Shown one piece after another: positions 1-64,000 of a DNA stretch of 64,000 bases. Both the position numbers and the translations under genes were made by a program. Source of the DNA: Candidatus Omnitrophota bacterium (lineage in GTDB: Bacteria > Omnitrophota > Gorgyraeia > Gygaellales > Profunditerraquicolaceae); the NCBI GenBank assembly GCA_030650425.1, contig JAUSED010000003.1:71903-135902 (forward strand). The letters run 5' to 3'. Below the pieces are notes generated by a model. The model was not told where the DNA came from, did not search any database, and saw only the letters and a list, made by a program, of their open reading frames with translations. How positions within the stretch are numbered: the stretch's first letter is position 1; each line of letters opens with the position of its first letter.

Positions 1-954
1 ACGCTTACTATTGACGATGTAATCAAGGCAGCGGAAGAAATAACCACCATTAAACAGCGGGAGTTTCTTAAGAACAATTTAGATGTTGATTTCGCGCTGT
101 ATATGGAAGAAGTAGGCTTGAGATTCCGTGTGAGCATCTTTATGCAGAGGAACTGGCCTTCCATCGCCATAAGAAGAGTGAACAATACCGCCCAGACATT
201 CGAGGAATTGAATTTACCGGCGCCTTTCCTTAAAAAGCTCTCTATGGAGAGAGGAGGGTTGGTTTTGTTGACCGGCAGTATGGGGAGCGGCAAATCCACA
301 ACCATCGCCAGCATGCTCGACTATATTAATAAAAACGCCAGGAAACATATCCTGACCATTGAAGAGCCCATAGAATTTACTTTGAAGGATCAACAATCGC
401 TGGTGAATCAGAGGGAAATTGGCATAGACGTTACCTCATATCCGGCAGCTTTACGCGCCTTTACTTTACAGAGCCCGGACGTTTTATTTATCAGTAACAT
501 CCGTGATACCGAGACGATGAGCAGCTGCCTTAACGCGGCTGAGACCGGGGTATTGGTCTTAAGCACCCTGCATACGATTAATGCCGCGCAGACCGTTGAA
601 CGGATCATTAATTTCTTTCCTCCGTATCAGCATCAGGAGGTAAGAAATCAGCTCTCTTCTTTATTAAAAGGCGTAATCTCCTTGCGCCTTCTTCCGCTCA
701 AAGATGGGAAAGGCAGGGTTCCCGCTTATGAGGCTATGCTGCTTACGCCGACGATCAGCCGCTTGATCCGCGAAGGAAAAATCTGGGAGATACCGCAATT
801 TATCGAAGACGGCGGAATCTTTGGGATGCAGTCTTTTACCCAATCTCTGGTGAAATTAGTCAGGGAAGGCAAGATCAACGAAGAAGAGGCCATTGATTTT
901 GCCGACAGTAAAGACGAATTTATTTTAAGTTTACGAGGAATAAGAAAGAGTTAA
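1..954 (+). CDS. pilT: Type IV pilus retraction ATPase PilT (5' partial; frame is open from base 1)
   Basis: Walker A 'GSMGSGKSTT' and PilT-like ATPase motifs; no stop in frame 1 upstream of the ATG at 103. Confidence 0.85.
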   Translation, partial: TLTIDDVIKAAEEITTIKQREFLKNNLDVDFALYMEEVGLRFRVSIFMQRNWPSIAIRRVNNTAQTFEELNLPAPFLKKLSMERGGLVLLTGSMGSGKSTTIASMLDYINKNARKHILTIEEPIEFTLKDQQSLVNQREIGIDVTSYPAALRAFTLQSPDVLFISNIRDTETMSSCLNAAETGVLVLSTLHTINAAQTVERIINFFPPYQHQEVRNQLSSLLKGVISLRLLPLKDGKGRVPAYEAMLLTPTISRLIREGKIWEIPQFIEDGGIFGMQSFTQSLVKLVREGKINEEEAIDFADSKDEFILSLRGIRKS

Positions 955-965
955 GGAGAAATTGA

Positions 966-2070
966 ATGTTAGACGAGATAAAATCCAAACTTAGCCGTAT
1001 CCAGATTAGCCTGGAGCAACTAAGAGGTTATCTTTGACATCGATATCAAAAGCAAGCTTATCGTTGATTTATCCGCCAAGATGTCCGAGCCCGGATTTTG
1101 GGATGATAGCGGCGATTCTACGAAAATAGTCCGGCAGCTCAAAATTCTTAAGAATACGGTTGAGCCATGGGGACTGGCCTCTAAGAAATACCAGGAGTTA
1201 CAGGAGCTTTCCGATATCGTTAGCCCCCAAGATAATGAATTAGCTTTAGATTTAAGCAAGAATGCCGATTCCCTCTTAAAGGAACTAGAGGCCTTAGAGT
1301 TTAAGACTCTTTTATCCGGAGAATTCGATCCCAACAACGCGATTCTTAGTATTAATGCCGGAGCCGGCGGAACCGAATCCTGTGATTGGGCCCAGATGCT
1401 TTTTAGGATGTACAGCCGTTTTGCGGAACACCGCGGGTGGAAAGTAAAGGCCATTGATCTGCTTTATGGTGAAGAGGCAGGGATAAAGAATGTTACAGTT
1501 TTAGTCGAAGGCGATTATGCCTATGGTTATTTGAAGGAAGAAAGGGGGGTGCATCGGTTGGTGCGCATATCTCCTTTTGACGCGAATTCGCGCAGGCATA
1601 CCTCTTTTGCCTCAGTAGATGTTATTCCGGAAGTCGAGGAAGATATAGATGTAAAGTTGGAAGAAAAAGATTTACGTATCGATGTCTACCGTTCCAAAGG
1701 CGCCGGAGGCCAGAGCGTAAACACTACGGATTCCGCGGTGCGCATTACGCACCTACCTACGGGCTTAGTCGCGCAATGCCAGAATGAGCGTTCGCAGCAT
1801 CAGAATAAACAGACGGCCTTAAAGATTTTAAAGGCGCGCGTCTATGAACTCCAGAGGCAGAAGCAGGAGGAAGAGATGCTTAAAAACTATGCCGCTTCGA
1901 AAAAGAAGATAGAATTCGGCAGTCAGATTCGTTCTTACGTTATGCATCCTTACAGCATGGTTAAAGACCACCGGACGGATTACCAGACCGGCGATGCGGC
2001 TAAGGTAATGGACGGAGGCCTGGATGAATTTATCGAGGCACACCTGAAACTCGCGAGAAAAGGAAAATAA
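966..2070 (+). CDS. prfB: Peptide chain release factor 2 with programmed +1 frameshift (ORF0 966-1037 ends 'CTT TGA C', continues in +1 frame from 1036)
   Basis: MLDEIKSKLSRIQISLEQLRGYL then TGA; internal SD 'aagaggt' upstream; +1 frame carries the GGQ motif 'KGAGGQSVNTTDSAVRITHLPTG'. Confidence 0.9.
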
Positions 2071-5018
2071 TGTTTAGTTTCATCAAGAAATCAATCTTAA
2101 ACAGCCAGCAAAGCCGGATTAGGCGTAAGGCGCCCGGGGTAAATATATCTTTACATCCGGATATGCCCCAGCCATCGATGAAGAAGATGGCCGAGGTTGC
2201 CGAACTCGTCTATGCGGTTAATGCATTAGAACCTAAGATAAACGTTTTGTCAGACGAGCAGTTAAGGGCCAGGACGCCGGAGTTTAAAGAAGCTATCCTG
2301 CGCAAGGCTAAAACTTATGAGCAGGATTTCTTAGTTTTGGAAGAAGCAATGCTATCGGTGGCCATCCCTGAGGAAAAAGAGAAACTTAAAGAAAAACTAA
2401 AATTCGCGCGCAACAGGGTCTTTGAAGATATCTTACCCGAGGCATTTGCCGTGGTCAGAGAAGCGGCAAAAAGAACCATCGGCCTGCGCCATTTTGATTC
2501 CCAGATTGCCGGCGGAATTATTTTACACGAAGGCAGGATCGCGGAGATGTCCACCGGCGAAGGAAAGACGCTGGTAGCGACTTTACCGGCGTATCTCAAC
2601 GCCCTTTTTGGCCGCGGAGTGCATATCGTTACGGTAAATGATTACCTTGCCCGGCGCGACTCAGAATGGATGGGCCCGGTCTATGAATTCCTTGGCCTAT
2701 CCGTGGGAGTGGTCCAGCACGAAATGTCCGACGAAGAAAGAAAGGCGGCTTATTCCCGCGATATTACCTATGGAACGAATAATGAATTCGGTTTTGATTA
2801 TCTGCGCGATAATATGAAGTATTCTTTGGAAGACCTGGTGCAGAGGCCTTTTTATTACGCGATTGTCGATGAAGTAGATTCAATCCTCGTTGATGAGGCG
2901 CGCACCCCGTTGATTATTAGCGGCGCGGCTGAGGAGTCCACCGGAAAATATTTTACCGCCAAGAATATCGCCGACCAATTAAAAGGAAAGCGCGTTACTG
3001 AAAAAGATGAGATAGACGCAAAATATAAAGGCATAGATTTGGGTAAGGGTTTTGATTATGTGGCGGATGAAAAGGCCCAGACTATCGCGCTTACCGATAA
3101 CGGAGAAACTAAGGCCGCCGCTCTCTGGGGAGTGGAAAGCCTGCATAATATCGAAACCATAGAATACAGGCATCATACGATCGCGGCGCTGCGGGCCAAG
3201 GAATTTTATGACCGGGATGTGGATTATGTAATTAAGGACGGCGAGGTGATTATCGTCGATGAATTTACCGGCCGGATGATGCCGGGAAGGCGCTGGTCAG
3301 ACGGCCTGCATCAGGCAGTGGAGGCGAAAGAAGGGATGAAGATCGAGCGCGAAAACCAGACCCTGGCTACGGTCACCTTCCAGAATTATTTTCGGATGTA
3401 TGAAAAATTGGCCGGGATGACCGGAACCGCCTTTACCGAGGCCAATGAATTCAAAAATATCTATCAGCTGGATGTTGTGGTGATCCCGACCAATAAACCT
3501 TTAATCCGTACGAATTACGCTGACCGGATTTATAAGACCGAAAAAGAAAAATTTGACGCGGTGGTGGAAGAGATTGTTGAGCTTTATAACGCGGGCACGC
3601 CGGTTTTGGTGGGAACGATCTCGATCGATAAATCCGAGCGCCTCTCGGAAGTACTCAAGCGCCGCGGTATAGCGCATCAAGTGCTTAATGCCAAATACCA
3701 TGAGCTGGAAGCGCAGATTGTCGCCCAGGCCGGCAGGTATAAAGCGGTGACGATTGCTACGAATATGGCTGGCCGCGGAACAGATATTCTATTAGGCGGT
3801 AACCCGGAATTTATGGCTAAAAATGTAGCCAAGCAGAAACTTAAATCCGACGATCCGCATTATCATGATGAATATAAAAAACTTATCGATAGATATAAGC
3901 AGGAGACGGATAGCGAACATAATAAAGTAGTTGAGGTTGGCGGTTTGCATGTCTTAGGGACTGAGCGGCACGAGGCGCGCAGGATTGATAACCAGTTGCG
4001 CGGCCGTTCAGGGAGGCAGGGAGATCCCGGTTCATCCAGATTTTATGTTTCTTTGTCTGATGATCTGATGCGGCTTTTCGGCTCTGACAGGTTGGTCGGA
4101 ATTATGGATAAATTAGGCTTGGAGGAAGGGCAGGTGATCGAGCACCCCTGGGTAAGCCGTTCGATTGAAATCGCCCAACGCCGGGTTGAACAGCATAATT
4201 TTGAAATAAGAAAGCAGCTTTTGGAATATGACAATGTAATGAATAAACAGAGGGAGATTATCTACGGCCAGCGCCATCAGATCTTGCAGGGTATTTCTTT
4301 AAAAGAGAGAGTGCTGGAGATTGTCGAAGGGATTATTGATAATATTATAAGTTTGCATTTTCCTGAACATTCCTCCGGAAACGAGCCGGATATAGAAGGA
4401 TTCATTCTGGCGCTAAAATCAAAATTCGGCCTGGATTTTGGCCCGGATGCAATCGATAAAATTCTCAAAACCAATTTGCAACAGGAATTATCCAACAGGC
4501 TTACCCAGTTTTATGAGAATAAAGAGAAGAATATTGGAACGGATTTAATGCGTCATTTGGAGCGGATGGTTTTTCTGCAGATTATTGATGCCAAGTGGAA
4601 AGACCATCTATACGCGATGGATAGCCTGCGCGAGGGAATAGGCCTGCGCGCCTATGGCCAGCGCGATCCCTTGGTGGAATATAAACGCGAGGCTTTTGGA
4701 ATGTTCAGCCAAATGGTCGCCTCCATCGAAGAAGAATCAGTAGATGCTATTTTTAAATTAGAGGCCAGAGGGCCGGAAAGGTTTAGCGGGGTATTTAGCT
4801 CTGTGCATCAGGAATTAGTGCACCCGGAGATTACGAAATTAGAACGCGCGCCTCAAGAGACTGGCCCGGAAGATTTTTCTAGTGTAGAAAACACTCCTGC
4901 GGTCAAGACCGTAAAATTATCCCATCCTAAAGTTGGACGCAACGATCCTTGCCCGTGCGGAGCAAAAGATCCTGTAACAGGCCATCCGATTAAATACAAA
5001 AAGTGCTGCGGTAAATGA
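2070..5018 (+). CDS. secA: Preprotein translocase ATPase SecA (N-terminal ~30 aa insertion; C-terminal Zn-binding CPCGAK...KKCCGK)
   Basis: DEAD-like motor motifs 'MSTGEGKTLVATLPAYLNAL', 'VTVNDYLARRD', 'TNMAGRGTDI'; ATAATG overlap with the prfB stop. Confidence 0.95.
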   Translation: MFSFIKKSILNSQQSRIRRKAPGVNISLHPDMPQPSMKKMAEVAELVYAVNALEPKINVLSDEQLRARTPEFKEAILRKAKTYEQDFLVLEEAMLSVAIPEEKEKLKEKLKFARNRVFEDILPEAFAVVREAAKRTIGLRHFDSQIAGGIILHEGRIAEMSTGEGKTLVATLPAYLNALFGRGVHIVTVNDYLARRDSEWMGPVYEFLGLSVGVVQHEMSDEERKAAYSRDITYGTNNEFGFDYLRDNMKYSLEDLVQRPFYYAIVDEVDSILVDEARTPLIISGAAEESTGKYFTAKNIADQLKGKRVTEKDEIDAKYKGIDLGKGFDYVADEKAQTIALTDNGETKAAALWGVESLHNIETIEYRHHTIAALRAKEFYDRDVDYVIKDGEVIIVDEFTGRMMPGRRWSDGLHQAVEAKEGMKIERENQTLATVTFQNYFRMYEKLAGMTGTAFTEANEFKNIYQLDVVVIPTNKPLIRTNYADRIYKTEKEKFDAVVEEIVELYNAGTPVLVGTISIDKSERLSEVLKRRGIAHQVLNAKYHELEAQIVAQAGRYKAVTIATNMAGRGTDILLGGNPEFMAKNVAKQKLKSDDPHYHDEYKKLIDRYKQETDSEHNKVVEVGGLHVLGTERHEARRIDNQLRGRSGRQGDPGSSRFYVSLSDDLMRLFGSDRLVGIMDKLGLEEGQVIEHPWVSRSIEIAQRRVEQHNFEIRKQLLEYDNVMNKQREIIYGQRHQILQGISLKERVLEIVEGIIDNIISLHFPEHSSGNEPDIEGFILALKSKFGLDFGPDAIDKILKTNLQQELSNRLTQFYENKEKNIGTDLMRHLERMVFLQIIDAKWKDHLYAMDSLREGIGLRAYGQRDPLVEYKREAFGMFSQMVASIEEESVDAIFKLEARGPERFSGVFSSVHQELVHPEITKLERAPQETGPEDFSSVENTPAVKTVKLSHPKVGRNDPCPCGAKDPVTGHPIKYKKCCGK

Positions 5019-6523
5019 AAAAGCAATTGATTATTGAACTAGCCTTAGCTTTGTTTTGCGGGATTCTATTGGCGGTATCATTTTCTTTTAGCCAATGCTG
5101 GATACTCGCCTGGTTTGCTTTTGTGCCGTTATTTCTGGCGCTAGATAAGCAAAACGCCAAGAAGGCTTTTTTACTCTCCTATTTATCCGGGTTAGCATTC
5201 TGGACAGGAACATTATACTGGTTGATCCATGTAACTCTCTTGGGTCAGATTCTTCTGATCTTTTATCTTGCTTTGTATTTAGGTATTTTTGGGTTTTTAC
5301 TTTCATTTATCTTTCACCATAGGCCTTCCAGCTTGCTGTTTTTTGCTCCTTCTTTATGGGTACTCTTGGAATATCTACGCAGCCATCTTCTAACTGGTTT
5401 CCCTTGGGCGCTGTTAGGTTATTCGCAATACGCGAATTTGCCGGTAATCCAAATTGCGGATATCGCCGGGGTCTGGCTGGTTTCTTTTCTGGTGATGATG
5501 GTAAATGTAGTAATTTATGTTATTGCGAGAAAGCGGCTCCAAAAACGGGATTGCTTCGCTTCGCTCGCAATGACACTGATTGTATTGCTTATTGTTTTAA
5601 CCTACGGTTATTATAAACTCTACCTAAAACCTAAAACCAAAAACCCAGCACCGATTAAGATTGCCGTAATCCAAGGAAATATCCCTCAGGAATTAAAATG
5701 GGATGCGGGGTCGAGGGAATTCGTGATGGAGAGATATTTCAAATTAACCAGCGAGGCGGTAAAAGATGGCCCGGATTTAATTATCTGGCCGGAAGCCTCT
5801 CTTCCGGTTGTCCTCGAAGACGAACCTGTTTATTATGAAAGGCTTTTGCGTTATACACAAACAATGGTAAGGCCTTTACTTTTTGGCGCAGTCACCACCA
5901 GAAATAGTTTTTATTATAATAGTGCGCTACTTTTATCCAAAGAAGGAAAGCTGCAAGAGAGGTATGATAAAGTACATCTTGTGCCTTTCGGTGAATTTAT
6001 CCCTTTGCGCAAGGTTTTTCCTTTCCTAGAAACAATCGCTCCTATTGGCGATATCGCCCCGGGTAAGGATTATACCTTGTTTAATATTCAAGATGAGGGG
6101 ACAGTAGTCCGGCATCAATTCGGCGTATTGATTTGTTTTGAGGATGTCTTTCCGGAACTCTCCCGTAGGTTTGTGAACAAGGGGGCGGATTTTCTGATTA
6201 ATATCACCAATGATGCATGGTTTGGCAGGACCCCGGAAGCTTACCAGCATTTGGCTGCTTCGGTATTCAGGGCGGTAGAGAATAGGGTGAACGTCGTGCG
6301 TTCAGCTAATACCGGTGTATCCGCTTTCATTAATCCGCAAGGCAGGATTTTGTCTTTTGTCAACGATGCAGCGGGGAATGCGATTTTTATTCCGGGCTAT
6401 CAAACTCAGGATATATCGCCGCATATCCAGCCCACTTTCTACGGCCGTTATGGAGATTTTTTGGTTGTTGGATGTTGTATGTTGATAATACTCGTTTTGA
6501 TAATCAGAAAACTTAGGGGATAG
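5015..6523 (+). CDS. lnt: Apolipoprotein N-acyltransferase
   Basis: N-terminal multi-TM region plus C-terminal CN-hydrolase domain (catalytic Cys context 'GVLICFEDVFPE'); ATGA overlap with the secA stop. Confidence 0.85.
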   Translation: MKKQLIIELALALFCGILLAVSFSFSQCWILAWFAFVPLFLALDKQNAKKAFLLSYLSGLAFWTGTLYWLIHVTLLGQILLIFYLALYLGIFGFLLSFIFHHRPSSLLFFAPSLWVLLEYLRSHLLTGFPWALLGYSQYANLPVIQIADIAGVWLVSFLVMMVNVVIYVIARKRLQKRDCFASLAMTLIVLLIVLTYGYYKLYLKPKTKNPAPIKIAVIQGNIPQELKWDAGSREFVMERYFKLTSEAVKDGPDLIIWPEASLPVVLEDEPVYYERLLRYTQTMVRPLLFGAVTTRNSFYYNSALLLSKEGKLQERYDKVHLVPFGEFIPLRKVFPFLETIAPIGDIAPGKDYTLFNIQDEGTVVRHQFGVLICFEDVFPELSRRFVNKGADFLINITNDAWFGRTPEAYQHLAASVFRAVENRVNVVRSANTGVSAFINPQGRILSFVNDAAGNAIFIPGYQTQDISPHIQPTFYGRYGDFLVVGCCMLIILVLIIRKLRG

Positions 6524-6526
6524 AAA

Positions 6527-6664
6527 ATTCAGGAAAATTCAGGGGACACTTTTCAACCTCTGCAGAAAGGGACACTTTCCGTCAGGGCTCTAACTAGAAC
6601 TTCAAAAGGAAAATGTCCCTTTCTGACGCAAAGGAAAGTGTCCCCTGGACCGTCCCCTGGACGG
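6527..6664. repeat. Nested-palindrome intergenic repeat element, copy A (inverted relative to copies B and C)
   Basis: Contains a 41-bp core 'gggacactttccgtcagggctctaactagaacttcaaaagga' identical to the reverse complement of copies B/C, plus GGGGACACTTTYC 13-mer modules in both orientations. Confidence 0.65.
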
Positions 6665-6675
6665 GTAGGATAAAT

Positions 6676-7818
6676 ATGTTCAACATTATTTTATTAGGCA
6701 TCACCAGTTTATTAACGGATATCTCCAGCGAAATGGTCTATCCTATCCTGCCGGTTTATCTGGTTAGCGTGCTTGGGGCCAGCCCGGCTATCTTGGGTTT
6801 AATTGAAGGTATTGCTGAAAGTCTGGCCAGCCTGCTTAAGGTTTTTTCCGGATATTTCTCGGATAAGGTCAAATTAAGGAAGCCGTTTGCGATATTCGGT
6901 TACGCGGCTTCAACCTTAGGAAAGTTTTTGCTCTTTATCTCTACGGGCTGGGGCTATGTTTTATTGGCCAGGGTAGTTGATCGTTTCGGAAAAGGGGTGC
7001 GCGTTGCTCCGCGCGATGCCCTTATCGCGGAGAGCAGCCCTGAGGGAAAAAGAGGAGCGGCCTTTGGTTTACACCGGGCAATGGATACCGCGGGAGCGGC
7101 CATCGGAGTTTTGTGCGCCTATTTTCTGATTACCCGTTACAAGGGCGAGTTTAAAAATATTTTTCTCCTTTCGCTGATACCGGCAGCCTTAGCCGTATTC
7201 ATCCTTTTTTTAGTCAAAGAAAAAAAGACCCGGCCGAAACAAGCGGCCGAAAAGATCAAATTTAAGTGGAAGGCGCTGGATAAAAGATTAAAACTCTTTT
7301 TTATCTTCACATTTATATTTACCCTGGGTAATTCTTCTAATCAATTTTTGCTTTTACGCGCCCAAAATTTGGGTAATCCCTTACCCACAGTTATTTTGCT
7401 ATATCTTGTTTATAATTTAAGCTACGCCCTTGTCGCCTATCCGGCTTCGCGCCTTTCAGATAAAATAGGGAGGAAGAAACTGCTGGTTTTGGGTTATCTA
7501 TTCTACGGCTTGGTTTATCTGGGTTTTGCCGTAAATAAATCCCCGCATAACTTCTGGTTTTTATTCGCCATTTACGGTTTGTATATCGGTTTTACCGAGG
7601 GCGTGGAAAAGGCGCTGGTGAGCGATATCGCGCCGCCGGAGCTGCGCGCCACAGCTATCGGCTTGCATGCTACGTTAATAGGCATCGGTTTATTCCCGGC
7701 GTCTTTATTGGCAGGCCTGCTTTGGAAGTTTATCGGCCCGCAAGCGGCATTTTATTTCGGCAGCCTGATGGGGTTAGCGGCGAGTATCGGTTTTTGGCGG
7801 GTTTTGAAAGGACTCTAA
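6676..7818 (+). CDS. MFS transporter
   Basis: 12-TM-like hydrophobic profile; 'DRFGKG' MFS loop motif; start moved to the ATG at 6676 (SD 'agga') because the ORF-track start lies inside the repeat. Confidence 0.75.
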   Translation: MFNIILLGITSLLTDISSEMVYPILPVYLVSVLGASPAILGLIEGIAESLASLLKVFSGYFSDKVKLRKPFAIFGYAASTLGKFLLFISTGWGYVLLARVVDRFGKGVRVAPRDALIAESSPEGKRGAAFGLHRAMDTAGAAIGVLCAYFLITRYKGEFKNIFLLSLIPAALAVFILFLVKEKKTRPKQAAEKIKFKWKALDKRLKLFFIFTFIFTLGNSSNQFLLLRAQNLGNPLPTVILLYLVYNLSYALVAYPASRLSDKIGRKKLLVLGYLFYGLVYLGFAVNKSPHNFWFLFAIYGLYIGFTEGVEKALVSDIAPPELRATAIGLHATLIGIGLFPASLLAGLLWKFIGPQAAFYFGSLMGLAASIGFWRVLKGL

Positions 7819-7838
7819 AATTTGAAAGGATTATAAAT

Positions 7839-9230
7839 ATGTTAAGAAAAAAAATTATTCTGACACTCTTGGTTATCTACCTTACAGCTGGGAGAGGTTT
7901 GGCTTGGGCGCAGGAGATGGGTAAAATCGAGGCCTTTACACAGTTAGATCGGGTGCTTATACTCGCTCCGCACCCGGATGACGAAAGTATCGCCTGCGCC
8001 GGCATAATTCAACAGGCAAAAAAAGCAGGCGCGGAAGTAAGGGTGCTTTATTTGACCAACGGCGATAATAATGAGTTTGCCTTTATTGTTTACGAGAAAA
8101 GGCTGACTTTTAAGAAAGGCGAATTTATTCATATGGGGCAGGTGCGCCGGCAGGAAGCCGTTAAGGCTATGAAATTGCTTGGAGTGGATGAAAACAAACT
8201 CGTATTTTTAGGTTATCCTGATTTTGGCACTTTCGCCATCTTTAGCAAATATTGGCAGAAAAATAAGCCGTTTAGAAGCATGCTTACGCGGGTAACCAGT
8301 GTACCTTATAAAAACGACTTGTCTTTCGGCGCCCCGTATATTGGAGAAAGCATTTTGAATGATCTGGATAAAATTATCCTTGATTACAAGCCGACAAAGA
8401 TTTTTGTTTCGCATCCGGCGGATTTAAACGTGGATCACCGGGCGCTCTATTTATTCCTACAAATATCTTTGCGGGGTTTAAGAAATAAAATACCCCAGCC
8501 GAAAGTCTATGCTTATTTGGTCCACACTAAAGGCTGGCCGAAACCCCGGCATTATCATCCTGAGTTGAAGCTAGAGCCGCCGAAGAGTTTCGCGGATTCT
8601 CAAATTAACTGGTCAAGGCTTGATTTAACTCCGGAAGCGCTGGAGCGCAAACACCAATCTATCCTTTGCTATAAGAGCCAGACACAATCAAGCGCTTTTT
8701 ATCTCTTGTCCTTTGCACGAGCTAATGAATTATTCGGGGATTATCCCGAAATTGAATTGAGCAGGCAGGTTTCTCTCAAGGAGCGCGCTCCCGCGTTCTT
8801 TGGTTTCTCTAAGATGTATGCCGGCTCAAGCGCCGAAGACGTTCCTGCCGATGATAACCTGATCGAAGGGGAAGGAGAGGTAGGCTATGCCATAGTGGAT
8901 AACTGCCTGCTTATCCGCGCGGCCAAAGATAAGGGATTGACCCGCAGGTTAAATTTAATACTTTATATTTTCGGATTTAGCGATAAAACTGATTTTGCCT
9001 CTATGCCTAAAATACGCGTGCTCACCCGCCGCGGAAAATTTAGAGTTTACGACGGAAAAAGAATGATTAATCCGGAGGGAACCCGTTTGAATTTAAGCCC
9101 GGACGGTTTAGTCTTACATATACCGCTGGCTATTCTGGGCAATCCTGATTTTATACTTACTTCGGTAAGGGCCTACGGAGGAAAACTTAGCCCGGCTGCC
9201 ACAGGTTTTCGCAGGATAGTCATTAAATAA
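7839..9230 (+). CDS. Secreted PIG-L/LmbE family deacetylase with C-terminal domain of unknown function
   Basis: Signal peptide 'MLRKKIILTLLVIYLTAGRGLAWA'; 'LAPHPDDESIACAG' zinc-deacetylase motif; start trimmed from 7722. Confidence 0.6.
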   Translation: MLRKKIILTLLVIYLTAGRGLAWAQEMGKIEAFTQLDRVLILAPHPDDESIACAGIIQQAKKAGAEVRVLYLTNGDNNEFAFIVYEKRLTFKKGEFIHMGQVRRQEAVKAMKLLGVDENKLVFLGYPDFGTFAIFSKYWQKNKPFRSMLTRVTSVPYKNDLSFGAPYIGESILNDLDKIILDYKPTKIFVSHPADLNVDHRALYLFLQISLRGLRNKIPQPKVYAYLVHTKGWPKPRHYHPELKLEPPKSFADSQINWSRLDLTPEALERKHQSILCYKSQTQSSAFYLLSFARANELFGDYPEIELSRQVSLKERAPAFFGFSKMYAGSSAEDVPADDNLIEGEGEVGYAIVDNCLLIRAAKDKGLTRRLNLILYIFGFSDKTDFASMPKIRVLTRRGKFRVYDGKRMINPEGTRLNLSPDGLVLHIPLAILGNPDFILTSVRAYGGKLSPAATGFRRIVIK

Positions 9231-9265
9231 ACGGTGAATGTGACAAGGTAAAAGGAGCGATTGCC

Positions 9266-9751
9266 ATGCTGGAACTAAAATTAATTGAAATAAAGAAACC
9301 GGAAGATGTCAATTTAATCTTGGGGCAGAGCCATTTTATTAAAACAGTAGAAGATATTTATGAGGTTTTGGTGAATAACGTCCCGGGTATAAAATTCGGT
9401 TTGGCTTTTGTTGAGTCAAGCGGCGCCTGTAAGGTCAGGGTTGAAGGGAACGATCCGGAGTTAAAAGAGCTTGCCGCGAAGAACAGCCTTGAAATAGGAG
9501 CAGGGCATTCCTTTATTATCCTTATGCGGAATGCCTTTCCGATCAATGTGCTTAACGGGATCAAGAATATTCCGGAAGTATGCAATATATACTGCGCAAC
9601 AGCCAATCCCTTAAAAGTTATTCTGGCTCAAACAGAAGATGGCTCCGGGATACTTGGGGTAATTGACGGCGCCAGTCCTAAGGGGATAGAGGATCAGGCG
9701 GATATGGCCTGGCGTAAAGATTTCTTGCGTAAAGTCGGATATAAGCTATAA
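9266..9751 (+). CDS. Conserved small protein, PF04008-like (adenosine-specific kinase family); tentative
   Basis: ~160 aa with conserved blocks 'GQSHFIKTVEDIYE', 'GAGHSFII', 'NAFPINVLN' recalled from that family; similarity judged from memory. Confidence 0.3.
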   Translation: MLELKLIEIKKPEDVNLILGQSHFIKTVEDIYEVLVNNVPGIKFGLAFVESSGACKVRVEGNDPELKELAAKNSLEIGAGHSFIILMRNAFPINVLNGIKNIPEVCNIYCATANPLKVILAQTEDGSGILGVIDGASPKGIEDQADMAWRKDFLRKVGYKL

Positions 9752-9802
9752 TCTTTCTTGCAAATTAAGGCCGCGTTGGTATAATTTATTCGAAAAGGAA
9801 GT

Positions 9803-10720
9803 ATGGATTTTAAAAAAATACGTAAAAGTGCCCTTCGGTTTCTCAGTTGGGTTGGCTTAACCGCGAGTTCTTTGATCATTAAGCTTATTCCGGCTTGTTT
9901 ACTCTATAAGTTTGCGGATATAGTGAGTTTCTTGGCCTATCGATTCGCCGTTAAACAAAGGCAGGTTGCTTTGGAAAGCTTGGCTATTGCTTTTGGCCAA
10001 GATAAAACTAAAGAGCAAATGGAGCGGATTGCCAGAGATTGCTTTATTTTTATGGCTAAATCAGCGGTAGAGTTGATGTTTCTTATGGACAAGCCGCTTA
10101 TCTTAAAAGAGCGCGTCAGCATAGAAGGCCGGGAAAACTTAGACCTTGCTTTAACCGGTGGATGCGGCGTAATTTTGGTCAGCGCGCACTTCGGTAATTT
10201 TCCGCTCCTGCTCGGAAGATTGGCGGTCGGGGGCTACAAGGCTGCCGGAATTATGAAACCGATGCATGATGCGCGGGTGGAAAAGATTTTTTTGGAAAAA
10301 CGCAATAAATTCGGGGTAAAGACCATCTATAGCCAACCGCGCGATGTGTGCGTGAATAATACGATACAGGCTTTACGCAACAATGAACTGGTTTTTATCC
10401 CTATCGATCAGAATTTTGGGAGTGGAGGGGTATTCGTTACTTTTTTTGGCAAAAAAGCAGCCACTGCCGCCGGCCCGATAATCTTGTCGCAGCGCACGCA
10501 TGCCGCGCTTTTACCCTGTTTTATTATCAGGCAGCCTGACGATACGCATAAGATTATTTTTGAACCGGCATTAAAATTAGAAGAAGGAGAAAATTCTCAA
10601 GATACAATTCTGATCAATACCCAGAAATTGACCAATATTATAGAGGCGTATATCCGTAAATACCCTGCGGAGTGGGGATGGATCCACCGCAGATGGAAGA
10701 GGCAACCTGAGGAGGTGTGA
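9803..10720 (+). CDS. Lipid A biosynthesis acyltransferase, LpxL/HtrB family
   Basis: N-terminal TM anchor; 'SAHFGNFP' HX4D-like acyltransferase motif; length ~300 aa. Confidence 0.6.
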   Translation: MDFKKIRKSALRFLSWVGLTASSLIIKLIPACLLYKFADIVSFLAYRFAVKQRQVALESLAIAFGQDKTKEQMERIARDCFIFMAKSAVELMFLMDKPLILKERVSIEGRENLDLALTGGCGVILVSAHFGNFPLLLGRLAVGGYKAAGIMKPMHDARVEKIFLEKRNKFGVKTIYSQPRDVCVNNTIQALRNNELVFIPIDQNFGSGGVFVTFFGKKAATAAGPIILSQRTHAALLPCFIIRQPDDTHKIIFEPALKLEEGENSQDTILINTQKLTNIIEAYIRKYPAEWGWIHRRWKRQPEEV

Positions 10721-10722
10721 CA

Positions 10723-10923
10723 ATGGCGGAAGAAACGAAGAATCTTGACGCAAAGAAGGGCTTGGCTGCTTTTTTCAAAGTTATTTTGGGGCTTATTTTC
10801 CTAATATTAGGAGGAGCGGCTATTTTAAGCTGGTGGGGTTTTCTCCTTATGATCATTAAAGGATGCATCGGTTTGTTCTTGGTCTTGGCAGGGATAATCA
10901 CCTTGGCGATAGCTAAAGAATAA
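10723..10923 (+). CDS. Small two-TM membrane protein
   Basis: Strong SD 'gaggagg' 7 nt upstream of the ATG at 10723; hydrophobic 66 aa. Confidence 0.45.
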   Translation: MAEETKNLDAKKGLAAFFKVILGLIFLILGGAAILSWWGFLLMIIKGCIGLFLVLAGIITLAIAKE

Positions 10924-10929
10924 AAACAT

Positions 10930-11067
10930 GGGACCGTTTCTATCTTTCCAGGGTAGGTGCGCTCAGGGGACACTTTTCTCACAGCAGTAGGGGACACTTT
11001 CCTTTTGAAGTTCTAGTTAGAGCCCTGACGGAAAGTGTCCCCTTCAGGGGAAAATAGAAGCGTCCCC
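10930..11067. repeat. Nested-palindrome intergenic repeat element, copy B
   Basis: Shares an ~85-bp identical stretch with copy C (gctcaggggacacttttctcacagcagtaggggacactttcc...ggaaagtgtcccc); imperfect terminal IRs gggaccgtttctat / atagaagcgtcccc. Confidence 0.7.
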
Positions 11068-11088
11068 TTTTTGCTATCTTGACAAAGG

Positions 11089-11117
11089 TTATTGCCCGTG
11101 GTAATATATTTTTTATG
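11089..11117 (+). promoter_or_regulatory. Sigma70-like promoter TTGACA-17-TAATAT
   Basis: 'cttgacaaaggttattgcccgtggtaatat' upstream of the SD GAGGAGG and the ATG at 11130. Confidence 0.4.
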
Positions 11118-11129
11118 AGGAGGTGTACT

Positions 11130-11624
11130 ATGAGGATAAAAATAACCGTAATCTTAGTATTATCAATATTGGTAAGCGCCGGTTTAGCTTTAAGCGAGGA
11201 TAGCGCAGGGACTCAGGCAACAAGCGCTCCTGCCTTGCCGGAAAGCAGTGATTCCAGTACACAATGGGTCTGGGGCGAGGTTGTAAACGTAGATAGCCTT
11301 GGTAAGGCGTTTACGCTTAAATATCTTGATTATGAGACTGATCAGGAGAAGGAATTATCTCTGACCGTGGATGACGCGACCAGTTATCAGAATTTTAAAT
11401 CTTTAGATGATATTCAGCCAAAAGATAATTTAAGCATTGATTATATCGCCAAAGACGGTAAGAACATTGCTAAGAGTATAAGTCTCGAGAAAACCGAAAG
11501 CGCCTCCTTAGAGAATAAAACAGAGACAGACGCAGCTAGCCCGGAAGCTGTTCAACCAGCGGCTACTCCACAAGCAGGGAGTACCGGCGCAGAGAAGCCG
11601 GAAACATCTGCTCAAACTAATTAA
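11130..11624 (+). CDS. Secreted hypothetical protein with low-complexity C-terminus
   Basis: Signal peptide MRIKITVILVLSILVSAGLALS; SD GAGGAGG; start trimmed from 11079. Confidence 0.55.
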   Translation: MRIKITVILVLSILVSAGLALSEDSAGTQATSAPALPESSDSSTQWVWGEVVNVDSLGKAFTLKYLDYETDQEKELSLTVDDATSYQNFKSLDDIQPKDNLSIDYIAKDGKNIAKSISLEKTESASLENKTETDAASPEAVQPAATPQAGSTGAEKPETSAQTN

Positions 11625-11634
11625 TAAAAAGCTA

Positions 11635-11789
11635 GGGGACGGTTCTATTTTTTCCCGCTCAGGGGACACTTTTCTCACAGCAGTAGGGGACACTTTCCTT
11701 TTGAAGTTCTAGTTAGAGCCCTGACGGAAAGTGTCCCCTAGTTGTGAGTTAGGAAAGTGTCCCCTTCAGGGAAAAATAGAACCGTCCCC
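11635..11789. repeat. Nested-palindrome intergenic repeat element, copy C (most complete, perfect 18-bp TIRs)
   Basis: TIRs 'ggggacggttctattttt' / 'aaaaatagaaccgtcccc'; internal 4x GGGGACACTTTCC modules (2 forward, 2 reverse) around a 30-nt core. Confidence 0.7.
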
Positions 11790-11799
11790 ATTTATTCTG

Positions 11800-12507
11800 A
11801 TGAAACTTAAATGGTTTTTGATTACGGGATGCATTATTCCGGTTTTAGCCTTAACGGGCTGCGCGGTTTTGAAGAAGCCTGTCCAGCTGGTCGATCGATT
11901 TATCGGTTCTACCCTCTTTCCTCCTTATTCCGGCCCAAAGGCAAGCGTGGTCGTCGCTGATTTTGAGATCAAGACCGCTAATCTCACTACGGAGGTGAAC
12001 ACCGGATTACGCGATATGTTAATAGAAGGCCTAAATAAGACCAATCGTTTTTTAGCAGTCTCCGCGCCTAAAGATCACCTTGAAAATAACGCCGGATTAA
12101 TCATCGCGGTTGAAGTAACAAATTTTGATCCGCTGATATCAGGCGGGAGCGAAGGGGTTGGCGGCGGTGGAAGCGCTGCCAGCGGAACCCTGGGTTCTTT
12201 ATTGGGCGTGGTTACCAACAAATCAACCATAGTTTTGAATATCCGTGTTGTTGACGCGGCATCGTCGAAAGTATTATTTTCGGAGCGCCTTAGTGGACAG
12301 GGTGTCGATAGCGAAAGCCTGCGCCGGGGACGTCAGAATAAAGAGACTAGTTTAAATGAAAGCCTGTCTGCTTATGCCAATACGCCTATGGAAGAGGCGA
12401 TTGACAAATGTATTATGGAAGCCGTGAGGTATATCGCGCAGAAGGTTCCGGCAAACTATTATAGAGAGGATAAAAATGGGAAAGCGCAAACGCAGGGGAA
12501 AACTTAA
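11800..12507 (+). CDS. CsgG-family lipoprotein (curli production assembly/transport component-like)
   Basis: Lipobox 'ALTGC'; alignment by eye to CsgG blocks 'SGGSEGVGGGG...IVLNIRVVDAASSKVL'; start trimmed from 11731 (in the repeat) to the ATG at 11800. Confidence 0.5.
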   Translation: MKLKWFLITGCIIPVLALTGCAVLKKPVQLVDRFIGSTLFPPYSGPKASVVVADFEIKTANLTTEVNTGLRDMLIEGLNKTNRFLAVSAPKDHLENNAGLIIAVEVTNFDPLISGGSEGVGGGGSAASGTLGSLLGVVTNKSTIVLNIRVVDAASSKVLFSERLSGQGVDSESLRRGRQNKETSLNESLSAYANTPMEEAIDKCIMEAVRYIAQKVPANYYREDKNGKAQTQGKT

Positions 12508-12578
12508 TTGGCGTTCCAAGAAGGCTAACAAGGGGAGAAGGCCTAATTTAGGTTAACAAGCCGATTCCTCAAGCTATT

Positions 12579-13319
12579 ATGGTATTGGGTTGGATACTTC
12601 TAAGTACTTTTTTTGTCAGTATTATTTCGCTCGCCGGCGTACTTACCATAGCGATAAAAGACGAGCTGCTGCATAAGATTATCTTTTGCTTTATCGGTTT
12701 TTCCGCCGGAGCGCTTATCGGCAGCGCTTTCCTGCACATCTTGCCGGAGTCTTTAGAAAAAACCAATAGCACCGCTGTTTTCTATTATCTTATCCTGGGT
12801 TTAACCCTATTCTTTCTATTAGAGAGATATCTTCATTGGCGGCACTGCCACGATAAAGACTGCCAAGTCCACGCCTTTACTTACCTGAACCTTTTCGGAG
12901 AGGCTTTCCATAATTTTATTGACGGTATCGCTATCGCCGCGAGTTTCATTATTTCTGTCAAACTGGGGATTGCCACAACCTTAGCGATTATCCTGCACGA
13001 GATCCCTAAGGAATTGGGGAATTTCGGAGTGCTTATTTACGGAGGATTTTCGCGGGGAAGGGCTTTGTTCTATAATTTTATTTCGGCTTTAATGGCGATC
13101 ATCGGCGCGCTAATCGGGTATTTTATAGCTGACTTCGCGCATGGTTTCTCTAATTTTATTATGCCGATGACCGCCGGCGGATTTATTTATATCGCCGCCT
13201 CCGACCTTATCCCGGAGATACATAAAGAGAAGGACCAGAAGCGCGCCACCCTCGCATTTATCTCTTTCTTGTTCGGAGTTGTATTTATGGCATTAGCCAA
13301 GATTTTACTGAAGGATTAA
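12579..13319 (+). CDS. ZIP family metal (zinc) transporter
   Basis: 'HNFIDGIAIAASF' and 'HEIPKELGNFGVL' ZIP signatures; 8 TM. Confidence 0.8.
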   Translation: MVLGWILLSTFFVSIISLAGVLTIAIKDELLHKIIFCFIGFSAGALIGSAFLHILPESLEKTNSTAVFYYLILGLTLFFLLERYLHWRHCHDKDCQVHAFTYLNLFGEAFHNFIDGIAIAASFIISVKLGIATTLAIILHEIPKELGNFGVLIYGGFSRGRALFYNFISALMAIIGALIGYFIADFAHGFSNFIMPMTAGGFIYIAASDLIPEIHKEKDQKRATLAFISFLFGVVFMALAKILLKD

Positions 13320-13324
13320 CAATT

Positions 13325-14320
13325 ATGAAAGCGATTGCTTTGATTTCTGGTGGTTTAGACAGTATCCTGGCTGCAAGGATAATTAAGGAGCAGGGTATTG
13401 AAGTATTACCTTTAAATTTTAAGATCCCTTTTTGCCCCCGTAAAAAAGCGGGTTCACCCGATAATGGCATAAGTTCCTTAGTAAAACGGAATTTGAGCGA
13501 AGAACTTAAAGTGGTTGATATAAGCGCTGATTTTTTGGGATTGCTTTTGGAGCCTAAGTATGGGTTTGGTTCAAATATGAATCCTTGCATAGACTGTAAG
13601 ATTTTTATGCTAAGCAAGGCCAGGGAATTACTCCAGATAATGGGGGCGCAATTTGTGGTTACCGGAGAGGTGCTCGGCCAGAGGCCGATGTCCCAGCATA
13701 GAAGGGCACTCAATCTTATTGAAAAAGAGAGCGGCTTAACCGGATTATTGCTCAGGCCTTTGTGCGCCGGGTTATTGCCGAAAACCCTCCCGGAAAAAGA
13801 GGGTTGGGTTAAGCGCGAGAGATTATTTAAATTCAGCGGAAGGACCCGCCGGCCGCAAATGGACTTAGCTCAGGAGTTCAAGATGGAGCATTATCCTAAC
13901 GCCGCGGGAGGGTGCCTCTTAACCGATCCCGGATTCTCCGTCAGGCTCAAAGACCTGATTAAGCATCAGGCCTTTAGCCTGGAAAATATAGGATTATTAA
14001 AGATTGGGAGGCATTTTAGATTGGCCGAGAACGCGAAATTAATCGTCGGACGTAACGAAGAGGAGAATAAAGAATTAGAGGCAGTTAGCGCTTGCGGAGA
14101 CTATTTATTTATGCCGGATGAAGAGACAGCCGGGCCTACCTGTCTTGGCAGGGGTGAATTCGATGATCAGCTGATAAAGTTTTCTGCTCAAATAGTCTGC
14201 CATTATTGTGATTTAAATGGCGCTGTAGGCGCTGAAATAATTTATACCCATCAGGGAGTATCCTATTCCGCGCAGGCCGCGCCTATTGCCGAAAACAGAT
14301 TAACGAGCTTGAGAATATGA
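13325..14320 (+). CDS. PP-loop ATPase, ThiI-like sulfurtransferase family lacking a THUMP domain
   Basis: 'SGGLDS' PP-loop; 'VTGEVLGQRPMSQ' ThiI-like block; CxxC 'NPCIDCK'. Confidence 0.5.
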   Translation: MKAIALISGGLDSILAARIIKEQGIEVLPLNFKIPFCPRKKAGSPDNGISSLVKRNLSEELKVVDISADFLGLLLEPKYGFGSNMNPCIDCKIFMLSKARELLQIMGAQFVVTGEVLGQRPMSQHRRALNLIEKESGLTGLLLRPLCAGLLPKTLPEKEGWVKRERLFKFSGRTRRPQMDLAQEFKMEHYPNAAGGCLLTDPGFSVRLKDLIKHQAFSLENIGLLKIGRHFRLAENAKLIVGRNEEENKELEAVSACGDYLFMPDEETAGPTCLGRGEFDDQLIKFSAQIVCHYCDLNGAVGAEIIYTHQGVSYSAQAAPIAENRLTSLRI

Positions 14321-15330
14321 AAGAAGCGTTTCTTTATGAAAAATTAACTAAAAAAATAGTTCATTGTTATCTCTGCAGCCATCATTGTAGAATCGCCAAT
14401 CGTAAATTCGGCTTTTGCGGGGTAAGGGAGAATGTGGAAGGGACTTTATATACTCATGCCTATGGTAATGTTGTCGCGGCGCAGGTCGATCCGATTGAGA
14501 AAAAACCGTTGTATCATTTCCTGCCCGGATCTAAAAGTTTTTCCATAGCGGCCTTAGGTTGTAATTTCCGTTGCTCTTTCTGCCAGAACTGGGAAATTTC
14601 CCAGCAGCCAAATAAATCCGGCGCTAATTTACAAGAAGAGGAATTTCTTCCTGCTGATATAGCAGAGGAAGCCCTTAAGAATGACTGTCAAAGTATCTCC
14701 TATACTTATACTGAGCCGACCATCTTTTTTGAATACGCTTATGAAACTGCGCAGGCAGCCAAAGAAAGCGGTTTATGTAACATTTTTGTCACTAACGGAT
14801 ATATGACTAAAGAATGTATTACCATGATTAAACCTTATTTAGATGCCGCCAATATCGACCTTAAATTTTTTAATGACGCAAGCTATCAAAAGAACTGCGC
14901 GGGGAGGCTGAAACCGGTATTGGATTCTATCCGGTTGATGAAAGAGCTTGGTATTTGGGTAGAGGTAACTACTTTGGTGATTCCCGGGGAGAATGACTCT
15001 GAAGCCGAGTTGTCCGGGATAGCCGATTTTCTCGCCGGAGTGGATAAGGCTATGCCTTGGCATATTTCGCGTTTTCATCCTGATTATAAATTCCGTAAAT
15101 ACGGGCTTACTCCCGAAGATACACTTAAAAAGGCCTACTCTATCGGGGTTAAGGCGGGACTGGATTTTATCTATATAGGTAATGTCAGCGGCTGGGGGAA
15201 TGATACGCTTTGCCCTAGCTGCAAAAAAATATTAATTAAAAGGGAATATTTTAATATTTTGGAGTATAATATCCAAGAAAATAAGTGCATTTATTGCCAA
15301 AAAGAGGTACCGGGAGTATTCAAGGGTTAG
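14317..15330 (+). CDS. amrS: AmmeMemoRadiSam-system radical SAM enzyme
   Basis: N-terminal Cys cluster 'CYLCSHHCRI..FCGVREN' and radical-SAM 'CNFRCSFCQNW'; ATGA overlap with the upstream gene. Confidence 0.75.
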   Translation: MKEAFLYEKLTKKIVHCYLCSHHCRIANRKFGFCGVRENVEGTLYTHAYGNVVAAQVDPIEKKPLYHFLPGSKSFSIAALGCNFRCSFCQNWEISQQPNKSGANLQEEEFLPADIAEEALKNDCQSISYTYTEPTIFFEYAYETAQAAKESGLCNIFVTNGYMTKECITMIKPYLDAANIDLKFFNDASYQKNCAGRLKPVLDSIRLMKELGIWVEVTTLVIPGENDSEAELSGIADFLAGVDKAMPWHISRFHPDYKFRKYGLTPEDTLKKAYSIGVKAGLDFIYIGNVSGWGNDTLCPSCKKILIKREYFNILEYNIQENKCIYCQKEVPGVFKG

Positions 15331-15331
15331 A

Positions 15332-15994
15332 ATGAAGATCATCAATCCGGAAAAGTGCGTTGTTTTCTTTGATTTTGATAATACTATTGCTACCTGCGAT
15401 GTGTTTGATAGTATGCTGCCCCGTTTTTCTCAAGATGACCTATGGGTAAAACTAGAGAAGGACTGGCAGAAGGGGAAGATCGGCTCGCATGCCTGCCTTG
15501 AGGGCCAGATTAGCGGAATCAGCATCACCAAGCAGGCGCTGGATAAATATTTAGCCGGTATAAAATTAGACCCTTACTTTAAAAAAATAGTAACGTCGCT
15601 ATCCGCCAGTAAAGTACAGGTGATCGTATTAAGCGATAATTTTGATTATATCTTAAAGCGCATATTAGGCTTTAACTCCATCAGGAATTTAAAGGTTTAT
15701 TCCAATAAGTTAAAATTTACCGAAGATAAACTCATTCCTTACTTTCCATTCAAGAGCAAGAAGTGCCAGGTATGCGCCCATTGCAAGACAAAAAATCTCT
15801 TGGCAAACGTAACCCCGGATTCTATAATAATCTATGTAGGAGACGGCCGTTCGGATATCTGTCCGTCACAGTACGCGGACCTGGTATTTGCCAAAGACTC
15901 TCTCTTAAAGTATTTTCAGGATAAGAAACTTACCTGTTTTGCTTACGAGTCTTTAAAAGACGTTTATACTTATTTTAAAAGGAGTTTTGTGTGA
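15332..15994 (+). CDS. HAD-IB family phosphatase (MtnX/phosphoserine phosphatase-like)
   Basis: 'FFDFDNTIATCD' DxDxT motif; 'GDGRSD' motif IV. Confidence 0.6.
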   Translation: MKIINPEKCVVFFDFDNTIATCDVFDSMLPRFSQDDLWVKLEKDWQKGKIGSHACLEGQISGISITKQALDKYLAGIKLDPYFKKIVTSLSASKVQVIVLSDNFDYILKRILGFNSIRNLKVYSNKLKFTEDKLIPYFPFKSKKCQVCAHCKTKNLLANVTPDSIIIYVGDGRSDICPSQYADLVFAKDSLLKYFQDKKLTCFAYESLKDVYTYFKRSFV

Positions 15995-17412
15995 ACCAGA
16001 AACTGGCGAGTAAAAAACCCAAAATCGATAATAAAGTTCCGGCTCCTTCAAACGAACTCTTGGAATTGGAAGCAAAATATTGTTCTTGGGGGGATACGGT
16101 GCATTACGCGGATAAACTTAATATATTCAAGGCCGCTGATGGCAGTTTTTTATATGACAAGGCCGGCGTTGAGTTCCTGGATTTACAGATGTGGTACTCC
16201 GCGGTTAATTTTGGATACAGGAATAAGCGCCTGAATACCGCCCTTAAAGAACAGATTGATACCCTGCCGCAATTGGCCTGTCAGTATTTGCACGAAGAGA
16301 AAATTCAATTGGCTGCCAAAATCAGCCGTAGGAACGAAATGACCTTTGAGGAGAAGGGGAGAGTGCATTTTAATGTCGGCGGTTCGTCAGCCTTAGAGGA
16401 TTCGTTAAAGCTGGTGAGGAATCATTCGGGCCGCAGCCTGGTTTTTGCTTTTATGGGCGGTTACCACGGCAGGACCCTGGCAGCTTCGGCAATTACCTCA
16501 AGTTTTCGCTATAGAGAGCGCTTTGGGCATTTCGGAGACAGGGCGAACTTTGTGCCGTTTCCTTATTGTTTTCGCTGCCCGTATGATAAAAAGAAAGATT
16601 TTTGCGACCTCTACTGCTTAAAGCAATTCGAAAGGTTGTTTGAAACAGAATATTATTCGATCGTCAATAAGAAGACGAATAAGTGCGAATTTTCCGCTTT
16701 TTACGTTGAAGCAGTGCAGGGGACCGGCGGCTACATCATTCCGCCGCAGGAGTATTTCTCAGGTTTAAAAGAAATCCTGGATAGATACGGCATACTCTTG
16801 GTGGATGACGAAATACAGATGGGATTCTTTAGGACCGGAAAATTCTGGGCTATAGAACATTTCAACGTTACTCCTGACATAATTGTCTTTGGGAAGGCCC
16901 TGACCAACGGCCTGAATCCCATTTCCGGGATTTGGGCAAAAGAAAAATTCATTTCTCCGGATGTCTTTCCGCCGGGATCCACCCATGCTACATTCTCTTC
17001 CAATCCCTTAGGTACGGCAGTAGGTTTAGAGGTAATGAAAGTGATAGAAGAGTCTAACTTTAGCGTGGATATCCCTGAAAAGGGCCGATATTTTCTTAAC
17101 CGTTTTAAGAAACTGCAAAAGAAGTACCCACAGATAGGCGACGTTGACGGTTTGGGGATGGCTATACGCGTGGAGATGTGCGAAAAGGATGGTTACACCC
17201 CGAGCAAAGAGCTGGCCGACAGGATAGTGGATTTAGGCCTGAGCGGAGATCTTAGTGTGGGCGGGAAAAAGCGCGGCCTGATTTTAGATATCGGCGGTTA
17301 TTACAAAAATGTCTTTACCATGGCGCCCTCTTTCTATATTAGCGAAAAAGAGATCGACCTTGGAGTTGATCTCTTTGAAGAAGCGCTCTCTAAAGCGTTA
17401 AAGCAATCTTAA
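15991..17412 (+). CDS. Class III (omega) PLP-dependent aminotransferase
   Basis: 'LLVDDEIQMGFFRTGKFWA' and 'VFGKALTNG' (PLP lysine); GTG start with SD AAAGGAG. Confidence 0.8.
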   Translation: MNQKLASKKPKIDNKVPAPSNELLELEAKYCSWGDTVHYADKLNIFKAADGSFLYDKAGVEFLDLQMWYSAVNFGYRNKRLNTALKEQIDTLPQLACQYLHEEKIQLAAKISRRNEMTFEEKGRVHFNVGGSSALEDSLKLVRNHSGRSLVFAFMGGYHGRTLAASAITSSFRYRERFGHFGDRANFVPFPYCFRCPYDKKKDFCDLYCLKQFERLFETEYYSIVNKKTNKCEFSAFYVEAVQGTGGYIIPPQEYFSGLKEILDRYGILLVDDEIQMGFFRTGKFWAIEHFNVTPDIIVFGKALTNGLNPISGIWAKEKFISPDVFPPGSTHATFSSNPLGTAVGLEVMKVIEESNFSVDIPEKGRYFLNRFKKLQKKYPQIGDVDGLGMAIRVEMCEKDGYTPSKELADRIVDLGLSGDLSVGGKKRGLILDIGGYYKNVFTMAPSFYISEKEIDLGVDLFEEALSKALKQS

Positions 17413-17430
17413 AAAAATATTCCCTTCTTT

Positions 17431-18360
17431 ATGCTTGAGCCGCCTATCCGCGTTTTGGATTTTGATGGCAGCGTTATAAAACAGCATAATCTCTTATCGC
17501 AATATCCGCACCAGATTATCGCCTTAAAAGACATGGCTCCCGGAGCCCGCCTATGGATGAATAAACGCGTCAAGCGCGCTATTTTGGAGCGCCTAAGGCA
17601 AACCCGGAAAAATTGCGTTACTTTTCTTGGTTCCGGAGATTTTCATCACCTTAGCCTGCTTCTTTTAGAACAATTCCAAGAGCCAATCTCGCTGATCACT
17701 TTTGATTTTCATCCTGATTGGGATATTTTACCTCCACGGCTGGCCTGTGGTTCTTGGGTAACCCAAGCCCTCAAGAAAAAGAATATCCTTAAATGCGCGC
17801 TGATCGGCGTATCCAGCGATGATCTTTCCTGGCCTGGGATACAAAGCGCCAACTTAGCCTGCCTTAAGCATAATCGATTGGAAATTTACCCCTATGTTCA
17901 CGCGCCTTCAGCGGTTTTCTTGAGAAGGGTCCCGCAGAATATTTCTTTAAAGGCGAGGCCATCTTTCCTGAGCGCTAAGATTTATTGGGAAGAGCTAAAA
18001 AGCAAAAACCTGGAGGATTTTTTCCGTTCGTTGATTAGGCGCCTGCCCGCGGAAAAGGTGTATCTTTCTATTGATAAAGACTGTCTGCGGAATGAATTTG
18101 CTTTAACTAATTGGGAAGAGGGTAAGTTAGCGCTGGATGAGCTTATTCTAATGCTCAGGCTGATCAAAGAGAATCTGGAGATAGTCGGTTTGGATATTAG
18201 CGGAGATTATTCCAAGATTGCTCCATCCGGTTTATTTAAGGATTTGATTTCGCGCTTTGACCATCCCCATAAAGTTGAGGCGGATAAAATTTCCGGGGAA
18301 GAGATAACTAGGGTTAACCAATCAACTAATCTTAAAATACTGGAAACTATTTTTAGTTAA
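17431..18360 (+). CDS. Arginase/agmatinase/formiminoglutamase-fold (ureohydrolase) family protein, divergent
   Basis: Degenerate metal motifs 'GSGDFHHLS', 'DFHPDWD', 'SIDKDCL' in canonical order. Confidence 0.45.
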   Translation: MLEPPIRVLDFDGSVIKQHNLLSQYPHQIIALKDMAPGARLWMNKRVKRAILERLRQTRKNCVTFLGSGDFHHLSLLLLEQFQEPISLITFDFHPDWDILPPRLACGSWVTQALKKKNILKCALIGVSSDDLSWPGIQSANLACLKHNRLEIYPYVHAPSAVFLRRVPQNISLKARPSFLSAKIYWEELKSKNLEDFFRSLIRRLPAEKVYLSIDKDCLRNEFALTNWEEGKLALDELILMLRLIKENLEIVGLDISGDYSKIAPSGLFKDLISRFDHPHKVEADKISGEEITRVNQSTNLKILETIFS

Positions 18361-19582
18361 GCCGCACCTGTTTTTTTATTTCTTCGATTACAGATAAGGC
18401 CTCTTTTTGAGTCAAGAAAGTGCTGGTGGTTAAGGTAATATGGTGTTTAGCAATGAGCCGCGCGTTTGGGCAGTCTTGAGCGCCAACCGTATTTCTTAGG
18501 TAATCATAATCCGTGATTGCCGAAAGGTAAATTTGCGATATCCCCAGACCGGAATTCATTAAGCTGTTAAACGCCCGCCGGCGTTTTAATTCGTCGTCGA
18601 AAACTAAAGTTAAATAAGGATAATTTGGCTTGGAATGCTTAAGGCCGGTAATCAATTTTATTCCCGGCAGGTCTTTAAGCTCGGTTATATAAGTGGAAGC
18701 GATTTGCCTTTGCTTGGCGATTTCCCTCTCTATGCGGTTAAACATAACATGGCCAATTTTTTTTCTTATACCAGATACCTTGTGCACGGGAAAGGTAACC
18801 TCGAAATATTCAATAAACGCCTTTTCCATTTTACCCTGCATCTGCCAGAAAATCTGCGGGAGCCTGAAGACAAACCAAAATAGGAGCGGCCGGTAAAAAA
18901 TCCAGTATCCAAATAACTCCAGGATTTTCAGGAGTTCGGCAAGCGGCGCGGTTTTTACAACTCGCTTTATTACACTCTCGATTGCCGGCGCGAATTCAGC
19001 CTTACTTGTGATCACTCCCCCCTCGTAGATAGTCAGGCCTTTACCGCGGCAGAGGCTGTAAAAAGCAAAATCACCGAAGCTGCCGGTTTTTTTGCCCTGG
19101 TACTGGGCCCCCAAACTTTGCGCGCAGTCTTCAATAATGAATATTTTATTTTCCCGGGTTATTTTTTGTATAGCCTGAAAATCCAAAGGTATACCGGCAA
19201 GATGCACGGCTACAATCGCCAGAATGTCGTTATTATTTGAACACATTTCAACTAGTTGATTAATCTGAAAATTGAAGTCATCCTGATTTATATCGCAAAC
19301 CAGGACTTTTAATCCCGCCCTTTGTATGGCTAACGGGATAAGCGGGCAGATAAAAGAAGGGATAATCACGTTTTTCTTAAGGGATAGGCTTTTTAAGGAT
19401 TCTAGTATGATATAGAAAGCAGCTGTGCCGGAATTAGTTACGCTAGCGTAAGTTACGCCTAGATAGTTTTTGAAGTCTTCTTCTAAAGAGCCGGATCGGC
19501 CTCTGTTCAAAAAGGCTAAAAACCAATCTTTAGCATAGATAGGCAGGCCTGCAGTGGGTGGTATCTGGCGAAATAAACTCAT
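18353..19582 (-). CDS. DegT/DnrJ/EryC1/StrS (ArnB-like) sugar aminotransferase
   Basis: 'IIEDCAQSLGAQYQGKKTGSFGDFAFYSLCRGKGL' with PLP lysine context. Confidence 0.8.
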   Translation of the reverse strand: MSLFRQIPPTAGLPIYAKDWFLAFLNRGRSGSLEEDFKNYLGVTYASVTNSGTAAFYIILESLKSLSLKKNVIIPSFICPLIPLAIQRAGLKVLVCDINQDDFNFQINQLVEMCSNNNDILAIVAVHLAGIPLDFQAIQKITRENKIFIIEDCAQSLGAQYQGKKTGSFGDFAFYSLCRGKGLTIYEGGVITSKAEFAPAIESVIKRVVKTAPLAELLKILELFGYWIFYRPLLFWFVFRLPQIFWQMQGKMEKAFIEYFEVTFPVHKVSGIRKKIGHVMFNRIEREIAKQRQIASTYITELKDLPGIKLITGLKHSKPNYPYLTLVFDDELKRRRAFNSLMNSGLGISQIYLSAITDYDYLRNTVGAQDCPNARLIAKHHITLTTSTFLTQKEALSVIEEIKKQVRLN

Positions 19583-19702
19583 TTCATAAACTCATTTTAT
19601 TTTAGTAATGTTAACTATTCTATGCTAAAATATCCCATATTTCAAGTTACTTAATATGCCCATCTACACCGCGTAGGTGTACGCGGGTTGCGTTAGAGAA
19701 TA

Positions 19703-20125
19703 ATGAATATGTTTAAGAAGAGGCTTACCCTAAAAATATTATTTTTTCTTATCTCTACTGATTTTCTGGAGACATTCACCCACCTCTGTTTCAAAAAAAG
19801 CGCCCTGATTGAAAACGAAGTCGTCATCACCAAAGTATCCGATGCCGTCTCTTTTCTGATGGTTGTTTTTTCATCTCCCTTTTTGTGGGTAGGGCTTTTA
19901 TCCGTGTTAGCGACATTTATTATCTGGTCGAGCTTACTCTCTAAGATTGACTTAAGTGTGGCAGTGCCCATATGCAGTTTTAGCTATATCCTCATCCCTT
20001 TAGCTTCCATTTTTTTCCTGCATGAAAAAGTAAGCCTTTTCAGGTGGTCAGGGGTATTATTCATACTCTTGGGGGTGGTCTTTGTTTCTTTAAGCGCCTC
20101 AGAGAAGGAGCGCAGCCCGGAATGA
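19703..20125 (+). CDS. Small EamA/SMR-like 4-TM membrane protein, ArnE/ArnF-like flippase subunit
   Basis: ~140 aa, four hydrophobic helices; divergent from degT. Confidence 0.5.
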   Translation: MNMFKKRLTLKILFFLISTDFLETFTHLCFKKSALIENEVVITKVSDAVSFLMVVFSSPFLWVGLLSVLATFIIWSSLLSKIDLSVAVPICSFSYILIPLASIFFLHEKVSLFRWSGVLFILLGVVFVSLSASEKERSPE

Positions 20126-20502
20126 AACAAGGCTTACCTTTCATTTTATCCCTTATCGCCTTTACCAGCGTCTGCGATACGATCAACCAACTTTTTTTGA
20201 AATCCGCGATAAATTCCCTGCATTCACCCAAAGGTAACATTAGGGCGGTACTAAATTTTATTCTCAAGTTAATTATGGTGCCGCGGGTTTGGGTTAGTTT
20301 TCTCTTTAGCATAATTTCATTGTGTATTTGGCTATTTGTATTGTCTCAGGTAGATTTAAGCTTTGCCTTCTCCGCAGACAGCATGCATTATATCTTTATC
20401 GCGCTTACCTCCAGGTTTATCTTGAAAGAAAAGGTATCTCTTAAACGATGGGTGGGAATAATTCTAATCGTGGCCGGTATAATGATGGTTAGTCTGAGTT
20501 AG
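20122..20502 (+). CDS. Small EamA/SMR-like 4-TM membrane protein, ArnE/ArnF-like flippase subunit (second of a pair)
   Basis: ATGA overlap with the upstream partner; start trimmed from 20044. Confidence 0.5.
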   Translation: MKQGLPFILSLIAFTSVCDTINQLFLKSAINSLHSPKGNIRAVLNFILKLIMVPRVWVSFLFSIISLCIWLFVLSQVDLSFAFSADSMHYIFIALTSRFILKEKVSLKRWVGIILIVAGIMMVSLS

Positions 20503-20556
20503 CCCTACGATCCCGCCAGCATTTTCCAGTTATTTACTTTTTTCTTTTATGAAGGT

Positions 20557-21180
20557 TTAAAATTTGTAAGCTATCCCGGTATTTACGGAGTAGCTGTTTA
20601 TTCCGTGATTAGGTTCTTTAATTCCGGAATTAGAAAGGTGGCGCCAGCGGCCTTCTAAGGTAAAGGCGGTATTATTAGTGAAGAAATAATGTATCCCCAG
20701 CGCGGCTTGTTCCGTAAAATTAAACTGGGTGGACTGCTCATCCGTATGCAAGGTCATATAATTTAAGCCTGCGCCTAATTTTACGTAAGGCTCCAGCCTC
20801 CAAGTGTCGGGGAATAATCCCAGTTTAAGCCAGAAGATCGTTCCTGTTTCCAAATTGTTGTGGGGCCTAGAGATGAAGCCGAGGAACGGTTCGATCTGGA
20901 ATTGAAAAATCCCTGAGGGGTTAAAATTTATTTTTGAGGAAAGATTTTTGAGATTGAAATCAAAAGCGGCGCTAAAAGGAATAACATTGTAGTTGGTTTG
21001 GCCTTTAAGTTTCCCCCAGCCAAAACCGGTGAGGAATTCCACGCCTACAAGGCTTTTTTGATTTGTTTCTTCGGCGTGAGGGGTATTTGAGGCAAGAAGA
21101 ATAAACCCTGATATTAGAACCAAAGTTATAATTTTCTTCATCCATAGAATTATACAAAAATACCGCGCTAAAGCAAGCAT
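20557..21180 (-). CDS. Outer-membrane beta-barrel protein (OmpW/PagL-like); start at M18 (SD GAGGA), alternative M31
   Basis: Signal peptide, alternating amphipathic strands, C-terminal 'GIAYKF' aromatic terminus. Confidence 0.45.
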   Translation of the reverse strand: MLALARYFCIILWMKKIITLVLISGFILLASNTPHAEETNQKSLVGVEFLTGFGWGKLKGQTNYNVIPFSAAFDFNLKNLSSKINFNPSGIFQFQIEPFLGFISRPHNNLETGTIFWLKLGLFPDTWRLEPYVKLGAGLNYMTLHTDEQSTQFNFTEQAALGIHYFFTNNTAFTLEGRWRHLSNSGIKEPNHGINSYSVNTGIAYKF

Positions 21181-21302
21181 TTTTTTCCTCAGTAGAAAAA
21201 AGTCAGAAATAAGGGCAATTAGCCAATACAATTGCTTCTTGGATTTTGGTATATATAAATAATATAACTAGCAGTTGCTTTATTACTTAATAGGAGGAAA
21301 AA

Positions 21303-21404
21303 ATGTTAAAGTGGCTCGGCATAGCATTGATTATTTTGGCCGTCATTATCTTGGTCAAAAAATTCGGCAGCGGTTGTGGCTGCGGTTGTACCCCTAAGAA
21401 ATAA
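21303..21404 (+). CDS. Micro-protein (33 aa): one TM helix plus C-terminal GSGCGCGCTPKK
   Basis: Perfect SD 'taggagga' 7 nt upstream; MLKWLGIALIILAVIILVKKFGSGCGCGCTPKK; not in the ORF track (<60 aa). Confidence 0.35.
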   Translation: MLKWLGIALIILAVIILVKKFGSGCGCGCTPKK

Positions 21405-21437
21405 AACGGCTAGGAGAAAGAAAAATATATATTTTTC

Positions 21438-21465
21438 TTGACAAATGATACAATTATGGTATCAT
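21438..21465 (+). promoter_or_regulatory. TTGACA -35 box followed by palindromic operator ATGATAC-N7-GTATCAT
   Basis: Perfect 7-bp inverted repeat at 21445-21465 immediately downstream of TTGACA, upstream of the rrf2-hcp operon. Confidence 0.45.
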
Positions 21466-21610
21466 TTTACATTGAGAGGAGGGCATATGGATGTAACCAT
21501 TAGATACATGATCCGTCCGGTAGCCCACTGTAAAGAGGGCTGCGCTACTGCGTCCCGGGTACGACTTTAAACTGCCCGCTTATTTAATCCATAATTTTTT
21601 AAGGGGTATA

Positions 21611-22009
21611 ATGAAATTAATCACTAGAAATACGGATTACGCGCTAAGGGCATTATGTTTTATCGCCAAAAGCGATGGTAAGATTATTCCTGTTTCAGGA
21701 CTGGCTCGTGAATTACGGGTCCCGCAGCCGTTCTTAAGGAAAATACTACAGGTATTAAGCAAGAAGCGGATACTGAAGTCTCTTAAGGGTCAGGGCGGCG
21801 GATTTTTGTTAAAGAGGAGCCCGGTAAAGATCTTCTTGCCGGATATAATGCGCATATTTCAAGGTAAATTGAGGTTGAATGAATGTTCTTTAAAGAAGCT
21901 TCTTTGCCCGGAACAGAAGACTTGCCCTTTGAGGAAAAAAATCTCCGGTATTGAACGTTATGTATTAAGAGAACTTAACGCTATCAGCATAGCGTCTTTG
22001 ATAGGTTAA
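21611..22009 (+). CDS. Rrf2-family transcriptional regulator (IscR/NsrR-like, with C-x6-C-x5-C Fe-S ligand cluster)
   Basis: N-terminal wHTH 'TDYALRALCFIA'; 'ECSLKKLLCPEQKTCP'. Confidence 0.85.
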   Translation: MKLITRNTDYALRALCFIAKSDGKIIPVSGLARELRVPQPFLRKILQVLSKKRILKSLKGQGGGFLLKRSPVKIFLPDIMRIFQGKLRLNECSLKKLLCPEQKTCPLRKKISGIERYVLRELNAISIASLIG

Positions 22010-22018
22010 AGGTAAACC

Positions 22019-22846
22019 ATGTCCAAAAGAAAAATTATCAAGATTAACGAAAACAAATGCAATGGCTGCGGCTTGTGTATACCAAACTGCCCGGAAGGCG
22101 CGATTCAAATCATCGATCAGAAAGCGCGTTTAATCAGCGATTTATGCTGCGATGGGCTGGGGGCATGCCTTGGCCATTGTCCGCAAGGAGCAATCACCAT
22201 AGAAGAGAGAGAAGCAGAAGAATATAACGAGAAGAAAGTGATGGAGAATATTGTAAAACAGGGCCCGAATGTGATTAAGGCCCACCTGCATCATCTTAAA
22301 GAACATAGCCAGTCGGCCTACCTAAAGGACGCCCTTGACTATTTAGAAGAAAAAGGGATTCGTAAATCTATAGAGGAGGATATAGAGATTCATGCGCACC
22401 GAGAATGCCCCGGTTCTAGGATAATTGATTTGAGGCCTAAGCAAGTTCCAGCTGGGGCTGAGTGGGCTGTGAAGCTTGAATCCAGGTTGGCTAATTGGCC
22501 GGTGCAGCTTATGCTTGTTCCAGCTTATGCGCCTTATTTAAAGGGTGCCGATATACTTATCGCCGCGGATTGTGTGCCTTTTGCCTATGCTAATTTTCAT
22601 GAAGGACTACTTAAGGGGAAGGTCTTGCTCGTTGGCTGCCCTAAGCTTGACGATGCAGGGATCTATAAGGATAAACTCACCCGGATATTCAAGGAGAATG
22701 AGATCAAGTCTATTAGCTATGCCCATATGGAAGTCCCCTGTTGTTTTGGGCTGGTGAGTATAATTCAATCAGCCATCGATGAATCAGGGAAAAAAGTTCC
22801 TTTTAAGGAGATAGTCATCGCTATAAGCGGAGAGAGATTGAAGTGA
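22019..22846 (+). CDS. 4Fe-4S dicluster ferredoxin-domain protein with C-terminal domain of unknown function
   Basis: 'CNGCGLCIPNCPEGAI' and 'CCDGLGACLGHCPQGAI'. Confidence 0.6.
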   Translation: MSKRKIIKINENKCNGCGLCIPNCPEGAIQIIDQKARLISDLCCDGLGACLGHCPQGAITIEEREAEEYNEKKVMENIVKQGPNVIKAHLHHLKEHSQSAYLKDALDYLEEKGIRKSIEEDIEIHAHRECPGSRIIDLRPKQVPAGAEWAVKLESRLANWPVQLMLVPAYAPYLKGADILIAADCVPFAYANFHEGLLKGKVLLVGCPKLDDAGIYKDKLTRIFKENEIKSISYAHMEVPCCFGLVSIIQSAIDESGKKVPFKEIVIAISGERLK

Positions 22847-23559
22847 TTTATAAATGTCCCGGTCAAGATAAGAGGAATGTTTTGGCAGAAACACTGAGGT
22901 GCCCGGAATGCGGTTACGCGATAGAATTGTTTTCCGACGAGATCAGGGCCAGGTGCCCGCGGTGCAGAAAGGAGACATCGCGAGAAATTTTGCCTACCTG
23001 TATTGACTGGTGTAAGCACGCCAATGAATGCGTGGGAGAGAATATCTATAAGGAGCATTTAAAAAATAAATCTTTGGTTTTGAAAGATAAGCTGCTTAAG
23101 GATTTAGAGGAATATTTCGGAGAAGATCAAAGAAGGATTAATCACGCCAGAAAAGTAATGGATTTTTCCGAAGAGCTGTTGCGTAAGGAAGGAGGGGATT
23201 GGCATATTGTTATTCCGGCGAGTATCCTGCATGACGTTGGGATTAAGCTCGCGGAAAAAAAATACGGTTCATCCGCCGGGCATTACCAGGAGAAGGAAGG
23301 GCCGGAAGTGGCCGCCGGCATACTGCGTAAGGAAAATTTCAAGAGAAAGGATATCGACCAGATATGCAAGATTATCGCCTACCATCATTCTCCCGGTAAG
23401 ATTGAAACAATCAATTTTAAGGTATTATATGACGCGGATTGGTTGGTGAATTTAAAGGATGAAGCCGGGTTGGATGATCAGGAGAAGTTGGGAAAGGTTA
23501 TTGAAAGGGTTTTTCTTACTGAGGCGGGTAAGCAAAAAGCAAAAGAATTGTATCTATAA
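22843..23559 (+). CDS. HD-domain phosphohydrolase with N-terminal zinc ribbon
   Basis: 'CPECG...CPRC' ribbon; 'HARKV...ILHDVG...AYHHS' H..HD..H..D pattern. Confidence 0.65.
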   Translation: MIYKCPGQDKRNVLAETLRCPECGYAIELFSDEIRARCPRCRKETSREILPTCIDWCKHANECVGENIYKEHLKNKSLVLKDKLLKDLEEYFGEDQRRINHARKVMDFSEELLRKEGGDWHIVIPASILHDVGIKLAEKKYGSSAGHYQEKEGPEVAAGILRKENFKRKDIDQICKIIAYHHSPGKIETINFKVLYDADWLVNLKDEAGLDDQEKLGKVIERVFLTEAGKQKAKELYL

Positions 23560-23573
23560 GGAGGGAGAGGAAA

Positions 23574-24869
23574 ATGAGTATGTTTTGTTATCAGTGCGAA
23601 CAGACAGCAGGAGGAAGCGGTTGCGCAAAATTAGGCGTATGCGGGAAAAACGAAGATATCCAAAGCCTGCAGGATATTCTCTTGTTTGGTTTAAAGGGTA
23701 TTGCTGCTTACGCCTATCATGCCCGGGAGTTAGGCGCCAAATCTGAAGAGGTCGATGCGTTTATGCATGAGGCTTTATTTAAGACCGTAACTAATGTAAG
23801 TTTCGATTTAAATCAGCATCTGGATTTGGTTTTAAAATGCGGGGCAATGAACCTGGTGACCATGGAGATGCTGGATAAGGCGCATACCCAGAGGTTTGGG
23901 GATCCGGTTCCCACGCAAGTTGAAACAGGGACCAAGGTAGGCCCGGGGATTTTAGTTACCGGGCATGATTTGTTGGATTTGTATGAGTTATTAAAACAGA
24001 GCGAGGGAACAGGGGTCAATATTTATACCCATAGCGAGATGCTCCCCGCGCACGGCTATCCGGAATTAAGAAAATTCAAGCATTTGGCCGGTAACTATGG
24101 CGGGGCTTGGCAGGAGCAGAAAAAAGAATTCAATGCTTTTAGCGGCGCGATCTTAGCTACGACTAATTGCGTGTTGATTCCGCCGGAAAATTCTTATCTT
24201 AACCGGCTCTTTACGGTAGGGATTACCGGAATTACCGGGGCAACGCATTTAGCCGGTAGAAACTTTAAGGCCCTGATTGAGAAAGCGAAATCCCTTCCTT
24301 CTTTAGCCCAAGCGCCGGGAAAAAAGATTATCACTGGTTTTCACCATACGGCGATTTTGGGCTTAGCGGATAAAATTGTCAATTTGGTAAAATCCGGGAA
24401 AATCCGGCATTTTTTCTTAATCGGCGGATGCGACGGAGCAAAACCCGGCAGGAATTATTACACGGAATTTGCCGAAAAGGTGCCTAAGGATTGCGTAATT
24501 CTCACCCTTGCCTGCGGTAAATACCGTTTTAACAAGCTCGATTTTGGGGAAATCGAAGGAATCCCGCGGCTTATCGATGTCGGCCAGTGCAATAACGCTT
24601 ATTCGGCAATACAGGTAGCTATTGCTTTAAGTAAGGCCTTTAATTGCGGGGTAAATGAGCTTCCTTTGACTTTAGTGCTCTCTTGGTTTGAGCAAAAAGC
24701 AGTTGCTATCCTGCTTACTTTGTTGTATCTTAATATCAAAGGTATTTACATCGGCCCGACTCCACCGGCGTTTATCTCCAAGAATGTTTTTGGAGTTTTA
24801 CAGGAAAAATTTGATTTGAGATTGATTAGTTCTCCTGACGAAGATCTGAAAAAGATATTCAACAAATAA
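23574..24869 (+). CDS. hcp: Hybrid cluster protein / hydroxylamine reductase (short class)
   Basis: Hallmark N-terminus 'MFCYQCEQTAGGSGCAKLGVCGK'; 431 aa. Confidence 0.85.
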   Translation: MSMFCYQCEQTAGGSGCAKLGVCGKNEDIQSLQDILLFGLKGIAAYAYHARELGAKSEEVDAFMHEALFKTVTNVSFDLNQHLDLVLKCGAMNLVTMEMLDKAHTQRFGDPVPTQVETGTKVGPGILVTGHDLLDLYELLKQSEGTGVNIYTHSEMLPAHGYPELRKFKHLAGNYGGAWQEQKKEFNAFSGAILATTNCVLIPPENSYLNRLFTVGITGITGATHLAGRNFKALIEKAKSLPSLAQAPGKKIITGFHHTAILGLADKIVNLVKSGKIRHFFLIGGCDGAKPGRNYYTEFAEKVPKDCVILTLACGKYRFNKLDFGEIEGIPRLIDVGQCNNAYSAIQVAIALSKAFNCGVNELPLTLVLSWFEQKAVAILLTLLYLNIKGIYIGPTPPAFISKNVFGVLQEKFDLRLISSPDEDLKKIFNK

Positions 24870-24924
24870 CACCCCGCGCTTATAGGAATTGCGCGGGTGT
24901 GCCCTTCTGGGCAAGGAGGTGAAT

Positions 24925-24987
24925 ATGAGCTGCGGAAGATGCGGATCAATGGCCAAGAAGAAAAAGAAAAAAGCTAAGAAGAAGTAG
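24925..24987 (+). CDS. Micro-ORF (20 aa) MSCGRCGSMAKKKKKKAKKK; possible leader/regulatory peptide
   Basis: Perfect SD 'aaggaggtg' 5 nt upstream; CxxC then a poly-Lys tract encoded by an A-rich run; followed by a hairpin. Confidence 0.25.
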   Translation: MSCGRCGSMAKKKKKKAKKK

Positions 24988-25014
24988 CTTAGAAACAGGG
25001 AGAAACAAGGAAAC

Positions 25015-25045
25015 AAGGACCGTTTCCTTTCAGGAAACGGTCCTT
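25015..25045 (+). terminator. Hairpin 'aaggaccgtttcc-tttcag-ggaaacggtcctt' (weak T-tract)
   Basis: 13-bp perfect stem; member of the local GGACCGTTTCC terminator family. Confidence 0.4.
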
Positions 25046-25103
25046 AAATTCTCAAAGAGAAAATAGCCGCTGTCCCCTAAGAGAGAAGAGAGGGAGGTTC
25101 AAG

Positions 25104-25262
25104 ATGGACAAATATAGATGCACAGTATGCGGTTATATTTATGACCCTGCGCAGGGTGATGCGAGCGCAGCTATTCCCGCAGGTACGCCTTTTGATAAAT
25201 TACCCGCGGATTGGGTCTGTCCGGAGTGTGGAGTAGGTAAAGATATGTTTGAAAAGGTTTGA
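25104..25262 (+). CDS. rub: Rubredoxin
   Basis: [15 protein letters not shown]...[16 protein letters not shown]; SD AGGGAGG; missed by the ORF track (<60 aa). Confidence 0.85.
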
Positions 25263-25275
25263 AGAGAGGTAAATT

Positions 25276-26127
25276 ATGCTGTCAAAAATAACCTTTAAAG
25301 CTAACCCGCTTACTTTAGTGGGCAGACAGATAGATACCGGAAGCATCGCTCCTGATTTCAGGGTCGTTGACAAAGATCTCAATGAAGCAGGATTAGTTGA
25401 TTTCAAGGGTAAAATTAAGTTAATCAGTTCTTTTCCGTCGATAGATACGCCTGTCTGCGACTTACAGGTCAAGGAATTCAATAAAAAAGCTGCCAGTTTA
25501 TCCGCTGACATAGTGGTCATAGGGATAAGCAAAGACCTCCCCTTTGCCCAAAGCCGGTTTTGTTCTCTCAACGAAATTAAAAACGAGGTTATCTTTTCAG
25601 ATTACAAATATTCATCCTTTGGGATTAATTACGGATTGTTGATCAAAGAACTAAACCTGTTGGCCCGTTCAGTGTTAATTATAGATAAAAACGATATACT
25701 AAGGTATTTTAAGATTGTCCCGGAATTAACCCAAGCTGTGGATTATCAGGAGGCGTTGGGTAATCTAGAGGCAGTTCTCAAAAGCCCTAACTTGATCGAT
25801 AAGCAAGGTAAAGTCATCCGCTGTATTCCTTGTGAAGGCGTAGTTCCGGCCCTAGCTAGGGCAGAGATTGAGAAAGCGCTCTCCGGGCTCCCGGGATGGG
25901 AGGTAATCGAAGATAAAAAAATAACTAAAGAATTTAAGTTTAAAGATTTTATCGAGGCCAAATACTTTCTAGACTTGGTTGCGCTGATCGCCGAAGAGCA
26001 GGGACATCATCCCACACTGACTTTAATTTATAACAAACTGAAGATTACGCTTACCACACACGCCGCAGGCGGCCTTACCGCGAACGACTTTATTATGGCT
26101 GGGATAATTGATAGATTAAGCGCTTAA
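25276..26127 (+). CDS. Thiol peroxidase (Tpx) fused to a pterin-4a-carbinolamine dehydratase (PCD/DCoH) domain
   Basis: Tpx 'SIDTPVCDLQVKEFNKK'; C-terminal 'EEQGHHPTLTLIYNKLKITLTTHAAGGLT' matches the PCD signature. Confidence 0.75.
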   Translation: MLSKITFKANPLTLVGRQIDTGSIAPDFRVVDKDLNEAGLVDFKGKIKLISSFPSIDTPVCDLQVKEFNKKAASLSADIVVIGISKDLPFAQSRFCSLNEIKNEVIFSDYKYSSFGINYGLLIKELNLLARSVLIIDKNDILRYFKIVPELTQAVDYQEALGNLEAVLKSPNLIDKQGKVIRCIPCEGVVPALARAEIEKALSGLPGWEVIEDKKITKEFKFKDFIEAKYFLDLVALIAEEQGHHPTLTLIYNKLKITLTTHAAGGLTANDFIMAGIIDRLSA

Positions 26128-26832
26128 ATGACTAAAGATTTAATGGTGAGAGTTAAGGAAGTCATCCCAAGGACTTATAATGTTAAAAGTATCCGTTTTG
26201 ATCTTGGGGTAGAGTTTGATTTCAAAGCCGGGCAATTTCTTTCTCTAACACTTCAAAATAATCCGGCGTTAAAAAGATACCTTTCCATATCCAGCTCGCC
26301 CACGGAAAAATGCTACTTAGAGGTAACCAAGAAAATTACCGGCAGCGATTTTTCCAAAACGCTTGGTCAGCTTAAAACCGGGGATACCGTCACTATTCAG
26401 TATCCTTTCGGTAAATTTATTTTAGAAGAGCAAGAGAAAAGAATAGCATTTTTGTCCGGAGGCATAGGGATTACGCCGATAAGAAGCATAGCCAAATATG
26501 CCGTAGATAAAAATTTAGGTGTGGATATGGCCTTAATTTATGCCAACCGTTCGCTAAAAGATATCGTCTTTAAAGAAGATTTTGACGCGATGCAAAAAAT
26601 CTACCCTAAATTAAAGGTTAGTCATGTGCTTTGCGAAGCGGATCCGGGGTTTAAATGTATACCCGGTTTAATCAATGCCCAGGTGATTAAAAACGAAGTG
26701 AGCGATTATGCGCGAAGAAAGTTTTATCTCTGCGGCCCGCCAGCAATGGTAGAGGCGATGGGTAAGATATTGACTGAAGAATTAGGGTTAGATAAAAAAA
26801 ATATTATTACCGAGAATTTTCAAGGTTATTAG
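26128..26832 (+). CDS. FAD/NAD(P)-binding oxidoreductase (ferredoxin-NADP reductase-like)
   Basis: 'KRYLSISS' RxYS FAD motif; 'AFLSGGIGITP' NAD(P) motif. Confidence 0.7.
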   Translation: MTKDLMVRVKEVIPRTYNVKSIRFDLGVEFDFKAGQFLSLTLQNNPALKRYLSISSSPTEKCYLEVTKKITGSDFSKTLGQLKTGDTVTIQYPFGKFILEEQEKRIAFLSGGIGITPIRSIAKYAVDKNLGVDMALIYANRSLKDIVFKEDFDAMQKIYPKLKVSHVLCEADPGFKCIPGLINAQVIKNEVSDYARRKFYLCGPPAMVEAMGKILTEELGLDKKNIITENFQGY

Positions 26833-26861
26833 CCTGTTTCATAAGCAGGCGGGGAGGCGCT

Positions 26862-28055
26862 ATGTCAGTGATTAAAATATTACCGGATATATATTCCGTG
26901 GGGGTAGTGGATTGGAACGTGCGTAATTTTCACGGCCATACCTATACCACCAAACGAGGCACGACTTATAATGCTTATTTGATTATTGACGAGAAAATCA
27001 CCCTCGTGGATACAGTATACGGGCCATATTCTGCGGAACTGATTGAAAATATCCAGCAGATTATACCCGTAAATAAAATAGATTATATTATCGCCAACCA
27101 CGTAGAGACGGATCACTCCGGCGCGCTTCCTGCAATGATGAAACTTTGCCCGCAGGCCAAGATTTTCGGCACAGAAAAATGCAAGGACGGCCTGTACCAT
27201 TATTACTACGAAGATTGGGATTTTCAGGTGGTAAAATCCGGGGATAAGCTAAAATTAGGAAAAAGAAACCTGGAATTTATTGAGGCTCCGATGATTCACT
27301 GGCCTGATAGTATGTTTACTTATTGCCCGGAAGAAGCATTGCTTATGCCCAATGACGCCTTTGGCCAGCATCTGGCTACGCAGGAGAGATTCGCGGACGA
27401 GGTTGACCCTTGCGTGGTGTGGGATGAGGCAGCGAAGTATTACGGGAACATACTCTGGCCGTTAGGCATGGTTATTTTGAAAAAAATCGAAGAAATTAAA
27501 AAAAGAAACCTCCCGATAAAAATAATCGCTCCCAGCCACGGAGTTATCTGGCGTAAAGATCCGCTGCAAATAGTCGATAAATACGTTAGTTGGGCAAAGA
27601 ATGAAACCCTGCCTAAGGTAGTGATCGTCTATGAGTCGATGTGGGGCGCAACCGAAAAGATGGCTCGGAAAATCGTCGAAGGGATTGAAAAAGAAGGGGT
27701 AAGTGTCAAATTGTTCGATATAACCGGTTCTGACCGCACTGAGGTAATCAAAGAAATGCTGGAGGCAAGAGGTTTTCTTTTCGGTTCCTCGACGCACGAT
27801 AATGGGATGCTTACGACAATAGCCGGATTCCTTGATTTTATCCGCGGGCTTAAGCCAAAAAACAGGTTAGCTGCAGTTTTCGGCTCTTATGGTTGGGCCG
27901 CAGGGGCAGTCAAGCAAATAGAGGATATCGCTAAAGAAACCGGTATGGAGTTGGCGCTAGCAGGATTGCAGGTTAAATATATGCCTAATAAGGGGGATTT
28001 AGAGGGTTGCTTAGAATTCGGCAGGAAATTTGCCGCCGTAATAAAGGGGAGGTAA
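26862..28055 (+). CDS. Flavodiiron protein (rubredoxin:oxygen/NO oxidoreductase, FprA/ROO)
   Basis: Metallo-beta-lactamase 'HVETDHSGALP' plus C-terminal flavodoxin 'VVIVYESMWGATEKMA'. Confidence 0.85.
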   Translation: MSVIKILPDIYSVGVVDWNVRNFHGHTYTTKRGTTYNAYLIIDEKITLVDTVYGPYSAELIENIQQIIPVNKIDYIIANHVETDHSGALPAMMKLCPQAKIFGTEKCKDGLYHYYYEDWDFQVVKSGDKLKLGKRNLEFIEAPMIHWPDSMFTYCPEEALLMPNDAFGQHLATQERFADEVDPCVVWDEAAKYYGNILWPLGMVILKKIEEIKKRNLPIKIIAPSHGVIWRKDPLQIVDKYVSWAKNETLPKVVIVYESMWGATEKMARKIVEGIEKEGVSVKLFDITGSDRTEVIKEMLEARGFLFGSSTHDNGMLTTIAGFLDFIRGLKPKNRLAAVFGSYGWAAGAVKQIEDIAKETGMELALAGLQVKYMPNKGDLEGCLEFGRKFAAVIKGR

Positions 28056-28058
28056 ATA

Positions 28059-28235
28059 ATGGGTCCGATAGAAGCTTTGGAGTTGGCGCTGGGAAAAGAA
28101 ATCGAAGCCAGGGATATGTACGAGAAATTCAGTTACCAGTATCCCGCAACAAAAGAGATTTTTACTTTTCTAATGAACGAAGAAGCGAAACATAAACAGC
28201 TGATTGAGAAAAGGATAGTAGAGCTGCAAGATTAG
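28059..28235 (+). CDS. 58-aa two-helix 'half-ferritin' protein (rubrerythrin/ferritin-like ExxH half-site)
   Basis: SD GGGGAGG; 'FLMNEEAKHKQLIEK'; resembles the N-terminal half of the 28711 gene product; not in the ORF track. Confidence 0.4.
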   Translation: MGPIEALELALGKEIEARDMYEKFSYQYPATKEIFTFLMNEEAKHKQLIEKRIVELQD

Positions 28236-28700
28236 ATGAAACAACTTAACGATACTATTGTTCAATTCTTTCAAAAGCAGGGATGTGTTATAATTTCAAG
28301 TATCGATAGCAACGGCTTTCCCCATAGTTCTTGTAAGGGTATAGTCAGGATTGATAAAAAAGGAAGTATTTATTTGCTTGATGCCTACAGGGGCAAAACT
28401 TTTCAAAACCTGCAAAACAATCCTAATGTAAGCGTTACGTCTTTTGACGAAGATAAATTTGTCGGCTACTGCCTTAAAGGAAGGGCGCGCCTTTTATCCA
28501 AAGAGGAAGTTGACGCCGGGATGATCAGGGCTTGGGAGGATAGAATCACCAGCAGGCTGACCCAAAGGTTGCTGAAAAATATCCGCGGTGATGCAAAAGG
28601 ACATCCTGCTCATCCGGAAGCTTTATTACCTAAACCGGAGCATATGATTGTTGTTAGTGTTAAAGAGGTAGTTGATCTTACACCGCACCATTTAAAATAA
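28236..28700 (+). CDS. Pyridoxamine 5'-phosphate oxidase-like FMN-binding split-barrel protein
   Basis: ~150 aa; 'PHSSCKG...YLLDAYRGKTFQNL' pattern typical of PNPOx-like proteins. Confidence 0.55.
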   Translation: MKQLNDTIVQFFQKQGCVIISSIDSNGFPHSSCKGIVRIDKKGSIYLLDAYRGKTFQNLQNNPNVSVTSFDEDKFVGYCLKGRARLLSKEEVDAGMIRAWEDRITSRLTQRLLKNIRGDAKGHPAHPEALLPKPEHMIVVSVKEVVDLTPHHLK

Positions 28701-28710
28701 AGAGGTAGGT

Positions 28711-29187
28711 ATGGGGAACATTTTTAGTGGGAGCGAAATAGTAGCAATCGGGATTCAGATTGAAAAAAACGGCCGCGATTTCTATAATGCGCTTGTCAGG
28801 CAATCGAATAACCAAAAGGCGAGAGAGGTCTTTAAATTCCTGGCAGGCGAAGAGGAGAAACATATAAAGGTATTCCAAGGTATATTGGATAAAACTGAAA
28901 AATTTGAACCTCAAGGTTTAGACGCTGATGATTATTTTGCCTATATGAGCGCTTTGGCAGGCGAGCATGTTTTTACCCAAAAAGAGAAGGGTGAGAAAAT
29001 AGCTAAGGATATTAAGAGTGATAAAGAAGCGATAGATAAAGCCATACGTTTTGAAGAGGATTCTATTGTTTTTTACGCGGGGATGAAAAAAATTGTCCCA
29101 GCGTATGACGTGAAGATAATCGAGGCCTTGATTATACAGGAAGAAGGCCATTTAAAACAGCTTATAGAGATGAAGAAGTTGATTTAG
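28711..29187 (+). CDS. Rubrerythrin-like ferritin-fold diiron protein (no rubredoxin domain)
   Basis: Two ExxH sites 'EEEKH' and 'EEGH' in a four-helix arrangement. Confidence 0.6.
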   Translation: MGNIFSGSEIVAIGIQIEKNGRDFYNALVRQSNNQKAREVFKFLAGEEEKHIKVFQGILDKTEKFEPQGLDADDYFAYMSALAGEHVFTQKEKGEKIAKDIKSDKEAIDKAIRFEEDSIVFYAGMKKIVPAYDVKIIEALIIQEEGHLKQLIEMKKLI

Positions 29188-29197
29188 AAAGGATAAT

Positions 29198-29434
29198 ATG
29201 GCTAAAAACGTAAATGTATACAGCACTCCGACTTGTCCATGGTGTGTAAGGGTTAAGCAGTTTTTAAAAGATAATAATGTTGTTTTCCAAGATTATGATG
29301 TCTCTATTGATCGAGCAAAGGGTGATGAAATGGCGCAAAAGTCCGGCCAGATGAGCGTGCCGGTAATTGATATCGAAGGCGAGATTATCGTCGGATTTGA
29401 TAAAGAGAGGATTAAAGCGGCATTGGGATTATGA
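29198..29434 (+). CDS. Glutaredoxin-like protein (CPWC active site)
   Basis: 'YSTPTCPWCVRVKQFL'; 78 aa thioredoxin fold. Confidence 0.7.
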   Translation: MAKNVNVYSTPTCPWCVRVKQFLKDNNVVFQDYDVSIDRAKGDEMAQKSGQMSVPVIDIEGEIIVGFDKERIKAALGL

Positions 29435-30339
29435 AAATTTACGATCTTATTATTGTGGGCGCGGGGCCGGCGGGGATTACCGCCAGCGTCTACGCCGCGC
29501 GCAAGAAAATGGATTTCTTGGTGATCACCGGAGATATCGGAGGCCAGACTGCTTGGAGCGGCGATATTGAAAATTATACCGGTTATCAATTTGTCACCGG
29601 GCCCGAATTAGTGCGTAAATTCGAAGAACATATGCGCAGCTACGATACCAGCGTCCGGGAAGGCGAGGGAGTAATCGCGGTGGAAAAGAGCGGAGAATTC
29701 ATTTTGGTCGAGACTAATAAGGGAGCCCAATATCAAGCTAAAACCGCGATCATTGCTTCGGGCAAACGCTCAAGAGAACTAGGCGTTCCGGGCGAAAAAG
29801 AATATAAAAATAAAGGGATTAGTTATTGCGCGACTTGCGACGGCCCGCTTTTTAACGGTAAAGCCGTGGCGATTATCGGCGGAGGGAATTCCGCTCTGGA
29901 CGCGTGCCTGCAATTAATCAGGATCGCCAAGTATGTATATATGGTCAATAACCTTCCTAAGCTGGGTGGCGATTCGATTATGCGCCAGAAAGTGGAAGAG
30001 GCAAAAAATGTTGAAATTCTGAATAATGCTAAAGTGGCTGCTATTTTGGGCGATAAAATGGTGAACGCTATTCAGGTAAATCACGAGGGAAAAGAAAGAA
30101 CACTTCAGGTAGAGGGAGTTTTTGTTGAGATTGGGTTAATTCCTAATTCGGATTTTGTTAAGGATGTGGAAAAAAACGCCTCAGGCGAAATTAAAATAAA
30201 TAACCATAACGAAACCAATATCCCCGGTATATTTGCCGCCGGAGACGTTACGGATGTCCCGGAGAAGCAGATCATCATTGCTGCTGGTGAGGGGTCAAAG
30301 GCCTGCCTTCGCGCTTTTCGTTATTTAGCTCAGCATTAA
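29431..30339 (+). CDS. trxB: Thioredoxin-disulfide reductase family flavoprotein
   Basis: 'IVGAGPAGITASVYAAR'; redox 'CATCDG'; 'GGGNSA'. Confidence 0.8.
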   Translation: MKIYDLIIVGAGPAGITASVYAARKKMDFLVITGDIGGQTAWSGDIENYTGYQFVTGPELVRKFEEHMRSYDTSVREGEGVIAVEKSGEFILVETNKGAQYQAKTAIIASGKRSRELGVPGEKEYKNKGISYCATCDGPLFNGKAVAIIGGGNSALDACLQLIRIAKYVYMVNNLPKLGGDSIMRQKVEEAKNVEILNNAKVAAILGDKMVNAIQVNHEGKERTLQVEGVFVEIGLIPNSDFVKDVEKNASGEIKINNHNETNIPGIFAAGDVTDVPEKQIIIAAGEGSKACLRAFRYLAQH

Positions 30340-30366
30340 ATGTTTACATAACCAAAGGAGGATTGA

Positions 30367-30588
30367 ATGCGTGATAGAGTTGAGAAAGCGTTAGAAAAGG
30401 TGCGGCCGATGCTTGAGGCTGATGGAGGGAATGTAGAACTAATCGATGTAACTGCTGATGGCGTGGTAAAATTAAAACTTAAGGGAAGTTGCGGCTGCTG
30501 TCCGATGAGTCAGATGACCTTAAAGATGGGGATCGAAAAGATTATTAAACAGGAAGTTCCCGAAGTAAAAGAGGTAGTGGCAATATAA
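30367..30588 (+). CDS. NifU-like (Nfu C-terminal domain) Fe-S scaffold/carrier protein
   Basis: 'GSCGCCPMSQMTLK' CxxC motif in a 73-aa protein. Confidence 0.75.
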   Translation: MRDRVEKALEKVRPMLEADGGNVELIDVTADGVVKLKLKGSCGCCPMSQMTLKMGIEKIIKQEVPEVKEVVAI

Positions 30589-30608
30589 GTAGTGAATAGT
30601 GGGGAAAG

Positions 30609-31415
30609 ATGGGAGTGGAGAAAAAATTAGTTAGGCTTAAGCAGATAATTTTAGAAGCTGATTCCTGTCTGATTGCCTTTTCAGGCGGAGCAGATAGCGC
30701 GTTTTTACTCAAAATCACTTCTTTGATACTGCCAAAGAATAAAATTATCGCGGTTACGGCAAATTCCGCGACTTACCCTAAAGAAGAATTAACATCTGCC
30801 AAGAAAATAGCGGCAGGTTTTGGCGTAAGGCATAAGATAATCAATACGTTTGAATTAAATGATCGAAGATTTGTTTCCAATCCCATCAATCGCTGCTATT
30901 TTTGCAAGAAAGAGCTTTTTACGCGGTTAAAAAAAATAGCCGGGGAAAATAAGCTTAAATTTGTCTTTGACGCCAGCAATGTTTCGGATAAATCCGATTT
31001 TCGTCCGGGAGCAAAGGCAAAAAACGAATTAGGTGTGCGTTCTCCGTTGCAGGAAGCAGGCATCACCAAGCAAGAGGTGCGTATTTTAAGCAAAAAGCTG
31101 GGTTTAAGCACATGGGATAAGCCCAGCTTAGCCTGTCTTGCCTCGCGCATTCCCTATGGAACAAAAATTTCTCAGCCTATCTTGGAGCGGATTAATCAGG
31201 CCGAGGTGGTTTTACGAGGATTGGGGTTTAGCCAATCAAGAGTCAGGCATTATCACGGGCTTTGCCGGATAGAAGTCCCGAAAAAAGATATTGCCGGATT
31301 GATCAAACGGGGCCAAGGCCTAATCGACAAATTTAAAAAGTTGGGCTATAATTATATTACGGTGGATTTGGAAGGATACCGCACCGGCAGCCTAAACGAG
31401 GTGATTGGAAAATGA
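30609..31415 (+). CDS. TIGR00268/LarE-like PP-loop ATP pyrophosphatase (putative sulfur transferase)
   Basis: 'AFSGGADSAFLL' PP-loop; 'CYFCKKELF'. Confidence 0.6.
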   Translation: MGVEKKLVRLKQIILEADSCLIAFSGGADSAFLLKITSLILPKNKIIAVTANSATYPKEELTSAKKIAAGFGVRHKIINTFELNDRRFVSNPINRCYFCKKELFTRLKKIAGENKLKFVFDASNVSDKSDFRPGAKAKNELGVRSPLQEAGITKQEVRILSKKLGLSTWDKPSLACLASRIPYGTKISQPILERINQAEVVLRGLGFSQSRVRHYHGLCRIEVPKKDIAGLIKRGQGLIDKFKKLGYNYITVDLEGYRTGSLNEVIGK

Positions 31416-32575
31416 AAAATATTTATTTAGATTACGCGGCAACTGCTCCTTGCGATCCCGAAGTACTTAAGGCGATGGAGCCTTATTTCTTTGAGAGGTT
31501 TGGCAATGCTTCCAGTCTGCACGCTTTCGGCCAAGAAGCAAAAAAAGCGCTTGAGGATAGCCGCGAACAAACGGCTGAGTTTTTAGGGGCAAAGCCCGAA
31601 GAAATTATTTTTACTTCCGGAGGATCAGAATCAGATAATCATGTAATTTTTGGCGTAAGCGAGGCTTTAGCCGCTAAAGGTAACCATATTATCACTTCTA
31701 GCATAGAGCACCACGCGATCCTGGAACCTTGCAAGGCGTTGGAGAAAAAAGGATTTAAAGTTACCTATGTTGGCGTAGATAAAGAAGGGTTAGTCTCTCC
31801 TGATGCGATTAAGCAGGCGATCACCGATAAAACAATCCTTATTTCTGTCATGCAGGCGAATAATGAAATCGGCACCATTCAGCCGATCGCCCAAATCGGT
31901 AAAATCGCCAAAGAAAAAGGAATCTATTTTCATACCGACGCTGTACAGACAGTCGGCCACATTCCGGTAAATGTTGATGATTTGAATGTTGACCTTTTAT
32001 CACTCTCAGCGCACAAATTTTATGGGCCAAAGGGTGTAGGTGCCTTGTATGTCAGAAAAGGGACACGCATAAGCAGATTCTTATACGGCGGAGATCAGGA
32101 GAGAGGAAGGCGCGCCTCGACCAGTAATATTTCCGGAATAGCCGGTTTGGGTAAGGCTATAGATTTATGCGCTAAGACGATGGATAAGGAGGCTAAGCTT
32201 TTAATATCTCTACGCGATAAGTTAATCAAAGAGATACCCGTAAAAATCCCGGAAGTCCGGCTTAATGGGCATCCTACTCAGCGGCTTCCCAATAATGTTA
32301 ATTTTTCCATAAAATATATCGAGGGAGAATCCATGCTTTTAAGCTTAGATATGCTGGGTTTAGCCCTTTCTACGGGCTCAGCCTGCACCTCCAGTTCCCT
32401 AGAGCCTTCACATGTGCTTTTAGCTATTGGTTTAGATCACGCTACTGCCCACGGATCATTAAGGATTACTACGGGCAGATGGACTAAAGAATCTGATATT
32501 CAATATTTATTGGAAAACCTGCCTAAGGTGGCCGAGAAACTGCGCGCGATGTCTCCCCTCTACGAAAAGAAATGA
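31412..32575 (+). CDS. nifS: Cysteine desulfurase (NifS/IscS-type, class V aminotransferase)
   Basis: 'LSLSAHKFYGPKGVGALYV' PLP lysine; catalytic loop 'STGSACTSSSLEPSHVL'. Confidence 0.85.
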   Translation: MKNIYLDYAATAPCDPEVLKAMEPYFFERFGNASSLHAFGQEAKKALEDSREQTAEFLGAKPEEIIFTSGGSESDNHVIFGVSEALAAKGNHIITSSIEHHAILEPCKALEKKGFKVTYVGVDKEGLVSPDAIKQAITDKTILISVMQANNEIGTIQPIAQIGKIAKEKGIYFHTDAVQTVGHIPVNVDDLNVDLLSLSAHKFYGPKGVGALYVRKGTRISRFLYGGDQERGRRASTSNISGIAGLGKAIDLCAKTMDKEAKLLISLRDKLIKEIPVKIPEVRLNGHPTQRLPNNVNFSIKYIEGESMLLSLDMLGLALSTGSACTSSSLEPSHVLLAIGLDHATAHGSLRITTGRWTKESDIQYLLENLPKVAEKLRAMSPLYEKK

Positions 32576-33540
32576 GCGATTTAGTTCCTGATAAAATCTT
32601 AAGCCTCTTAAAGAAAAAAGAGAGTTACATCTCCGGCGAGGATATCAGCGCCCAGCTAAACATAAGCCGTCAGGCGCTCTGGAAACATATCCAAGATTTA
32701 AAAGATAGCGGCTATACCATCGAGGCAGTCCCTCACTTAGGTTATCGCCTTGAAGCAAGCCCTGATAGGTTGTTTGAGTTTGAGGTTTCGCGGGGCCTAA
32801 ACACCAAAACTTTAGGCAAGAAATTATTTTATTTCGATACCTTAACTTCTACCATAGATATGGCGATGGATCTGGGGGTAAAAGGCGCCTCAAGCGGAAC
32901 GCTGGTTTTGGCTGAGTCGCAGACCAAAGGTAAAGGCAGATTAGGCCGGAGTTGGTTCTCTCCTAAATATAAAGGCCTCTATATATCTTTAATTCTACGG
33001 CCGGATATGCTCCCTACGCAGGCGCCTATCCTGACTTTACTTACCGCGGTGAGTATTTGCGAGGCGATTAAAGTTGTTTCCGGTCTGGATACCCGGATCA
33101 AATGGCCGAATGATATCTTAATCAACAATAAGAAACTTTGCGGCATACTCACACAGGTAGTTTCCGAAACAGATAAAATAGATTTCGTGATTATTAGCGC
33201 CGGGGTAAATGTGAATAACGATAAGAAGGCCTTAACCGCTACAGCTACTTCTCTAAAAGAACACAAAAAAGAAGAGATATGCCGGGTGAGCCTACTGCAG
33301 GAGATATTGCGCAGGTTGGAAGAGAATTATTTAGTTTTGGAGAAGAAGGGCGCTGGGCAAATTCTGGAAAAGTGGCGTCAGCATAACACGACTTTAGGCA
33401 GGAGGGTTAAGGTGTACTGTCAGCATAAGCATAACGAAGGAGAGGCGTTGGATATAGATAGTGACGGTGGACTCTTGCTGAGAAAAGATAACGGCCTCAT
33501 TGAAAAGGTGATGGCCGGAGATGTGGTACATTGTAGATAA
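32572..33540 (+). CDS. birA: Bifunctional biotin-[acetyl-CoA-carboxylase] ligase / biotin operon repressor
   Basis: N-terminal HTH; 'KGKGRLGRSWFSP' BPL motif. Confidence 0.85.
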   Translation: MSDLVPDKILSLLKKKESYISGEDISAQLNISRQALWKHIQDLKDSGYTIEAVPHLGYRLEASPDRLFEFEVSRGLNTKTLGKKLFYFDTLTSTIDMAMDLGVKGASSGTLVLAESQTKGKGRLGRSWFSPKYKGLYISLILRPDMLPTQAPILTLLTAVSICEAIKVVSGLDTRIKWPNDILINNKKLCGILTQVVSETDKIDFVIISAGVNVNNDKKALTATATSLKEHKKEEICRVSLLQEILRRLEENYLVLEKKGAGQILEKWRQHNTTLGRRVKVYCQHKHNEGEALDIDSDGGLLLRKDNGLIEKVMAGDVVHCR

Positions 33541-33588
33541 AAAAGCCTTGTTATCTGAAGCAATAAGTGTTATAATTGTATCAGATAT

Positions 33589-33617
33589 TGAAGCGATTAA
33601 TAGGCTTAATCGCTTCA
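33589..33617 (+). promoter_or_regulatory. Perfect 12-bp inverted repeat TGAAGCGATTAA-N5-TTAATCGCTTCA (operator or terminator) preceded by a TATAAT box
   Basis: Read directly; lies between a candidate -10 (33571-33576) and the fic SD. Confidence 0.45.
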
Positions 33618-33632
33618 GGAGGGAATAGCTGG

Positions 33633-34754
33633 ATGAAATACATTTGGGAAGGTAAAAATTGGTTTGATTTTAAATATGACAATGCGGCTTTGCTCGAGCC
33701 TTTAAGCAAGTTACGAGTGTTACAGGGGAAATTATTGGGCCGCGCCGCGTCTCTTGACCTTAAGCTTGAAGCCGAGGCTCAGGGCGCTATTTTGGTGGAA
33801 GAGGCGGTCAGGACTGCTGAAATTGAGGGCCAGAAGCTCAAACGTGACGCAGTCCGTTCTTCGGTAGCGGCCAGACTTGGTTTGCCGGATGGAGTGGGCA
33901 TACGCGACAGGAACGTTGATGGCTTGGTAGATGTTTTGTTGGATGCTGTCCGTTTTCATGATAAGTCTTTGACTCTGGAGCGGCTCAATGGCTGGCAGGC
34001 CGCCTTATTTCCCACCGGCTATTCAGGCTTAAGGAAAATTACTATTGGAAAACTTAGGGGAAACGAACCTATGCGAATAGTATCCGGGCCATTAGGTAAA
34101 GAAAAGGTGCATTTTGAAGCGCTGCCAAAGGATCGCCTTGATCAAGAGATGCGGCTTTTTTTGCAATGGTGGAATTCATCATTAGGCAGCATGGATGGTA
34201 TCTTACGCGCGGCAGCTGTTCATTTACGCTTTTTGACTATTCATCCATACGAAGATGGCAATGGCCGCCTGGGAAGGGCTTTAACGGATATGGCTCTGGC
34301 GCAGGATGAGAAATTAAAAGTCAGGTTTTACAGCGTCTCTTCAGAGATTATGCGTATGAAGGGAGGGTATTATAAAATCCTTGAGGATACGCAAAGATGC
34401 CGCGTTGATCCAACGGAATGGTTCCTATGGTTTATTAAATGTGTTACGGCATCCATTGAGCATTCCAGAGAGATGATTGCCAATGTATTTACGCGCGTTG
34501 ATTTCTGGAATCAACACGCGCAAACAGAGCTTAATGAGCGTCAGAAAAAAGTTATAAATCGTATTTTGGAAGCTGGTCCCGGTAATTTTGTTGGCGGCTT
34601 GACAACGCGTAAATATGTGAGTATGGCTAAGACAAGCCGGGCTACGGCATTTCGTGAAATTACAGATCTGCTTGATAAGAAAATCCTGCGGCAATTGTCC
34701 GGTAAAGGCCGAAGTGTGCATTATGATTTAGTCTGGCCGAAGATGGCTCAGTAA
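33633..34754 (+). CDS. Fic/DOC family protein (AMPylator-type, DUF4172 N-terminus)
   Basis: 'HPYEDGNGRLGRAL' Fic motif; typical 'MKYIWEGKNWFDF' start; start trimmed from 33576. Confidence 0.8.
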   Translation: MKYIWEGKNWFDFKYDNAALLEPLSKLRVLQGKLLGRAASLDLKLEAEAQGAILVEEAVRTAEIEGQKLKRDAVRSSVAARLGLPDGVGIRDRNVDGLVDVLLDAVRFHDKSLTLERLNGWQAALFPTGYSGLRKITIGKLRGNEPMRIVSGPLGKEKVHFEALPKDRLDQEMRLFLQWWNSSLGSMDGILRAAAVHLRFLTIHPYEDGNGRLGRALTDMALAQDEKLKVRFYSVSSEIMRMKGGYYKILEDTQRCRVDPTEWFLWFIKCVTASIEHSREMIANVFTRVDFWNQHAQTELNERQKKVINRILEAGPGNFVGGLTTRKYVSMAKTSRATAFREITDLLDKKILRQLSGKGRSVHYDLVWPKMAQ

Positions 34755-34830
34755 TTAGCCCAAAAAAAGTCCCCATTTTTTTCCTTGTAGATATACAGCT
34801 TGGATGTATAATAAAATCGAGGTGATAAGA

Positions 34831-35019
34831 ATGGTTCAGACATTAATAAAAGACAGTGGTTATGAAGGAAAATATGTAGCTTTAAAGAGTTTTGAGGACT
34901 CTACTGTTATTAGCTACGGAAGCACTCCCGCGGAAGCTTACGAAAAAGCTGTGGGAAAAGGATTTGCTAAGCCCGTATTGGTATTTGTACCCCTAAAAGA
35001 TATGGTACAAATTTATTAA
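34831..35019 (+). CDS. Small protein (62 aa) partnered with retropepsin-like protease (DUF5678-like; tentative)
   Basis: SD 'gaggtga'; promoter TTGTAG-16-TATAAT at 34785-34812; ATGG overlap with the downstream gene. Confidence 0.4.
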   Translation: MVQTLIKDSGYEGKYVALKSFEDSTVISYGSTPAEAYEKAVGKGFAKPVLVFVPLKDMVQIY

Positions 35020-35426
35020 TGGAAATAGCAAGCATACCTTTTAGAAAGTTTGGGCCAAACGACATCCCGAGGCCATGGCTGCCCATTACTATTATAAATC
35101 CCCACGCGGATAAAGAAATCGAAGTATATGGCTTGATTGATACTGGCGCCGATGAATGCGCTTTACCGGCTCAATACGCGCCTCTTATTGGCCATAATTT
35201 GCAGGCAGGTTATCCCAAAGAAATTAATACAGGAAATGGAAAGACATTGGCTTATTCTCATACAATATGTTTAGAAATCCAGGATTTTACAATCAAAGAT
35301 GTTTTGATAGATTTCATGCCTAATCTTTCTGTGCCGCTCTTGGGCACAAAGAGCTTTCTTAGTAATTTTATGCTTACCATAGATTATCCAAATTCTACTT
35401 TTTCAATTATTAAAAGTAAATCGTAG
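35019..35426 (+). CDS. Retropepsin-like (clan AA) aspartic protease domain protein
   Basis: 'LIDTGADECALP' D-T-G-A catalytic motif; 135 aa. Confidence 0.65.
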   Translation: MEIASIPFRKFGPNDIPRPWLPITIINPHADKEIEVYGLIDTGADECALPAQYAPLIGHNLQAGYPKEINTGNGKTLAYSHTICLEIQDFTIKDVLIDFMPNLSVPLLGTKSFLSNFMLTIDYPNSTFSIIKSKS

Positions 35427-35612
35427 AAATAAAATTTTAACTATCCTTCAGGCCGGCGCCTTAAAGAACTAATTGCCGCTTGTGTGCAAAAGAAGGAGAT
35501 TAGCGGATATCTGCAAGTTGGAAGAAGAGAACGCTTATGATACTGAGCCGGAGATGAAGGAGGCATTGGTATTTGTGGATACGGTGAGCTAAAATATACA
35601 TAGATGAGGAAA

Positions 35613-35640
35613 AAATGGGGACAGTCCCCATTTTTTAAGG
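35613..35640. terminator. Bidirectional intrinsic terminator (A-run, TGGGGA-CAG-TCCCCA, T-run)
   Basis: Read directly: 6-bp GC-rich stem flanked by A6 and T6. Confidence 0.55.
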
Positions 35641-35672
35641 TACGGTGTAATAAAAAATATCCTATATTTCGG

Positions 35673-35700
35673 TTGACAAATCCGGAATTTAAGGTATACT
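35673..35700 (+). promoter_or_regulatory. csp promoter TTGACA-16-TATACT
   Basis: Consensus -35 and near-consensus -10 about 125 nt upstream of the cspA ATG (long 5'UTR typical of csp genes). Confidence 0.55.
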
Positions 35701-35736
35701 TAATTCCAATGGTAATAAGGTGGTAGAAGTCTTGAA

Positions 35737-35774
35737 CCGTAAGGAGAAAGAGCGACACGCCTTACGGTTTTTTT
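35737..35774 (+). terminator. Intrinsic terminator-like hairpin inside the csp 5'UTR (possible attenuator)
   Basis: 'ccgtaagg-15nt-ccttacgg' followed by T7, located between the promoter and the SD. Confidence 0.5.
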
Positions 35775-35823
35775 CTACACGGCCGAATTACCAAAATTTA
35801 AGAAGGAAGGAGGAATTGCAGTA

Positions 35824-36024
35824 ATGGCAAAAGGTAAAGTAAAGTGGTTTTCCAACCAGAAAGGTTATGGATTTATTACTCCTGAGAATGGCAGCGATGT
35901 GTTCGTGCATCATACAGCTATACAGGGTGATGGCTATAAGACTTTAGAAGAGGGCCAGGAAGTTGAGTTTGAAATTGAAAAAGGTCCGAAGGGCGAGCAA
36001 GCTACAAAAGTAAACAAGTTATAA
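35824..36024 (+). CDS. cspA: Cold-shock protein (CspA family)
   Basis: '[32 protein letters not shown]' RNP1/RNP2 motifs; SD GGAAGGAGG. Confidence 0.95.
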
Positions 36025-36042
36025 CCTAAAGAAGAAAAAAAT

Positions 36043-36079
36043 GGGGACGGTTCTATTTTTTAGAACCGTCCCTTTTTTT
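36043..36079. terminator. Bidirectional intrinsic terminator; stem identical to the TIRs of repeat copy C
   Basis: A7-'ggggacggttcta ttttt tagaaccgtccc'-T7. Confidence 0.7.
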
Positions 36080-36080
36080 C

Positions 36081-36239
36081 TTGATTTTCTCCAAAAAAAT
36101 GCTATTATAAGTAATGTAAATCAGTTCCGAGTTTAAAGGTGGGTCTGGATTTACTGATGGTTCAGTAGAATAACGAGAAACCTTTGTTAGCCGGTTTTGT
36201 TGGCTAATAAAGGTTTCTCTTTTTTATAGAGGTTATCCG
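36081..36239 (+). promoter_or_regulatory. Promoter (TTGATT-16-TATTAT) plus ~110-nt structured leader ending in an intrinsic terminator directly abutting the Ehr operon SD; candidate riboswitch/attenuator or sRNA
   Basis: Terminator 'gagaaacctttgttagcc-ggttttgtt-ggctaataaaggtttctc-T6' at 36175-36225, then 'atagagg' SD and the GTG at 36240. Confidence 0.3.
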
Positions 36240-38051
36240 GTGCAAATGATTGATCCTCTGGCATTATTTTTTCTTGCCGTAATTTTTATTGTTTCCCTGC
36301 CGTCAGCTATTTACTCCCTTGGTTACCTAAAGAACGAATATTCATCTGCCAAAATAACGCTTGCCTGGGTTTTGTTGGTTGCCTTTGTTTTATCCATGGC
36401 CTTGGTAGTCAGCGTAAGCAACGTTTTGGTTTTTCTTGTGTTTTGGGAGATTATGTCTTTGCTCTCCTATTTTCTGGTCGTCTTTGATACAAAACATGAG
36501 AAATCTATCCAAGCGGGAATGATTTACATTGTGATGACGCATATCGGCACCGCTTTTTTGATCGCCGCGTTTCTCTTAATGTATAAATACGCGCATTCCT
36601 TTGATTTCCTCGCCATAAAGAGCGCCTGCCTGAGTATGCCTGCTCAAACTAGAAATATTGTGTTTTTATTACTCTTGGTTGGTTTCGGTACTAAAGCCGG
36701 AATCGTGCCTTTGCATGTCTGGCTGCCCTATGCCCATCCGCAAGCTCCCAGCCATATTTCAAGTATTATGTCGGGAGTAATGATCAAAACTGCCATTTAT
36801 GGAATTATCCGGTTCGTAATATTTATACTGGGCGCAGGCTCTTCTTGGTGGGGGATATTAATTATAATCCTTGCCTTAATCTCTTGCCTGGTGGGCATTA
36901 TTTACGCGCTGATGGAGCGCGATATTAAAAAGCTGCTTGCCTATTCTAGTGTTGAGAATATGGGAATAATTTTATTAGGAGTAGGGCTTGCCCTCTTTTT
37001 CCAGAGCGTAAATATGCCTTATCTTGCGGTGTTTTCTCTAATCGCAGGATTATATCATTTAGTCAATCACGCGATTTTTAAGGGCCTGCTCTTTTTATGC
37101 GCCGGCAGCGTATATAAAGCTAGCGGGACACGGGATATCGAAAAATTAGGGGGGTTAATTAAGCAAATGCCATTGACAGCGGGATTTTTTCTCTTTGGCG
37201 CGATGGCTATTTCCGGCCTCCCGCCCTTAAACGGCTTTGTGAGTGAATGGCTGACTTTACAGGCCTTCTTTTTAGGGGCTTTTAATACAATAGGAGGAGT
37301 CAAACTTTTTTTAGGGATTTGCGCCGGCCTCTTGGCTTTAACCGGCGGTTTGGCCGCGGCTTGTTTTGTGAAAGCTTTTGGCTTAACTTTCCTCGCGCTT
37401 CCCAGAAGCCATTACGCTAAAGAGGCGCGGGAGGTTGCTTTATCGATGAAGCTGGGGATGTTTTGCTTAGCGCTTCTCGTGCTTATCTTCGGTTTAGCCG
37501 CAGCGATAATTATGAAATTACTGGCCAGAGTTGCAGGCGCGGCATGCGGCATTGATATAGGTAATATGGCATTCTTTTTAAATAATTTCACCCTTAGCCC
37601 GCAGGTGGGCAGGGGTATTTATCTTTCTGTGCCTTTACTGGCGATCTGGCTGATTGTTTTGGGAGTTCTTGGTTTTGCTATCTATAAGCTATTTTGGAAA
37701 GGTAAGTCAGTAATTTATAAAACTTGGGATTGCGGTTATTATAATATGGACTCGCGTAACGAATACACCGCGACTGCTTTTTCCAAGCCCTTTAGGATTG
37801 CCTTTAGTTTCTTTTTGCTCCCTTACCGCAAAACCCAGAAGATTAGAGACTCATTTTATCACGTTAAATCTTTTGCTTATGAAACGCATACGACCCTGAT
37901 TTTTAAAAAATATATCTATGATCCGGCAATTGCCTTAGTTTTAACTACAGCTAAGGCGATGAGGAGGATTCAACCGGGTAGTATCCACCTGTATTTAGGT
38001 TATATTTTTATCACCTTATTATTGTTAATTATCTTTATACACCAATTCTAA
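36240..38051 (+). CDS. EhrA-like antiporter-type membrane subunit (NuoL/MrpA/HyfB family)
   Basis: 603 aa, ~16 TM, conserved 'WLPDAH'-type motif 'WLPYAHPQAPSHIS'. Confidence 0.7.
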   Translation: MQMIDPLALFFLAVIFIVSLPSAIYSLGYLKNEYSSAKITLAWVLLVAFVLSMALVVSVSNVLVFLVFWEIMSLLSYFLVVFDTKHEKSIQAGMIYIVMTHIGTAFLIAAFLLMYKYAHSFDFLAIKSACLSMPAQTRNIVFLLLLVGFGTKAGIVPLHVWLPYAHPQAPSHISSIMSGVMIKTAIYGIIRFVIFILGAGSSWWGILIIILALISCLVGIIYALMERDIKKLLAYSSVENMGIILLGVGLALFFQSVNMPYLAVFSLIAGLYHLVNHAIFKGLLFLCAGSVYKASGTRDIEKLGGLIKQMPLTAGFFLFGAMAISGLPPLNGFVSEWLTLQAFFLGAFNTIGGVKLFLGICAGLLALTGGLAAACFVKAFGLTFLALPRSHYAKEAREVALSMKLGMFCLALLVLIFGLAAAIIMKLLARVAGAACGIDIGNMAFFLNNFTLSPQVGRGIYLSVPLLAIWLIVLGVLGFAIYKLFWKGKSVIYKTWDCGYYNMDSRNEYTATAFSKPFRIAFSFFLLPYRKTQKIRDSFYHVKSFAYETHTTLIFKKYIYDPAIALVLTTAKAMRRIQPGSIHLYLGYIFITLLLLIIFIHQF

Positions 38052-38971
38052 TGATGAAAATTATAATTATCCTGCAATTAGCTTTTTTTATCGCAGCCGC
38101 TCCTTTACTCAACGGCCTGATTACCAAAATAAAGAATAATCTTAGGCTGCGCAAGGGGCAAAGTATTTTCCAGCCGTATTATAATTTAGCTAAACTTTTT
38201 GCCAAGGGAGAGGTGGTTTCGGAAACCGCCTCTTGGATCTTCAAAGTTGCTCCTTGGGTAGTATTTTCTGCCACGCTTAGCGCGGCGTTACTCATTCCTG
38301 TATTTATATTCGCCAGTCCGGCACATCGCCTAGGCGATTTTTTGGCCTTAATTTTTATTTTTGCTTTAGCGCGCTTCTTTTTGGCGCTTGCGGCATTGGA
38401 TACCGGAAGTTCTTTTGGCGGGATGGGTTCATCAAGGGAGATGTTTATTTCCGGCTTGGCTGAGCCGGCGCTTTGTTTAGTCATCTTTAGCCTGTCTTTG
38501 CAATTCGGTTCAACGGATATTTCGGCGTTTAGCGGGATGCATAGGGTATCGGTTTCTTCCGTGGTGGCCGCGTTGGCATTATTCCTGGTGACCCTCGCGG
38601 AGACCTCGCGTATCCCGGTTGATAATCAGGAGACGCATCTGGAACTAACCATGGCGCATGAGGCAATGGTTTTGGAATATTCCGGCCCTTCTTTAGCCTT
38701 ACTCGAGTGGTCTGCCCACATTAAACAGATGATTTTCTTTTTCTTGATCGCTCAGATTGTTTTTCCGATTAGCCTGCCGTTTCTCGGGAGCTTAGTTCAA
38801 ACCTCTGTTTGGGTTATATGCTATTTAGCCAGAATAATGGTTATCGCTGTGATCGTAGCACTGGTCGAGGTTTCCGTAGCCAAAATGAGGTTGTTCAGGG
38901 TAGCGGATTTTCTGGGGTTTGCCTTTGTTTTAGGGGTGATTGCCAGCGTATGCGCTATACTAGGAGTTTAA
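38051..38971 (+). CDS. EhrB-like membrane subunit (NuoH/HycD family)
   Basis: 'RLRKGQSIFQPYYNLAKLF' NuoH-family N-terminal block; 8 TM. Confidence 0.7.
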   Translation: MMKIIIILQLAFFIAAAPLLNGLITKIKNNLRLRKGQSIFQPYYNLAKLFAKGEVVSETASWIFKVAPWVVFSATLSAALLIPVFIFASPAHRLGDFLALIFIFALARFFLALAALDTGSSFGGMGSSREMFISGLAEPALCLVIFSLSLQFGSTDISAFSGMHRVSVSSVVAALALFLVTLAETSRIPVDNQETHLELTMAHEAMVLEYSGPSLALLEWSAHIKQMIFFFLIAQIVFPISLPFLGSLVQTSVWVICYLARIMVIAVIVALVEVSVAKMRLFRVADFLGFAFVLGVIASVCAILGV

Positions 38972-38972
38972 T

Positions 38973-39608
38973 ATGCAAGGAATAATTTTATTCGCGGTTT
39001 TAGCTTCAACTTACCTTATGCTGATCGCTAAAAGGATGCCGGCCTTGATCCGGAGTTTTCGTTATCAATCATTTTGTTTATTCCTGGCGACCTTGCTCAT
39101 CGCGTTGAGTGAGCGCCAATTAGATTTGTATATTATTTCCGGCCTGTTATTTATTTTAAAAGTTTTGCTGATCCCGCAGTTATTGTACCGGATCTTAAGA
39201 AGGACGAATACAAAGGAAGATTTAGGGTTATTTATTAATCCCCAACTTTCTTTATTGTTGGCTTTGGTTTTTAGTTATTTATCATGGATCTTTGCCGCGC
39301 ATCTGGTTACTCCGGTTAAAGAAATCCAGATTAGTATCCTTGCCGTTACTTTTTTTATAATTTTAGCCGGGATATTTTTAATGATTTTCAGGATGACCGC
39401 GCTGGCCCAGATTACCGGGCTATTGGTGATGGAGAATGGCCTATTTCTGCTGGCTTCAGCGGTCTCGGGCGGAATGCCATTTTTCGTAGAGATCGCCATA
39501 TTCTTTGATGTGTTTATGAGCGTCTTGATTATGGGTTTTTTTGTCTATAAGATCAGCAAGCTATTTACACATATTGACGTGAATAAACTCTCGCGTCTAA
39601 GAGGATAA
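38973..39608 (+). CDS. EhrC-like small membrane subunit (HyfE family)
   Basis: 211-aa polytopic membrane protein in the conserved position. Confidence 0.5.
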   Translation: MQGIILFAVLASTYLMLIAKRMPALIRSFRYQSFCLFLATLLIALSERQLDLYIISGLLFILKVLLIPQLLYRILRRTNTKEDLGLFINPQLSLLLALVFSYLSWIFAAHLVTPVKEIQISILAVTFFIILAGIFLMIFRMTALAQITGLLVMENGLFLLASAVSGGMPFFVEIAIFFDVFMSVLIMGFFVYKISKLFTHIDVNKLSRLRG

Positions 39609-39612
39609 CCTG

Positions 39613-41070
39613 ATGCAGATATTTATCATTCTCGGAATACCAATTTTTCTTTCGCTGGGAGCGTTTATTTTCGGGAAGAAACGGTTTTTTGGGATAATTA
39701 ATTGCAGCGGCTATCTGGCAATCTTGTGCTGCAGCCTGATTTTATTTAAAGAAACGGTGTTTACCGGAAAGACTAAAGAGTTTTTTGGCTTTATCTATCT
39801 GGATGCCTTAAGCGCATTTTTTATTCTGGTTATTTCAGTGGTAGCTTTTGCTGCCGCGCTTTATTCCATCGGTTACATCCGAAAGGATATTCAACGAGGA
39901 GTTATAACTGAGAGCAAAGCGAGGGTTTATTATCTTTTTTTCAATCTTTTCTGTCTCTCGATGTTTTTTGTCCCCGCGCTGGATAACTTGGGTATGCTTT
40001 GGGTGGCTGTTGAAATGACCACGCTTATCTCGGCATTCCTGGTAGGGTTTTATAATTCCAAGGAATCCGTCGAGGCAGCCTGGAAATATATCATTATCTG
40101 CTCGGTGGGGATAATTTTCGCGCTTTTAGGTACGATTCTTTTTTCCTACGCCTTTTCCATCTCCGGATTAACGAAAAGCCTGAATTGGTCCGAGATTACC
40201 CCGGTCGCGCATATCTTGGATAAAAATATCCTGAAAGTAGCGTTTATCTTTATTCTCGTTGGATACGGGACTAAGGCGGGCCTTGCGCCGATGCATACCT
40301 GGCTGCCGGACGCCCACAGCCAAGCCGTTGCTCCGATTAGCGCGCTTCTCTCCGGGGTATTGCTCAAGACAGCTATTTACGCCATTTTAAGGTTCGGCAT
40401 AATTATTATTAAGAGCGTAGGCTTCGCGTATTTCGCGCATTTGATGATTCTCTTTGGCGCGATTTCATTGGTTATCTCAAGCGGTTTTATCCTGGTTCAG
40501 AAAGACTTGAAGCGGCTCCTGGCTTACAGCAGCATCGAGCATATCGGCATCATCGCAATCGGTTTTGGCCTGGGTTCGCCTTTAGCTATCGCCGGAGCAC
40601 TACTGCATATTTTTAACCACGCGGTAACCAAATCACTGATGTTTTTTGGCGCGGGTAATATTGTCAGCGCTTATAAAAAACATAATATGCACGCTATCCG
40701 GGGAGTAATTAAGGCCTTGCCTTTTACGGGGATGATGCTGCTTTTAGGGTGTTTCGCGCTTACCGGCTTTCCGCCATTCTCCATATTTATAAGCGAGATA
40801 ATGATTATCATCGCTGCTTTTACCAACGGCGCGTATTTTATCGGCGCTTTGTTGTTATTATTGCTTGCGGTAATTTTTGGAGCGTTCATTTATCATTTCG
40901 GAAGAATGCTTTTTGGCAATCTTCCTAAAAGTATGTCTGCGGCAGGGGAGCCGTTCAGCGGAAAGTTGGCGTTTTTGTTTTTACTCTTTTTGATCTGCGC
41001 TTTAGGGATAAGCTTGCCATTTATGAATAAGGATACGCTATGGATATTCCAACAGTTATTGCACGGATAA
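39613..41070 (+). CDS. EhrD-like antiporter-type membrane subunit (NuoM/N / HyfF family)
   Basis: 'GTKAGLAPMHTWLPDAHSQA' conserved antiporter motif. Confidence 0.7.
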   Translation: MQIFIILGIPIFLSLGAFIFGKKRFFGIINCSGYLAILCCSLILFKETVFTGKTKEFFGFIYLDALSAFFILVISVVAFAAALYSIGYIRKDIQRGVITESKARVYYLFFNLFCLSMFFVPALDNLGMLWVAVEMTTLISAFLVGFYNSKESVEAAWKYIIICSVGIIFALLGTILFSYAFSISGLTKSLNWSEITPVAHILDKNILKVAFIFILVGYGTKAGLAPMHTWLPDAHSQAVAPISALLSGVLLKTAIYAILRFGIIIIKSVGFAYFAHLMILFGAISLVISSGFILVQKDLKRLLAYSSIEHIGIIAIGFGLGSPLAIAGALLHIFNHAVTKSLMFFGAGNIVSAYKKHNMHAIRGVIKALPFTGMMLLLGCFALTGFPPFSIFISEIMIIIAAFTNGAYFIGALLLLLLAVIFGAFIYHFGRMLFGNLPKSMSAAGEPFSGKLAFLFLLFLICALGISLPFMNKDTLWIFQQLLHG

Positions 41071-42617
41071 GAAATAATTTTCCGGAGTTTAGCGAGCTTG
41101 CTAGCGCGCAAAACTATGCGGATGAGCTTAATATTAAGGTAAGTCCTCAGGATTTCAAGCATACCTGTCTTGCCTTGCATAAAATCCTTCCTTCTCCGGT
41201 GATGATGCTTTTTGCCCAGGATGAGCGCGCAGGTGAAGGGATTTTTAGGATTAATTCCGTATTCGTGGATTTTAAAAACAAAGAGTGGGTTATGGTGAGT
41301 ATGGATATCCCGCCGGAAAATCCATGTTTTGATTCTTTGGCCAAGAGCATCTATTCGGCCAGCCTTTTTGAAAGGGAGATTTGGGAGATGTTCGGCGTTG
41401 AACCAAAAGGCCATCCTGATCTCAGGAGATTGAGGCTGCATGATGAAGTTTGGCCAAAGGGGAATTATCCGTTACGCAAAGATTTCCAAAAAGTAGAGCC
41501 CGGGGACTTGAGCGATTATAAATTCAGCAGGGTAGAGGGAGAAGGGATATTTGAAGTTCCGGTTGGGCCTGTGCACGCCGGGATCATCGGCCCCGGGCAT
41601 TTCCGTTTTAGCGTTGCCGGAGAGCCGATTATTAGCTTAGAAACAAGGCTGGGGTTTAGCCATCGGGGAGTGGAAAAAATTTTTGAAGGAAAATCTTGTT
41701 TAGAGGCGGTTAGAATTTCAGAATGTGTTTCCGGTGATGCTTCTTTCGCGCATAGCCTGGCGTTTACTCAGGCGGCTGAGAAGATTTTCGGGATACAAAT
41801 ACCCGCGGCCGCGGCTTATTCAAGGGCTATCTTTTTAGAGCTTGAGCGGATGTATAATCATGTGAATGATCTCGGTGGAATAGCGCTGGATGCGGGTTTT
41901 AGCTTTCCGGCTGCCTACGCCTCGGTGATCAAGGAGGTGATTCTGCAACTAAACGCCCGGCTTAGCGGGAGCAGGTACCTTAGAAAAATTAACGCCATAG
42001 GCGGAATTTCAATTGGCCTAGACGAAACCAAAAAGCAGATGCTTCTTAGTTCCCTTAAAGAGCTAAAACGTGATTTTAAGGAGTTAGTTAAAATTTTGTA
42101 TTCCAGTGTTTCTTTCATGGACAGGATAGATACTACCGGTGTTTTACGCAAGAAGACCGCCGAAGATTTGGGGGTAACCGGCCTGGTTGCCCGCGCTTCG
42201 GGGATTCCCACGGATTTAAGGAAATATTTCCCCGGGGTATATAAAGAAGCTAAATTTAGAATGGCGATACAGGAATCCGGGGATGTTTTGGCACGTTTAC
42301 GCGTAAGGATTTTTGAATTTGAAGAATCATGCCGGCTGATTGAAGAATTTTCCGGAAAGCTGATTAAGGGTGAGGAGATTAAAGTTAACGCGGAGCTAAA
42401 GGGAGGAAGCGCCTTAGGTTATACAGAAGGATGGCGAGGCCCGGTTTTATATTGGCTTAAAACAGATACTAGAGGTTTAGTCACCAGGTGTAAGATTGTC
42501 GATCCATCTTTCCTTAACTGGCAGGGGCTTTCCTACGCAGTGTTGGGAAACATCATCCCTGATTTTCCGCTCTGTAATAAAAGCTTTGATTTGTCATATT
42601 CAGGGAATGATCTTTAA
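41040..42617 (+). CDS. EhrL-like fused NuoC-NuoD / hydrogenase large subunit homolog LACKING the [NiFe] cysteine ligands
   Basis: NuoC block 'FEREIWEMFGV'; L1 region 'RISECVSGDASFAHS' instead of RxCGxCxxxH; C-terminus 'VDPSFLNWQG' instead of DPCxxCxxH/R. Confidence 0.75.
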   Translation: MDIPTVIARIRNNFPEFSELASAQNYADELNIKVSPQDFKHTCLALHKILPSPVMMLFAQDERAGEGIFRINSVFVDFKNKEWVMVSMDIPPENPCFDSLAKSIYSASLFEREIWEMFGVEPKGHPDLRRLRLHDEVWPKGNYPLRKDFQKVEPGDLSDYKFSRVEGEGIFEVPVGPVHAGIIGPGHFRFSVAGEPIISLETRLGFSHRGVEKIFEGKSCLEAVRISECVSGDASFAHSLAFTQAAEKIFGIQIPAAAAYSRAIFLELERMYNHVNDLGGIALDAGFSFPAAYASVIKEVILQLNARLSGSRYLRKINAIGGISIGLDETKKQMLLSSLKELKRDFKELVKILYSSVSFMDRIDTTGVLRKKTAEDLGVTGLVARASGIPTDLRKYFPGVYKEAKFRMAIQESGDVLARLRVRIFEFEESCRLIEEFSGKLIKGEEIKVNAELKGGSALGYTEGWRGPVLYWLKTDTRGLVTRCKIVDPSFLNWQGLSYAVLGNIIPDFPLCNKSFDLSYSGNDL

Positions 42618-42620
42618 ATT

Positions 42621-43130
42621 ATGATAGATATACTAAAGAATAGAATTTTAAAAGGCATCGTTACCCGGCAGATTGAGCCGGAATTAGCGCAAGAGATAGA
42701 GGCGGTTGGCGCGGAATTAAGATCCCTGATTCAGCAAAGATTCGGCAGGTCTTTACATCTACGCGAAGTAGACACTGGTTCCTGCGCTGCCTGTGAATCG
42801 GAGATCATCGCGGCGAATAATCCTATTTACGACCTGCAGCGCTTCGGAATAAATTTCACCGCTTCTCCCCGCCACGCCGACGCGCTCTTAGTTACCGGCC
42901 CGGTCTCGAAAAATATGCTCGCGGCTTTAAAAAAGACTTACGCGGCTATGCCTGAACCCAAATTTGTGGTTACTTGCGGAGATTGCGCGCTGGATGGCGG
43001 TTCATTCAAAGATTCTTATTATGTCGAAGGAGGGGTAAAAAAAATATTACCGGTTGTTTTGCATATCCCCGGATGCCCTCCCAGCCCGCTGGTGATCATT
43101 AAAACATTGTTAGCCTTTTTGGTGGCCTAG
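42621..43130 (+). CDS. EhrS-like small subunit (NuoB / hydrogenase small subunit homolog, N2-type [4Fe-4S] cysteines retained)
   Basis: 'GSCAACESE', 'TCGDCALDGG', 'IPGCPP'. Confidence 0.75.
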   Translation: MIDILKNRILKGIVTRQIEPELAQEIEAVGAELRSLIQQRFGRSLHLREVDTGSCAACESEIIAANNPIYDLQRFGINFTASPRHADALLVTGPVSKNMLAALKKTYAAMPEPKFVVTCGDCALDGGSFKDSYYVEGGVKKILPVVLHIPGCPPSPLVIIKTLLAFLVA

Positions 43131-43157
43131 CCTGCCGCTTGTGCTATAATTATTAAA

Positions 43158-44228
43158 ATGAAGAAGAGAGTAGTAGTCGGGATGAGCGGAGGAGTGGATT
43201 CTTCAGTAGCCGCTGCTTTATTAAAGGCAAAAGGCTATGAAGTGATTGGGGTTACTATGTGTTTTAACCTTGCTTCTTCCAGCCGTAAGAAGATTGGTTG
43301 TTGCAGCCTGCAAGGGATAGAGGACGCCCGGCGCGTAGCGCACAAATTAGGGATTAGGCATTATGTCCTGAATATGCAAAAAGCGCTGGAAGAGAAGGTA
43401 ATCAAAAATTTCTGTGAAGAATACCTCGCGGGCCGCACGCCTAATCCCTGTGTGCTTTGCAACCAGTACCTCAAATTCGGAGACTTACTGGGTAAAGCCC
43501 GCCTTTTAGACGCGGAATTTTTAGCTACCGGGCATTATGCCAGAATAGCCAAGACCCGGCAGGGTTTTTTATTAGCCAAGGCCAAAGACGCCAAGAAGGA
43601 CCAGTCTTATTTTTTATACCGGCTTAAACAAACCCAACTTAAACAGATAATTTTTCCTCTGGGGAATTATACCAAAGAAGAGGTGAGGGGTTTAGCCCGG
43701 AAATTTAAATTACCGGTTGCCGAAAAAAAAGCCAGTCAGGAGATTTGTTTTCTGCCTAATGATGATTATCGCGCGTTTTTAAAAGCAAGGATCGGCAAAG
43801 ATATACTTCCCGGCCCGGTAATCGATTCCGAGGGAAATATAGCCGGCCAGCATAAGGGAATCGCCTATTATACCATTGGCCAGCGTGAGGGCCTGGGAAT
43901 AGCTAAAGGCTATCCGGTTTATATCACCAGAATTGCGCCTAAGAGTAACACAATTTTTATCGGTTCTCAAAACGAAGCCCTGAAACGGGAATTCTTAGTC
44001 AAAGATCTGTATTTTAGTTTAAAAACCCCGCTAAAAAAGAAGATTGCCTTGAAGGTGAAGATAAGGTATAATCATCAAGAAAGTAACGCCGAGATTTATC
44101 CCTTCGCTAGCCAAGCCAAGATTATCTTTAAAAAAACGCAGTTCGCTATAACTCCGGGACAGTCAGCAGTTTTCTATTCGCAGGGGAGGGTCTTAGGCGG
44201 GGCGATTATCGATCAGGTTATAGGATAG
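43158..44228 (+). CDS. mnmA: tRNA-specific 2-thiouridylase
   Basis: 'VVGMSGGVDSSVAA' PP-loop; 'NPCVLCNQYLKFGDLL'; extended -10 'TGcTATAAT' upstream. Confidence 0.9.
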   Translation: MKKRVVVGMSGGVDSSVAAALLKAKGYEVIGVTMCFNLASSSRKKIGCCSLQGIEDARRVAHKLGIRHYVLNMQKALEEKVIKNFCEEYLAGRTPNPCVLCNQYLKFGDLLGKARLLDAEFLATGHYARIAKTRQGFLLAKAKDAKKDQSYFLYRLKQTQLKQIIFPLGNYTKEEVRGLARKFKLPVAEKKASQEICFLPNDDYRAFLKARIGKDILPGPVIDSEGNIAGQHKGIAYYTIGQREGLGIAKGYPVYITRIAPKSNTIFIGSQNEALKREFLVKDLYFSLKTPLKKKIALKVKIRYNHQESNAEIYPFASQAKIIFKKTQFAITPGQSAVFYSQGRVLGGAIIDQVIG

Positions 44229-44264
44229 AATACTACGTTAAGGATATAGATAAGAGTAAATAGA

Positions 44265-45182
44265 ATGACTAAAGAGGTTTCCAGCTTAGAGAATAGGATT
44301 AAAGAGCTTAAGAAGCAACGCAACGCCGTGATCCTGGCGCATAATTATCAGCTGCCTGAGGTTCAAGATGTGGCGGATTTTCGTGGTGATTCTTTGGAAT
44401 TATCCCGCGCTGCCGCCAAAACTGAGGCCAAGGTGATTGTTTTTTGCGGGGTTTATTTTATGGCGGAAACCGCGTCCATACTCTCTCCCCATAAAACAGT
44501 AATTATGCCGGATACCAACGCCGGATGTCCGATGGCCAATATGCTTAGCGCCGAGGAATTAAGAAAACTTAAAAGCGAACACCCGCAGGCCGTGGTCGTC
44601 GGTTATGTAAATTCCTCGGCCCAAGTCAAGGCAGAGCTGGATTATTGTTGTACTTCCACCAATGCCGTCGCGGTGGTCAATTATTTAAAAGATCAAGAAG
44701 AGATTATCTTTGTTCCGGATAAATATTTAGCGGACTATGTCTCCAAGCAGACGGGAAGGAAGCTGATTATCTGGAACGGTTTTTGTCCCACACACACCAA
44801 GATTCTTCCTGAAGACCTAAGGCGCGAAAAAAAGTTCCATCCTTTTGCCAAGGTGATCGTGCATCCAGAATGCCTGCCGCAGGTGGTGGCGATGGCGGAC
44901 GCGGTTTTATCGACCAGTCAGATGGCTAAATTTGCTAAAGAGACCGAAGCCAAAGAGATGATTGTCGGTACAGAAGTGGGGTTGATTTACCGCCTGAAAA
45001 AAGACAACCCCGGAAAAGAATTTTATCCGGCTTCTGAACGCGCGGTCTGCCCAAATATGAAACGCACGACCCAAGAGAAGATACTTTGGGCGCTGGAAGA
45101 GTTAAAAGAGGAAGTTAAGGTCCCTGATCATATCCGGCTACGCGCTAAAAAAGCAATAGACAGAATGCTTGAAATAGTCTAG
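44265..45182 (+). CDS. nadA: Quinolinate synthase A
   Basis: NadA blocks 'AHNYQLPEVQDVAD', 'GVYFMAET', 'IVHPEC'. Confidence 0.85.
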   Translation: MTKEVSSLENRIKELKKQRNAVILAHNYQLPEVQDVADFRGDSLELSRAAAKTEAKVIVFCGVYFMAETASILSPHKTVIMPDTNAGCPMANMLSAEELRKLKSEHPQAVVVGYVNSSAQVKAELDYCCTSTNAVAVVNYLKDQEEIIFVPDKYLADYVSKQTGRKLIIWNGFCPTHTKILPEDLRREKKFHPFAKVIVHPECLPQVVAMADAVLSTSQMAKFAKETEAKEMIVGTEVGLIYRLKKDNPGKEFYPASERAVCPNMKRTTQEKILWALEELKEEVKVPDHIRLRAKKAIDRMLEIV

Positions 45183-45257
45183 TAATGATGGTTGTATTAG
45201 AGTTACCGTAGCGGACACTTAAGTGTCCGCTACCGGAACTGATTGGATTAGAGGCTA

Positions 45258-45851
45258 GTGAATATTCCGATAATTTACGAAGACGAGTGGCTTTTGGTAG
45301 CAGATAAGCCCTCCGGCCTTTTAACCGTACCTACACCTAAAAATGAAAAACGCACGCTTACCAGTATTTTAAACTTATATCCTTGTCACCGGCTCGACCG
45401 GGAGACTTCCGGTTTGATCATTTACGCGAAAGATAAAGAGACGCAAGCGAAGATGATGGATGAATTCCGGGCCAGAAGAGTAAAGAAAACCTATATTGCT
45501 TTTGTGCGGGGAGAGCCTTCTAAAAATCAAGGAGAGATTAAAAATAAGATCGAAGGTTTAAACGCCCAAACTCGTTACAAAGTTATTGAAAAAAGGGAAG
45601 ATTTTGCTATTCTAGAAGTTAACCCCCTGACCGGCAGGACTAACCAGATCAGGATTCACTTGAAAGAGATCGGGCATCCGATTTTAGGCGAAAGCAAATA
45701 TGCCTTTCGTCGGGATTTTAAGATTAAAGCCAAACGGCTGATGTTGCAGGCTGCGGGCTTGGAATTTAAGCATCCGGTAACCGGTAGGCAGCTTTGTTTA
45801 AGGCTGGATTTAGCGGATGGTCTAAAGAAGTTCTTGGAGAGTCATGACTGA
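45258..45851 (+). CDS. RluA-family pseudouridine synthase (GTG start)
   Basis: 'HRLDRETSGLIIYAK' catalytic Asp motif. Confidence 0.8.
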   Translation: MNIPIIYEDEWLLVADKPSGLLTVPTPKNEKRTLTSILNLYPCHRLDRETSGLIIYAKDKETQAKMMDEFRARRVKKTYIAFVRGEPSKNQGEIKNKIEGLNAQTRYKVIEKREDFAILEVNPLTGRTNQIRIHLKEIGHPILGESKYAFRRDFKIKAKRLMLQAAGLEFKHPVTGRQLCLRLDLADGLKKFLESHD

Positions 45852-46338
45852 GATTGCCAATTTAATTTTTATTTTTGGCGCGAAATATTTGTATCTAATC
45901 GTAATGATCATTTCTTTTATTTGGTTCTTAAGCCAGCCCAAGCCCCGGAGGAGAGAGATTCTAATGATTACTTGTATCTGTCTTCCGCTCATGCTGATTA
46001 TCTTCGGGATTGCCAGCCATCTTTATTATAACCCCCGGCCGTTCGTTTTAGGGCATTTCCAACCTTTAATAGCCCACAAGGCGGATAATGGTTTTCCTTC
46101 ACACCATATGCTGTTAACTTCGGCTATCGCGGCTATAATTTTTGTTTTTGACCGGCGCACCAGCCTTATTCTCTGGGTTTTGGCATTATTGGCAGGCTTC
46201 TCCAGAGTATATGCCGGCGTGCATCATACAATTGATATTACCGGGAGTTTATTAATTGCGATTATTTCGGTAAGCTTAGCCTGGTTTTTTGTAAAGAACT
46301 TAAAGAACCGTAAACCACGTATCTTTCAGGAGGGATAA
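45844..46338 (+). CDS. PAP2-family membrane phosphatase
   Basis: 'KADNGFPSHH' and 'SRVYAGVHHTIDI' PAP2 motifs. Confidence 0.75.
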   Translation: MTEIANLIFIFGAKYLYLIVMIISFIWFLSQPKPRRREILMITCICLPLMLIIFGIASHLYYNPRPFVLGHFQPLIAHKADNGFPSHHMLLTSAIAAIIFVFDRRTSLILWVLALLAGFSRVYAGVHHTIDITGSLLIAIISVSLAWFFVKNLKNRKPRIFQEG

Positions 46339-46342
46339 GAGG

Positions 46343-47245
46343 GTGAGCATACTTGTCTTGGGGACTGTTGCATTGGATAATGTCAGGACGCCGTATGGAG
46401 CAAGGAGAAAAATGCTTGGCGGTTCAGCCGCGCATTTTTCCATGGCCGCGCGGCTATTCACCAAGGTAAACCTTGTCGCTATCGTAGGCAAAGATTTTCC
46501 CCAAAAAAATATAGATTTTTTGGAAGCTAAAGGCATCAATCTTACCGCGCTGATCCGCGAGCCCTCCGGAAAGACCTTTCAGTGGTCAGGGGAGTATAAA
46601 GGCGATTTAAATACCGCGATTACCCTGAATACCGAATTAGGCGTGCTCAGTTCGTTCCAGCCACAGGTTTCCGACGAGCAGAAGGAGATAGAATATCTCT
46701 TTTTGGCTAATGTCGATCCGGATATACAGCGGCATCTCTTAAGCCACATGCAATCGCCTAAACTCGTTGCTTTGGATAGTATGAATTACTGGATAAATAA
46801 TAAGCGTAAATCACTTTTAGGTTTATTAAAAGAGGTGCATATCTATGTGGCTAATGATCAGGAGGCGCGCTCTTTATCCGGCGAACACAACTTAATTAAG
46901 GCGGCCAAGCGTCTGCGTTCTTTCGGCCCCAAAATGGTTCTGATCAAAAAAGGCGAGCACGGAGTTTTATTTTATAGCGATAAATTCATTTTTTCCCTTC
47001 CGGCGTACCCGGCGGATAAAGTGATCGATCCTACCGGAGCAGGCGATACCTTTGCCGGCGCCTTTATGGGTTATTTAGCTAAATCTAAGGCTATAAATAT
47101 GCTCAACATAAAAAAAGCTATTACCTTTGGCACAATAGCCGCCTCATTTAATATCGAAGGTTTTGGCTTGGAAAGAACTGCCAAGCTTACGCTGAAAGAT
47201 TTGAATAAACGAGTAACCGAATTCAAGAAGTGTATTTTATTATAA
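46343..47245 (+). CDS. PfkB/ribokinase-family carbohydrate kinase (GTG start)
   Basis: 'DPTGAGDTFAGAF' PfkB signature 2. Confidence 0.75.
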   Translation: MSILVLGTVALDNVRTPYGARRKMLGGSAAHFSMAARLFTKVNLVAIVGKDFPQKNIDFLEAKGINLTALIREPSGKTFQWSGEYKGDLNTAITLNTELGVLSSFQPQVSDEQKEIEYLFLANVDPDIQRHLLSHMQSPKLVALDSMNYWINNKRKSLLGLLKEVHIYVANDQEARSLSGEHNLIKAAKRLRSFGPKMVLIKKGEHGVLFYSDKFIFSLPAYPADKVIDPTGAGDTFAGAFMGYLAKSKAINMLNIKKAITFGTIAASFNIEGFGLERTAKLTLKDLNKRVTEFKKCILL

Positions 47246-47256
47246 GGAGGGGACTG

Positions 47257-47703
47257 ATGCTGGAAGCTAAAATTCTTAGTGATTATAAAGAAGCGATGAA
47301 ATCAAGGGATTCACTAAAGAGTTCGGTGTTAAGTTTTTTAAGGGCGGACTTGATGAATGCCGCCATCGCTAAGAAGAAGAACGCGCTCGATGACAGCGAG
47401 ACAATCGCCGTAATTAAAAAACAGGTCAAGCAGCGCCAGGATTCTATTGAACAGTTTACCAAAGGCGCCCGCCCGGAGATGGCTGAAAAAGAGAAGCAGG
47501 AATTGGAAATATTAAAAACCTATCTTCCTGCTGAGATGTCTAGCGATGAAATTAAAAAAATAATTGAAGAGGTTGCCGTTGCGGCCGGCGCAGGCGGCTT
47601 GAAAGATATGGGTAAGGTGATGAAAGAGGTTAATCTAAAAATAGCCGGTAAGGCAGATGGTAAATTAGTCAGTGAATTGGTAAGAGAGAGGCTTGGTAAA
47701 TAG
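47257..47703 (+). CDS. GatB/YqeY domain protein
   Basis: YqeY-family pattern; SD AAGGAGGGG; start trimmed from 47230. Confidence 0.7.
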   Translation: MLEAKILSDYKEAMKSRDSLKSSVLSFLRADLMNAAIAKKKNALDDSETIAVIKKQVKQRQDSIEQFTKGARPEMAEKEKQELEILKTYLPAEMSSDEIKKIIEEVAVAAGAGGLKDMGKVMKEVNLKIAGKADGKLVSELVRERLGK

Positions 47704-47716
47704 GGAAAGTAATTGA

Positions 47717-48817
47717 ATGGAAACCTATTTTTTAAAGAACGAAGACCTGTTGAAGTTTTATGAGCGCATAGCCCAGGGATATGAGTTGTATGTGCCTACC
47801 CGGGTTAAATCCCCGATTAAGAAGGATGAATGTGCCTGTAAGTCTGACCTTCCCACCGATGATTTTTTATTAAGAAAATTTTCGCAAATCGGCAAGGAAG
47901 AGATAGTCTTTGGTGATTACCGCGCGGTAGAGCCGACTCGCGCCTTTTTCACGCATTATAAAGAAGAGGTTTGTGAATATTTTGAAGGTAATGACGTAAG
48001 AGAGAAAAAAGAACGGCCCCTTGCTTTGTGCGGCATAAAGAATTGCGATTTATTTTCGTTAAAAGTACAGGATTTTGTATTTTTAGGCGGCAATGAAGCC
48101 GACCCGCTTTATAAGAAAAGAAGGGATGATGCTTTAATCATTGCCGGTGACTGCCCGTATTTCAAAGAAGTTTGTTTTTGCCGGGCATTTGATATCAATC
48201 CCTATCCTACCGAAGGCTTTGATTTTAACCTTTCTCCGTTAAATAACGGCTATCTCCTTGATGTAGCATCGCAAAAAGCGAAAATAATTGTTCTGTCTCT
48301 GAAAAAGCTGTTGATTCCGGCGACATTAGGACAACTTTCGGGAAGGGGGGCAAAGAGAGAGTCGGTAAATATGCGCATGGATGCGCATCTGGTGCCGCAT
48401 AAGATCCCTAAAAAAGAGGTTTTACAAGATATAGTTTTAGCAGGTTACAACTCAGGGGTTTGGGTTGATGAGATGCGCACCTGTGTTGAATGCAACGGTT
48501 GTGTTTTTATGTGCGATACCTGCCACTGTTTTTTACTTTCAGACGACACTTCTTCGGGAAATGCCAGAAAGCTGCGGCTTTGGGATGGCTGCCTGTTAAA
48601 AAATTTTACCAAGGTAGCCGGAGGAGCCAATCCTTTACGTTTACGTTATATGCGGCTGCGTAACCGCTATTTAAAGAAATTTGATTTTTTTGTTGAGAAT
48701 TTAGGGTTTCAAGCCTGCTGCGGTTGCGGCAGGTGTATAGAAGTCTGCCCCGGGAAAATAGATATCCGCCGGATATTACGAAGATTAAATGAAGAAAAAC
48801 ATATACCAACCGGTTAA
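47717..48817 (+). CDS. Fe-S subunit, sulfhydrogenase beta (HydB) / anaerobic sulfite reductase AsrA-like
   Basis: Multiple Cys clusters 'CVECNGCVFMCDTCHC', 'CCGCGRCIEVCPG'. Confidence 0.55.
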   Translation: METYFLKNEDLLKFYERIAQGYELYVPTRVKSPIKKDECACKSDLPTDDFLLRKFSQIGKEEIVFGDYRAVEPTRAFFTHYKEEVCEYFEGNDVREKKERPLALCGIKNCDLFSLKVQDFVFLGGNEADPLYKKRRDDALIIAGDCPYFKEVCFCRAFDINPYPTEGFDFNLSPLNNGYLLDVASQKAKIIVLSLKKLLIPATLGQLSGRGAKRESVNMRMDAHLVPHKIPKKEVLQDIVLAGYNSGVWVDEMRTCVECNGCVFMCDTCHCFLLSDDTSSGNARKLRLWDGCLLKNFTKVAGGANPLRLRYMRLRNRYLKKFDFFVENLGFQACCGCGRCIEVCPGKIDIRRILRRLNEEKHIPTG

Positions 48818-49607
48818 GGCTGTCATCGAAGAAATCATCGAAGAGACAGCCACGATCAAGACTTTCCGGATTAGGCCGGAGGTAGAATTTAGCTTTGCTA
48901 CCGGGCAATTCATCGAAGTGACTGTGCCGGGGGTAGGGGAAGCGCCTTTTACCCCTTCTTCTGATCCGGGAGTCAAGGATAGGCTGGATCTCACGATAAT
49001 GAAAGCAGGCGAGGTTACCTCTAAATTACATAGTATGGGTAAAGGCGGCCTGCTTGGTATCCGCGGGCCCTATGGTAAGGGGTATCCTTTGGATCAATTT
49101 AAAGGAAAAGATATCCTGATTGTCGGCGGCGGCGTGGGCCTGGCGCCCTTACGTTCGTTATTATTCAGCCTTTTTTCCGGGCTTGATCAATACAACAAAG
49201 TTGTCTTACGTTACGGCGCGCGTTCTCCGGCAGATATAGTTTATAAAGCACTCCTTCCTGAATGGGCTAAGCAGGATAAAGTTGATCTTTTAACCAGCGT
49301 TGATGTAGGTGATGCTGGCTGGCAGGGAAATGTGGGGTTGGTGACTACTATCTTAGGCGCTGCCCCGGTAGATTTCGCCAGCGCTATCGGTATAGTTTGC
49401 GGCCCGCCGATTATGATGAAATTCGTTACTTTAAAATTGCTGGATTTAGGTTTTAAGCCGTGCGATATATATTTATCCATGGAGAAGAGTATGTCCTGCG
49501 GCCTGGGTAAATGCGGGCACTGCCGGATCGGGAAATATTACGCCTGTAAAGACGGCCCGGTGTTTACCTATGAACAATTAAAGGATATCCATGACATTTG
49601 GGACTAA
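48789..49607 (+). CDS. FAD/NAD(P)H-binding subunit with C-terminal [2Fe-2S] (HydG/AsrB/PyrK-like)
   Basis: 'ILIVGGGVGLAPL'; 'CGLGKCGHCRIG'. Confidence 0.7.
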   Translation: MKKNIYQPVKAVIEEIIEETATIKTFRIRPEVEFSFATGQFIEVTVPGVGEAPFTPSSDPGVKDRLDLTIMKAGEVTSKLHSMGKGGLLGIRGPYGKGYPLDQFKGKDILIVGGGVGLAPLRSLLFSLFSGLDQYNKVVLRYGARSPADIVYKALLPEWAKQDKVDLLTSVDVGDAGWQGNVGLVTTILGAAPVDFASAIGIVCGPPIMMKFVTLKLLDLGFKPCDIYLSMEKSMSCGLGKCGHCRIGKYYACKDGPVFTYEQLKDIHDIWD

Positions 49608-49611
49608 AGGC

Positions 49612-49668
49612 GAAACAGTTTCCGATCCAAAGCGGAAACTGTTTCCGAGCCAATCGGGAAACAGTTTC
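49612..49668. promoter_or_regulatory. Three tandem palindromes GGAAAC-N-GTTTCC at ~21-22-bp spacing (candidate operator)
   Basis: 'cgaaacagtttccg', 'cggaaactgtttccg', 'gggaaacagtttct' read directly between the hydG-like stop and the ferredoxin start. Confidence 0.4.
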
Positions 49669-49675
49669 TAAGCTT

Positions 49676-50176
49676 ATGCTTATGAAGAGGCTATTTATAG
49701 ACTTAGAGATCTGTAATAAATGCAAAGAGTGTAAGGTTGCCTGCGATTATTTTTATCATCCGCAGAATAACGGGGTTACTTCTTTACGTGAATATGCCAC
49801 CTTTGCCACGATCTGCCGGCATTGTGAAGAAGCGCCTTGCGTGCATGCCTGCTATCATAATGCCTTGGAGCGTGCCTCTGATGGCCACATTAAGCGCTAC
49901 AAAATGCGCTGCACAAGTTGTAAATCCTGTTCAGTGGCTTGCCCGTTTGGGATCATCTACCAGGATTTTATCCCTTACCTTGATTCTAAATGCGATTATT
50001 GTGTAGGTAAAGCTGCAAAAATGCCTGAATGCTCATTTAGCTGCCCGGAAAAAGCCATAGAGGTAAAAGAGGTAGAAGAGAACCTTGAACAAGATATTTA
50101 TTTTGTGGGAGAACATCTGGCAGTGCATACACCTAGATGGTCAAGAGAGGATATACAGCTTCCTAGAAAGAAATGA
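49676..50176 (+). CDS. Poly-ferredoxin-like 4Fe-4S protein (start uncertain)
   Basis: 'CNKCKECKVACD', 'CRHCEEAPCVHAC', 'CTSCKSCSVACP', 'CDYCVGK...CSFSCP'. Confidence 0.6.
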   Translation: MLMKRLFIDLEICNKCKECKVACDYFYHPQNNGVTSLREYATFATICRHCEEAPCVHACYHNALERASDGHIKRYKMRCTSCKSCSVACPFGIIYQDFIPYLDSKCDYCVGKAAKMPECSFSCPEKAIEVKEVEENLEQDIYFVGEHLAVHTPRWSREDIQLPRKK

Positions 50177-51084
50177 AATATATTCTTTACTACTTAATAT
50201 TCCCGGGTTTTTTATTCAGTTCAATAGTGGGACTCTTAGCCTGTTGGGTTGACAGGAAAGTTACCGCGCGCTTACAGTGGAGGGTTGGCCCGCCGTGGCA
50301 TCAGAATTTCACCGATCTAGTAAAATTGTTAGGTAAGGAAGTGATTGTGCCCGAAAGCGCAAAGTTAACCTTTTTACTTTCACCTTATCTTGGATTGATT
50401 AGCGTGGTATTAGTTTGCACCGGATTAGGCAGGATAATCATTTTACCGCTGGATAGTTTCGGAGTAGATTTAATCGTATTCTTTTATCTTTTGACTGTTC
50501 CGGCAATAGCTCTGATTATCGGAGCATCGGCTTCAAGAAACCCATTGGCTTCGGTGGGGGCGTCAAGAGAAGCCAAACTCATCCTGGCTTATGAACTGCC
50601 TTTTATTTTGGCAATCATTGTTGTGGTAATCAAAAGTAGAGGCGCAATACAAATAGGCCAGATTATCCAATATCAGATGATCTTTGGTTCAAACCTTTTC
50701 TCTATCTCAGGATTTTTAAGCTTCATTGCCGCCATTTTTTGCATTCAGGCAAAGCTAGGGACGGGCCTTTTTGATATTGCTGAGGCGGATCAGGAGATTA
50801 TGTGCGGTACTTTGATTGAATACTCGGGGCTCCCCCTGGCAATCTTTAAACTGACCAAGGCGCTCATGCTTTATATTGTCCCGCTTTTTATCATTGTTTT
50901 ATTTCTAGGCCGCGATTTAAGCCCGGTATTCTTAACCGCCAAATATTTGATGTTGTTAGTGATCATCATTTTGTTTAAAAATACAAATCCGCGTTTGCGT
51001 ATTGATCAGGCCTTAAGGTTCTTCTGGAGGATACCGACGCTTCTGGCGGGAGCAGCTGTGGTGTTAGCGATATGCGGATTATAA
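50173..51084 (+). CDS. Ech/Mbh hydrogenase membrane subunit (NuoH/EchB/HycD family)
   Basis: 'KVTARLQWRVGPP' NuoH-family N-terminal motif. Confidence 0.8.
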   Translation: MKYILYYLIFPGFLFSSIVGLLACWVDRKVTARLQWRVGPPWHQNFTDLVKLLGKEVIVPESAKLTFLLSPYLGLISVVLVCTGLGRIIILPLDSFGVDLIVFFYLLTVPAIALIIGASASRNPLASVGASREAKLILAYELPFILAIIVVVIKSRGAIQIGQIIQYQMIFGSNLFSISGFLSFIAAIFCIQAKLGTGLFDIAEADQEIMCGTLIEYSGLPLAIFKLTKALMLYIVPLFIIVLFLGRDLSPVFLTAKYLMLLVIIILFKNTNPRLRIDQALRFFWRIPTLLAGAAVVLAICGL

Positions 51085-51085
51085 T

Positions 51086-51511
51086 ATGGATATAAGAAAA
51101 AAAGCCTTAACGAAGTCCATTTGGGTATTTCATGTAAGCGCAGGCTCATGCAATAACTGCGACATAGAAATATTCGATTGTTTTACCCCCCGGTTTGATG
51201 TCGAGCGTTTGGGCATTCAGCTTGCCGGTTCAGTTCGTCATGCCGACGCGCTCTTGATCACGGGAGTAATCAACAAAAAAACCATCCCCATCGTGAAAAA
51301 GATTTACGAACAGGCGCCCAAGCCCTGTATGGTGATCGCCTGCGGCATCTGCGCTAATTCGCAGCATATGTTCAGGTTTGGTTATAATGTGGAAAAACCC
51401 TTGGATAAAATACTGCCGGTTGATGTCTATATTCCGGGTTGTCCGCCTAAACCCGAAGCGATAATTTCAGGCATTGTGAAGTTGATAGATAAGCTAAAGA
51501 AAGGTAAGTAG
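51086..51511 (+). CDS. [NiFe] hydrogenase small subunit (NuoB/EchC-like)
   Basis: 'GSCNNCDIE', 'ACGICANS', 'IPGCPP'. Confidence 0.85.
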   Translation: MDIRKKALTKSIWVFHVSAGSCNNCDIEIFDCFTPRFDVERLGIQLAGSVRHADALLITGVINKKTIPIVKKIYEQAPKPCMVIACGICANSQHMFRFGYNVEKPLDKILPVDVYIPGCPPKPEAIISGIVKLIDKLKKGK

Positions 51512-51515
51512 GCTT

Positions 51516-51944
51516 ATGGATATGCGGGATAGGATTAAAGAGAAGCTGCAGGATAAGCTAAGCGATTGGCTTGAGCCCTCTATTAAAAGGGTATATTTCA
51601 GCATAGACAAAAAAGATATCTTTAAGGTGACACAGGTATTGTTTAAAGAATTACAGCTAAGGTTTATTACGGCTTCAGCCGTGGATAACCCCGATTCTCT
51701 GGGAATTGTTTATCACTTTAGCAATGACCCCGCCGGCGAGGTTTATTCCGTGCGCGTTTTACTAGAGGATAAAATTAAACCCGAGATCCAATCGATCAGC
51801 CCTATTTTTCCGGCTGCGGAGTGGATCGAGCGCGAGATTTGGGAGATGTTCGGGATCAATTTTATCGGGCATCCTAATTTAAAGAAGCTTCTACTTGCCG
51901 ATGATTGGCCGGAGGGCGAGTATCCCTTGAGGAATAAAAAATGA
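51516..51944 (+). CDS. Hydrogenase NuoC-like subunit (EchD-like)
   Basis: 'AAEWIEREIWEMFGINFIGHP'. Confidence 0.8.
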   Translation: MDMRDRIKEKLQDKLSDWLEPSIKRVYFSIDKKDIFKVTQVLFKELQLRFITASAVDNPDSLGIVYHFSNDPAGEVYSVRVLLEDKIKPEIQSISPIFPAAEWIEREIWEMFGINFIGHPNLKKLLLADDWPEGEYPLRNKK

Positions 51945-53149
51945 GCCATAAAATCATCGTACCCATAGGGCCGTATCATCCATTGCAGGACGAGCCGGAG
52001 TTTTTCCAGCTTTATGTGGAAGGAGAAAAGGTAGTTGATATTGATATTATTATCGGGTATAACCACCGCGGGATAGAGAAACTTTCTGAATCCAAGCATT
52101 TTGATCAAGTTCCGTTTTTAGTCGAACGTATCTGCGGTATTTGTTCGTCAAGCCATCCCTACGCTTATTGCTTAGCGGTAGAGAATATTTTAGGCGGAGA
52201 GATAAATATTGTCCCCGAGAAAGCGCTGTATATCCGCACAATTATCGATGAATTGCAGCGGATTCACAGCCATCTTTTGTGGCTGGGCCTGGCCGGGCAC
52301 TTTATAGGATATAACACTGTTTGGATGTGGGCCTGGAAATACCGCGAGCCGGTATTGGATATGTTTGAAATGGTAACCGGTAACCGGAACAATTATGCTA
52401 TGTTTAAAATCGGCGGGGTCAGGCGCGATATAAAAGACGAAGATATCCCCCTATTAAGAAAAATGCTCGATGAATTACTTCCTGCCGTAGATTTGTTTCG
52501 CGGGGCGGTAATGGATGATCCGGTAATTAAGATGAGATTGAAAGATGTCGGGACTTTAACTTATCAGCAGGCAGTTGATTGGTGCGTGGTTGGGCCGACT
52601 GCCCGCGCCTCCGGAGTTAATATCGATATCCGTAGAGACGACCCTTACGGGGTAACCGAGCGGCTTGATTGGAATGTGATTTTGGAAAAAGACGGTGATA
52701 TATTTTCTAAGACCATAGTCAGGATTCTTGAACTTTACGAGAGTATAAGCATTATCCGGCAGTCTCTGGATAAGATGCCTAAGTCCGGGGTAATTGATGC
52801 CGAGGTCAAAGATATCCCCGAAGGCGAAGGTATCGGCAGGGTTGAAGCTCCCAGAGGCGAATGTTTCCACTATATCAAAAGTGACGGAACAAATCAACCA
52901 GTCAGGCATAAGGTTCGCTCCCCGAGCTTTATGAATGTGGCTTCGGATAAAGTATCTGCCGTAGGAGGGACAATCTCTGACGCGACGATTACTTTAGCCG
53001 CGGTTGATCCCTGTTATTGCTGCACAGAGCGAGTGGCGGTGATCAACAAAATAAATAATCGCAAGGTGATGAATGGCTGGGATCTGGTTAAGCTCTCTCA
53101 AGAAAAGACCCTTAAGCTAAAGGAGGGTTACCATGGCAGACCTAAATAG
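51941..53149 (+). CDS. Group 4 [NiFe] hydrogenase large subunit (EchE/MbhL-like) with intact Ni-Fe ligands
   Basis: 'RICGICSSSHPYAY' and C-terminal 'DPCYCCTER'. Confidence 0.85.
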   Translation: MSHKIIVPIGPYHPLQDEPEFFQLYVEGEKVVDIDIIIGYNHRGIEKLSESKHFDQVPFLVERICGICSSSHPYAYCLAVENILGGEINIVPEKALYIRTIIDELQRIHSHLLWLGLAGHFIGYNTVWMWAWKYREPVLDMFEMVTGNRNNYAMFKIGGVRRDIKDEDIPLLRKMLDELLPAVDLFRGAVMDDPVIKMRLKDVGTLTYQQAVDWCVVGPTARASGVNIDIRRDDPYGVTERLDWNVILEKDGDIFSKTIVRILELYESISIIRQSLDKMPKSGVIDAEVKDIPEGEGIGRVEAPRGECFHYIKSDGTNQPVRHKVRSPSFMNVASDKVSAVGGTISDATITLAAVDPCYCCTERVAVINKINNRKVMNGWDLVKLSQEKTLKLKEGYHGRPK

Positions 53150-53750
53150 TATTAAGGATAAGATTATCCGCATGAGCAGAAGCGCGTCTACTATGTGGCA
53201 GCTTACTTACGGCGCCTTTATTGAGCACGACGTGGAGTTGATCGCTAAGGCGCTGGAAGAGGAGAATAAACTTAACTCTTTGGAAGAAGAGATTAACAAA
53301 AGCATTATTGATTTAGGGCGTACTAAATTTACACGGGAGGAGAAGGCGCGGGTAATAGCTTACGCCGATATCGCGGCGGATTTTGAGTTAATCGGGGACT
53401 ATTGTAAAGATATCTTGGAAAGAATCCAGATTAAAATAGAAGAGAAGCTCCTTTTTAGCGAGGATGCCGTTAAAGAATATAAAGAGCTCTATAATAAAAC
53501 AAAAGACGCCCTTGAAGAAGTGGTTTTTGTCCTGGAAAAGGACAATCTGGCGTTGATCAAAGAGGTGTTGCGCGAAGAGGAACATATTGACGGCCTTGTA
53601 GATAAATATCGCCAACATCACAGCCAGAGGATACTTGCCGGAGCGTGCACTCCGATGAGCTGTAATATGTTTTTAAATATGCTGGATTTTACGGCCGCGG
53701 TTTATTATCATATTAAAAAAATCGCTAAAAGCCTGCTTAAAATAAAATGA
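53133..53750 (+). CDS. PhoU-domain protein embedded in the hydrogenase operon
   Basis: Two helical repeats with 'ADFELIGDYCKDILERI' and 'LDFTAAVYYHIKKIAKSL' PhoU-like motifs. Confidence 0.45.
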   Translation: MADLNSIKDKIIRMSRSASTMWQLTYGAFIEHDVELIAKALEEENKLNSLEEEINKSIIDLGRTKFTREEKARVIAYADIAADFELIGDYCKDILERIQIKIEEKLLFSEDAVKEYKELYNKTKDALEEVVFVLEKDNLALIKEVLREEEHIDGLVDKYRQHHSQRILAGACTPMSCNMFLNMLDFTAAVYYHIKKIAKSLLKIK

Positions 53751-55462
53751 TGAGCTTAAGCTTATTTTTTCTTTTTTCTCTTCCTTTCATCGGAGGCCTG
53801 TCCCTATTTTTTGTCGGCCGGCAGGATAATTTACGGAAGAATTTAAGCTTAGTTATATTTCTATTGAGTTTGTGTTCGTCCGTTTATTTATTATTCAGGC
53901 CCGAGGCCTCTTGGAGCAGGTATATTTTTAACGGTTATACCCTTACGCTTGGCCTGGGTAAGCTTAGCCGCCTGATTCTTTTTTCCGCCAACCTCATCAG
54001 CGCGTTAATTTGCCTGTATTCTAAAGATTATATTTCCGTCAAGCGTGGATATTACTCATGGTTTCTTTGGTTGTTAGCTCTCTCTAACCTACAGATATTG
54101 GCAACAGATTTTATTCTGTTTGTTCTTTCTTGGGTTGGTTCAATCTTTATACTTTACGCGCTGCTTAATCCGGGTTCACGTTCCAGCGCCAGGAAAGCCG
54201 CGACGATCTTAGGTTTCTCCTGCCTTTGTTTTATGATTGGCGCGTATATTTATTGCAGATTCAGCGGTTCAACCAGTATGTCAGCCGGTATGAGCATGGT
54301 TTTGAACAGGCCGATTTGCTGGTTGGCTTTTAGCCTTATGCTGATCGGCGCTTTGGCCAAGACAGACGCGTGGCCTTTTCATACCTGGGTTCCTGCCGCA
54401 AGCGAGAGCGCGCCGGTTACGGTTATGGCTATTTTACCCGCATCTTTGGACAAATTAATCGGCGTTTATTTATTATCACGGATATGTTTGGATTTATTTA
54501 TTTTGAACGGTTTTGTAGTTGCTATTCTGCTGATTATCGGCAGTCTTACGATCATCATCGCCGCGATGCTGGCTCTTACGCAGCATGACTTAAGAAAGAT
54601 GCTCTCATATTATACTATCAGCCAGGCAGGTTATATGGTTTTAGGCATTGCTACAGCGAATGCGGTAGGAATAGTAGGCGCGATATTTCATATGTTTAAT
54701 AATGCCATCTATCAGAATGGGCTTTTTCTTGTTGGGGGCGCGGTAGAGAAGGAAAAGGGGAGTTGGGATCTGGGGAAATTAGGCGGCCTGGCCCGTTATA
54801 TGCCGCTTACCTTTGTTAGCGGTTTAGTCTTCGCGCTCTCTATTTCAGGCGTTCCTCCTTTTAACGGTTTTGCTTCTAAGTGGATGATTTATCAGGGGGT
54901 CTTCTTAGGATTGACTTCATCCGGGCATTTTTGGTTACGTTTTGTTTATCTGTTTGCCCTGGTCGCGGCAATGTTTGGCAGCACATTTACCTTAGCCAGC
55001 TTCCTAAAATTCATTCACGCCATCTTCCTGGGACAGGATAATCATCCCGAAAAGAAACCCTCCGGCGAAACTTACCGGGGGATGCTTATTCCTTTATTGA
55101 TTTTATCCGGGCTTTGCATCATCTTGGGCGTATTCTCGAATTATTTTATTAAAAACCTCCTCGCCCCGTCTTTTTCATTCGTTTTAGATTATGGCGGAAG
55201 ATGGAATAGCCTATTTGTCGCTTTATTTTTTGCCGGCGCTTTAATTTTGGGATTTATTTTATGGCGCCTGACTTCCGGCGCCAGGAAGGTGAGAGAGGAC
55301 GGTTTTTTTATAGGAGGAGAGTCAGTCTCTGGCCGCCCTGTTTTTCCGGCCACGGAGTTTTATAAAACTATCGAAGAAATCCCCTTATTCCGCGCAGCTT
55401 ACAATTTTGTTAAATCTAAAGAATGGGATCTAAGGCGGATTATTAAAAGAAAGAAAGAATAA
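53747..55462 (+). CDS. Antiporter-like membrane subunit (NuoL/EchA/MbhH family)
   Basis: 'WPFHTWVPAASESAPVTV' motif; ~16 TM. Confidence 0.75.
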   Translation: MMSLSLFFLFSLPFIGGLSLFFVGRQDNLRKNLSLVIFLLSLCSSVYLLFRPEASWSRYIFNGYTLTLGLGKLSRLILFSANLISALICLYSKDYISVKRGYYSWFLWLLALSNLQILATDFILFVLSWVGSIFILYALLNPGSRSSARKAATILGFSCLCFMIGAYIYCRFSGSTSMSAGMSMVLNRPICWLAFSLMLIGALAKTDAWPFHTWVPAASESAPVTVMAILPASLDKLIGVYLLSRICLDLFILNGFVVAILLIIGSLTIIIAAMLALTQHDLRKMLSYYTISQAGYMVLGIATANAVGIVGAIFHMFNNAIYQNGLFLVGGAVEKEKGSWDLGKLGGLARYMPLTFVSGLVFALSISGVPPFNGFASKWMIYQGVFLGLTSSGHFWLRFVYLFALVAAMFGSTFTLASFLKFIHAIFLGQDNHPEKKPSGETYRGMLIPLLILSGLCIILGVFSNYFIKNLLAPSFSFVLDYGGRWNSLFVALFFAGALILGFILWRLTSGARKVREDGFFIGGESVSGRPVFPATEFYKTIEEIPLFRAAYNFVKSKEWDLRRIIKRKKE

Positions 55463-56082
55463 TGCGGCTACCCAAGGTAAGAGAATTAAAAGAGGCAATA
55501 AAATCGTTATTTAGTCCGGCTTACACCAGCGATTTTCCGCGTAAGCCGCATATTCCCTACGAGCGGTTCCGGGGAAGGCCATACTTTCACGAAGAGGATT
55601 GCACAGGCTGCACTGCCTGCGCTCAGGTCTGCCCGGCTAAGGCAATCGAGATCAATGATGAGATAAAAGGAGCTCTGGCTAAAAGAAAGTTGACTGTGCA
55701 TTGGGACATTTGCATATTTTGCGGGCAATGCCAGGCGAATTGCCTGACTGCAAAGGGCATCATGCTTTCGCGGGAGTTTGATTTAGCCACGACGGAAAAG
55801 AGGGAGGACTTAAAGCAGACAATCGAGAAAGAATTTGTGCTTTGCGAATCTTGCGCTGAGCCGATTGTTCCTTATGATCAATACGTCTGGGTAGCTAAAA
55901 AATTAGGCCCGTTATCTTTTACTAACGCGTCGCTATTATTGTTTTATCTAAGAAGCATCGGGTTGGCCTTAAAAGAAAGGATCCACCCCGGTCCCGGCAG
56001 TAAACCCGCGGCAATCAACCGCTCCACGCGCATCAAGACCCTTTGTCCCCGCTGCCGGCGCGAGGCAGTGCTTAAATCATAA
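55462..56082 (+). CDS. 2x[4Fe-4S] ferredoxin subunit (NuoI/EchF-like) with extra Cys-rich C-terminal extension
   Basis: 'CTGCTACAQVCP', 'CIFCGQCQANC', plus 'CESCAEP...CPRCRRE'. Confidence 0.75.
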   Translation: MRLPKVRELKEAIKSLFSPAYTSDFPRKPHIPYERFRGRPYFHEEDCTGCTACAQVCPAKAIEINDEIKGALAKRKLTVHWDICIFCGQCQANCLTAKGIMLSREFDLATTEKREDLKQTIEKEFVLCESCAEPIVPYDQYVWVAKKLGPLSFTNASLLLFYLRSIGLALKERIHPGPGSKPAAINRSTRIKTLCPRCRREAVLKS

Positions 56083-56086
56083 AAAT

Positions 56087-57283
56087 ATGTTTTCATCTTT
56101 ACAGGTTAGAAACTTCCGCGTTTATTGGTTTGGGATGTTTGTTTCGCTCATCGGCACCTGGATCCAGCAGGTAGCCCAGAGTTGGCTGGTTTTTGAGCTT
56201 ACTAATTCAGCTTTCCTGCTGGGAGTGGTTGGATTTTTAGGCTCTATCCCCATATTCTTCCTTTCATTATTCGGAGGTGTCTTAGCCGACCGCCTGAACA
56301 AAAGAAATATCCTTATTCTGACGCAAAGTATCTTTATGCTTTTGGCATTCGCGTTAGCTATTCTTACCCAGACTAAATTCATTACTCCAGCTCAAATTAT
56401 GCTTATCGCTCTGCTTAACGGTGCCGTCATGGCTTTTGACGCGCCTACCCGACAGGCAATGGTGGTGGAGTTGGTTGGTAAAACCCATTTATTTAATGCT
56501 ATCGCTTTAAATTCCATCTCTTTTAATTCTTCGCGGATTATCGGCCCGGCCATCGCAGGAATATTAGTGGCAAGTACCGGGATGAGCGGATGTTTCTATA
56601 TCAACGCGATAAGTTTCTTAGCGGTAATCATCGCCCTCTGGACGATTAAAATTAATCAAGGTGAAAATACCAGTAAATCCAAAAGCGCTTATGAAGATTT
56701 AAAGGAAGGGCTTATTTTTATTAAGAATCACCGTTTGATATTAGCTTTAATTTCGATGGTCGCGGTAGTCAGCCTTTTCGGGGTGGCCCATATTATACTG
56801 ATGCCTATATTCGCCAATGATATCCTTAAGGTGGGAGTGAAAGGTTTAGCCACTTTGATGTCTGTCTCGGGAGCCGGAGCGCTCGTCGGAGCGCTGATCT
56901 TGGCCCGGCTGGGAGATTTTAAATTTAAAGGCAAACTATTATCTTTTTCGAATTTGTTATTCTCCGTATCTTTGGTGATTTTCTCTCTCTCCAAAATATA
57001 TTGGCTGTCGTTAGTTACCTTATTTTTTGTCGGAGGGGCAAGCGTAACTTCCATTGCCGTAGTAAATACGATCTTGCAGATCAGGGTTGAAGATAAATTT
57101 AGAGGCAGGGTAATGAGCGTATTTATGGTTACCTTTGCCGGCTTTATGCCTTTCGGAAATTTGATTGCCGGAAGCCTTGCCCAAGGCTTGGGTGTATCTT
57201 TTGCGGTTATGCTCGGTGGACTCATCTGTACCGCATTTTTCCTGACGGTGAACATTTTGTTCCCTAAAATTAGAGAGATTTGA
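56087..57283 (+). CDS. MFS transporter
   Basis: 12 TM; 'GVLADRLNKR' MFS loop. Confidence 0.8.
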   Translation: MFSSLQVRNFRVYWFGMFVSLIGTWIQQVAQSWLVFELTNSAFLLGVVGFLGSIPIFFLSLFGGVLADRLNKRNILILTQSIFMLLAFALAILTQTKFITPAQIMLIALLNGAVMAFDAPTRQAMVVELVGKTHLFNAIALNSISFNSSRIIGPAIAGILVASTGMSGCFYINAISFLAVIIALWTIKINQGENTSKSKSAYEDLKEGLIFIKNHRLILALISMVAVVSLFGVAHIILMPIFANDILKVGVKGLATLMSVSGAGALVGALILARLGDFKFKGKLLSFSNLLFSVSLVIFSLSKIYWLSLVTLFFVGGASVTSIAVVNTILQIRVEDKFRGRVMSVFMVTFAGFMPFGNLIAGSLAQGLGVSFAVMLGGLICTAFFLTVNILFPKIREI

Positions 57284-57347
57284 TAAAAAGGGTTGCTTTT
57301 TTTAGAGAATTTGCTAAAATTAAATTAACCAATAAGGAGGTGAGTAA

Positions 57348-57809
57348 ATGAGGAAATTCGGATTTATTGTTTTAGTTTTCGCGCTTGGAATCTATCTTGT
57401 TGGATGCGGTAATAAACAGCAGACATTAGAAGAGATGCAGCAGCCGATGTCTATGGAGACGCTCTCCACCATGTCTACGACTACTCCAGCTGCTCCCGAG
57501 GTAAAAATAGAGAGCAGCGCCCCTGAAGCTAAAGTTGAGGTAGCGCCGGCAGTGAGTAAAGCGGTAAAATTAGAGTCATTACCTCCGGCTGGCCCTTATA
57601 AACCCGCAGCCACAGAAATCCAGAGAGCGCTTAAAAACGCTGGGTTCTATACCGGAGCAATAGACGGTAAGATCGGAGCCAAGACTAAGAAGGCAATCGC
57701 AGCCTTCCAGAAGGCAAACGGCCTGACCGGAGACGGTAAAGTCGGACCAAAAACTTGGGGGGCGTTAAGCAAATATCTTAATCCAGAAGCAGCGCCTAAG
57801 GCCAGATAA
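57348..57809 (+). CDS. Lipoprotein with peptidoglycan-binding (PG_binding_1) domain
   Basis: Lipobox 'LVGCG'; 'IDGKIGAKTKKAIAAFQKANGLTGDGKVGPKTW'. Confidence 0.65.
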   Translation: MRKFGFIVLVFALGIYLVGCGNKQQTLEEMQQPMSMETLSTMSTTTPAAPEVKIESSAPEAKVEVAPAVSKAVKLESLPPAGPYKPAATEIQRALKNAGFYTGAIDGKIGAKTKKAIAAFQKANGLTGDGKVGPKTWGALSKYLNPEAAPKAR

Positions 57810-57839
57810 ATTTATCTTCACAGTCTTAAATAGAATAAA

Positions 57840-57886
57840 GGGACCGTTTCCCTGAAGGGAAACGGTCCCTTGTTTGTTTTATTTTT
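57840..57886 (+). terminator. Intrinsic terminator gggaccgtttccc-tgaa-gggaaacggtccc + T-rich tail
   Basis: 13-bp perfect stem read directly. Confidence 0.7.
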
Positions 57887-57898
57887 GATGTTATAATA

Positions 57899-59083
57899 GT
57901 GGCAATGATTGAATTTCCTAAAGATTTTTTCTGGGGCGCGGCTACTTCCGCTTATCAGGTTGAAGGAGATAACCTGTCCAGCGACTGGTGGGAGTGGGAG
58001 AAGCGTGTTAATGTTAAAGAGCCTTCCGGGAAAGCAGCCCGCCACTACGAGTTTTACGCCCAGGATTTTGACCTGGCCAAAGAGTTAAACCAGAATTGCC
58101 ACCGCTTATCCATCGAATGGGCGCGCATTGAACCCGAAGAAGGAAAATTCTCGACAAGAGAATTGGAGCATTATCAGCAGGTAATTTTAAGCCTGAAAGA
58201 GCGCTCGCTTATCCCGATCGTTACCCTGCATCATTTTACCAACCCTCTCTGGTTTGCCAAGTTAGGCGGCTGGCGCAATAAGCAGGCAGGTAGTTATTTC
58301 TTGCGTTATGTTGAAAAGGTGGTGAGCGAATTAGCCGGGGATGTACCTTTTTGGGTGACTATTAATGAGCCGATGGTCTATACCTATTTTTCTTATCTTT
58401 TAGGTACTTGGCCGCCGCAGGATAAATCGCTTTTACATTCCCGCCAGGTGACTAACAACCTAGTTAATGCCCACATCAAGGCCTACCATTTAATCCGCGC
58501 TATCTACAAAAAACATAATTTAACGTATCCCAAAATCAGCATTGCCCAGAATATGCAGGCGTTTGTCCCGTGTCCGCCCAGTTTAAAGAACAAACTCGCC
58601 GCTTACTTGAGGCATAAATTTTATAATCTTGAATTCATCGAGCGGTTAATAGCCAAGTCTACGCTTGATTTTATCGGGATGAATTATTATAGCCCAAGCT
58701 GGGTGGGAAGAGGCGAACACCTGCCCTTAAAGAAAAATACAATGGGCTGGGATATCTATCCTCAAGGCCTCTATGATTTATTGGTTAGCCTTAAAATTTA
58801 TAAGCTGCCTCTATTTATCCTAGAGAACGGTATTTGCGCTGATAACGATGCTTTAAGGTGGGATTATATCCGTGAACATCTTGAAAGCGTGAGTAAGGCT
58901 ATGCTGCACGGAGCAAAGATAATGGGTTACATCTATTGGTCTTTGCTTGATAATTATGAATGGGATAAAGGGTTTGGCCCGCGTTTTGGCTTGATCGAAG
59001 TGGATTATCATAGTTATAAGCGTTACGTAAGAGAGAGCAGCCGTAAATTCGCCGAGGTCTGTAAAACCGGAAGATTATCATGA
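57899..59083 (+). CDS. Glycoside hydrolase family 1 beta-glucosidase (short)
   Basis: 'FFWGAATSAYQVEG', 'TINEP', 'ILENG'. Confidence 0.8.
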   Translation: MAMIEFPKDFFWGAATSAYQVEGDNLSSDWWEWEKRVNVKEPSGKAARHYEFYAQDFDLAKELNQNCHRLSIEWARIEPEEGKFSTRELEHYQQVILSLKERSLIPIVTLHHFTNPLWFAKLGGWRNKQAGSYFLRYVEKVVSELAGDVPFWVTINEPMVYTYFSYLLGTWPPQDKSLLHSRQVTNNLVNAHIKAYHLIRAIYKKHNLTYPKISIAQNMQAFVPCPPSLKNKLAAYLRHKFYNLEFIERLIAKSTLDFIGMNYYSPSWVGRGEHLPLKKNTMGWDIYPQGLYDLLVSLKIYKLPLFILENGICADNDALRWDYIREHLESVSKAMLHGAKIMGYIYWSLLDNYEWDKGFGPRFGLIEVDYHSYKRYVRESSRKFAEVCKTGRLS

Positions 59084-61098
59084 TTGACGCGCTTGAAAAA
59101 GATCTGATTATCCGGGAATTTCCTCTATTCGCGGATTTATCAGCCAGAGAACGCAAGATTATTAATGAGCATTCCAGTATTATTTCTTTTAAGAAGGGCG
59201 AGATTATCTATAGGGAGGCTTCTACCCCAAGCGGTTTTTACTGCCTGGTTATAGGCAGGGTGATGATTTATGTTCAGGATAATCAGGGTACTCAAAAGAT
59301 CCTCGAATATTTACACCGCGGAAAATATTTCGGGATCATTTCTTTGCTTACCAACGAACATCATTCGGTTACCGCTCAGGCAACTAATGATTGTGTGATT
59401 CTGGTAGTAAATAGAGAAGACTTTGATTTAGTACTCAATAAAATTCCGCGCCTGGCGATTGATTTAAGCCGGACCCTTTCGCGAAGGTTAAGGCATAAGG
59501 ATGCGCATCAAAAAACCATCTTTGAAAGCACGGTTGTTTCAGTATTCAGTTCGTATTCTCAGGCCGGAAAAACGATCTATGCCTTAAATTTAAGCTTAAG
59601 TTTAAAGAAAGAGACGCGTAAGTCCGTCATTATTCTGGATATCCTTTCAACCGACAAAACCCATACCCTTCCCGCCAGGCTTGAGTTGGAAACGGGGAAA
59701 ATATTTGATCTTTCCAAAAGCTCAGCGGATAACGCCAAGTCAGCCAAGGATTTTATACTCAAAAGCAATTTCGGCATAGATTTACTCTGTTTTCATTACA
59801 GCCCGGAGGATAACCTATGCGTAAGCAGGTTATTAGGGATTTTAAGCTGGCTGGTCAATGATTATCACTTCATTATTTTGGATTTACCATCCATCTTGGA
59901 CAAAAATATTTTCAGTATCCTTAATCAATCTGATTTTATTCATTTACTAAGCGGCCCCGGAGAAGAAGAGCTCAAGAAGACGCATATTTTGACGCAAGGG
60001 TTAAAGGATGAATTTAATTTTCAGGAAGAAAAGATCAAAATCATCATCAATGAGTATAAACTTTCCAAGATTACCCCTGTAGAGCAGGCGCGGATTTTAG
60101 ACAGGAATGTTTTTGCTACCTTGCCTAGAATCGAACCCGGCATACCTGACAGGCTGATTTTGGATAATCCGGAGAGCGAGTATGCTAAGGCAATCAGGCG
60201 TATCTCCCGTTACGTAGGTGAAAGTATGGTGGGTTTGGTTTTGGGTGTCGGCGTAGGCTATGGCTTTTGTCACGTAGGAGTATTGAAGGTGATTGAGGAG
60301 GAAAGAATACCGATAGATATTATTGCCGGTTCCAGTATCGGCGCGCTGATTGCCAGCCTCTGGGCAATCGGTAAGTCGAGCTCAGAGATATTGGAGATTA
60401 CCAAAGATTTTAAAGAGCCCAAACACATCTGGGGTTTAATCGACTTGACTTTTCCGCATTTAGGGTTTATTAAGGGGAATAAACTATATAAATTTTTGAG
60501 TAAACATTTAGGAGAAAAGACGTTTTATGATACCCGGCTCCCCTTAAAGATTATTGCCAGCGACGTAAAAAGAAAAGAGCCGCGCGTCTTGGATCAAGGC
60601 CTGCTGGTAGACGCGATTATGGCCAGCTGCGCTATGCCGGGGGTATTCGCGCCTTTTAAATTTAGGGAAGATCTGCTTTTTGACGGAGGGGTGATTAATC
60701 CTCTACCCACGGAGCCGCTCTTTAAAATGGGGGTAAAAAAGATTATCGCGGTCAATGTCACGCCTTCGCGGCAGGACATCTTAAATCAGTATGAAAAGAT
60801 TAAGCAAGGGCTTAAAACCAATATCTCCGAGGTAATAAAGAAGAGGGCTTGGTTTGACTTCGGCAGGTATCTTAGGGATGCCTTTAAAACAAATATACTT
60901 GACATTATCTTTAGTAGTGTTGAAATATTACAGTCTGAGGTAGCCCAGAAAGAGGAGCTTTTAGCGGATGTGGTCCTGCATCCGGATACCTCTGGCTTAT
61001 ATTGGCTTGAGCTGCATAAGGCGGCTGAATTTGCCAAAAGAGGCGAGATTGAGGCACGCAAGAATTTGGATAAAATAAAACAGCTTATTAATGAATGA
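59080..61098 (+). CDS. Cyclic nucleotide-binding domain protein fused to patatin-like phospholipase
   Basis: cNMP-binding domain at the N-terminus; 'GVGVGYGFCHVG', 'GSSIG', 'DGGVINPLP' patatin motifs. Confidence 0.8.
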   Translation: MIDALEKDLIIREFPLFADLSARERKIINEHSSIISFKKGEIIYREASTPSGFYCLVIGRVMIYVQDNQGTQKILEYLHRGKYFGIISLLTNEHHSVTAQATNDCVILVVNREDFDLVLNKIPRLAIDLSRTLSRRLRHKDAHQKTIFESTVVSVFSSYSQAGKTIYALNLSLSLKKETRKSVIILDILSTDKTHTLPARLELETGKIFDLSKSSADNAKSAKDFILKSNFGIDLLCFHYSPEDNLCVSRLLGILSWLVNDYHFIILDLPSILDKNIFSILNQSDFIHLLSGPGEEELKKTHILTQGLKDEFNFQEEKIKIIINEYKLSKITPVEQARILDRNVFATLPRIEPGIPDRLILDNPESEYAKAIRRISRYVGESMVGLVLGVGVGYGFCHVGVLKVIEEERIPIDIIAGSSIGALIASLWAIGKSSSEILEITKDFKEPKHIWGLIDLTFPHLGFIKGNKLYKFLSKHLGEKTFYDTRLPLKIIASDVKRKEPRVLDQGLLVDAIMASCAMPGVFAPFKFREDLLFDGGVINPLPTEPLFKMGVKKIIAVNVTPSRQDILNQYEKIKQGLKTNISEVIKKRAWFDFGRYLRDAFKTNILDIIFSSVEILQSEVAQKEELLADVVLHPDTSGLYWLELHKAAEFAKRGEIEARKNLDKIKQLINE

Positions 61099-61149
61099 CA
61101 CCCGGCCTTATCAGATTAGGCCGGTGCGCATTTACTGTGCAAGGAGGGG

Positions 61150-61599
61150 ATGATGTACATGCTGTATACTTTTTTATTTCTCACTATTCTTCTTTCGGGT
61201 TGCGCCCAAACCAAAGAAGTTTGTAAGGGGGTGCTTGGGGTTTCTACCGAGGTCCTTGAGGACGGCCGTAAAGAGGCGATCAAAAAAGAATTTAACTATG
61301 ACTTAATCACCTGCCATAATAAAATAAGGTCAATATTAAAAATCGCCGGTTCTTATATCTACTGCGATGATTTGCAAAAAGACATACTCGCATTGTATAT
61401 TTCCGGTGAAGATACGACTCCGGTAGGGATATTTTTGACAGAGACAGGTAAAGAGAAAACGCTTGTAGAAGTTTCCAGCCCCAGTATTTACGGCAAAGAG
61501 TCAATCTCTAAGCTGGTTTTTGAAGGTTTGGCCGGAAACCTGGATCCTGCGTTAAAGAAAGGACTAACTGATGCGGATAAAGCCAAAAAAGAGTATTAA
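61150..61599 (+). CDS. Hypothetical lipoprotein
   Basis: 'LLSGCAQT' lipobox. Confidence 0.45.
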   Translation: MMYMLYTFLFLTILLSGCAQTKEVCKGVLGVSTEVLEDGRKEAIKKEFNYDLITCHNKIRSILKIAGSYIYCDDLQKDILALYISGEDTTPVGIFLTETGKEKTLVEVSSPSIYGKESISKLVFEGLAGNLDPALKKGLTDADKAKKEY

Positions 61600-61882
61600 T
61601 AATTTTATCCGGGAGTGCCACAAGGTAGCCAAATCTAAGGGCTGGTGGCTGGATATCCGTAATGATGGAGAGTTGATTGCCCTGATGCACTCGGAATTAT
61701 CTGAGGCGCTGGAAGCAATGCGTAAGGGCGGTAAGAAGGAAGAGCTGGCTGAAGAACTAGCGGATTGTTGTATCCGTATCTTTGATTATTGCGGGGCAAG
61801 AAAAATAGATTTGGAAAAGGCGCTGGTCAAAAAAATAGAATACAATAAGGGCCGGCCCTACAGGCATGGAAAAAAGTTTTAA
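61571..61882 (+). CDS. MazG-like nucleotide pyrophosphohydrolase domain protein (start uncertain)
   Basis: 'HSELSEALEA...EELADCCIRIFD' E-E-x-x-E/D pattern. Confidence 0.5.
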   Translation: MRIKPKKSINNFIRECHKVAKSKGWWLDIRNDGELIALMHSELSEALEAMRKGGKKEELAEELADCCIRIFDYCGARKIDLEKALVKKIEYNKGRPYRHGKKF

Positions 61883-62324
61883 ATTAGATCTATCCGGTAA
61901 AGTCGTCATCTTGGGTATCGGAAATACCTTGCGCAGCGACGATGGAGTAGGCTCGATCTTAGTAACGCGGATCCAGGGTAAGGTGCCGTATATTGTCTAT
62001 GATGGAAGCTTGAGCCCGGAAAATTACTTAGGGAAGATCATTAAAGACAAACCCGATATTATTTTACTGATCGATGCCGTTGATTTCTCCGGCCAAGCAG
62101 GAGAATTCAGGGTATTCGAAGGAGAAGATATTCAGACGGTAAATTTTTTCTCTACTCATGATGCCTCGATTAGTTTAGCGATCAGTTATTTAAAAAATAG
62201 TTTAAAAGCAGTAGATATCATGATTCTGGCTATACAACCAAAGATATTAGCCTTTGGCGATCAATTAAGTCCGGAGATAGCGAAAACATTGGAAAAATTG
62301 GAAGGGTGGTTTGTGAATGGCTAA
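61866..62324 (+). CDS. Hydrogenase maturation endopeptidase (HycI/HybD family)
   Basis: 'ILGIGNTLRSDDGVG' and 'STHDAS' motifs. Confidence 0.8.
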   Translation: MEKSFKLDLSGKVVILGIGNTLRSDDGVGSILVTRIQGKVPYIVYDGSLSPENYLGKIIKDKPDIILLIDAVDFSGQAGEFRVFEGEDIQTVNFFSTHDASISLAISYLKNSLKAVDIMILAIQPKILAFGDQLSPEIAKTLEKLEGWFVNG

Positions 62325-63879
62325 AACTCGGGATAGCTGGGGTTCGCGCCTGGGAATTATCATGGCGGTTGCCGGTTCAGCCATAGGTTTGGGAAATTTC
62401 TTAAGATTTCCAGCCAAGGCAGCCTCAAACGGCGGCGGCGCTTTTATGATCCCTTATTTTATCTCTTTGTTTTTATTAGGCATACCGCTGATGTGGATTG
62501 AATGGACCTTGGGCCGTTACGGCGGAGGCTTTGAGCATGGGACTGCGCCGGGAATATTTCACAGCGTTTGGCGGAAGAATCGGTTCATCAAATATTTTGG
62601 GGTAATCGGTATCTTTGGGCCGCTGGTTATCTTTATCTATTATACTTATATTGGATGCTGGACACTGGCCTATAGTTTCTTCGCGCTCTCCGGTAAGTAT
62701 CATGCAATTACCGGCCAAGCTGATATGCAGGCTTTCTTAAGAGGATTCCAGGGCCTCGAACATAACACATATTTTCAAGGTATAGGCCCGGCATATTTAT
62801 TTTTCTTAGTTACCTTTATAATTAATATCTGGGTGATTTATTTTGGGATTCGCGGCGGAATTGAAAAAATATGCAAATGGGCTTTGGGCCTGCTTTTTAT
62901 TTTTGGTTTTCTGCTGATGGCGCGCGTATTGACGCTCGGCGCGCCTAATCAGCTTAATCCCGGATGGAATGTGGCGAGCGGGATGGGTTTTCTTTGGAAC
63001 CCGGATTTTAGCGCCTTAAAATCCGCCAAGGTTTGGCTGGAGGCAGCCGGCCAGATATTCTTTACTTTAAGCGTAGGGATCGGCGTAATCCTGACCTATG
63101 CCAGTTACCTTAAAAAAGGGGATGATGTGGTTCTTTCCGGCCTGACCGCCTCCACGATGAATACATTCGCGGAAGTTATCCTCGGCGGAAGTATTGTGAT
63201 TACCGCGGCGTTTGTATTTTTCGGGCCAAGCCAAATCGGGGACATTGCCCGTTCAGGAGTTTTTAATCTTGGTTTTGTGACTATGCCGCTCGTCCTTAAT
63301 CAGCTTCCTTTATCGGAGTTGTTGGGATTTTGCTGGTTTTTTCTTTTGTTTCTGGCGGGGGTTACCTCGTCGATCTCTCTGGCGCAGCCTGCCATAGCCT
63401 TTCTGGAAGATGAATTCCAGATCAGCAGGAAGAAGGCAGTCACTATATTCGGATGCGTTGCATTCTTACTTTGCCAGCCGGCGATTTTCTTTTTAGGCCG
63501 GGGCGTGGTCGATGAACTGGATTTTTGGGGCGGGACATTCTTTTTGGTGGTTTTTGCCGCGATAGAAGTCATACTTTTTGTGTGGGTCTTTGGGATGGAA
63601 GCTGCTTGGGATGAGATACATAAGGGCGCGGATATGCGGGTGCCTAAAATCTATAAATTTATCATTAGATATATTACCCCGGCCTTTCTATTTATTATTC
63701 TTGGAATGTGGTTCGCGCAGGAGTGGCTGTCAATTATCTTGATGAAGAATGTTTCATCGGATAACCGGCCGTTTATATTGGCGACCCGGCTAGGTTTATT
63801 GGCGCTCTTTCTGACTTTGGGGGTTTTAGTTAAAATTGCCTGGAGAAAGAAGGCTAGACAGGCGCAAAGGATAGAATGA
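62317..63879 (+). CDS. Sodium-dependent transporter, NSS (SNF) family
   Basis: 'GSRLGIIMAVAGSAIGLGNFLRFP' NSS TM1 signature. Confidence 0.85.
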   Translation: MAKTRDSWGSRLGIIMAVAGSAIGLGNFLRFPAKAASNGGGAFMIPYFISLFLLGIPLMWIEWTLGRYGGGFEHGTAPGIFHSVWRKNRFIKYFGVIGIFGPLVIFIYYTYIGCWTLAYSFFALSGKYHAITGQADMQAFLRGFQGLEHNTYFQGIGPAYLFFLVTFIINIWVIYFGIRGGIEKICKWALGLLFIFGFLLMARVLTLGAPNQLNPGWNVASGMGFLWNPDFSALKSAKVWLEAAGQIFFTLSVGIGVILTYASYLKKGDDVVLSGLTASTMNTFAEVILGGSIVITAAFVFFGPSQIGDIARSGVFNLGFVTMPLVLNQLPLSELLGFCWFFLLFLAGVTSSISLAQPAIAFLEDEFQISRKKAVTIFGCVAFLLCQPAIFFLGRGVVDELDFWGGTFFLVVFAAIEVILFVWVFGMEAAWDEIHKGADMRVPKIYKFIIRYITPAFLFIILGMWFAQEWLSIILMKNVSSDNRPFILATRLGLLALFLTLGVLVKIAWRKKARQAQRIE

Positions 63880-63980
63880 GTATAGCTGGCTGGCTATTTT
63901 TGATTATTTCCTGGGGTGGTATTATCGGCCTTTCCGTATTTTGTTTTGTCCGGATATTTTCCAAGAAAAAGCTTAAGTAA
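63876..63980 (+). CDS. 34-aa single-TM partner protein of the NSS transporter (MetS/YhdT-like)
   Basis: ATGA overlap with the NSS stop; MSIAGWLFLIISWGGIIGLSVFCFVRIFSKKKLK. Confidence 0.4.
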   Translation: MSIAGWLFLIISWGGIIGLSVFCFVRIFSKKKLK

Positions 63981-64000
63981 GCTAATCCGGATCTTATTGA

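Follow-up and report, generated by a model that had tools for sequence, protein, structure and literature searches.

Introduction

Repeats of the REP type are a familiar kind of small selfish element, and REP/REPIN-RAYT systems together with BIMEs have been described in E. coli, Pseudomonas and Stenotrophomonas (Nunvar 2010; Bertels & Rainey 2011; Di Nocera 2013, PMC3733652). Also, the terminal inverted repeats (TIRs) flanking RAYT-like genes share a GGGGWSAS motif (PMC3733652; PMC6006769). The Omnitrophota, a little-studied phylum, are not reported as a REP/RAYT host in the literature surveyed on these systems.

Here, a stretch of 64 kb from a Candidatus Omnitrophota MAG, in the following called the window, was analyzed with respect to three nested-palindrome intergenic elements, A, B and C. 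These elements are real and are members of a dispersed repeat family. They are probably REP/REPIN/BIME-type non-autonomous palindromic repeats of Candidatus Omnitrophota that are mobilised in trans by a RAYT.

Structure of the intergenic elements

In all three elements, copies of the module GGGGACACTTTCC surround a 27-nt loop that does not differ between them. With at most two mismatches, the module was found 11 times in the 64 kb, and all 11 matches lie inside A, B and C, compared with a chance expectation of 1.06 and a maximum of 5 in 100 shuffles, which bears out the repeat family described in the initial annotation. Element C (11635–11789, + strand) is the full-length form. Its modules at 11662–11674 (+), 11686–11698 (+), 11726–11738 (−) and 11752–11764 (−) surround the loop at 11699–11725, and they are enclosed by TIRs of the sequence GGGGACGGTTCTATTTTT at 11635–11652 (+) and 11772–11789 (−), which are perfect over 18 nt, as had been noticed before. 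Four modules in the layout + + loop − − are found in both A and C.

Element B (10930–11067, + strand) follows the stop codon (10923) of a 68-aa ORF. It has three modules, at 10966–10978 (+), 10990–11002 (+) and 11030–11042 (−), with the loop at 11003–11029, and thus lacks one 26-nt module unit compared with C. Its outer arms, 10930–10949 and 11048–11067, are imperfect, and a copy of GGGGACGGTTCTATTTTT with two mismatches is located at 11050. The identical block of B and C, estimated previously at about 85 bp, was found to be exactly 84 nt long (10960–11043 and 11656–11739). The two elements are 696 nt apart, and this identity could go back to a local event.

Element A (6527–6664, − strand) is located in the lnt-MFS intergenic region in inverted orientation relative to B and C, with modules at 6542–6554 (+), 6568–6580 (+), 6608–6620 (−) and 6633–6645 (−) and the loop at 6581–6607. 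Its positions 6565–6625 (61 nt) are 93% complementary to 10985–11045 of B; this inverted core, which had been recognized earlier, contains the same 27-nt loop as B and C and about 44 nt of exact match. The outer ends of A have diverged, and an extra small hairpin (CCGTCC/GGACGG) is present at 6650–6664. Only C has perfect TIR-type arms; those of B are imperfect, and those of A are for the most part missing. All three elements are predicted to fold into long hairpins (−102, −61 and −67 kcal/mol; z-scores −13.3, −3.7 and −5.8).

A fourth copy (D), upstream of uvrC and about 4.1 kb before the window (L102, positions 1–51), has the same core with one mismatch in the loop. In all four copies, the inner 13-mer pair flanks the 27-nt loop, which corresponds to a REPIN-type inverted doublet; GTAG is present 5′ of the inner module only in B and C among the window elements. 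In about 68 kb examined (window plus flank), the genome has four copies, all intergenic and all within 16 kb. The cores of A, B and D contain start or end points of Logan short-read contigs from the same sample.

The elements also affect gene calling. Two of three N-terminal gene extensions attributed to them indeed start inside an element, namely ATG 6613 in A (probable true start 6676) and GTG 11731 in C (probable true start 11800), while the third, TTG 11079, is located just outside B. The minus-strand ORF 10638–10997 overlaps B and fits the spurious ORFs suspected earlier. On its 3′ side, B is followed by TTTTT and then by a promoter-like site (TTGACA-17-TAATAT, 11079–11107, + strand), which lies just outside B, is conserved in the relative L027 and does not belong to the repeat.

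Related hairpins in the window

After the cold-shock gene, the hairpin GGGGACGGTTCTA-TTTTT-TAGAACCGTCCC with a T-run is located at 36043–36072 (+ strand). As proposed, its 5′ arm and the TIR of C are one and the same 18-mer, and with the flank added, the match is 96% over 25 nt. The link to terminators holds, as C is located where the relatives have a plain terminator hairpin (see below), but the further proposal that the elements are terminator hairpins with expanded loops is not supported: the composite of outer arm and inner flank, GGGGACGGTTCTATTTTTcccgc, was also found to enclose a 13-mer hairpin with a different loop in another organism (L069). This makes the composite an inherited design, and for the cspA hairpin at 36043, the better reading is that of a short family member.

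Three palindromic 13-mers, (C)GAAACAGTTTCC, GGAAACTGTTTCC and GGAAACAGTTTCT, with 10-nt spacers are located at 49610–49669 in a 76-nt intergenic gap, and the repeats beside RAYT genes of relatives follow the same design (module, 10 nt, module). A 20 + 20 nt palindrome at 45201–45240, in a 78-nt intergenic gap, contains GGACACTT/AAGTGTCC, the 13-mer core. To the GGGGAC word family belong the palindrome AAAAAATGGGGAC-A-GTCCCCATTTTTT (35610–35636), the hairpin AAGGACCGTTTCCT-TTC-AGGAAACGGTCCTT (25015–25045) and the terminator-like hairpin GGGACCGTTTCCC-TGAA-GGGAAACGGTCCC (57840–57869), with which the opening of the left arm of B, GGGACCGTTTC, can be compared. GGGGAC is enriched about 9-fold in intergenic DNA, and GGAC words are found in most strong hairpins of the window.

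Distribution in other genomes and at orthologous sites

Using the pattern GGGACACTTTCC-N10-40-GGAAAGTGTCCC, the 13-mer hairpin was found at 97 public loci (26 genome and 71 metagenome loci) with GC contents of 36–72%. Together with copy D, these loci answer the question whether the copies are unique to this locus: they are not. In the Omnitrophota MAG STB_56, at least 13 loci have the + + loop − − layout with a period of 24–26 nt, and this MAG also has a 4-unit tandem array; tandem unit arrays are found in L014. Of the Omnitrophota copies checked, most lie in intergenic DNA, 4–60 nt past a stop codon. The family consensus reads A(74%)-GGGG, and the bases before it are variable and usually paired with the other arm; a constant unpaired 5′ tetranucleotide (GTAG or CGTC) beside the hairpin was not found across the family. 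Loops are wholly different between genomes, while in the stems it is the sequence itself that is conserved, without covariation; between the two half-sites of the 13-mer, all differences are transitions by which G-T/G-U pairing is kept on one strand. The 150 ORFs neighboring repeat loci match 228 Pfam families, and the 25 families common to most of them are ordinary cellular ones without a transposase or integrase.

In the syntenic relatives, L027 (91% aa identity) and L028/L029 (77%), the 13-mer is missing. At site C, they have an ordinary terminator hairpin instead, GGCAGGGT..ACCCTGCC(T)TT, and at site B, L027 has unrelated sequence ahead of the conserved promoter. These alignments show a presence/absence difference of the repeat between orthologous sites. 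Target-site duplications, which had been suggested as a feature to look for, were not visible at the borders of B and C against the empty sites, where the borders are blurred by divergence. In relatives, the hairpin is found in-frame within a conserved Omnitrophota-specific protein, at two sites and in different frames (GHFP..ESVP and GDTF..KVS). Among the 120 homologues listed, 118 are without the hairpin and two carry it; further carriers in the same protein family are L015 and L017. As judged from these sequence comparisons, this shows that the hairpin inserts in-frame into coding DNA of relatives.

Association with RAYT genes

As stated in the initial annotation, the elements have no transposase of their own: tblastn with 120 RAYT homologues gave no RAYT in the 64-kb window and about 5 kb of extra flank. 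The proposed search for an IS200/IS605-type TnpA partner was productive, since it led to a RAYT-type Y1 family in Omnitrophota flanked by the same modules. In L087, a Y1_Tnp ORF is located 170 nt from a bona fide hairpin; tblastn over all collected repeat loci gave no RAYT outside L087. The L087 protein has 697 homologues of about 161 aa; wherever a source name is given, it is Candidatus Omnitrophota/Omnitrophica. Among the NCBIfam models, NF047646 (REP-associated tyrosine transposase) matches best, with 75–100 bits at a cutoff of 80, and the protein has the Y-x3-NP motif of class 2 TnpA-REP (PMC6006769).

Module arrays on both flanks, designed as module, 10 nt and inverted module, were present at all six independent RAYT loci fetched (L087, L103, L104, L108, L111 and L112). 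In the four loci counted, the core 10-mer had 15 matches in 2.6 kb of flank versus 3 in 21.4 kb elsewhere. The modules beside the RAYT genes are mostly (c)acaGAC[AG][CT]TTTCC, preceded mostly by CACA, and not GGGGACACTTTCC; the exact 12-mer is gene-adjacent in two of the six loci. By its layout, this combination of putative RAYT genes and the same flanking modules in six relatives is a REPtron arrangement. For P0300 (carried on 13 contigs), the RAYT gene has the same neighbors in all three places shown, and for P0268 (9 contigs), the neighbors are partly shared in the four places shown. These shared neighbors suggest that the RAYT gene is resident and not a hopping IS. We infer that the genome studied here has such a RAYT, by which the copies A–D are moved.

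Discussion

Based on these results, the following model is proposed. The 13-mer GGGGACACTTTCC is the unit, two inverted copies of which with a short asymmetric loop form a REPIN-like hairpin, and further copies at a period of 24–26 nt and the outer arm pair GGGGACGGTTCTATTTTT give rise to BIME-like nested palindromes. A single-copy RAYT, a Y1 HUH enzyme, would propagate them in trans. In analogy to E. coli TnpA-REP and IS200/IS608, its substrate would be the hairpin of single-stranded DNA, and thereby no target-site duplication would be left. Copies presumably settle just past stop codons, where the very stable hairpins may replace an intrinsic terminator or a 3′ mRNA stabiliser, and the repeat copies would terminate or stabilise transcripts. 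Neighboring copies may be homogenised through duplication or gene conversion.

It is unlikely that the elements are ordinary intrinsic terminators grown by local tandem or inverted duplication and gene conversion without a mobilising enzyme, so that their likeness would merely reflect a lineage-specific terminator design. The position directly past stop codons, the location of C at the terminator site of the relatives and the T5 after B would agree with such an origin (ATTTATT follows C and no T-run follows A), and so would the intergenic enrichment of GGGGAC, the GGAC words in most strong hairpins, the 84-nt identity of B and C at a distance of 696 nt and the tandem unit arrays of L014. However, it is opposed by the asymmetric 27-nt loop, which A, B and C share without a difference and D with one mismatch, by the inverted orientation of one copy, by an exact 12–13-mer common to organisms of 36–72% GC, by in-frame hairpins in different frames of coding DNA and by the tight clustering of modules around RAYT genes. 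Quite improbable is also a MITE- or Correia-type origin, i.e. deletion derivatives of a cut-and-paste IS with TIRs for a DDE transposase and a target-site duplication. The initial annotation had offered MITE, REP/BIME and Correia elements side by side, and only the comparison with REP/BIME stood. Non-coding elements of 138–155 nt, the perfect 18-nt TIRs of C and the recurrence of TIR and inner flank around a different loop in L069 resemble MITEs, but no direct duplication was seen at B or C relative to the empty sites, the outer arms of A and B are diverged or different while the core is conserved, and the conserved unit is an internal 13-mer present 3–4 times and not the ends. Moreover, the 25 Pfam families most widely shared by the 150 neighboring ORFs include neither a DDE transposase nor an IS, and the one enzyme found in association with the repeats is of the Y1 HUH type.

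Two readings start from the function of the repeats. That they are a binding-site array for a nucleoid-associated protein or a dimeric regulator of quasi-palindromic GGRRAC-N-GTYYCC 13-mers, with the hairpin being secondary, had also been suggested in the initial annotation as a protein-binding array and is very improbable. E. coli REPs bind IHF, gyrase and Pol I, and the regular module spacing of 24–26 nt as well as perfect palindromic 13-mers (GGAAAC[A/T]GTTTCC at 49610–49669 and GGGACACTGTCCC in L014) would suit such an array. It is opposed by copies in both orientations and within coding DNA, by the missing link to a particular downstream gene class and by the lack of a known candidate protein; also, transitions that keep G-T/G-U pairs point to a single-strand hairpin and not to a duplex operator. 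The very stable folds and the loop conserved among the window copies might even indicate that the intergenic regions are transcribed into a structured RNA with a regulatory role, a small RNA or something like a riboswitch, which is hardly credible: no Rfam match was obtained at the gathering threshold, A is inverted in spite of flanking genes that are all on the + strand, loops differ between genomes, and the stems are conserved in sequence without covariation.

Mobilisation of the repeats by a RAYT thus being the preferred reading, the elements can be compared with described families. Like Rickettsia palindromic elements (RPEs), they are found between genes and in-frame inside conserved genes, where intragenic copies add 15–30 residues and keep the frame; unlike in RPEs, to which they have no sequence relation, intragenic copies were seen only in relatives and not in the window. 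To our knowledge, RPEs have no known partner enzyme. With pneumococcal BOX and Neisseria Correia/NIME elements, they share a modular structure in which the number of internal units varies, long transcript hairpins, which are predicted here, and the location at gene ends. The 26-bp TIRs, TA duplication and IHF site of Correia elements and the boxA-B-C modules of BOX are absent.

A further comparison is with the TIRtrons/TIRYT (RAYT group 1, TnpA-REP subclass 2.1), which likewise have GGGGWSAS-type repeats as singles, dimers and groups and a broad distribution across phyla, including Planctomycetes (PMC3733652; PMC6006769). The module start, GGGGACAC, fits GGGG[AT][CG]A[CG]. Proteins of subclass 2.1, however, have a median of 238 aa and a C-terminal HTH or DnaA-like domain, while the Omnitrophota proteins of about 161 aa consist of Y1_Tnp only and have no such tail.

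Compared with REP/REPIN-RAYT systems, the Omnitrophota unit is a quasi-palindromic 13-mer with G-T pairs and not an imperfect palindrome of 20–40 nt, the unpaired GTAG or CGTC tag is inconstant, the modules are arranged as + + loop − − inside an outer arm pair and not in alternating orientation, and the core is common to organisms of very different GC content. In both, short extragenic palindromes occur as singlets, hairpin-forming inverted doublets and clusters, are sited downstream of genes and between co-directional ORFs, show no target-site duplication and are occasionally intragenic, and the repeats also flank a resident Y1 HUH gene, as in a REPtron, which is here found in the relatives.

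Anatomy and genomic setting of the repeat elements

The nested-palindrome intergenic elements A (6527–6664, inverted), B (10930–11067) and C (11635–11789) are a real feature of the window, and their positions proved correct on reading the sequence. Their module, the 13-mer GGGGACACTTTCC, was matched 11 times in the window with up to two mismatches, each time inside A, B or C (11/11), compared with a mean of 1.06 and a maximum of 5 in shuffled sequences. The modules follow the order + + loop − −, with tandem modules 24–26 nt apart and B short of one 26-nt unit. The block shared by B and C, put at about 85 bp in the initial annotation, comprises 84 nt and is exactly identical, and A does carry the core in reverse orientation (61 nt, 93% complementary to B, with an identical 27-nt loop). 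The 18-nt terminal inverted repeats of C are perfect as described, and the hairpin 3′ of the cold-shock gene at 36043 uses the same 18-mer as its 5′ arm. Three spurious ORF extensions had been assigned to the elements. Two of them (6613 and 11731) start in A and C, respectively; the start of the third (11079) is located just outside B. In annotation, the repeats produce false N-terminal ORF extensions. As RNA, the regions of A, B and C each fold into one long hairpin (−102, −61 and −67 kcal/mol, respectively), far below shuffles. A simple terminator scan is unable to score such long nested hairpins.

The window belongs to a Candidatus Omnitrophota MAG; its LpxL-like protein has a database match of 100% identity on a 359-kb contig, and an exact look-up of Lnt gave no entry. 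The genome is very compact, with an intergenic share of 6% in the window. The genes that surround the elements are all of the housekeeping type and lie on the plus strand, in the order secA, lnt, A, MFS transporter, PIG-L deacetylase, adenosine kinase, lpxL-like, 68-aa ORF, B, small secreted protein gene, C, CsgG-like gene and ZIP transporter. The distance from stop codon to element start is 4–11 nt for each of the three. From position and stability, we infer that the elements may act as terminators or stabilisers.

In the intergenic DNA of the window, GGGGAC is about nine-fold enriched, and most strong hairpins (25015, 35610, 36043, 45201, 57840) use related words. Of the terminator-like hairpins (25015, 34769, 35610, 36043, 57840), most consist of GGGGAC/GGGAC words, and several are flanked by A-runs and T-runs and resemble bidirectional terminators. 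The palindrome at 45201–45240 (AGTTACCGTAGCGGACACTT/AAGTGTCCGCTACCGGAACT) spans 40 nt, is nearly perfect and includes the GGACACTT core and a GTAG; the intergenic gap in which it lies measures 78 nt. At 49610–49669, three palindromic 13-mers of the form GGAAAC[A/T]GTTTCC ((C)GAAACAGTTTCC, GGAAACTGTTTCC, GGAAACAGTTTCT) with 10-nt spacers fill the 76-nt gap between two co-directional redox genes; they can pair alternatively as 1:2 or 2:3, and their words recur inside or beside 13-mer elements of two other loci (L002, L014). An Rfam scan of the window at the gathering threshold gave no match, and a tRNA scan of the window detected none.

Gain at orthologous sites

The 13-mer is wholly absent from the syntenic loci of two relatives, L027 (91% amino acid identity) and L028/L029 (77%). 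Site C is taken in both by a conventional hairpin (GGCAGGGT...ACCCTGCC and then T's), positioned alike with respect to the conserved flanks. In L027, site B holds 32 nt of unrelated sequence ahead of a conserved TTGACA promoter. This indicates that the elements were gained in the window lineage and displaced the old terminator. The canonical terminator was thus replaced by a repeat at at least one site, which is relevant for terminator prediction. No target-site duplication was visible when sites B and C were compared with the relatives.

The gene content of the syntenic block also varies (L028 4969–6057 versus window 5015; L028 11203–11769). The 77% relative has an HNH endonuclease and HTH gene pair between secA and lnt and a longer Lnt with a Peptidase_M23 domain; its 66-aa ORF is followed by a BioY gene, and it has no MFS gene. 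Within the block compared, only the window/L027 lineage has the MFS gene adjoining A.

Dispersal beyond the locus

The copies are not unique to the locus; such uniqueness was the finding that the initial annotation had named as counting against its reading. A fourth copy, D, with a core of the window type and one loop mismatch, is situated immediately upstream of uvrC, some 4.1 kb ahead of the window (L102 1–51), and further loci are dispersed elsewhere. Logan short-read contigs from the same sample (SRR13727527) have ends that fall within the cores of A, B and D (L113, equal to window 6617–10989; the start of L102; L101), as expected for the effect of repeated sequence on assembly; the elements thus fragment short-read assemblies of this organism.

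The pattern GGGACACTTTCC-N10-40-GGAAAGTGTCCC was found at 26 loci in GTDB species genomes, mostly of Omnitrophota, and at 71 loci in JGI metagenomes, with no match in viral contigs. Another Omnitrophota MAG, STB_56, has at least 13 loci with the four-module layout of the window. Between genomes the 13-mer is kept and the loops differ. The window-specific loop had no match in the metagenome scan, so that the window subfamily could be extended through Logan contigs only. A high-GC subfamily (63–72%; L030–L100, e.g., L059 536–590, L062 and L046 13047–13088) has the structure AAAATG-GGGACACTTTCC-ATTTCC-(GC-rich loop)-GGAAAT-GGAAAGTGTCCC-CATTTT and carries the same 13-mer, the dyad of which is lengthened by the flanks AAAT/ATTT. 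MAGs of Gemmataceae, Planctomycetia, Burkholderiales and Myxococcales contain hairpins with the same stem, the ATG prefix being common to the Gemmataceae copies; Planctomycetota genomes also carry AAAATGGGGACACTTTCCATTTCC repeats. An apparent recurrent neighbour "family" at 12 high-GC loci, overlapping the hairpins, was only the translated repeat in spurious ORFs.

In the metagenomic locus L069, the outer arm and inner flank of C (GGGGACGGTTCTATTTTTcccgc) surround a 13-mer hairpin with a different loop, so that the composite is inherited and no local accident. Plain GGGGACGGTTC hairpins are present in several other contigs. In L014 (1457–1609), one side of a 13-mer hairpin bears four identical units of 26 nt (GGAAAGTGTCCCCTTCAGCGTGGGGC) in tandem, which shows that module number grows by tandem duplication; the array adjoins a small two-gene pair resembling toxin-antitoxin. 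Literature searches yielded nothing on Omnitrophota repeats and, for the 12-mer, matches to unrelated eukaryotic and primer sequences only.

At three relative loci (L015 1683–6071, L023 2854–4962, L017 1–702), the hairpin lies in-frame within a long ORF. These ORFs form one Omnitrophota-specific protein family (54–57% identical; homologues P0121–P0240) with an N-terminal domain of about 350 aa and a signal-peptide-like start, itself Omnitrophota-specific, into which palindromic repeats are inserted in-frame at two hot spots. The hairpin occurs at two different positions and in different reading frames (GHFP...ESVP and GDTF...KVS), and its signature is present in 2 of the 120 database homologues listed. 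Other homologues have at the same site a different module pair, KGLSPKGTVP, encoded by GAAGGGACTGTCCCC repeats. Depending on the genome, the N-terminal domain is fused to domains of glycolytic or other enzymes (PGK, PGM, GAPDH_C, enolase_N, HD, HEAT, methyltransferase).

A candidate partner enzyme

The 150 ORFs adjoining hairpins matched 228 Pfam families, of which the 25 most widely shared, those listed, are ordinary cellular families and include no transposase or integrase. As the initial annotation had suggested, an IS200/IS605-type partner was sought. A motif search of the collected DNA yielded one Y1 HUH ORF, not in the window but in L087; a bona fide hairpin lies 170 nt away, and related words (GGAAAGCGTCT, GGAAAGTGTACTTTCC) flank the ORF on both sides. 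Its 697 homologues are about 161 aa long, and those with a named source are labelled Candidatus Omnitrophota/Omnitrophica. Among NCBIfam models, "REP-associated tyrosine transposase" (RAYT) scores best with 75–100 bits (cutoff 80), and by its Y-x3-NP motif the protein belongs to class 2 (TnpA-REP) as defined by Quentin et al. A PDB sequence search with the RAYT-like protein gave no match at E ≤ 0.01. Repeats flanking RAYT-like genes share the motif GGGGWSAS (PMC3733652; PMC6006769), which GGGGACAC fits.

At five more independent gene loci (L103, L104, L108, L111, L112), module arrays are present on both flanks (5/5), with the design (c)acaGAC[AG][CT]TTTCC, 10 nt, GGAAA[CG]TGTC.... For the four loci counted, the core 10-mer has 15 matches in 2.6 kb of RAYT flanks versus 3, all from one dispersed element, in the other 21.4 kb. 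The exact 12-mer adjoins the gene in L087 and L112. The neighbours of the gene are identical in the three places shown for P0300 and partly shared in the four shown for P0268, as expected of a resident RAYT and not of an IS.

The 64-kb window contains no RAYT homologue. In the distant Omnitrophota genome GCA_043814965.1 (L111 3001–3501), a RAYT gene lies directly 3′ of lnt in the order secA-lnt-RAYT, the slot taken by A in the window. By this parallel, A might be what is left of a REPtron, a RAYT gene flanked by its repeats, although identity between the two Lnt proteins is only 44% and the shared position may be coincidence.

Interpretation of the elements

Anatomy, genomic placement, the lack of duplications, occasional intragenic copies and the REPtron-like gene context together place A, B and C with the REP/REPIN/BIME repeats. 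A MITE or Correia element is disfavoured by the lack of a duplication, by the variable ends, and by the absence of a DDE enzyme from the 25 most-shared Pfam families listed for the neighbouring ORFs. A "home-grown" expansion of terminators accounts for the B–C identity and the word bias, but it leaves the inverted copy, the conservation across genomes, the coding insertions and the clustering at RAYT genes unexplained. A duplex protein-binding array or a structured RNA is less likely, with nothing specific in its support. On sequence features alone, integron attC sites (no R′/R″ boxes, syntenic housekeeping genes), parS or dif-like sites (consensus unmatched), DNA uptake sequences (density far too low, restricted to the elements) and CRISPR-like arrays (identical "spacers") were rejected.

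For a REP-type repeat, the mobilising step would be the action of the RAYT on single-stranded hairpins, on the model of E. coli TnpA-REP and IS608. Since the 13-mer halves differ by G/A transitions only, a 5-bp mini-hairpin GGGGA-CAC-TTTCC with two G-T (G-U) pairs can form on one strand only, which fits a single-strand mechanism.

Omnitrophota is an uncultured phylum of very small bacteria with compact genomes. To our knowledge, work on REP-RAYT systems has been almost confined to Proteobacteria; their scope is widened by placing one such system in Omnitrophota. For a recognition core, the 13-mer is unusually short, besides being modular and widely shared, and with candidate enzymes of about 161 aa known, the pair is amenable to synthesis and in vitro work. 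A bolder and rather unlikely reading is that the core GGGGACACTTTCC and its RAYT lineage were retained in, or passed horizontally among, Omnitrophota, Planctomycetota and other phyla (36–72% GC), the two wobbles being kept as a strand-discriminating mini-hairpin and the core spreading into terminator hairpins and, in-frame, even into coding sequence. REPs known to us so far are species- or genus-specific; if that reading were true, a REP-RAYT recognition sequence would be conserved far deeper, and a natural system for how RAYT specificity is read out would be available. The in-frame coding insertions, seen here in copies of the relatives, resemble those of Rickettsia palindromic elements and intragenic REPs, for which in-gene insertion has been described (PMC3733652).

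Follow-up and report, generated by a model that had tools for sequence, protein, structure and literature searches.

A radical SAM gene and its close neighbours in an Omnitrophota genome: one pathway or two independent modules

Do the closely packed genes that surround an AmmeMemoRadiSam-family radical SAM gene (rSAM) in a Candidatus Omnitrophota genome serve one pathway, or have separate units come to lie side by side? An earlier note on this DNA had listed five consecutive genes and read them together as an uncharacterised pathway for a small molecule or aminated metabolite. The five open reading frames (13325–14320, 14317–15330, 15332–15994, 15991–17412, and 17431–18360; all on the + strand) are present in the window, by which we mean the whole 64-kb stretch of DNA analysed, and Pfam and NCBIfam profile matches agree with the family named for each. 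A sixth gene, encoding a ZIP-family divalent-metal transporter (Zip; 12579–13319, +; PF02535, 150 bits), opens the tightly packed run; it ends 5 nt before the first of the five and has a promoter-like site at 12553–12580. Zip through the last gene, for a ureohydrolase-like protein, is probably one transcript. The gaps between these six genes are, in order, 5, −4, 1, −4, and 18 nt, and no terminator-like site was found between them.

Such packing speaks for a single pathway, in which the PP-loop protein, the rSAM, a HAD-IB phosphatase, an aminotransferase and the ureohydrolase-like protein would jointly make one aminated small molecule. The HAD-IB gene moreover lies 3′ of the rSAM gene in 17 of the 26 loci of the clade to which this rSAM belongs and in 6 of 14 loci of an unbiased GTDB set; therefore, some link between the two parts of the region may exist. 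However, our comparison of 165 related loci separates the region into two modules, each of which is found without the other. Module A comprises Zip, the PP-loop (ThiI/NFACT-R) gene and rSAM and is limited to one Omnitrophota clade, while Module B comprises the genes for the HAD-IB phosphatase, the class III aminotransferase and the ureohydrolase-like protein, together with the DegT and ArnE/F-like genes downstream. No rSAM or PP-loop gene lies near Module B in at least 11 loci; conversely, at least seven independent loci have the PP-loop/rSAM pair but no Module B. In most relatives, 100–900 nt separate rSAM from the HAD-IB gene. Across about 80 metagenome loci the order and orientation of the Module B genes are shuffled; the reshuffled genes stay together, and rSAM never moves along with them. 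Furthermore, the rSAM protein is 50–60% identical to orthologues from unrelated phyla and archaea that lack Module B. Collectively, the comparative data largely refute a single pathway, which we regard as very improbable. The reading that we favor, with a probability of roughly 55%, is that of a composite of two independent units, including the roles proposed below for each: tRNA thiolation next to an orthodox rSAM in Module A, and a function at the cell envelope in Module B.

The rSAM protein (14317–15330, +) belongs to the AmmeMemoRadiSam family, as the earlier note had recognized (TIGR04337, 336 bits; cutoff 220). It carries the motif CNFRCSFCQNW and an N-terminal CxxCxxxCx9C motif, and its 11 motif cysteines (four N-terminal, those of CxxxCxxC, and four C-terminal) are kept in 99–100% of 93 homologues, with C124 and C194 kept in about 96–97%. 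Among solved structures, none comes closer than PFL-AE (E = 8e-5). The partners of the family were likewise correctly reported as absent from its side: a Pfam/NCBIfam scan of window open reading frames of at least 100 amino acids found neither AMMECR1 nor Memo, and tblastn and phmmer searches of the 64-kb window, seeded with a canonical triad, found none either; nor does any other locus of the clade carry one of these genes. Their absence is, however, not the oddity for which it had been taken, since among the 80 closest GTDB loci 79 likewise have no AMMECR1 or Memo gene next to rSAM. AMMECR1 and/or Memo is fused to rSAM in 12 of 38 long representatives, and such fusions show both to be the true partners of the family. 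The rSAM is 40–50% identical to proteins fused to AMMECR1 and Memo and shares its 11 motif cysteines with the rSAM of a canonical triad locus (L070), where TIGR04335, TIGR04336, and TIGR04337 all score above cutoff. It is thus an orthodox AmmeMemoRadiSam orthologue; unlike that system, it is translationally coupled to a ThiI/NFACT-R gene, with AMMECR1 and Memo missing from the 64-kb window.

The gene to which it is coupled (13325–14320, +; PF02568) encodes a PP-loop ATPase that had been described as ThiI-like and devoid of a THUMP domain. The lack of THUMP holds, but a C-terminal NFACT-R_2 domain that takes its place had been missed (PF18297, 64 bits; cutoff 26.9). PGAP annotates the protein as ThiI. 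Like canonical ThiI, it has a PP-loop fold with an SGGxDS ATP site, and it matches PDB entries 2c5s and 4kr6 in structure. Canonical ThiI, however, combines the PP-loop with THUMP and in some proteins also rhodanese, both of which are missing here, and the protein scores 37 bits against TIGR00342, whose cutoff is 264.5. The motifs SGGLDS, C88-x-x-C91, C197, and GRxRxxQ are invariant. The AlphaFold2 model (pLDDT 90.2) has an N-domain resembling MnmA-tRNA, ThiI and the [4Fe-4S] enzyme LarE, and a C-domain resembling FBPS/RqcH. This architecture, a ThiI-like domain followed by NFACT-R_2 without THUMP or rhodanese, and the same CxxC, internal cysteine and GRxRxxQ, make the protein a member of the "ThiI+DUF814" family, for which an alternative pathway of tRNA 4-thiouridylation has been predicted (Burroughs and Aravind, 2014; PMC4075521). 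By virtue of this membership the protein is predicted to be a tRNA 4-thiouridine synthase: it would most likely grip tRNA through NFACT-R and adenylate uridine O4, which would then most likely be exchanged for sulfur passed on through an Fe-S site ligated by three cysteines (C88, C91, C197) to yield s4U. The sole conserved neighbor reported for the family is TusA (PMC4075521). We found no TusA motif in the 64-kb window; here the conserved neighbor is rSAM, which that report does not mention.

The two genes are translationally coupled, as had been noted: the PP-loop stop and the rSAM start share ATGA in a 4-nt overlap. This junction is kept in 16 of 23 independent PP-loop/rSAM loci. A neighbor-joining tree of 93 rSAMs places every PP-loop-linked gene in one clade, in which the PP-loop gene lies directly upstream of rSAM in 25 of the 26 members. 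Zip precedes the PP-loop gene at most of these loci, sometimes with FeoAB in between, and ThiM/ThiE, Thi4, CitMHS or HAD-IB genes have been inserted 3′ of rSAM, while no locus has a gene inserted between the pair. We propose that rSAM was captured in one Omnitrophota clade and became translationally coupled to ThiI/NFACT-R.

Since the adjacency is confined to one lineage, it could also be inherited synteny, a gene order devoid of functional meaning in which unrelated Fe-S housekeeping enzymes follow a metal transporter. The CsgG-like and Zip genes upstream are equally syntenic in the same clade, and one member (L099) cleanly lost the PP-loop gene and kept rSAM. Moreover, among the 150 nearest rSAM representatives no fusion to a PP-loop or RNA-binding domain occurs, whereas fusions to AMMECR1 or Memo are common; some of these representatives are fused to the membrane redox modules DsbD_2, FMN_bind, and Fer4_5, which are no pointer to RNA. 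Against an empty adjacency stands the persistence of the 4-nt overlap down to about 56–60% rSAM identity despite replacement of the flanking genes. Members of the rSAM family also have independent RNA-linked neighbors in other phyla: archease/RtcB lies downstream at 8–10 loci spread over several phyla, and in Altiarchaeota the family member adjoins a gene for a KH protein. We consider mere inheritance of the gene order possible, though somewhat unlikely. The coupling of ThiI and rSAM is a new contextual clue, restricted to one lineage; the proposed capture fits, without proving it, an old prediction that AmmeMemoRadiSam acts on RNA.

The genes around the pair could alternatively direct attention away from tRNA, to a sulfur-containing cofactor such as thiamine thiazole or a metal cofactor. 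Thi4, or ThiM with ThiE, lies just 3′ of the pair in six loci (L003, L004, L005, L007, L008, and L031, of which L004 is near-identical to L003), Zip and FeoAB lie upstream, and LarE, to which the N-domain also bears likeness, thiolates a cofactor. But neither the window nor most clade loci contain thiamine genes, the C-domain is by sequence and structure (RqcH/FBPS matches) the RNA-binding module NFACT-R, and the ThiI-specific CxxC, cysteine and GRxRxxQ are kept. Such a non-RNA target seems very improbable to us, and we retain tRNA as the predicted substrate of the PP-loop enzyme.

Turning to Module B, the grouping of its HAD-IB, class III aminotransferase and ureohydrolase-like genes with a DegT gene and an ArnE/F-like pair was borne out by the approximately 80 metagenome loci, in which it forms a conserved, uncharacterised cassette. 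Its first gene encodes an MtnX/PHOSPHO-like HAD-IB phosphatase (15332–15994, +; PF06888; TIGR01489, 99.6 bits, cutoff 81.55), with MtnX (2fea) and phosphoserine phosphatases as nearest PDB entries; 29 loci contain both this gene and the ureohydrolase-like one. The class III PLP enzyme (15991–17412, +; PF00202 Aminotran_3, 260 bits) is of the omega-aminotransferase or amino-acid racemase type; it reaches no NCBIfam equivalog cutoff, is nearest in the PDB to an archaeal Ala/Ser racemase (9wqz) and a GABA-AT-like enzyme (7vno), and its gene adjoins the ureohydrolase-like gene in 46 loci.

The ureohydrolase-like protein (17431–18360, +; PF00491, 31 bits, cutoff 22) had been called degenerate. Yet 50 homologues all keep D70/H72, D92-x-H94-x-D96, D215-x-D217, and D255, which align with the metal motifs of agmatinase; judged from these residues, the metal site is retained. 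The AlphaFold2 model (pLDDT 93.6) finds its best Foldseek matches in agmatinase (7lox/7lol), PAH (1gq6), and guanidinase (9fek), with TM about 0.57. The protein thus shares its fold and the metal-ligand motifs DxHxD and SxDxD with ureohydrolases such as agmatinase SpeB, proclavaminate amidinohydrolase and guanidinase; it differs from them in its identity of 11–16% and in a Pfam match that spans only residues 186–256. We regard it as a divergent metallohydrolase. Of 2249 homologues detected, all those with a named source among the best 120 are Omnitrophota. The family was seen only in Omnitrophota-like contigs, and its gene was always seen in Module B or beside GH3 or AMP-binding ligases.

The downstream genes lie where the earlier note had placed them. 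The DegT/DnrJ/EryC1-type sugar aminotransferase (18353–19582, −; PF01041, 173 bits) scores below the cutoffs of the PseC, LegC, and ArnB models, and matches scyllo-inositol and perosamine aminotransferases in the PDB; its gene shares 38 loci with that for the ureohydrolase-like protein. Two small EamA/DMT proteins (both PF00892) follow: an ArnE/F-like one (19703–20125, +; ArnE 36.7 bits, ArnF 34 bits, both below cutoff), whose L001 gene call starts at window position 19709, and an ArnF/E-like one (20122–20502, +; ArnF 40 bits, below cutoff), whose start is that of the L001 gene call and gives a 4-nt overlap with the first. The EamA pair is kept in 44 loci.

A DegT/ArnB-type aminotransferase paired with two small ArnE/F-like DMT proteins recalls the Arn (PmrHFIJKLM) pathway of L-Ara4N addition to lipid A. 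By this analogy, Module B probably attaches amino groups to some component of the cell envelope, and it would most likely build and flip a lipid-linked amino-sugar or amino-acylated envelope decoration. Unlike Arn, it falls far short of the equivalog cutoffs (ArnB 86 versus 631; ArnE/F 34–40 versus 92–99), and it lacks ArnA, ArnC, ArnD, and ArnT; neither a glycosyltransferase nor an analogue of ArnA, ArnC or ArnT was found at the locus. It also adds HAD-IB, class III PLP, ureohydrolase-fold, FemAB-like and α/β-hydrolase genes, the FemAB-like transferase and the α/β-hydrolase (Hydrolase_4) often joining Module B in relatives. Lipid A genes (PagL-like and LpxL-like) sit beside Module B; the one for a PagL-like outer-membrane lipid A 3-O-deacylase (20557–21231, −; PF09411, 65 bits) is a frequent neighbor and adjoins Module B in several loci.

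Five plus-strand open reading frames lie exactly where the earlier note had placed them, and the families it proposed for them are borne out by Pfam and NCBIfam. The first encodes a ThiI-like PP-loop ATPase (13325-14320, +; Pfam/NCBIfam) and is followed by the gene for the AmmeMemoRadiSam radical SAM enzyme, here abbreviated rSAM (14317-15330, +; TIGR04337, 336.1 bits vs. a curated cutoff of 220), whose protein carries the motifs CNFRCSFCQNW and an N-terminal CxxCxxxCx9C. An MtnX-like HAD-IB phosphatase (+; TIGR01489, 99.6 bits vs. 81.55), a class III aminotransferase-fold enzyme (+; Pfam/NCBIfam) and an arginase-family protein (17431-18360, +; weak Pfam match) complete the series, with DegT, two ArnE/F-like EamA genes and a PagL-like gene further downstream. 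The stop codon of the PP-loop gene and the start codon of the rSAM gene share the sequence ATGA. Only 5 nt separate the end of an upstream Zip gene from the PP-loop start, and a single nucleotide lies between the rSAM stop and the HAD-IB start. A promoter-like site was found upstream of Zip; the promoter and terminator scan yielded nothing else informative. An antisense reading frame of 142 aa (13285-13713, -) overlaps the 5' end of the PP-loop gene; it matches no family and is in all likelihood spurious.

The relationship between these genes was assessed by comparing the neighborhoods of close rSAM homologues, of 80 loci from GTDB species representatives (chosen by rSAM alignment) and of 80 metagenome loci (chosen by alignment of the arginase-like protein), with the open reading frames classified by phmmer and clustering. 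A PP-loop/NFACT-R gene is positioned directly 5' of the rSAM gene in 25 of the 26 members of one monophyletic Omnitrophota clade, and directly upstream of none of the 65 scorable rSAM genes outside this clade, a count that leaves aside three further loci cut at a contig edge. Of 23 independent loci, 16 show a 4-nt overlap at the junction, and only two exceed 27 nt there. A Zip gene usually precedes the pair, in some loci separated from it by FeoAB; on the 3' side, HAD-IB, ThiM-ThiE, a second Zip together with isochorismatase and Thi4, or a CitMHS transporter can follow. Since the flanking genes change while the pair stays, the conserved core is the two-gene PP-loop/rSAM unit. The Thi4 or ThiM/ThiE neighbors present in some loci might suggest a thiamine-related role for the pair, a reading that we rank low because these genes are missing from most loci of the clade.

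In clade member L099 (4017-5780), rSAM directly follows Zip after a clean loss of the ThiI/NFACT-R gene; hence, the rSAM gene can persist without it. Fusions of the two proteins were found neither among the 150 nearest rSAM representatives nor among the 120 nearest PP-loop homologues, and no pairing beyond the Omnitrophota was detected in the compared loci. A ThiI/NFACT-R gene in the deltaproteobacterial locus L069, situated 6 kb away and on the opposite strand, was judged a coincidence. The adjacency of the two genes is restricted to one lineage and could reflect inherited gene order.

The description of the PP-loop protein as a ThiI-like ATPase lacking THUMP holds insofar as no THUMP match was found with Pfam or NCBIfam; however, it overlooked a C-terminal NFACT-R_2 domain (PF18297; 64.2 bits vs. 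a cutoff of 26.9). The N-terminal part matches the ThiI family (PF02568; 35.6 bits vs. 20.5) and contains the SGGxDS motif as SGGLDS (residues 8-13). It falls far short of canonical ThiI (TIGR00342; 37 bits vs. an equivalog cutoff of 264.5). C88, C91, C197, G172, R173, R175, and Q178 are invariant both in 24 and in 50 homologues. Sequence searches retrieved no solved structure near this protein. In its AF2 model (pLDDT 90.2), Foldseek relates the N-terminal domain to MnmA-tRNA, ThiI and [4Fe-4S] LarE, and the C-terminal domain to the NFACT proteins FBPS (5h3w) and RqcH (7aqc/8s1u). A ThiI+DUF814 architecture has been predicted to represent an alternative tRNA s4U synthase, with a CxxC, an internal cysteine and a GRxRxxQ loop as its motifs and with TusA given as its sole conserved neighbor (Burroughs & Aravind, PMC4075521). 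The window protein, with its ThiI-like domain, its NFACT-R domain and all of the diagnostic motifs, belongs to this ThiI+DUF814 (NFACT-R) family, and 4-thiouridine formation is its predicted activity. No TusA-type GxxCPxP motif occurs in any frame of the window, by a weak, motif-only test. At 30609-32575 (+), 16 kb away from the ThiI-like gene, the window holds another pairing of a PP-loop protein with a sulfur donor: a LarE-type PP-loop sulfur transferase (TIGR00268; 307 bits, cutoff 150) shares a 4-nt overlap with a NifS cysteine desulfurase (TIGR03402; 563 bits), and BirA is next. NifS could serve as sulfur source for the ThiI/NFACT-R protein as well.

AMMECR1 and MEMO1 are conserved from archaea to humans. 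As the earlier note had it, neither AMMECR1 nor Memo is encoded near the rSAM gene: Pfam and NCBIfam reveal none among window open reading frames of at least 100 aa. AMMECR1 (TIGR04335/PF01871) was likewise not found near rSAM by its RGChG motif or by tblastn and phmmer searches seeded from L070, a Gottesmanbacteria MAG locus, and the same window scans gave no Memo/LigB (TIGR04336/PF01875). When the window and all 165 compared loci (1.76 Mb) were searched with the RGChG motif and, by phmmer and tblastn, with seeds from L070, the one canonical triad detected, only L070 itself was recovered. L070, whose three proteins pass TIGR04335, TIGR04336, and TIGR04337, is also the only one of the 80 most similar GTDB loci (rSAM identity 50-79%; Omnitrophota, Aminicenantes, Syntrophales, Nitrospirota, Chloroflexota, Bathyarchaeia, and Altiarchaeota) with AMMECR1 and Memo/LigB beside rSAM; its rSAM and that of the window have 11 family motif cysteines in common. 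A lack of adjacent partners, which the earlier note had singled out, is therefore ordinary.

An exhaustive HMMER search with the rSAM protein returned 7821 cluster representatives, of which 1450 reach E <= 1e-30. Among the best 150 of these 7821, 38 are at least 400 aa long, and 12 of the 38 are fused to AMMECR1 and/or Memo. Such fusions, taken together with the rarity of adjacency, argue that AMMECR1 and Memo are real partners of the rSAM family and that dispersal of their genes is common. Three of the 38 are fused to a flavodoxin/FNR diflavin reductase (P0366, P0394, P0410) and five to membrane DsbD_2/FMN_bind/Fer4_5 modules (P0399, P0414, P0424, P0465, P0490); in both cases the fused part presumably serves as an in-built source of electrons for the radical SAM cluster. 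None of the 38 is fused to a PP-loop or an NFACT-R domain. An insertion of about 430 aa just after CxxxCxxC is present in seven of the 150 nearest representatives (P0387, P0388, P0403, P0408, P0437, P0445, P0488), and the one scanned with Pfam, that of P0387, is an intein with a LAGLIDADG domain. These insertions are a sign of a highly conserved and probably important enzyme. Sequence searches retrieved no close solved structure for rSAM, PFL-AE (E = 8e-5) being the only match.

AMMECR1, the rSAM protein and a Memo-type dioxygenase have been proposed to catalyze an RNA base modification (Balaji & Aravind, PMC2034487), and AMMECR1 has been tied to NFACT genes in archaea (Burroughs & Aravind, PMC4075521). 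In the searchable literature we found only these predictions, with no experimental work on the system, no function for AMMECR1, MEMO1 or their rSAM partner, and no mention of either the ThiI/NFACT-R-rSAM coupling or an rSAM/archease/RtcB context. Endonuclease III adjoins an rSAM-family gene in 10 loci, often upstream; archease and the RNA ligase RtcB stand beside one in 8-10 loci from several phyla; and in Altiarchaeota a KRR1/PNO1-type KH protein adjoins rSAM. These contexts, associations only, lean towards RNA, while the membrane-redox fusions do not point there. The order rSAM-archease/RtcB is seen in L013, L017, L022, L024, L058, L059, L062, and L068 (rSAM at about 8001-9011 in most), and the phyla with this order are Aminicenantes, Nitrospirota and Latescibacterota.

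The coupling of rSAM to a predicted tRNA-thiolating protein adds contextual support, by guilt-by-association, to the long-standing RNA-modification prediction, and the recurrent archease/RtcB neighbors in other phyla do likewise. A more specific reading, to which we assign a probability of roughly one in eight, is that the rSAM of the clade has been re-partnered with the THUMP-less ThiI/NFACT-R protein and that both would modify a single tRNA position one after the other, thiolation taking place before or after the radical chemistry. If true, this re-partnering would for the first time give genetic access to whatever the AMMECR1/MEMO1/rSAM system acts on.

The arginase-like gene is accompanied by HAD-IB, the class III enzyme, DegT and two EamA genes (together referred to as Module B), to which most relatives add an S33 α/β-hydrolase and a FemAB-like transferase, in several gene orders and orientations. 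In at least 11 loci with Module B, the flanking sequence available on that side (2-8 kb) contains neither an rSAM nor a PP-loop gene. Where pair and module are adjacent, the gap between rSAM and HAD-IB is usually 100-900 nt and is closed only in the window's own sub-lineage. From these occurrence patterns and gaps we conclude that the five genes represent two modules, not one pathway. The single pathway envisaged in the earlier note is only partly supported: the Module B genes keep company, but the pair is separate. Overall, the original observation is confirmed with two corrections, and the locus is a new contextual arrangement of known families.

The ureohydrolase-fold protein of Module B had been called degenerate, a description that its metal motifs contradict. 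D70/H72, D92-H94-D96, and D215-D217 do not vary across 50 homologues (the position of the first histidine being ambiguous by one residue), the conserved binuclear-metal motifs are DxHxD, SxDxD, and a GGDH-like GD(F)H, and DxHxD and DxD align with FDAHCD and FDIDC of agmatinase. The AF2 model (pLDDT 93.6) matches agmatinase, proclavaminate amidinohydrolase (PAH) and guanidinase with a Foldseek probability of 1.00 and a TM-score of about 0.57; by sequence, the only solved structures retrieved are agmatinases, and these marginally. With its arginase fold and metal-ligand motifs, the protein belongs to the ureohydrolase superfamily. In L142 (8924-10723, -), L148, and L136 (6695-8011, +), a GH3-family acyl-acid amido synthetase or a PaaK-like AMP-binding enzyme stands beside the ureohydrolase-like gene in place of the usual Module B genes, which hints at an amide conjugate as its substrate.

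Archaeal Ala/Ser racemases and GABA-type transaminases are the nearest matches of the class III enzyme, MtnX and phosphoserine phosphatases those of HAD-IB, and sugar and cyclitol aminotransferases those of DegT; in the window, the cassette has PagL-like and LpxL-like genes on its flanks. By analogy with the Arn system, our best guess is that Module B is an Arn-like route that would make, possibly amino-acylate, deprotect and flip a lipid-linked amino sugar. It differs from the L-Ara4N pathway itself: the scores for ArnB (86.5 vs. 631), ArnE (36.7 vs. 92), and ArnF (40.4 vs. 99) all remain far below the cutoffs, although the EamA pair resembles ArnE/F, and ArnA, ArnC, ArnD, and ArnT are found neither in the window cluster nor among the conserved Module B members. 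The ureohydrolase, the omega-aminotransferase and the SMR-like pair would also suit synthesis and export of a polyamine-type amine, but we leave this role as an unranked alternative, given that the cassette is found together with DegT, FemAB-like and lipid A genes. Judged by guilt-by-association, Module B would represent a previously undescribed, apparently Omnitrophota-wide envelope-modification cassette with a new ureohydrolase-fold family.

Elsewhere in the window, an oxidative-stress island (21611-30339) comprising Rrf2, ferredoxin, HD, hybrid-cluster protein, rubredoxin, flavodiiron protein, rubrerythrin and a TrxB-like gene houses an unusual fusion (25276-26127, +) of an AhpC/Redoxin peroxiredoxin with a pterin-4a-carbinolamine dehydratase domain. 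Two group-4 [NiFe]-hydrogenase/complex-I-like membrane clusters (36240-43130 and 47717-56082, +) enclose genes for MnmA (43158-44228), NadA, an RluA-type pseudouridine synthase, PAP2, PfkB and YqeY, and a HycI maturation protease is encoded at 61866-62324. A patatin-like phospholipase with an N-terminal cyclic-nucleotide-binding domain is present at 59080-61098 (+).

What the first reader, a model, noticed from the sequence alone, without database searches (positions are those of the whole stretch)
25276..26127. Thiol peroxidase fused to a pterin-4a-carbinolamine dehydratase (DCoH) domain
The N-terminal 165 aa form a Tpx-type peroxiredoxin (SIDTPVCD). The C-terminal 100 aa carry an excellent PCD signature (EEQGHHP...YNKLKITLTTHAAGGLT). 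This fusion is not one I recognise. It suggests that peroxide detoxification is linked to pterin recycling, or that DCoH acts as a dimerisation or regulatory module.
Basis: partly seen in the sequence, partly recalled or inferred. Interest (0 to 1): 0.55.

Follow-up and report, generated by a model that had tools for sequence, protein, structure and literature searches.

The report
Thiol peroxidase fused to pterin dehydratase
A real gene, conserved across the uncultured phylum Omnitrophota, joins a peroxide-destroying enzyme to an apparently active pterin-recycling enzyme inside an oxygen-defence gene cluster; nobody seems to have described it, and what the pterin half does there is unknown.

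Summary
Window 25276..26127 (+) is one uninterrupted 283-aa ORF: a Tpx-type peroxiredoxin (residues 1-165), a variable ~17-residue linker, and a complete PCD/DCoH domain (183-283). It is not a frameshift. At least 120 independent 90%-identity clusters and 80 species-level genomes, nearly all Omnitrophota MAGs, carry the same ~283-aa architecture.

Of 154 two-domain proteins collected, 136 keep every key residue: peroxidatic C61, resolving C96, R131, a CxxC at 183/186, and the PCD motif H244-H245-P246, Y252, H262, D271. The PCD half is as conserved as the Tpx half (75% vs 71% mean pairwise identity; linker 39%).

The gene sits in an oxidative-stress cluster: Rrf2, hybrid-cluster protein, rubredoxin, FUSION, FNR-like reductase, flavodiiron protein, rubrerythrin-like genes, glutaredoxin-like protein, thioredoxin-reductase-like protein. 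Related loci show similar clusters. No pterin, folate, Moco or aromatic-hydroxylase gene recurs nearby.

Best reading (inferred, ~0.4): a bifunctional O2-defence enzyme whose PCD half dehydrates 4a-hydroxy adducts of reduced pterins or folates formed under oxidant stress. Main rival: the PCD half is a non-catalytic oligomerisation or docking module.

Databases call it plain "thiol peroxidase"; I found no paper on it. It is a new variant of known kinds, of moderate interest.

The parts
25276..26127 (+). Tpx-PCD fusion ORF, 283 aa plus stop
   Evidence: identical to NCBI protein P0001
25276..25770 (+). Tpx (atypical 2-Cys peroxiredoxin) domain, residues 1-165. Peroxidatic Cys61 codon at 25456-25458; resolving Cys96 codon at 25561-25563.
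   Evidence: Pfam and NCBIfam; alignment to 2jsy/3p7x; the AF2 model superposes on 3p7x with target-normalised TM-score 0.97, rmsd 1.0 A; C61, C96 and R131 invariant
25771..25821 (+). Variable inter-domain linker, residues 166-182
   Evidence: Mean pairwise identity 39% against 71-76% in the domains; pLDDT below 50 at residues 176-179, block means 53 and 65
25822..25833 (+). Invariant CxxC (C183-I-P-C186) at the N-terminal edge of the PCD domain
   Evidence: Invariant in 99 aligned members; the region is already covered by NCBIfam PCD models from residue 181; also present in non-fused PCDs P0150 and P0270
25849..26118 (+). PCD/DCoH domain core, residues 192-281. H244-H245-P246 codons at 26005-26013; also Y252, H262, D271.
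   Evidence: Pterin_4a E 2.5e-29; alignment to 1ru0/3jst/3hxa; residues invariant
25104..25262 (+). Rubredoxin, 13 nt upstream of the fusion
   Evidence: Pfam Rubredoxin 86.5 bits; at position -1 in 14 related loci
26128..26832 (+). FNR-like FAD/NAD(P)H reductase without an Fe-S domain (Fre/Hcr-like). Its ATG directly abuts the fusion's TAA.
   Evidence: within three genes of the fusion in 28 related loci
26862..28055 (+). Flavodiiron protein (class A O2/NO reductase)
   Evidence: Pfam ODP + Flavodoxin_1; NF008887 496 bits, below its 635 cut-off
29198..29434 (+). Glutaredoxin-like protein with CPWC motif; candidate direct reductant of the Tpx disulfide
   Evidence: Pfam Glutaredoxin 67.7 bits; present in 29 of 61 loci of at least 8 kb
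29431..30339 (+). Thioredoxin-reductase / AhpF-C-terminal-like flavoprotein; candidate NAD(P)H entry point for the Tpx
   Evidence: Pyr_redox_2; TIGR01292 295 bits, below its 343 cut-off, and AhpF C-terminal half 330 bits; present in 25 of 61 loci
21611..22009 (+). Rrf2-family regulator at the head of the same-strand cluster
   Evidence: best promoter-like site at 21438-21465; present in 24 of 61 loci
23574..24869 (+). Hybrid-cluster protein, short 431-aa form
28059..29187 (+). 58-aa mini-rubrerythrin, PNPOx-like protein and rubrerythrin-like protein; the rest of the defence cluster
   Evidence: recurrent in related loci

Best explanation
This is a genuine bifunctional oxygen-defence enzyme. 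Shown: one ORF encodes a complete atypical 2-Cys thiol peroxidase and a complete PCD domain with an intact catalytic motif, joined by a flexible linker. The gene is conserved across Omnitrophota and is embedded in O2/NO-stress clusters. Inferred step 1: the Tpx half reduces H2O2 and organic hydroperoxides through C61 and C96 and is re-reduced by the glutaredoxin-like and thioredoxin-reductase-like pair encoded in the same cluster. Inferred step 2, the speculative core: the PCD half is catalytic and dehydrates 4a-hydroxy adducts of reduced pterins or folates that form when these O2-labile cofactors meet oxygen or peroxide. Such adducts could arise spontaneously, or as the alcohol left when the Tpx half reduces a 4a-hydroperoxide. 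The product would be a quinonoid dihydropterin that a flavin reductase can return to the tetrahydro form; the translationally coupled FNR-like neighbour is one candidate. On this reading the fusion couples peroxide removal to cofactor salvage.
For: Fusion is real and widespread. Tpx catalytic residues T58, C61, C96 and R131 are invariant. The PCD motif E240-x3-H244-H245-P246-x5-Y252-x9-H262-x8-D271 is intact in 136 of 154 members and aligns with the HHP/Y/H/D residues of solved PCDs. The PCD domain is at least as conserved as the Tpx domain (0.745-0.763 vs 0.713 mean pairwise identity) while the linker drifts (0.387), which is the pattern expected for two selected activities on a tether. The context is consistently oxidative-stress defence: rubredoxin, FDP, SOR, DJ-1/PfpI, HCP, rubrerythrins, ferritin, Grx-like/TrxR-like; 44 of 61 loci of at least 8 kb. 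The FNR-like gene abuts the fusion's stop codon and resembles NAD(P)H-flavin reductases. The chemistry fits: a peroxidase turns R-OOH into R-OH, and a 4a-OH pterin is the PCD substrate (established PCD reaction, described in PMC9737128). One member (P0159) lost the peroxidatic Cys but kept the full PCD motif, which suggests the PCD half has value of its own.
Against: No pterin, folate, Moco or aromatic amino acid hydroxylase gene recurs next to the fusion or was found among the window ORFs scanned. A pterin or folate 4a-hydroperoxide as a Tpx substrate is my own hypothesis with no tool or literature support found. It is unknown whether these organisms make unconjugated tetrahydropterins. Several divergent singletons (P0137, P0139, P0140, P0141) keep the peroxidatic Cys but have lost the PCD histidines. 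The closest non-fused PCD relatives are not next to a peroxiredoxin. The FNR-like neighbour is explained equally well as the reductase for rubredoxin/FDP or HCP. Conservation of PCD catalytic residues does not exclude a binding role, because mammalian DCoH keeps them too (established knowledge).
Confidence: 0.4

Rival explanations
1. The PCD domain is a non-catalytic structural module, as DCoH is. It would oligomerise the peroxidase (PCDs form dimers or tetramers, Tpx forms dimers) or dock it onto a partner such as a reductase or regulator. Pterins would play no part.
For: No pterin-related genes in any neighbourhood. AF2 gives pTM 0.84 for the two-domain chain, which suggests a defined domain arrangement rather than beads on a string. 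Divergent members keep the fold but lose the catalytic histidines (P0137, P0139, P0140, P0141). PCD-fold proteins with non-enzymatic roles are known (DCoH, plant and carboxysomal RAF2-type proteins; own knowledge, and the PDB molecule names).
Against: All catalytic-motif residues are invariant in 136 of 154 members, and the PCD domain is the most conserved part of the protein. A pure scaffold would not need H244, H245, H262 and D271. The degenerate cases are singletons of uncertain quality.
Confidence: 0.3
2. Redox-relay model. The invariant CxxC sits in the flexible segment between the domains. It would act as a built-in second thiol centre that resolves or reduces the peroxidatic Cys and passes the disulfide outward. 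That would make this a peroxiredoxin fused to part of its own reductant, in the manner of Prx-Grx hybrids.
For: C183 and C186 are invariant in 99 members and lie in the low-confidence, presumably mobile segment 171-190. Among divergent representatives that keep C61, seven lost C96 but kept C183, five lost the CxxC but kept C96, and none lost both. Triple fusions add a rhodanese (another Cys-based domain) at the N-terminus.
Against: The complementarity is not significant: about 1.6 double losses would be expected by chance against 0 seen. A search for a clade lacking the resolving Cys found only isolated sequences. The CxxC also occurs in non-fused PCDs (P0150, P0270) and lies inside the region modelled by NCBIfam PCD families, so it was inherited rather than evolved for the fusion. 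This model leaves the conserved PCD catalytic motif unexplained.
Confidence: 0.12
3. Two unrelated activities that merely share a transcript and polypeptide. The PCD half would do the textbook job of recycling the pterin cofactor of an aromatic amino acid hydroxylase encoded elsewhere in the genome.
For: The canonical PCD motif is intact. Some Omnitrophota are predicted to respire O2 (PMC10066038), so an O2-dependent hydroxylase is not impossible.
Against: No hydroxylase was found among the window ORFs scanned or within three genes of the fusion in the 79 loci surveyed. The window organism looks anaerobic: hydrogenase-like complexes, SOR/FDP/rubrerythrin-type defences, 2-oxoacid:ferredoxin oxidoreductases in related loci. 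A random fusion would not be held at high conservation across a phylum.
Confidence: 0.1
4. Sequencing or assembly artefact: a frameshift or chimera joining separate tpx and PCD genes.
For: None found.
Against: The same continuous ~283-aa ORF occurs in at least 120 protein clusters and 80 genomes from independent projects and assemblers, with a linker that varies in sequence but keeps the frame.
Confidence: 0.01

Closest known systems
Bacterial thiol peroxidase Tpx (atypical 2-Cys peroxiredoxin; e.g. B. subtilis 2JSY, S. aureus 3P7X, E. coli 1QXH)
   Same: The N-terminal 165 residues are 40-46% identical to solved Tpx proteins. The PSIDTxVC and LPFAQxRxC motifs carry the peroxidatic and resolving cysteines, and the fold matches (target-normalised TM-score 0.97, rmsd 1.0 A). 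It passes the NCBIfam equivalog cut-off.
   Different: All characterised and solved Tpx proteins are single-domain, about 165 aa. Here a 118-residue linker plus PCD domain is appended. The likely reductant is a Grx-like/TrxR-like pair rather than classical thioredoxin (inference).
Pterin-4a-carbinolamine dehydratase / DCoH (PF01329, COG2154; e.g. 1DCH, 1RU0, 3JST; P. aeruginosa PhhB)
   Same: Full-length match to Pterin_4a. The catalytic HHP...Y...H...D residues align with solved PCDs. The CxxC just ahead of the core is shared with some bacterial PCDs (PhhB from memory).
   Different: It is fused to a peroxiredoxin. It sits in oxidative-stress clusters, not beside a phenylalanine hydroxylase or Moco genes. 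No hydroxylase partner was identified.
Peroxiredoxin hybrid enzymes (Prx-glutaredoxin hybrids such as H. influenzae PGdx; Prx-nitroreductase of Thermotoga); from my own knowledge
   Same: There is precedent for a peroxiredoxin carrying a second, functionally coupled domain on the same chain.
   Different: In those cases the partner is a recognised electron donor with a thioredoxin or flavin fold. A PCD fold has no known redox role.
Rubredoxin / flavodiiron protein / rubrerythrin / superoxide-reductase oxygen-defence operons of anaerobes (Desulfovibrio, Clostridium), and the C. pasteurianum TrxR-like (Cp34) / Grx-like (Cp9) / peroxiredoxin (Cp20) system next to rubredoxin; from my own knowledge
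   Same: The gene content of the window cluster and of about 70% of related loci matches this type of defence island, including a Grx-like plus TrxR-like pair suited to reducing a peroxiredoxin.
   Different: Those systems use stand-alone peroxiredoxins. None is reported with a PCD domain.
Non-catalytic PCD-like proteins (plant RAF2/PDL1, carboxysomal acRAF); own knowledge; PDL1 is listed among NTRC interactors in PMC6812714
   Same: They show that the PCD fold can be reused as a binding or assembly module, which is the basis of the main rival explanation.
   Different: As I recall, those proteins have lost the catalytic motif. The fusion's PCD domain keeps it completely.

Membership tests
Tpx subfamily of peroxiredoxins | Thioredoxin-fold Redoxin/AhpC-TSA domain scoring above the family-specific model cut-off | tested here: met
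   Pfam Redoxin 76.3 bits (cut-off 26.6) and AhpC-TSA 63.1 bits (cut-off 26); NCBIfam NF001808 thiol peroxidase equivalog 180.6 bits against cut-off 123
Tpx subfamily of peroxiredoxins | Peroxidatic Cys in the T-x-x-C motif plus the conserved active-site Arg | tested here: met
   T58-P-V-C61 aligns with the DTGVC motif of 2jsy and 3p7x; T58, C61 and R131 invariant in 99 members
Tpx subfamily of peroxiredoxins | Resolving Cys about 34 residues downstream, forming an intramolecular disulfide (atypical 2-Cys) | tested here: met
   C96 in LPFAQSRFC aligns with LPFAQARWC of 2jsy and is invariant in the core family. PDB titles name C61 as peroxidatic and C95 as resolving in E. coli Tpx. Disulfide formation itself was not tested.
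Tpx subfamily of peroxiredoxins | Tpx three-dimensional fold | tested here: met
   The AF2 model (pLDDT about 90 or above in the domain) superposes on 3p7x at target-normalised TM-score 0.97, rmsd 1.0 A
Tpx subfamily of peroxiredoxins | Thiol-dependent peroxidase activity | not testable with these tools
   Needs an enzyme assay
PCD/DCoH (PF01329, EC 4.2.1.96) | Full-length Pterin_4a domain above cut-off | tested here: met
   101.7 bits (cut-off 26), profile positions 2-91 of 91. NCBIfam NF002017 gives 87.6 bits against 80; four other PCD equivalog models fall below their cut-offs.
PCD/DCoH (PF01329, EC 4.2.1.96) | Catalytic motif [EDKH]-x3-H-[HN]-[PCS]-x5,6-[YWF]-x9-[HW]-x8,15-D (motif recalled from Naponelli et al. 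2008, which could not be retrieved) | tested here: met
   E240-x3-H244-H245-P246-x5-Y252-x9-H262-x8-D271, read directly from the sequence. The residues align with HHP/Y/H/D of 1ru0, 3jst and 3hxa. Intact in 136 of 154 members.
PCD/DCoH (PF01329, EC 4.2.1.96) | Co-occurrence with a tetrahydropterin-dependent aromatic amino acid hydroxylase or another pterin client | tested here: inconclusive
   None found among the window ORFs scanned or within three genes of the fusion in 79 related loci. Whole genomes could not be scanned.
PCD/DCoH (PF01329, EC 4.2.1.96) | 4a-hydroxytetrahydropterin dehydratase activity | not testable with these tools
   Needs an enzyme assay or complementation test
Peroxiredoxin fused to its own reductant (Prx-Grx-type hybrids) | Second domain is a thioredoxin-fold or flavin redox domain with a redox-active CxxC | tested here: not met
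   The second domain is a PCD fold. Its CxxC lies in an unstructured, low-pLDDT segment and is inherited from stand-alone PCDs.

The most novel reading that the evidence does not exclude
The fusion is a two-step repair enzyme for C4a-oxygenated pterin-type cofactors (tetrahydropterin, tetrahydrofolate, possibly flavin). The Tpx half would reduce the C4a-hydroperoxide formed when the reduced cofactor meets O2 to the C4a-hydroxide, and the PCD half would dehydrate that to the quinonoid form. The adjacent FNR-like reductase would then re-reduce it. In effect this is a cofactor-mediated four-electron reduction of O2 to water that never releases H2O2. It would give PCD proteins a function in the many anaerobes that lack aromatic amino acid hydroxylases.
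Probability: 0.15. Interest if true: 0.8.

Novelty: new variant of a known kind. Interest (0 to 1): 0.5.

Why it matters
PCD-family proteins occur in many prokaryotes that have no pterin-dependent hydroxylase, and their role there is an open question (own knowledge of the COG2154 literature). A phylum-wide, strongly conserved fusion of a catalytically intact PCD to a peroxidase, inside oxygen-defence islands, is a Rosetta-stone hint that PCD chemistry belongs to oxidative-stress or cofactor-damage control in anaerobes. The protein is small, soluble and easy to express, so the hypothesis can be tested directly. It also corrects the annotation: public records call these proteins simply "thiol peroxidase" or "lipid hydroperoxide peroxidase" and ignore a third of the polypeptide. 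If the PCD half turns out to be only a scaffold, the finding is an ordinary domain-architecture variant.

Tried and rejected
**Frameshift or chimera.** Rejected.

**AFDB fold search for the two-domain architecture.** The library was unavailable. The Foldseek search of the PDB matched only the Tpx half, and the PDB sequence search found no chain spanning both domains.

**Rosetta-stone adjacency test.** The nearest non-fused PCD relative examined (P0270) sits in a cluster of multi-PCD paralogues with no peroxiredoxin, so there is no support from adjacency.

**Cr/CxxC complementarity test.** I searched from the Cr-less member P0129. It is an isolated sequence (nearest relative 47% identical), so no clade was found and the test stays underpowered.

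**Literature.** Queries for thiol peroxidase + PCD, COG2154, DCoH + peroxiredoxin, Omnitrophota + peroxiredoxin and Pterin_4a turned up no description of the fusion. The key PCD phylogenomics paper (PMC2287330) is not held. No text support was found for a pterin 4a-hydroperoxide intermediate.

**Pterin, folate, Moco or hydroxylase genes.** None found among the window ORFs scanned.

**Promoter and terminator scan.** No richer in sites than shuffled sequence.

**Hairpin after the mini-ORF.** Its sequence is not conserved in other loci, and there is no Rfam match.

**AF2 coordinates.** They could not be accessed, so distances between C61, the CxxC and the PCD site were not measured.
Full report
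**1. Observation**

Window 25276..26127 (+) is a single 283-codon ORF. It starts 13 nt after the rubredoxin stop codon, behind a GAGAGG Shine-Dalgarno-like sequence. Its TAA stop is followed directly by the ATG of the next gene. Pfam finds Redoxin (residues 22-153, E 2.8e-21), AhpC-TSA (22-144) and a full-length Pterin_4a domain (192-281, E 2.5e-29). NCBIfam's thiol-peroxidase equivalog NF001808 scores 180.6 bits against a cut-off of 123, and the PCD equivalog NF002017 scores 87.6 against 80. The description is correct in every particular.

**2. The fusion is not an artefact**

A search of 5.8 billion proteins returned the identical sequence (NCBI, Omnitrophota MAG, 359-kb contig). It also returned at least 120 further 90%-identity clusters, all about 283 aa, all with both Pfam domains, at 65-89% identity, from NCBI, JGI, ENA and Logan assemblies.

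A scan of one genome per GTDB species gave 185 confirmed relatives. The best 80 are all full-length fusions. Nearly all are titled Candidatus Omnitrophota; a few are titled Planctomycetales, Jettenia, Chlamydiota, Ratteibacteria or Margulisiibacteriota, which may reflect binning or labelling.

An exhaustive profile search of 1.84 billion 50%-identity representatives found about 25-30 representatives spanning both domains. Below them, scores fall to those of plain Tpx. One two-domain representative lies on a 206-kb Spirochaetales MAG contig, next to a superoxide reductase gene. The frameshift hypothesis is refuted.

**3. Anatomy and conservation**

In alignments of 22 and 99 members the invariant residues include:
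- T58, C61 (peroxidatic), C96 (resolving) and R131 in the Tpx half;
- a CxxC (C183, C186) at the N-terminal edge of the PCD half;
- H244, H245, P246, H262 and D271 in the PCD half, with Y252 nearly invariant.

These align with the catalytic residues of solved Tpx and PCD structures. Of 154 two-domain proteins collected, 136 carry all twelve key residues.

Mean pairwise identity is 0.713 for the Tpx domain, 0.387 for the linker (residues 166-182) and 0.745-0.763 for the PCD domain. That is the pattern of two selected domains on a freely evolving tether.

AlphaFold2 with the 99-sequence alignment gives mean pLDDT 89.2 and pTM 0.84. Both domains are confident, and residues 171-190 (linker plus CxxC) are poorly defined. 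The Tpx half superposes on S. aureus Tpx at 1.0 A. No PDB chain covers both halves.

**4. Variants**

- Triple fusions exist. Rhodanese-Tpx-PCD: P0121 (NCBI OGT07178.1, annotated "lipid hydroperoxide peroxidase") and P0131. Rubrerythrin-like-Tpx-PCD: P0123, followed by two more rubrerythrin-like genes.
- Rare divergent singletons have one degenerate half. P0137, P0139, P0140 and P0141 keep C61 but lose the PCD histidines. P0159 (Omnitrophica, NCBI) has lost C61 but keeps the full PCD motif and the CxxC.
- Members that lost C96 keep C183, and members that lost the CxxC keep C96; none lost both. The numbers are too small to be significant, and a search for a larger clade lacking C96 found only an isolated sequence.
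- Stand-alone Tpx proteins of about 170 aa also exist in Omnitrophota.

**5. Genomic context**

In the window the fusion lies in a same-strand cluster, in this order:
- Rrf2 regulator (21611-22009)
- 4Fe-4S protein
- HD/zinc-ribbon protein
- short hybrid-cluster protein (23574-24869)
- rubredoxin (25104-25262)
- FUSION
- FNR-like FAD/NAD(P)H reductase without an Fe-S domain (26128-26832)
- class A flavodiiron protein (26862-28055)
- 58-aa mini-rubrerythrin
- PNPOx-like protein
- rubrerythrin-like protein
- glutaredoxin-like CPWC protein (29198-29434)
- thioredoxin-reductase/AhpF-C-like flavoprotein (29431-30339)
- NifU-like protein

.

An unbiased clustering of the three genes on each side of the fusion in 79 loci found these recurrent neighbours:

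| Neighbour | Loci |
|---|---|
| FNR-like reductase | 28 |
| Flavodiiron protein | 22 |
| DJ-1/PfpI (always directly downstream) | 22 |
| 2-oxoacid:ferredoxin oxidoreductase alpha / beta | 22 / 18 |
| Rubredoxin (14 directly upstream) | 19 |
| Superoxide reductase | 16 |

HCP, rubrerythrin-VIT1, PNPOx-like, ferredoxin, VIT1 and ferritin also recur at lower counts.

In the 61 loci of at least 8 kb, 44 hold at least one such defence gene. Grx-like and TrxR-like genes are present in 29 and 25 of them. Where the island is absent, neighbours include NAD synthase, an RnfD-like protein and MsrAB.

No pterin, folate or Moco biosynthesis gene and no aromatic amino acid hydroxylase recurs in these neighbourhoods, and none was found among the window ORFs scanned. 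The remainder of the window encodes two complex-I-like or group-4 [NiFe]-hydrogenase-type clusters and housekeeping genes. That is consistent with an anaerobe.

**6. Mechanism**

*Shown.* A real, conserved polypeptide with two catalytically complete domains, located in O2/NO-defence islands.

*Inferred with fair confidence.* The Tpx half is an active peroxidase fed by NAD(P)H through the TrxR-like and Grx-like proteins.

*Uncertain.* What the PCD half does. I commit, at about 0.4, to a catalytic role. It would dehydrate 4a-hydroxy adducts of reduced pterins or folates generated under oxidant exposure, giving a quinonoid dihydropterin that a flavin reductase can re-reduce. The chemistry is coherent, because a peroxidase converts R-OOH to R-OH and 4a-OH-pterin is exactly the PCD substrate. 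The strict conservation of the PCD active site across the phylum argues for catalysis.

*Against.* There is no pterin-related neighbour, some singletons have a dead PCD half, and I found no direct support for a pterin hydroperoxide as a Tpx substrate.

*Rivals.* A non-catalytic DCoH-like oligomerisation or docking module (0.3). A CxxC redox relay (0.12). An unrelated canonical PCD function serving a distant hydroxylase (0.1). An artefact (0.01 or less).

**7. Comparison with known systems, and novelty**

Each half passes the testable membership criteria of its family (Tpx; PCD). The combination matches no solved structure and no paper in the searchable library. That includes the 421-genome Omnitrophota study, which does not mention peroxidases, pterins or folate. 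Public annotation calls the protein only "thiol peroxidase".

It is a new variant of known kinds, not a new kind. Interest is moderate (0.5): it is a clean and easily testable Rosetta-stone clue to the unexplained role of PCD proteins in organisms without pterin-dependent hydroxylases, but the function is still conjecture.

**8. Side finding**

The HCP-rubredoxin gap holds an unannotated 20-codon ORF (24925-24987) encoding MSCGRCGSMAKKKKKKAKKK, behind AAGGAGGTG. A 15-bp perfect hairpin follows it at 25014-25046. For the 116-nt stretch downstream of the ORF (24988-25103), which contains the hairpin, the MFE is -33.6 kcal/mol, z = -2.7.

The same kind of ORF occurs in 17 distinct related loci: M-[SGA]-C-G-x-C-[GK], then a poly-lysine tail, 17-22 aa. 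It is always behind AGGAGG-type Shine-Dalgarno sequences and always on the fusion's strand. It always lies in intergenic gaps of these clusters, four times directly upstream of the fusion. Third-codon positions vary while the peptide is preserved, and the downstream sequence always folds stably.

It was not called as a gene in L081, and no Rfam family matches the region. It may be a leader peptide or attenuator, or a CxxC polybasic micro-protein. It deserves its own follow-up.

Noticed in passing
window 24925-24987 (+) and hairpin 25014-25046; also L006:2905-2964, L036:6875-6940, L048:4865-4924, L060:6845-6904, L009, L010/L081, L011, L018, L019, L020, L024, L029, L030, L033, L038, L046, L052: A conserved, unannotated 17-22 aa mini-ORF: M-S-C-G-x-C-G-P-KK-P-KKK-A-KKKK, a CxxC plus a poly-lysine tail. 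It has a strong AGGAGG Shine-Dalgarno and lies in intergenic gaps of the oxidative-stress or 2-oxoacid-oxidoreductase clusters, four times directly upstream of the Tpx-PCD gene. A stable hairpin region follows it. Synonymous codon variation suggests it is translated. No Rfam match. It could be a leader peptide/attenuator or a redox or metal-binding micro-protein.
   Followed up: partly
P0121 (L086:6001-7197), P0131, P0123 (L085:6001-7320): Triple fusions: Rhodanese-Tpx-PCD (398 and 402 aa; one is in NCBI as a 'lipid hydroperoxide peroxidase' of a 'Gammaproteobacteria' MAG) and Rubrerythrin-like-Tpx-PCD (439 aa), the latter followed by two more rubrerythrin-like genes.
   Followed up: partly
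P0212 (554 aa, four Pterin_4a domains); L084:4209-7758 (three adjacent genes of 253, 247 and 293 aa, each hitting Pterin_4a) in a Campylobacterota-labelled MAG: Proteins made of tandem PCD domains, clustered as paralogues beside large proteins with no Pfam hit. They are among the closest non-fused relatives of the fusion's PCD domain. Their function is unknown.
   Followed up: no
Directly downstream of the fusion in 22 related loci (e.g. L005:1346-1858, L004, L016, L031, L033, L038, L052, L068); absent from the window: A 170-aa DJ-1/PfpI-family gene is inserted between the fusion and the FNR-like reductase. It is the most position-specific neighbour of the fusion.
   Followed up: partly
window 28059-28235 (+): A 58-aa 'mini-rubrerythrin', about half of a four-helix-bundle diiron domain, conserved after the flavodiiron gene in 13 related loci. 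It would need to dimerise to form a diiron site.
   Followed up: no
window 23574-24869 (+): The hybrid-cluster protein is a short 431-aa form: the N-terminal Cys motif is joined to profile positions ~135-545 of the ~550-aa model, with about 110 residues missing. It is conserved at 75-86% identity in related loci.
   Followed up: no
window 36240-42617 and 47717-56082 (+): Two separate complex-I-like or group-4 membrane-bound [NiFe]-hydrogenase-type gene clusters (Proton_antipo_M, NADHdh, Complex1_49kDa/30kDa, NiFeSe_Hases, Fer4). The second is preceded by an FNR/PyrK-like Fe-S flavoprotein at 48789-49607.
   Followed up: no
window 19703-20125 and 20044-20502 (+): Two overlapping ORFs in different frames each hit the EamA transporter domain. 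This is possibly a frameshifted or split EamA-family transporter gene.
   Followed up: no
P0159 (NCBI MBD3246075.1, Omnitrophica) and P0137/P0139/P0140/P0141: Divergent two-domain members with one half apparently inactivated. P0159 lacks the peroxidatic Cys (Ile) but keeps the full PCD motif. The other four keep the peroxidatic Cys but have lost the PCD histidines. All are singletons, so sequence quality is unverified.
   Followed up: partly
window 33576-35426 (+): A DUF4172-Fic/DOC protein (33576-34754) and a retropepsin-like aspartyl protease ORF (35019-35426) lie between the defence cluster and the hydrogenase-like cluster. They may be a small mobile or toxin-type insert.
   Followed up: no
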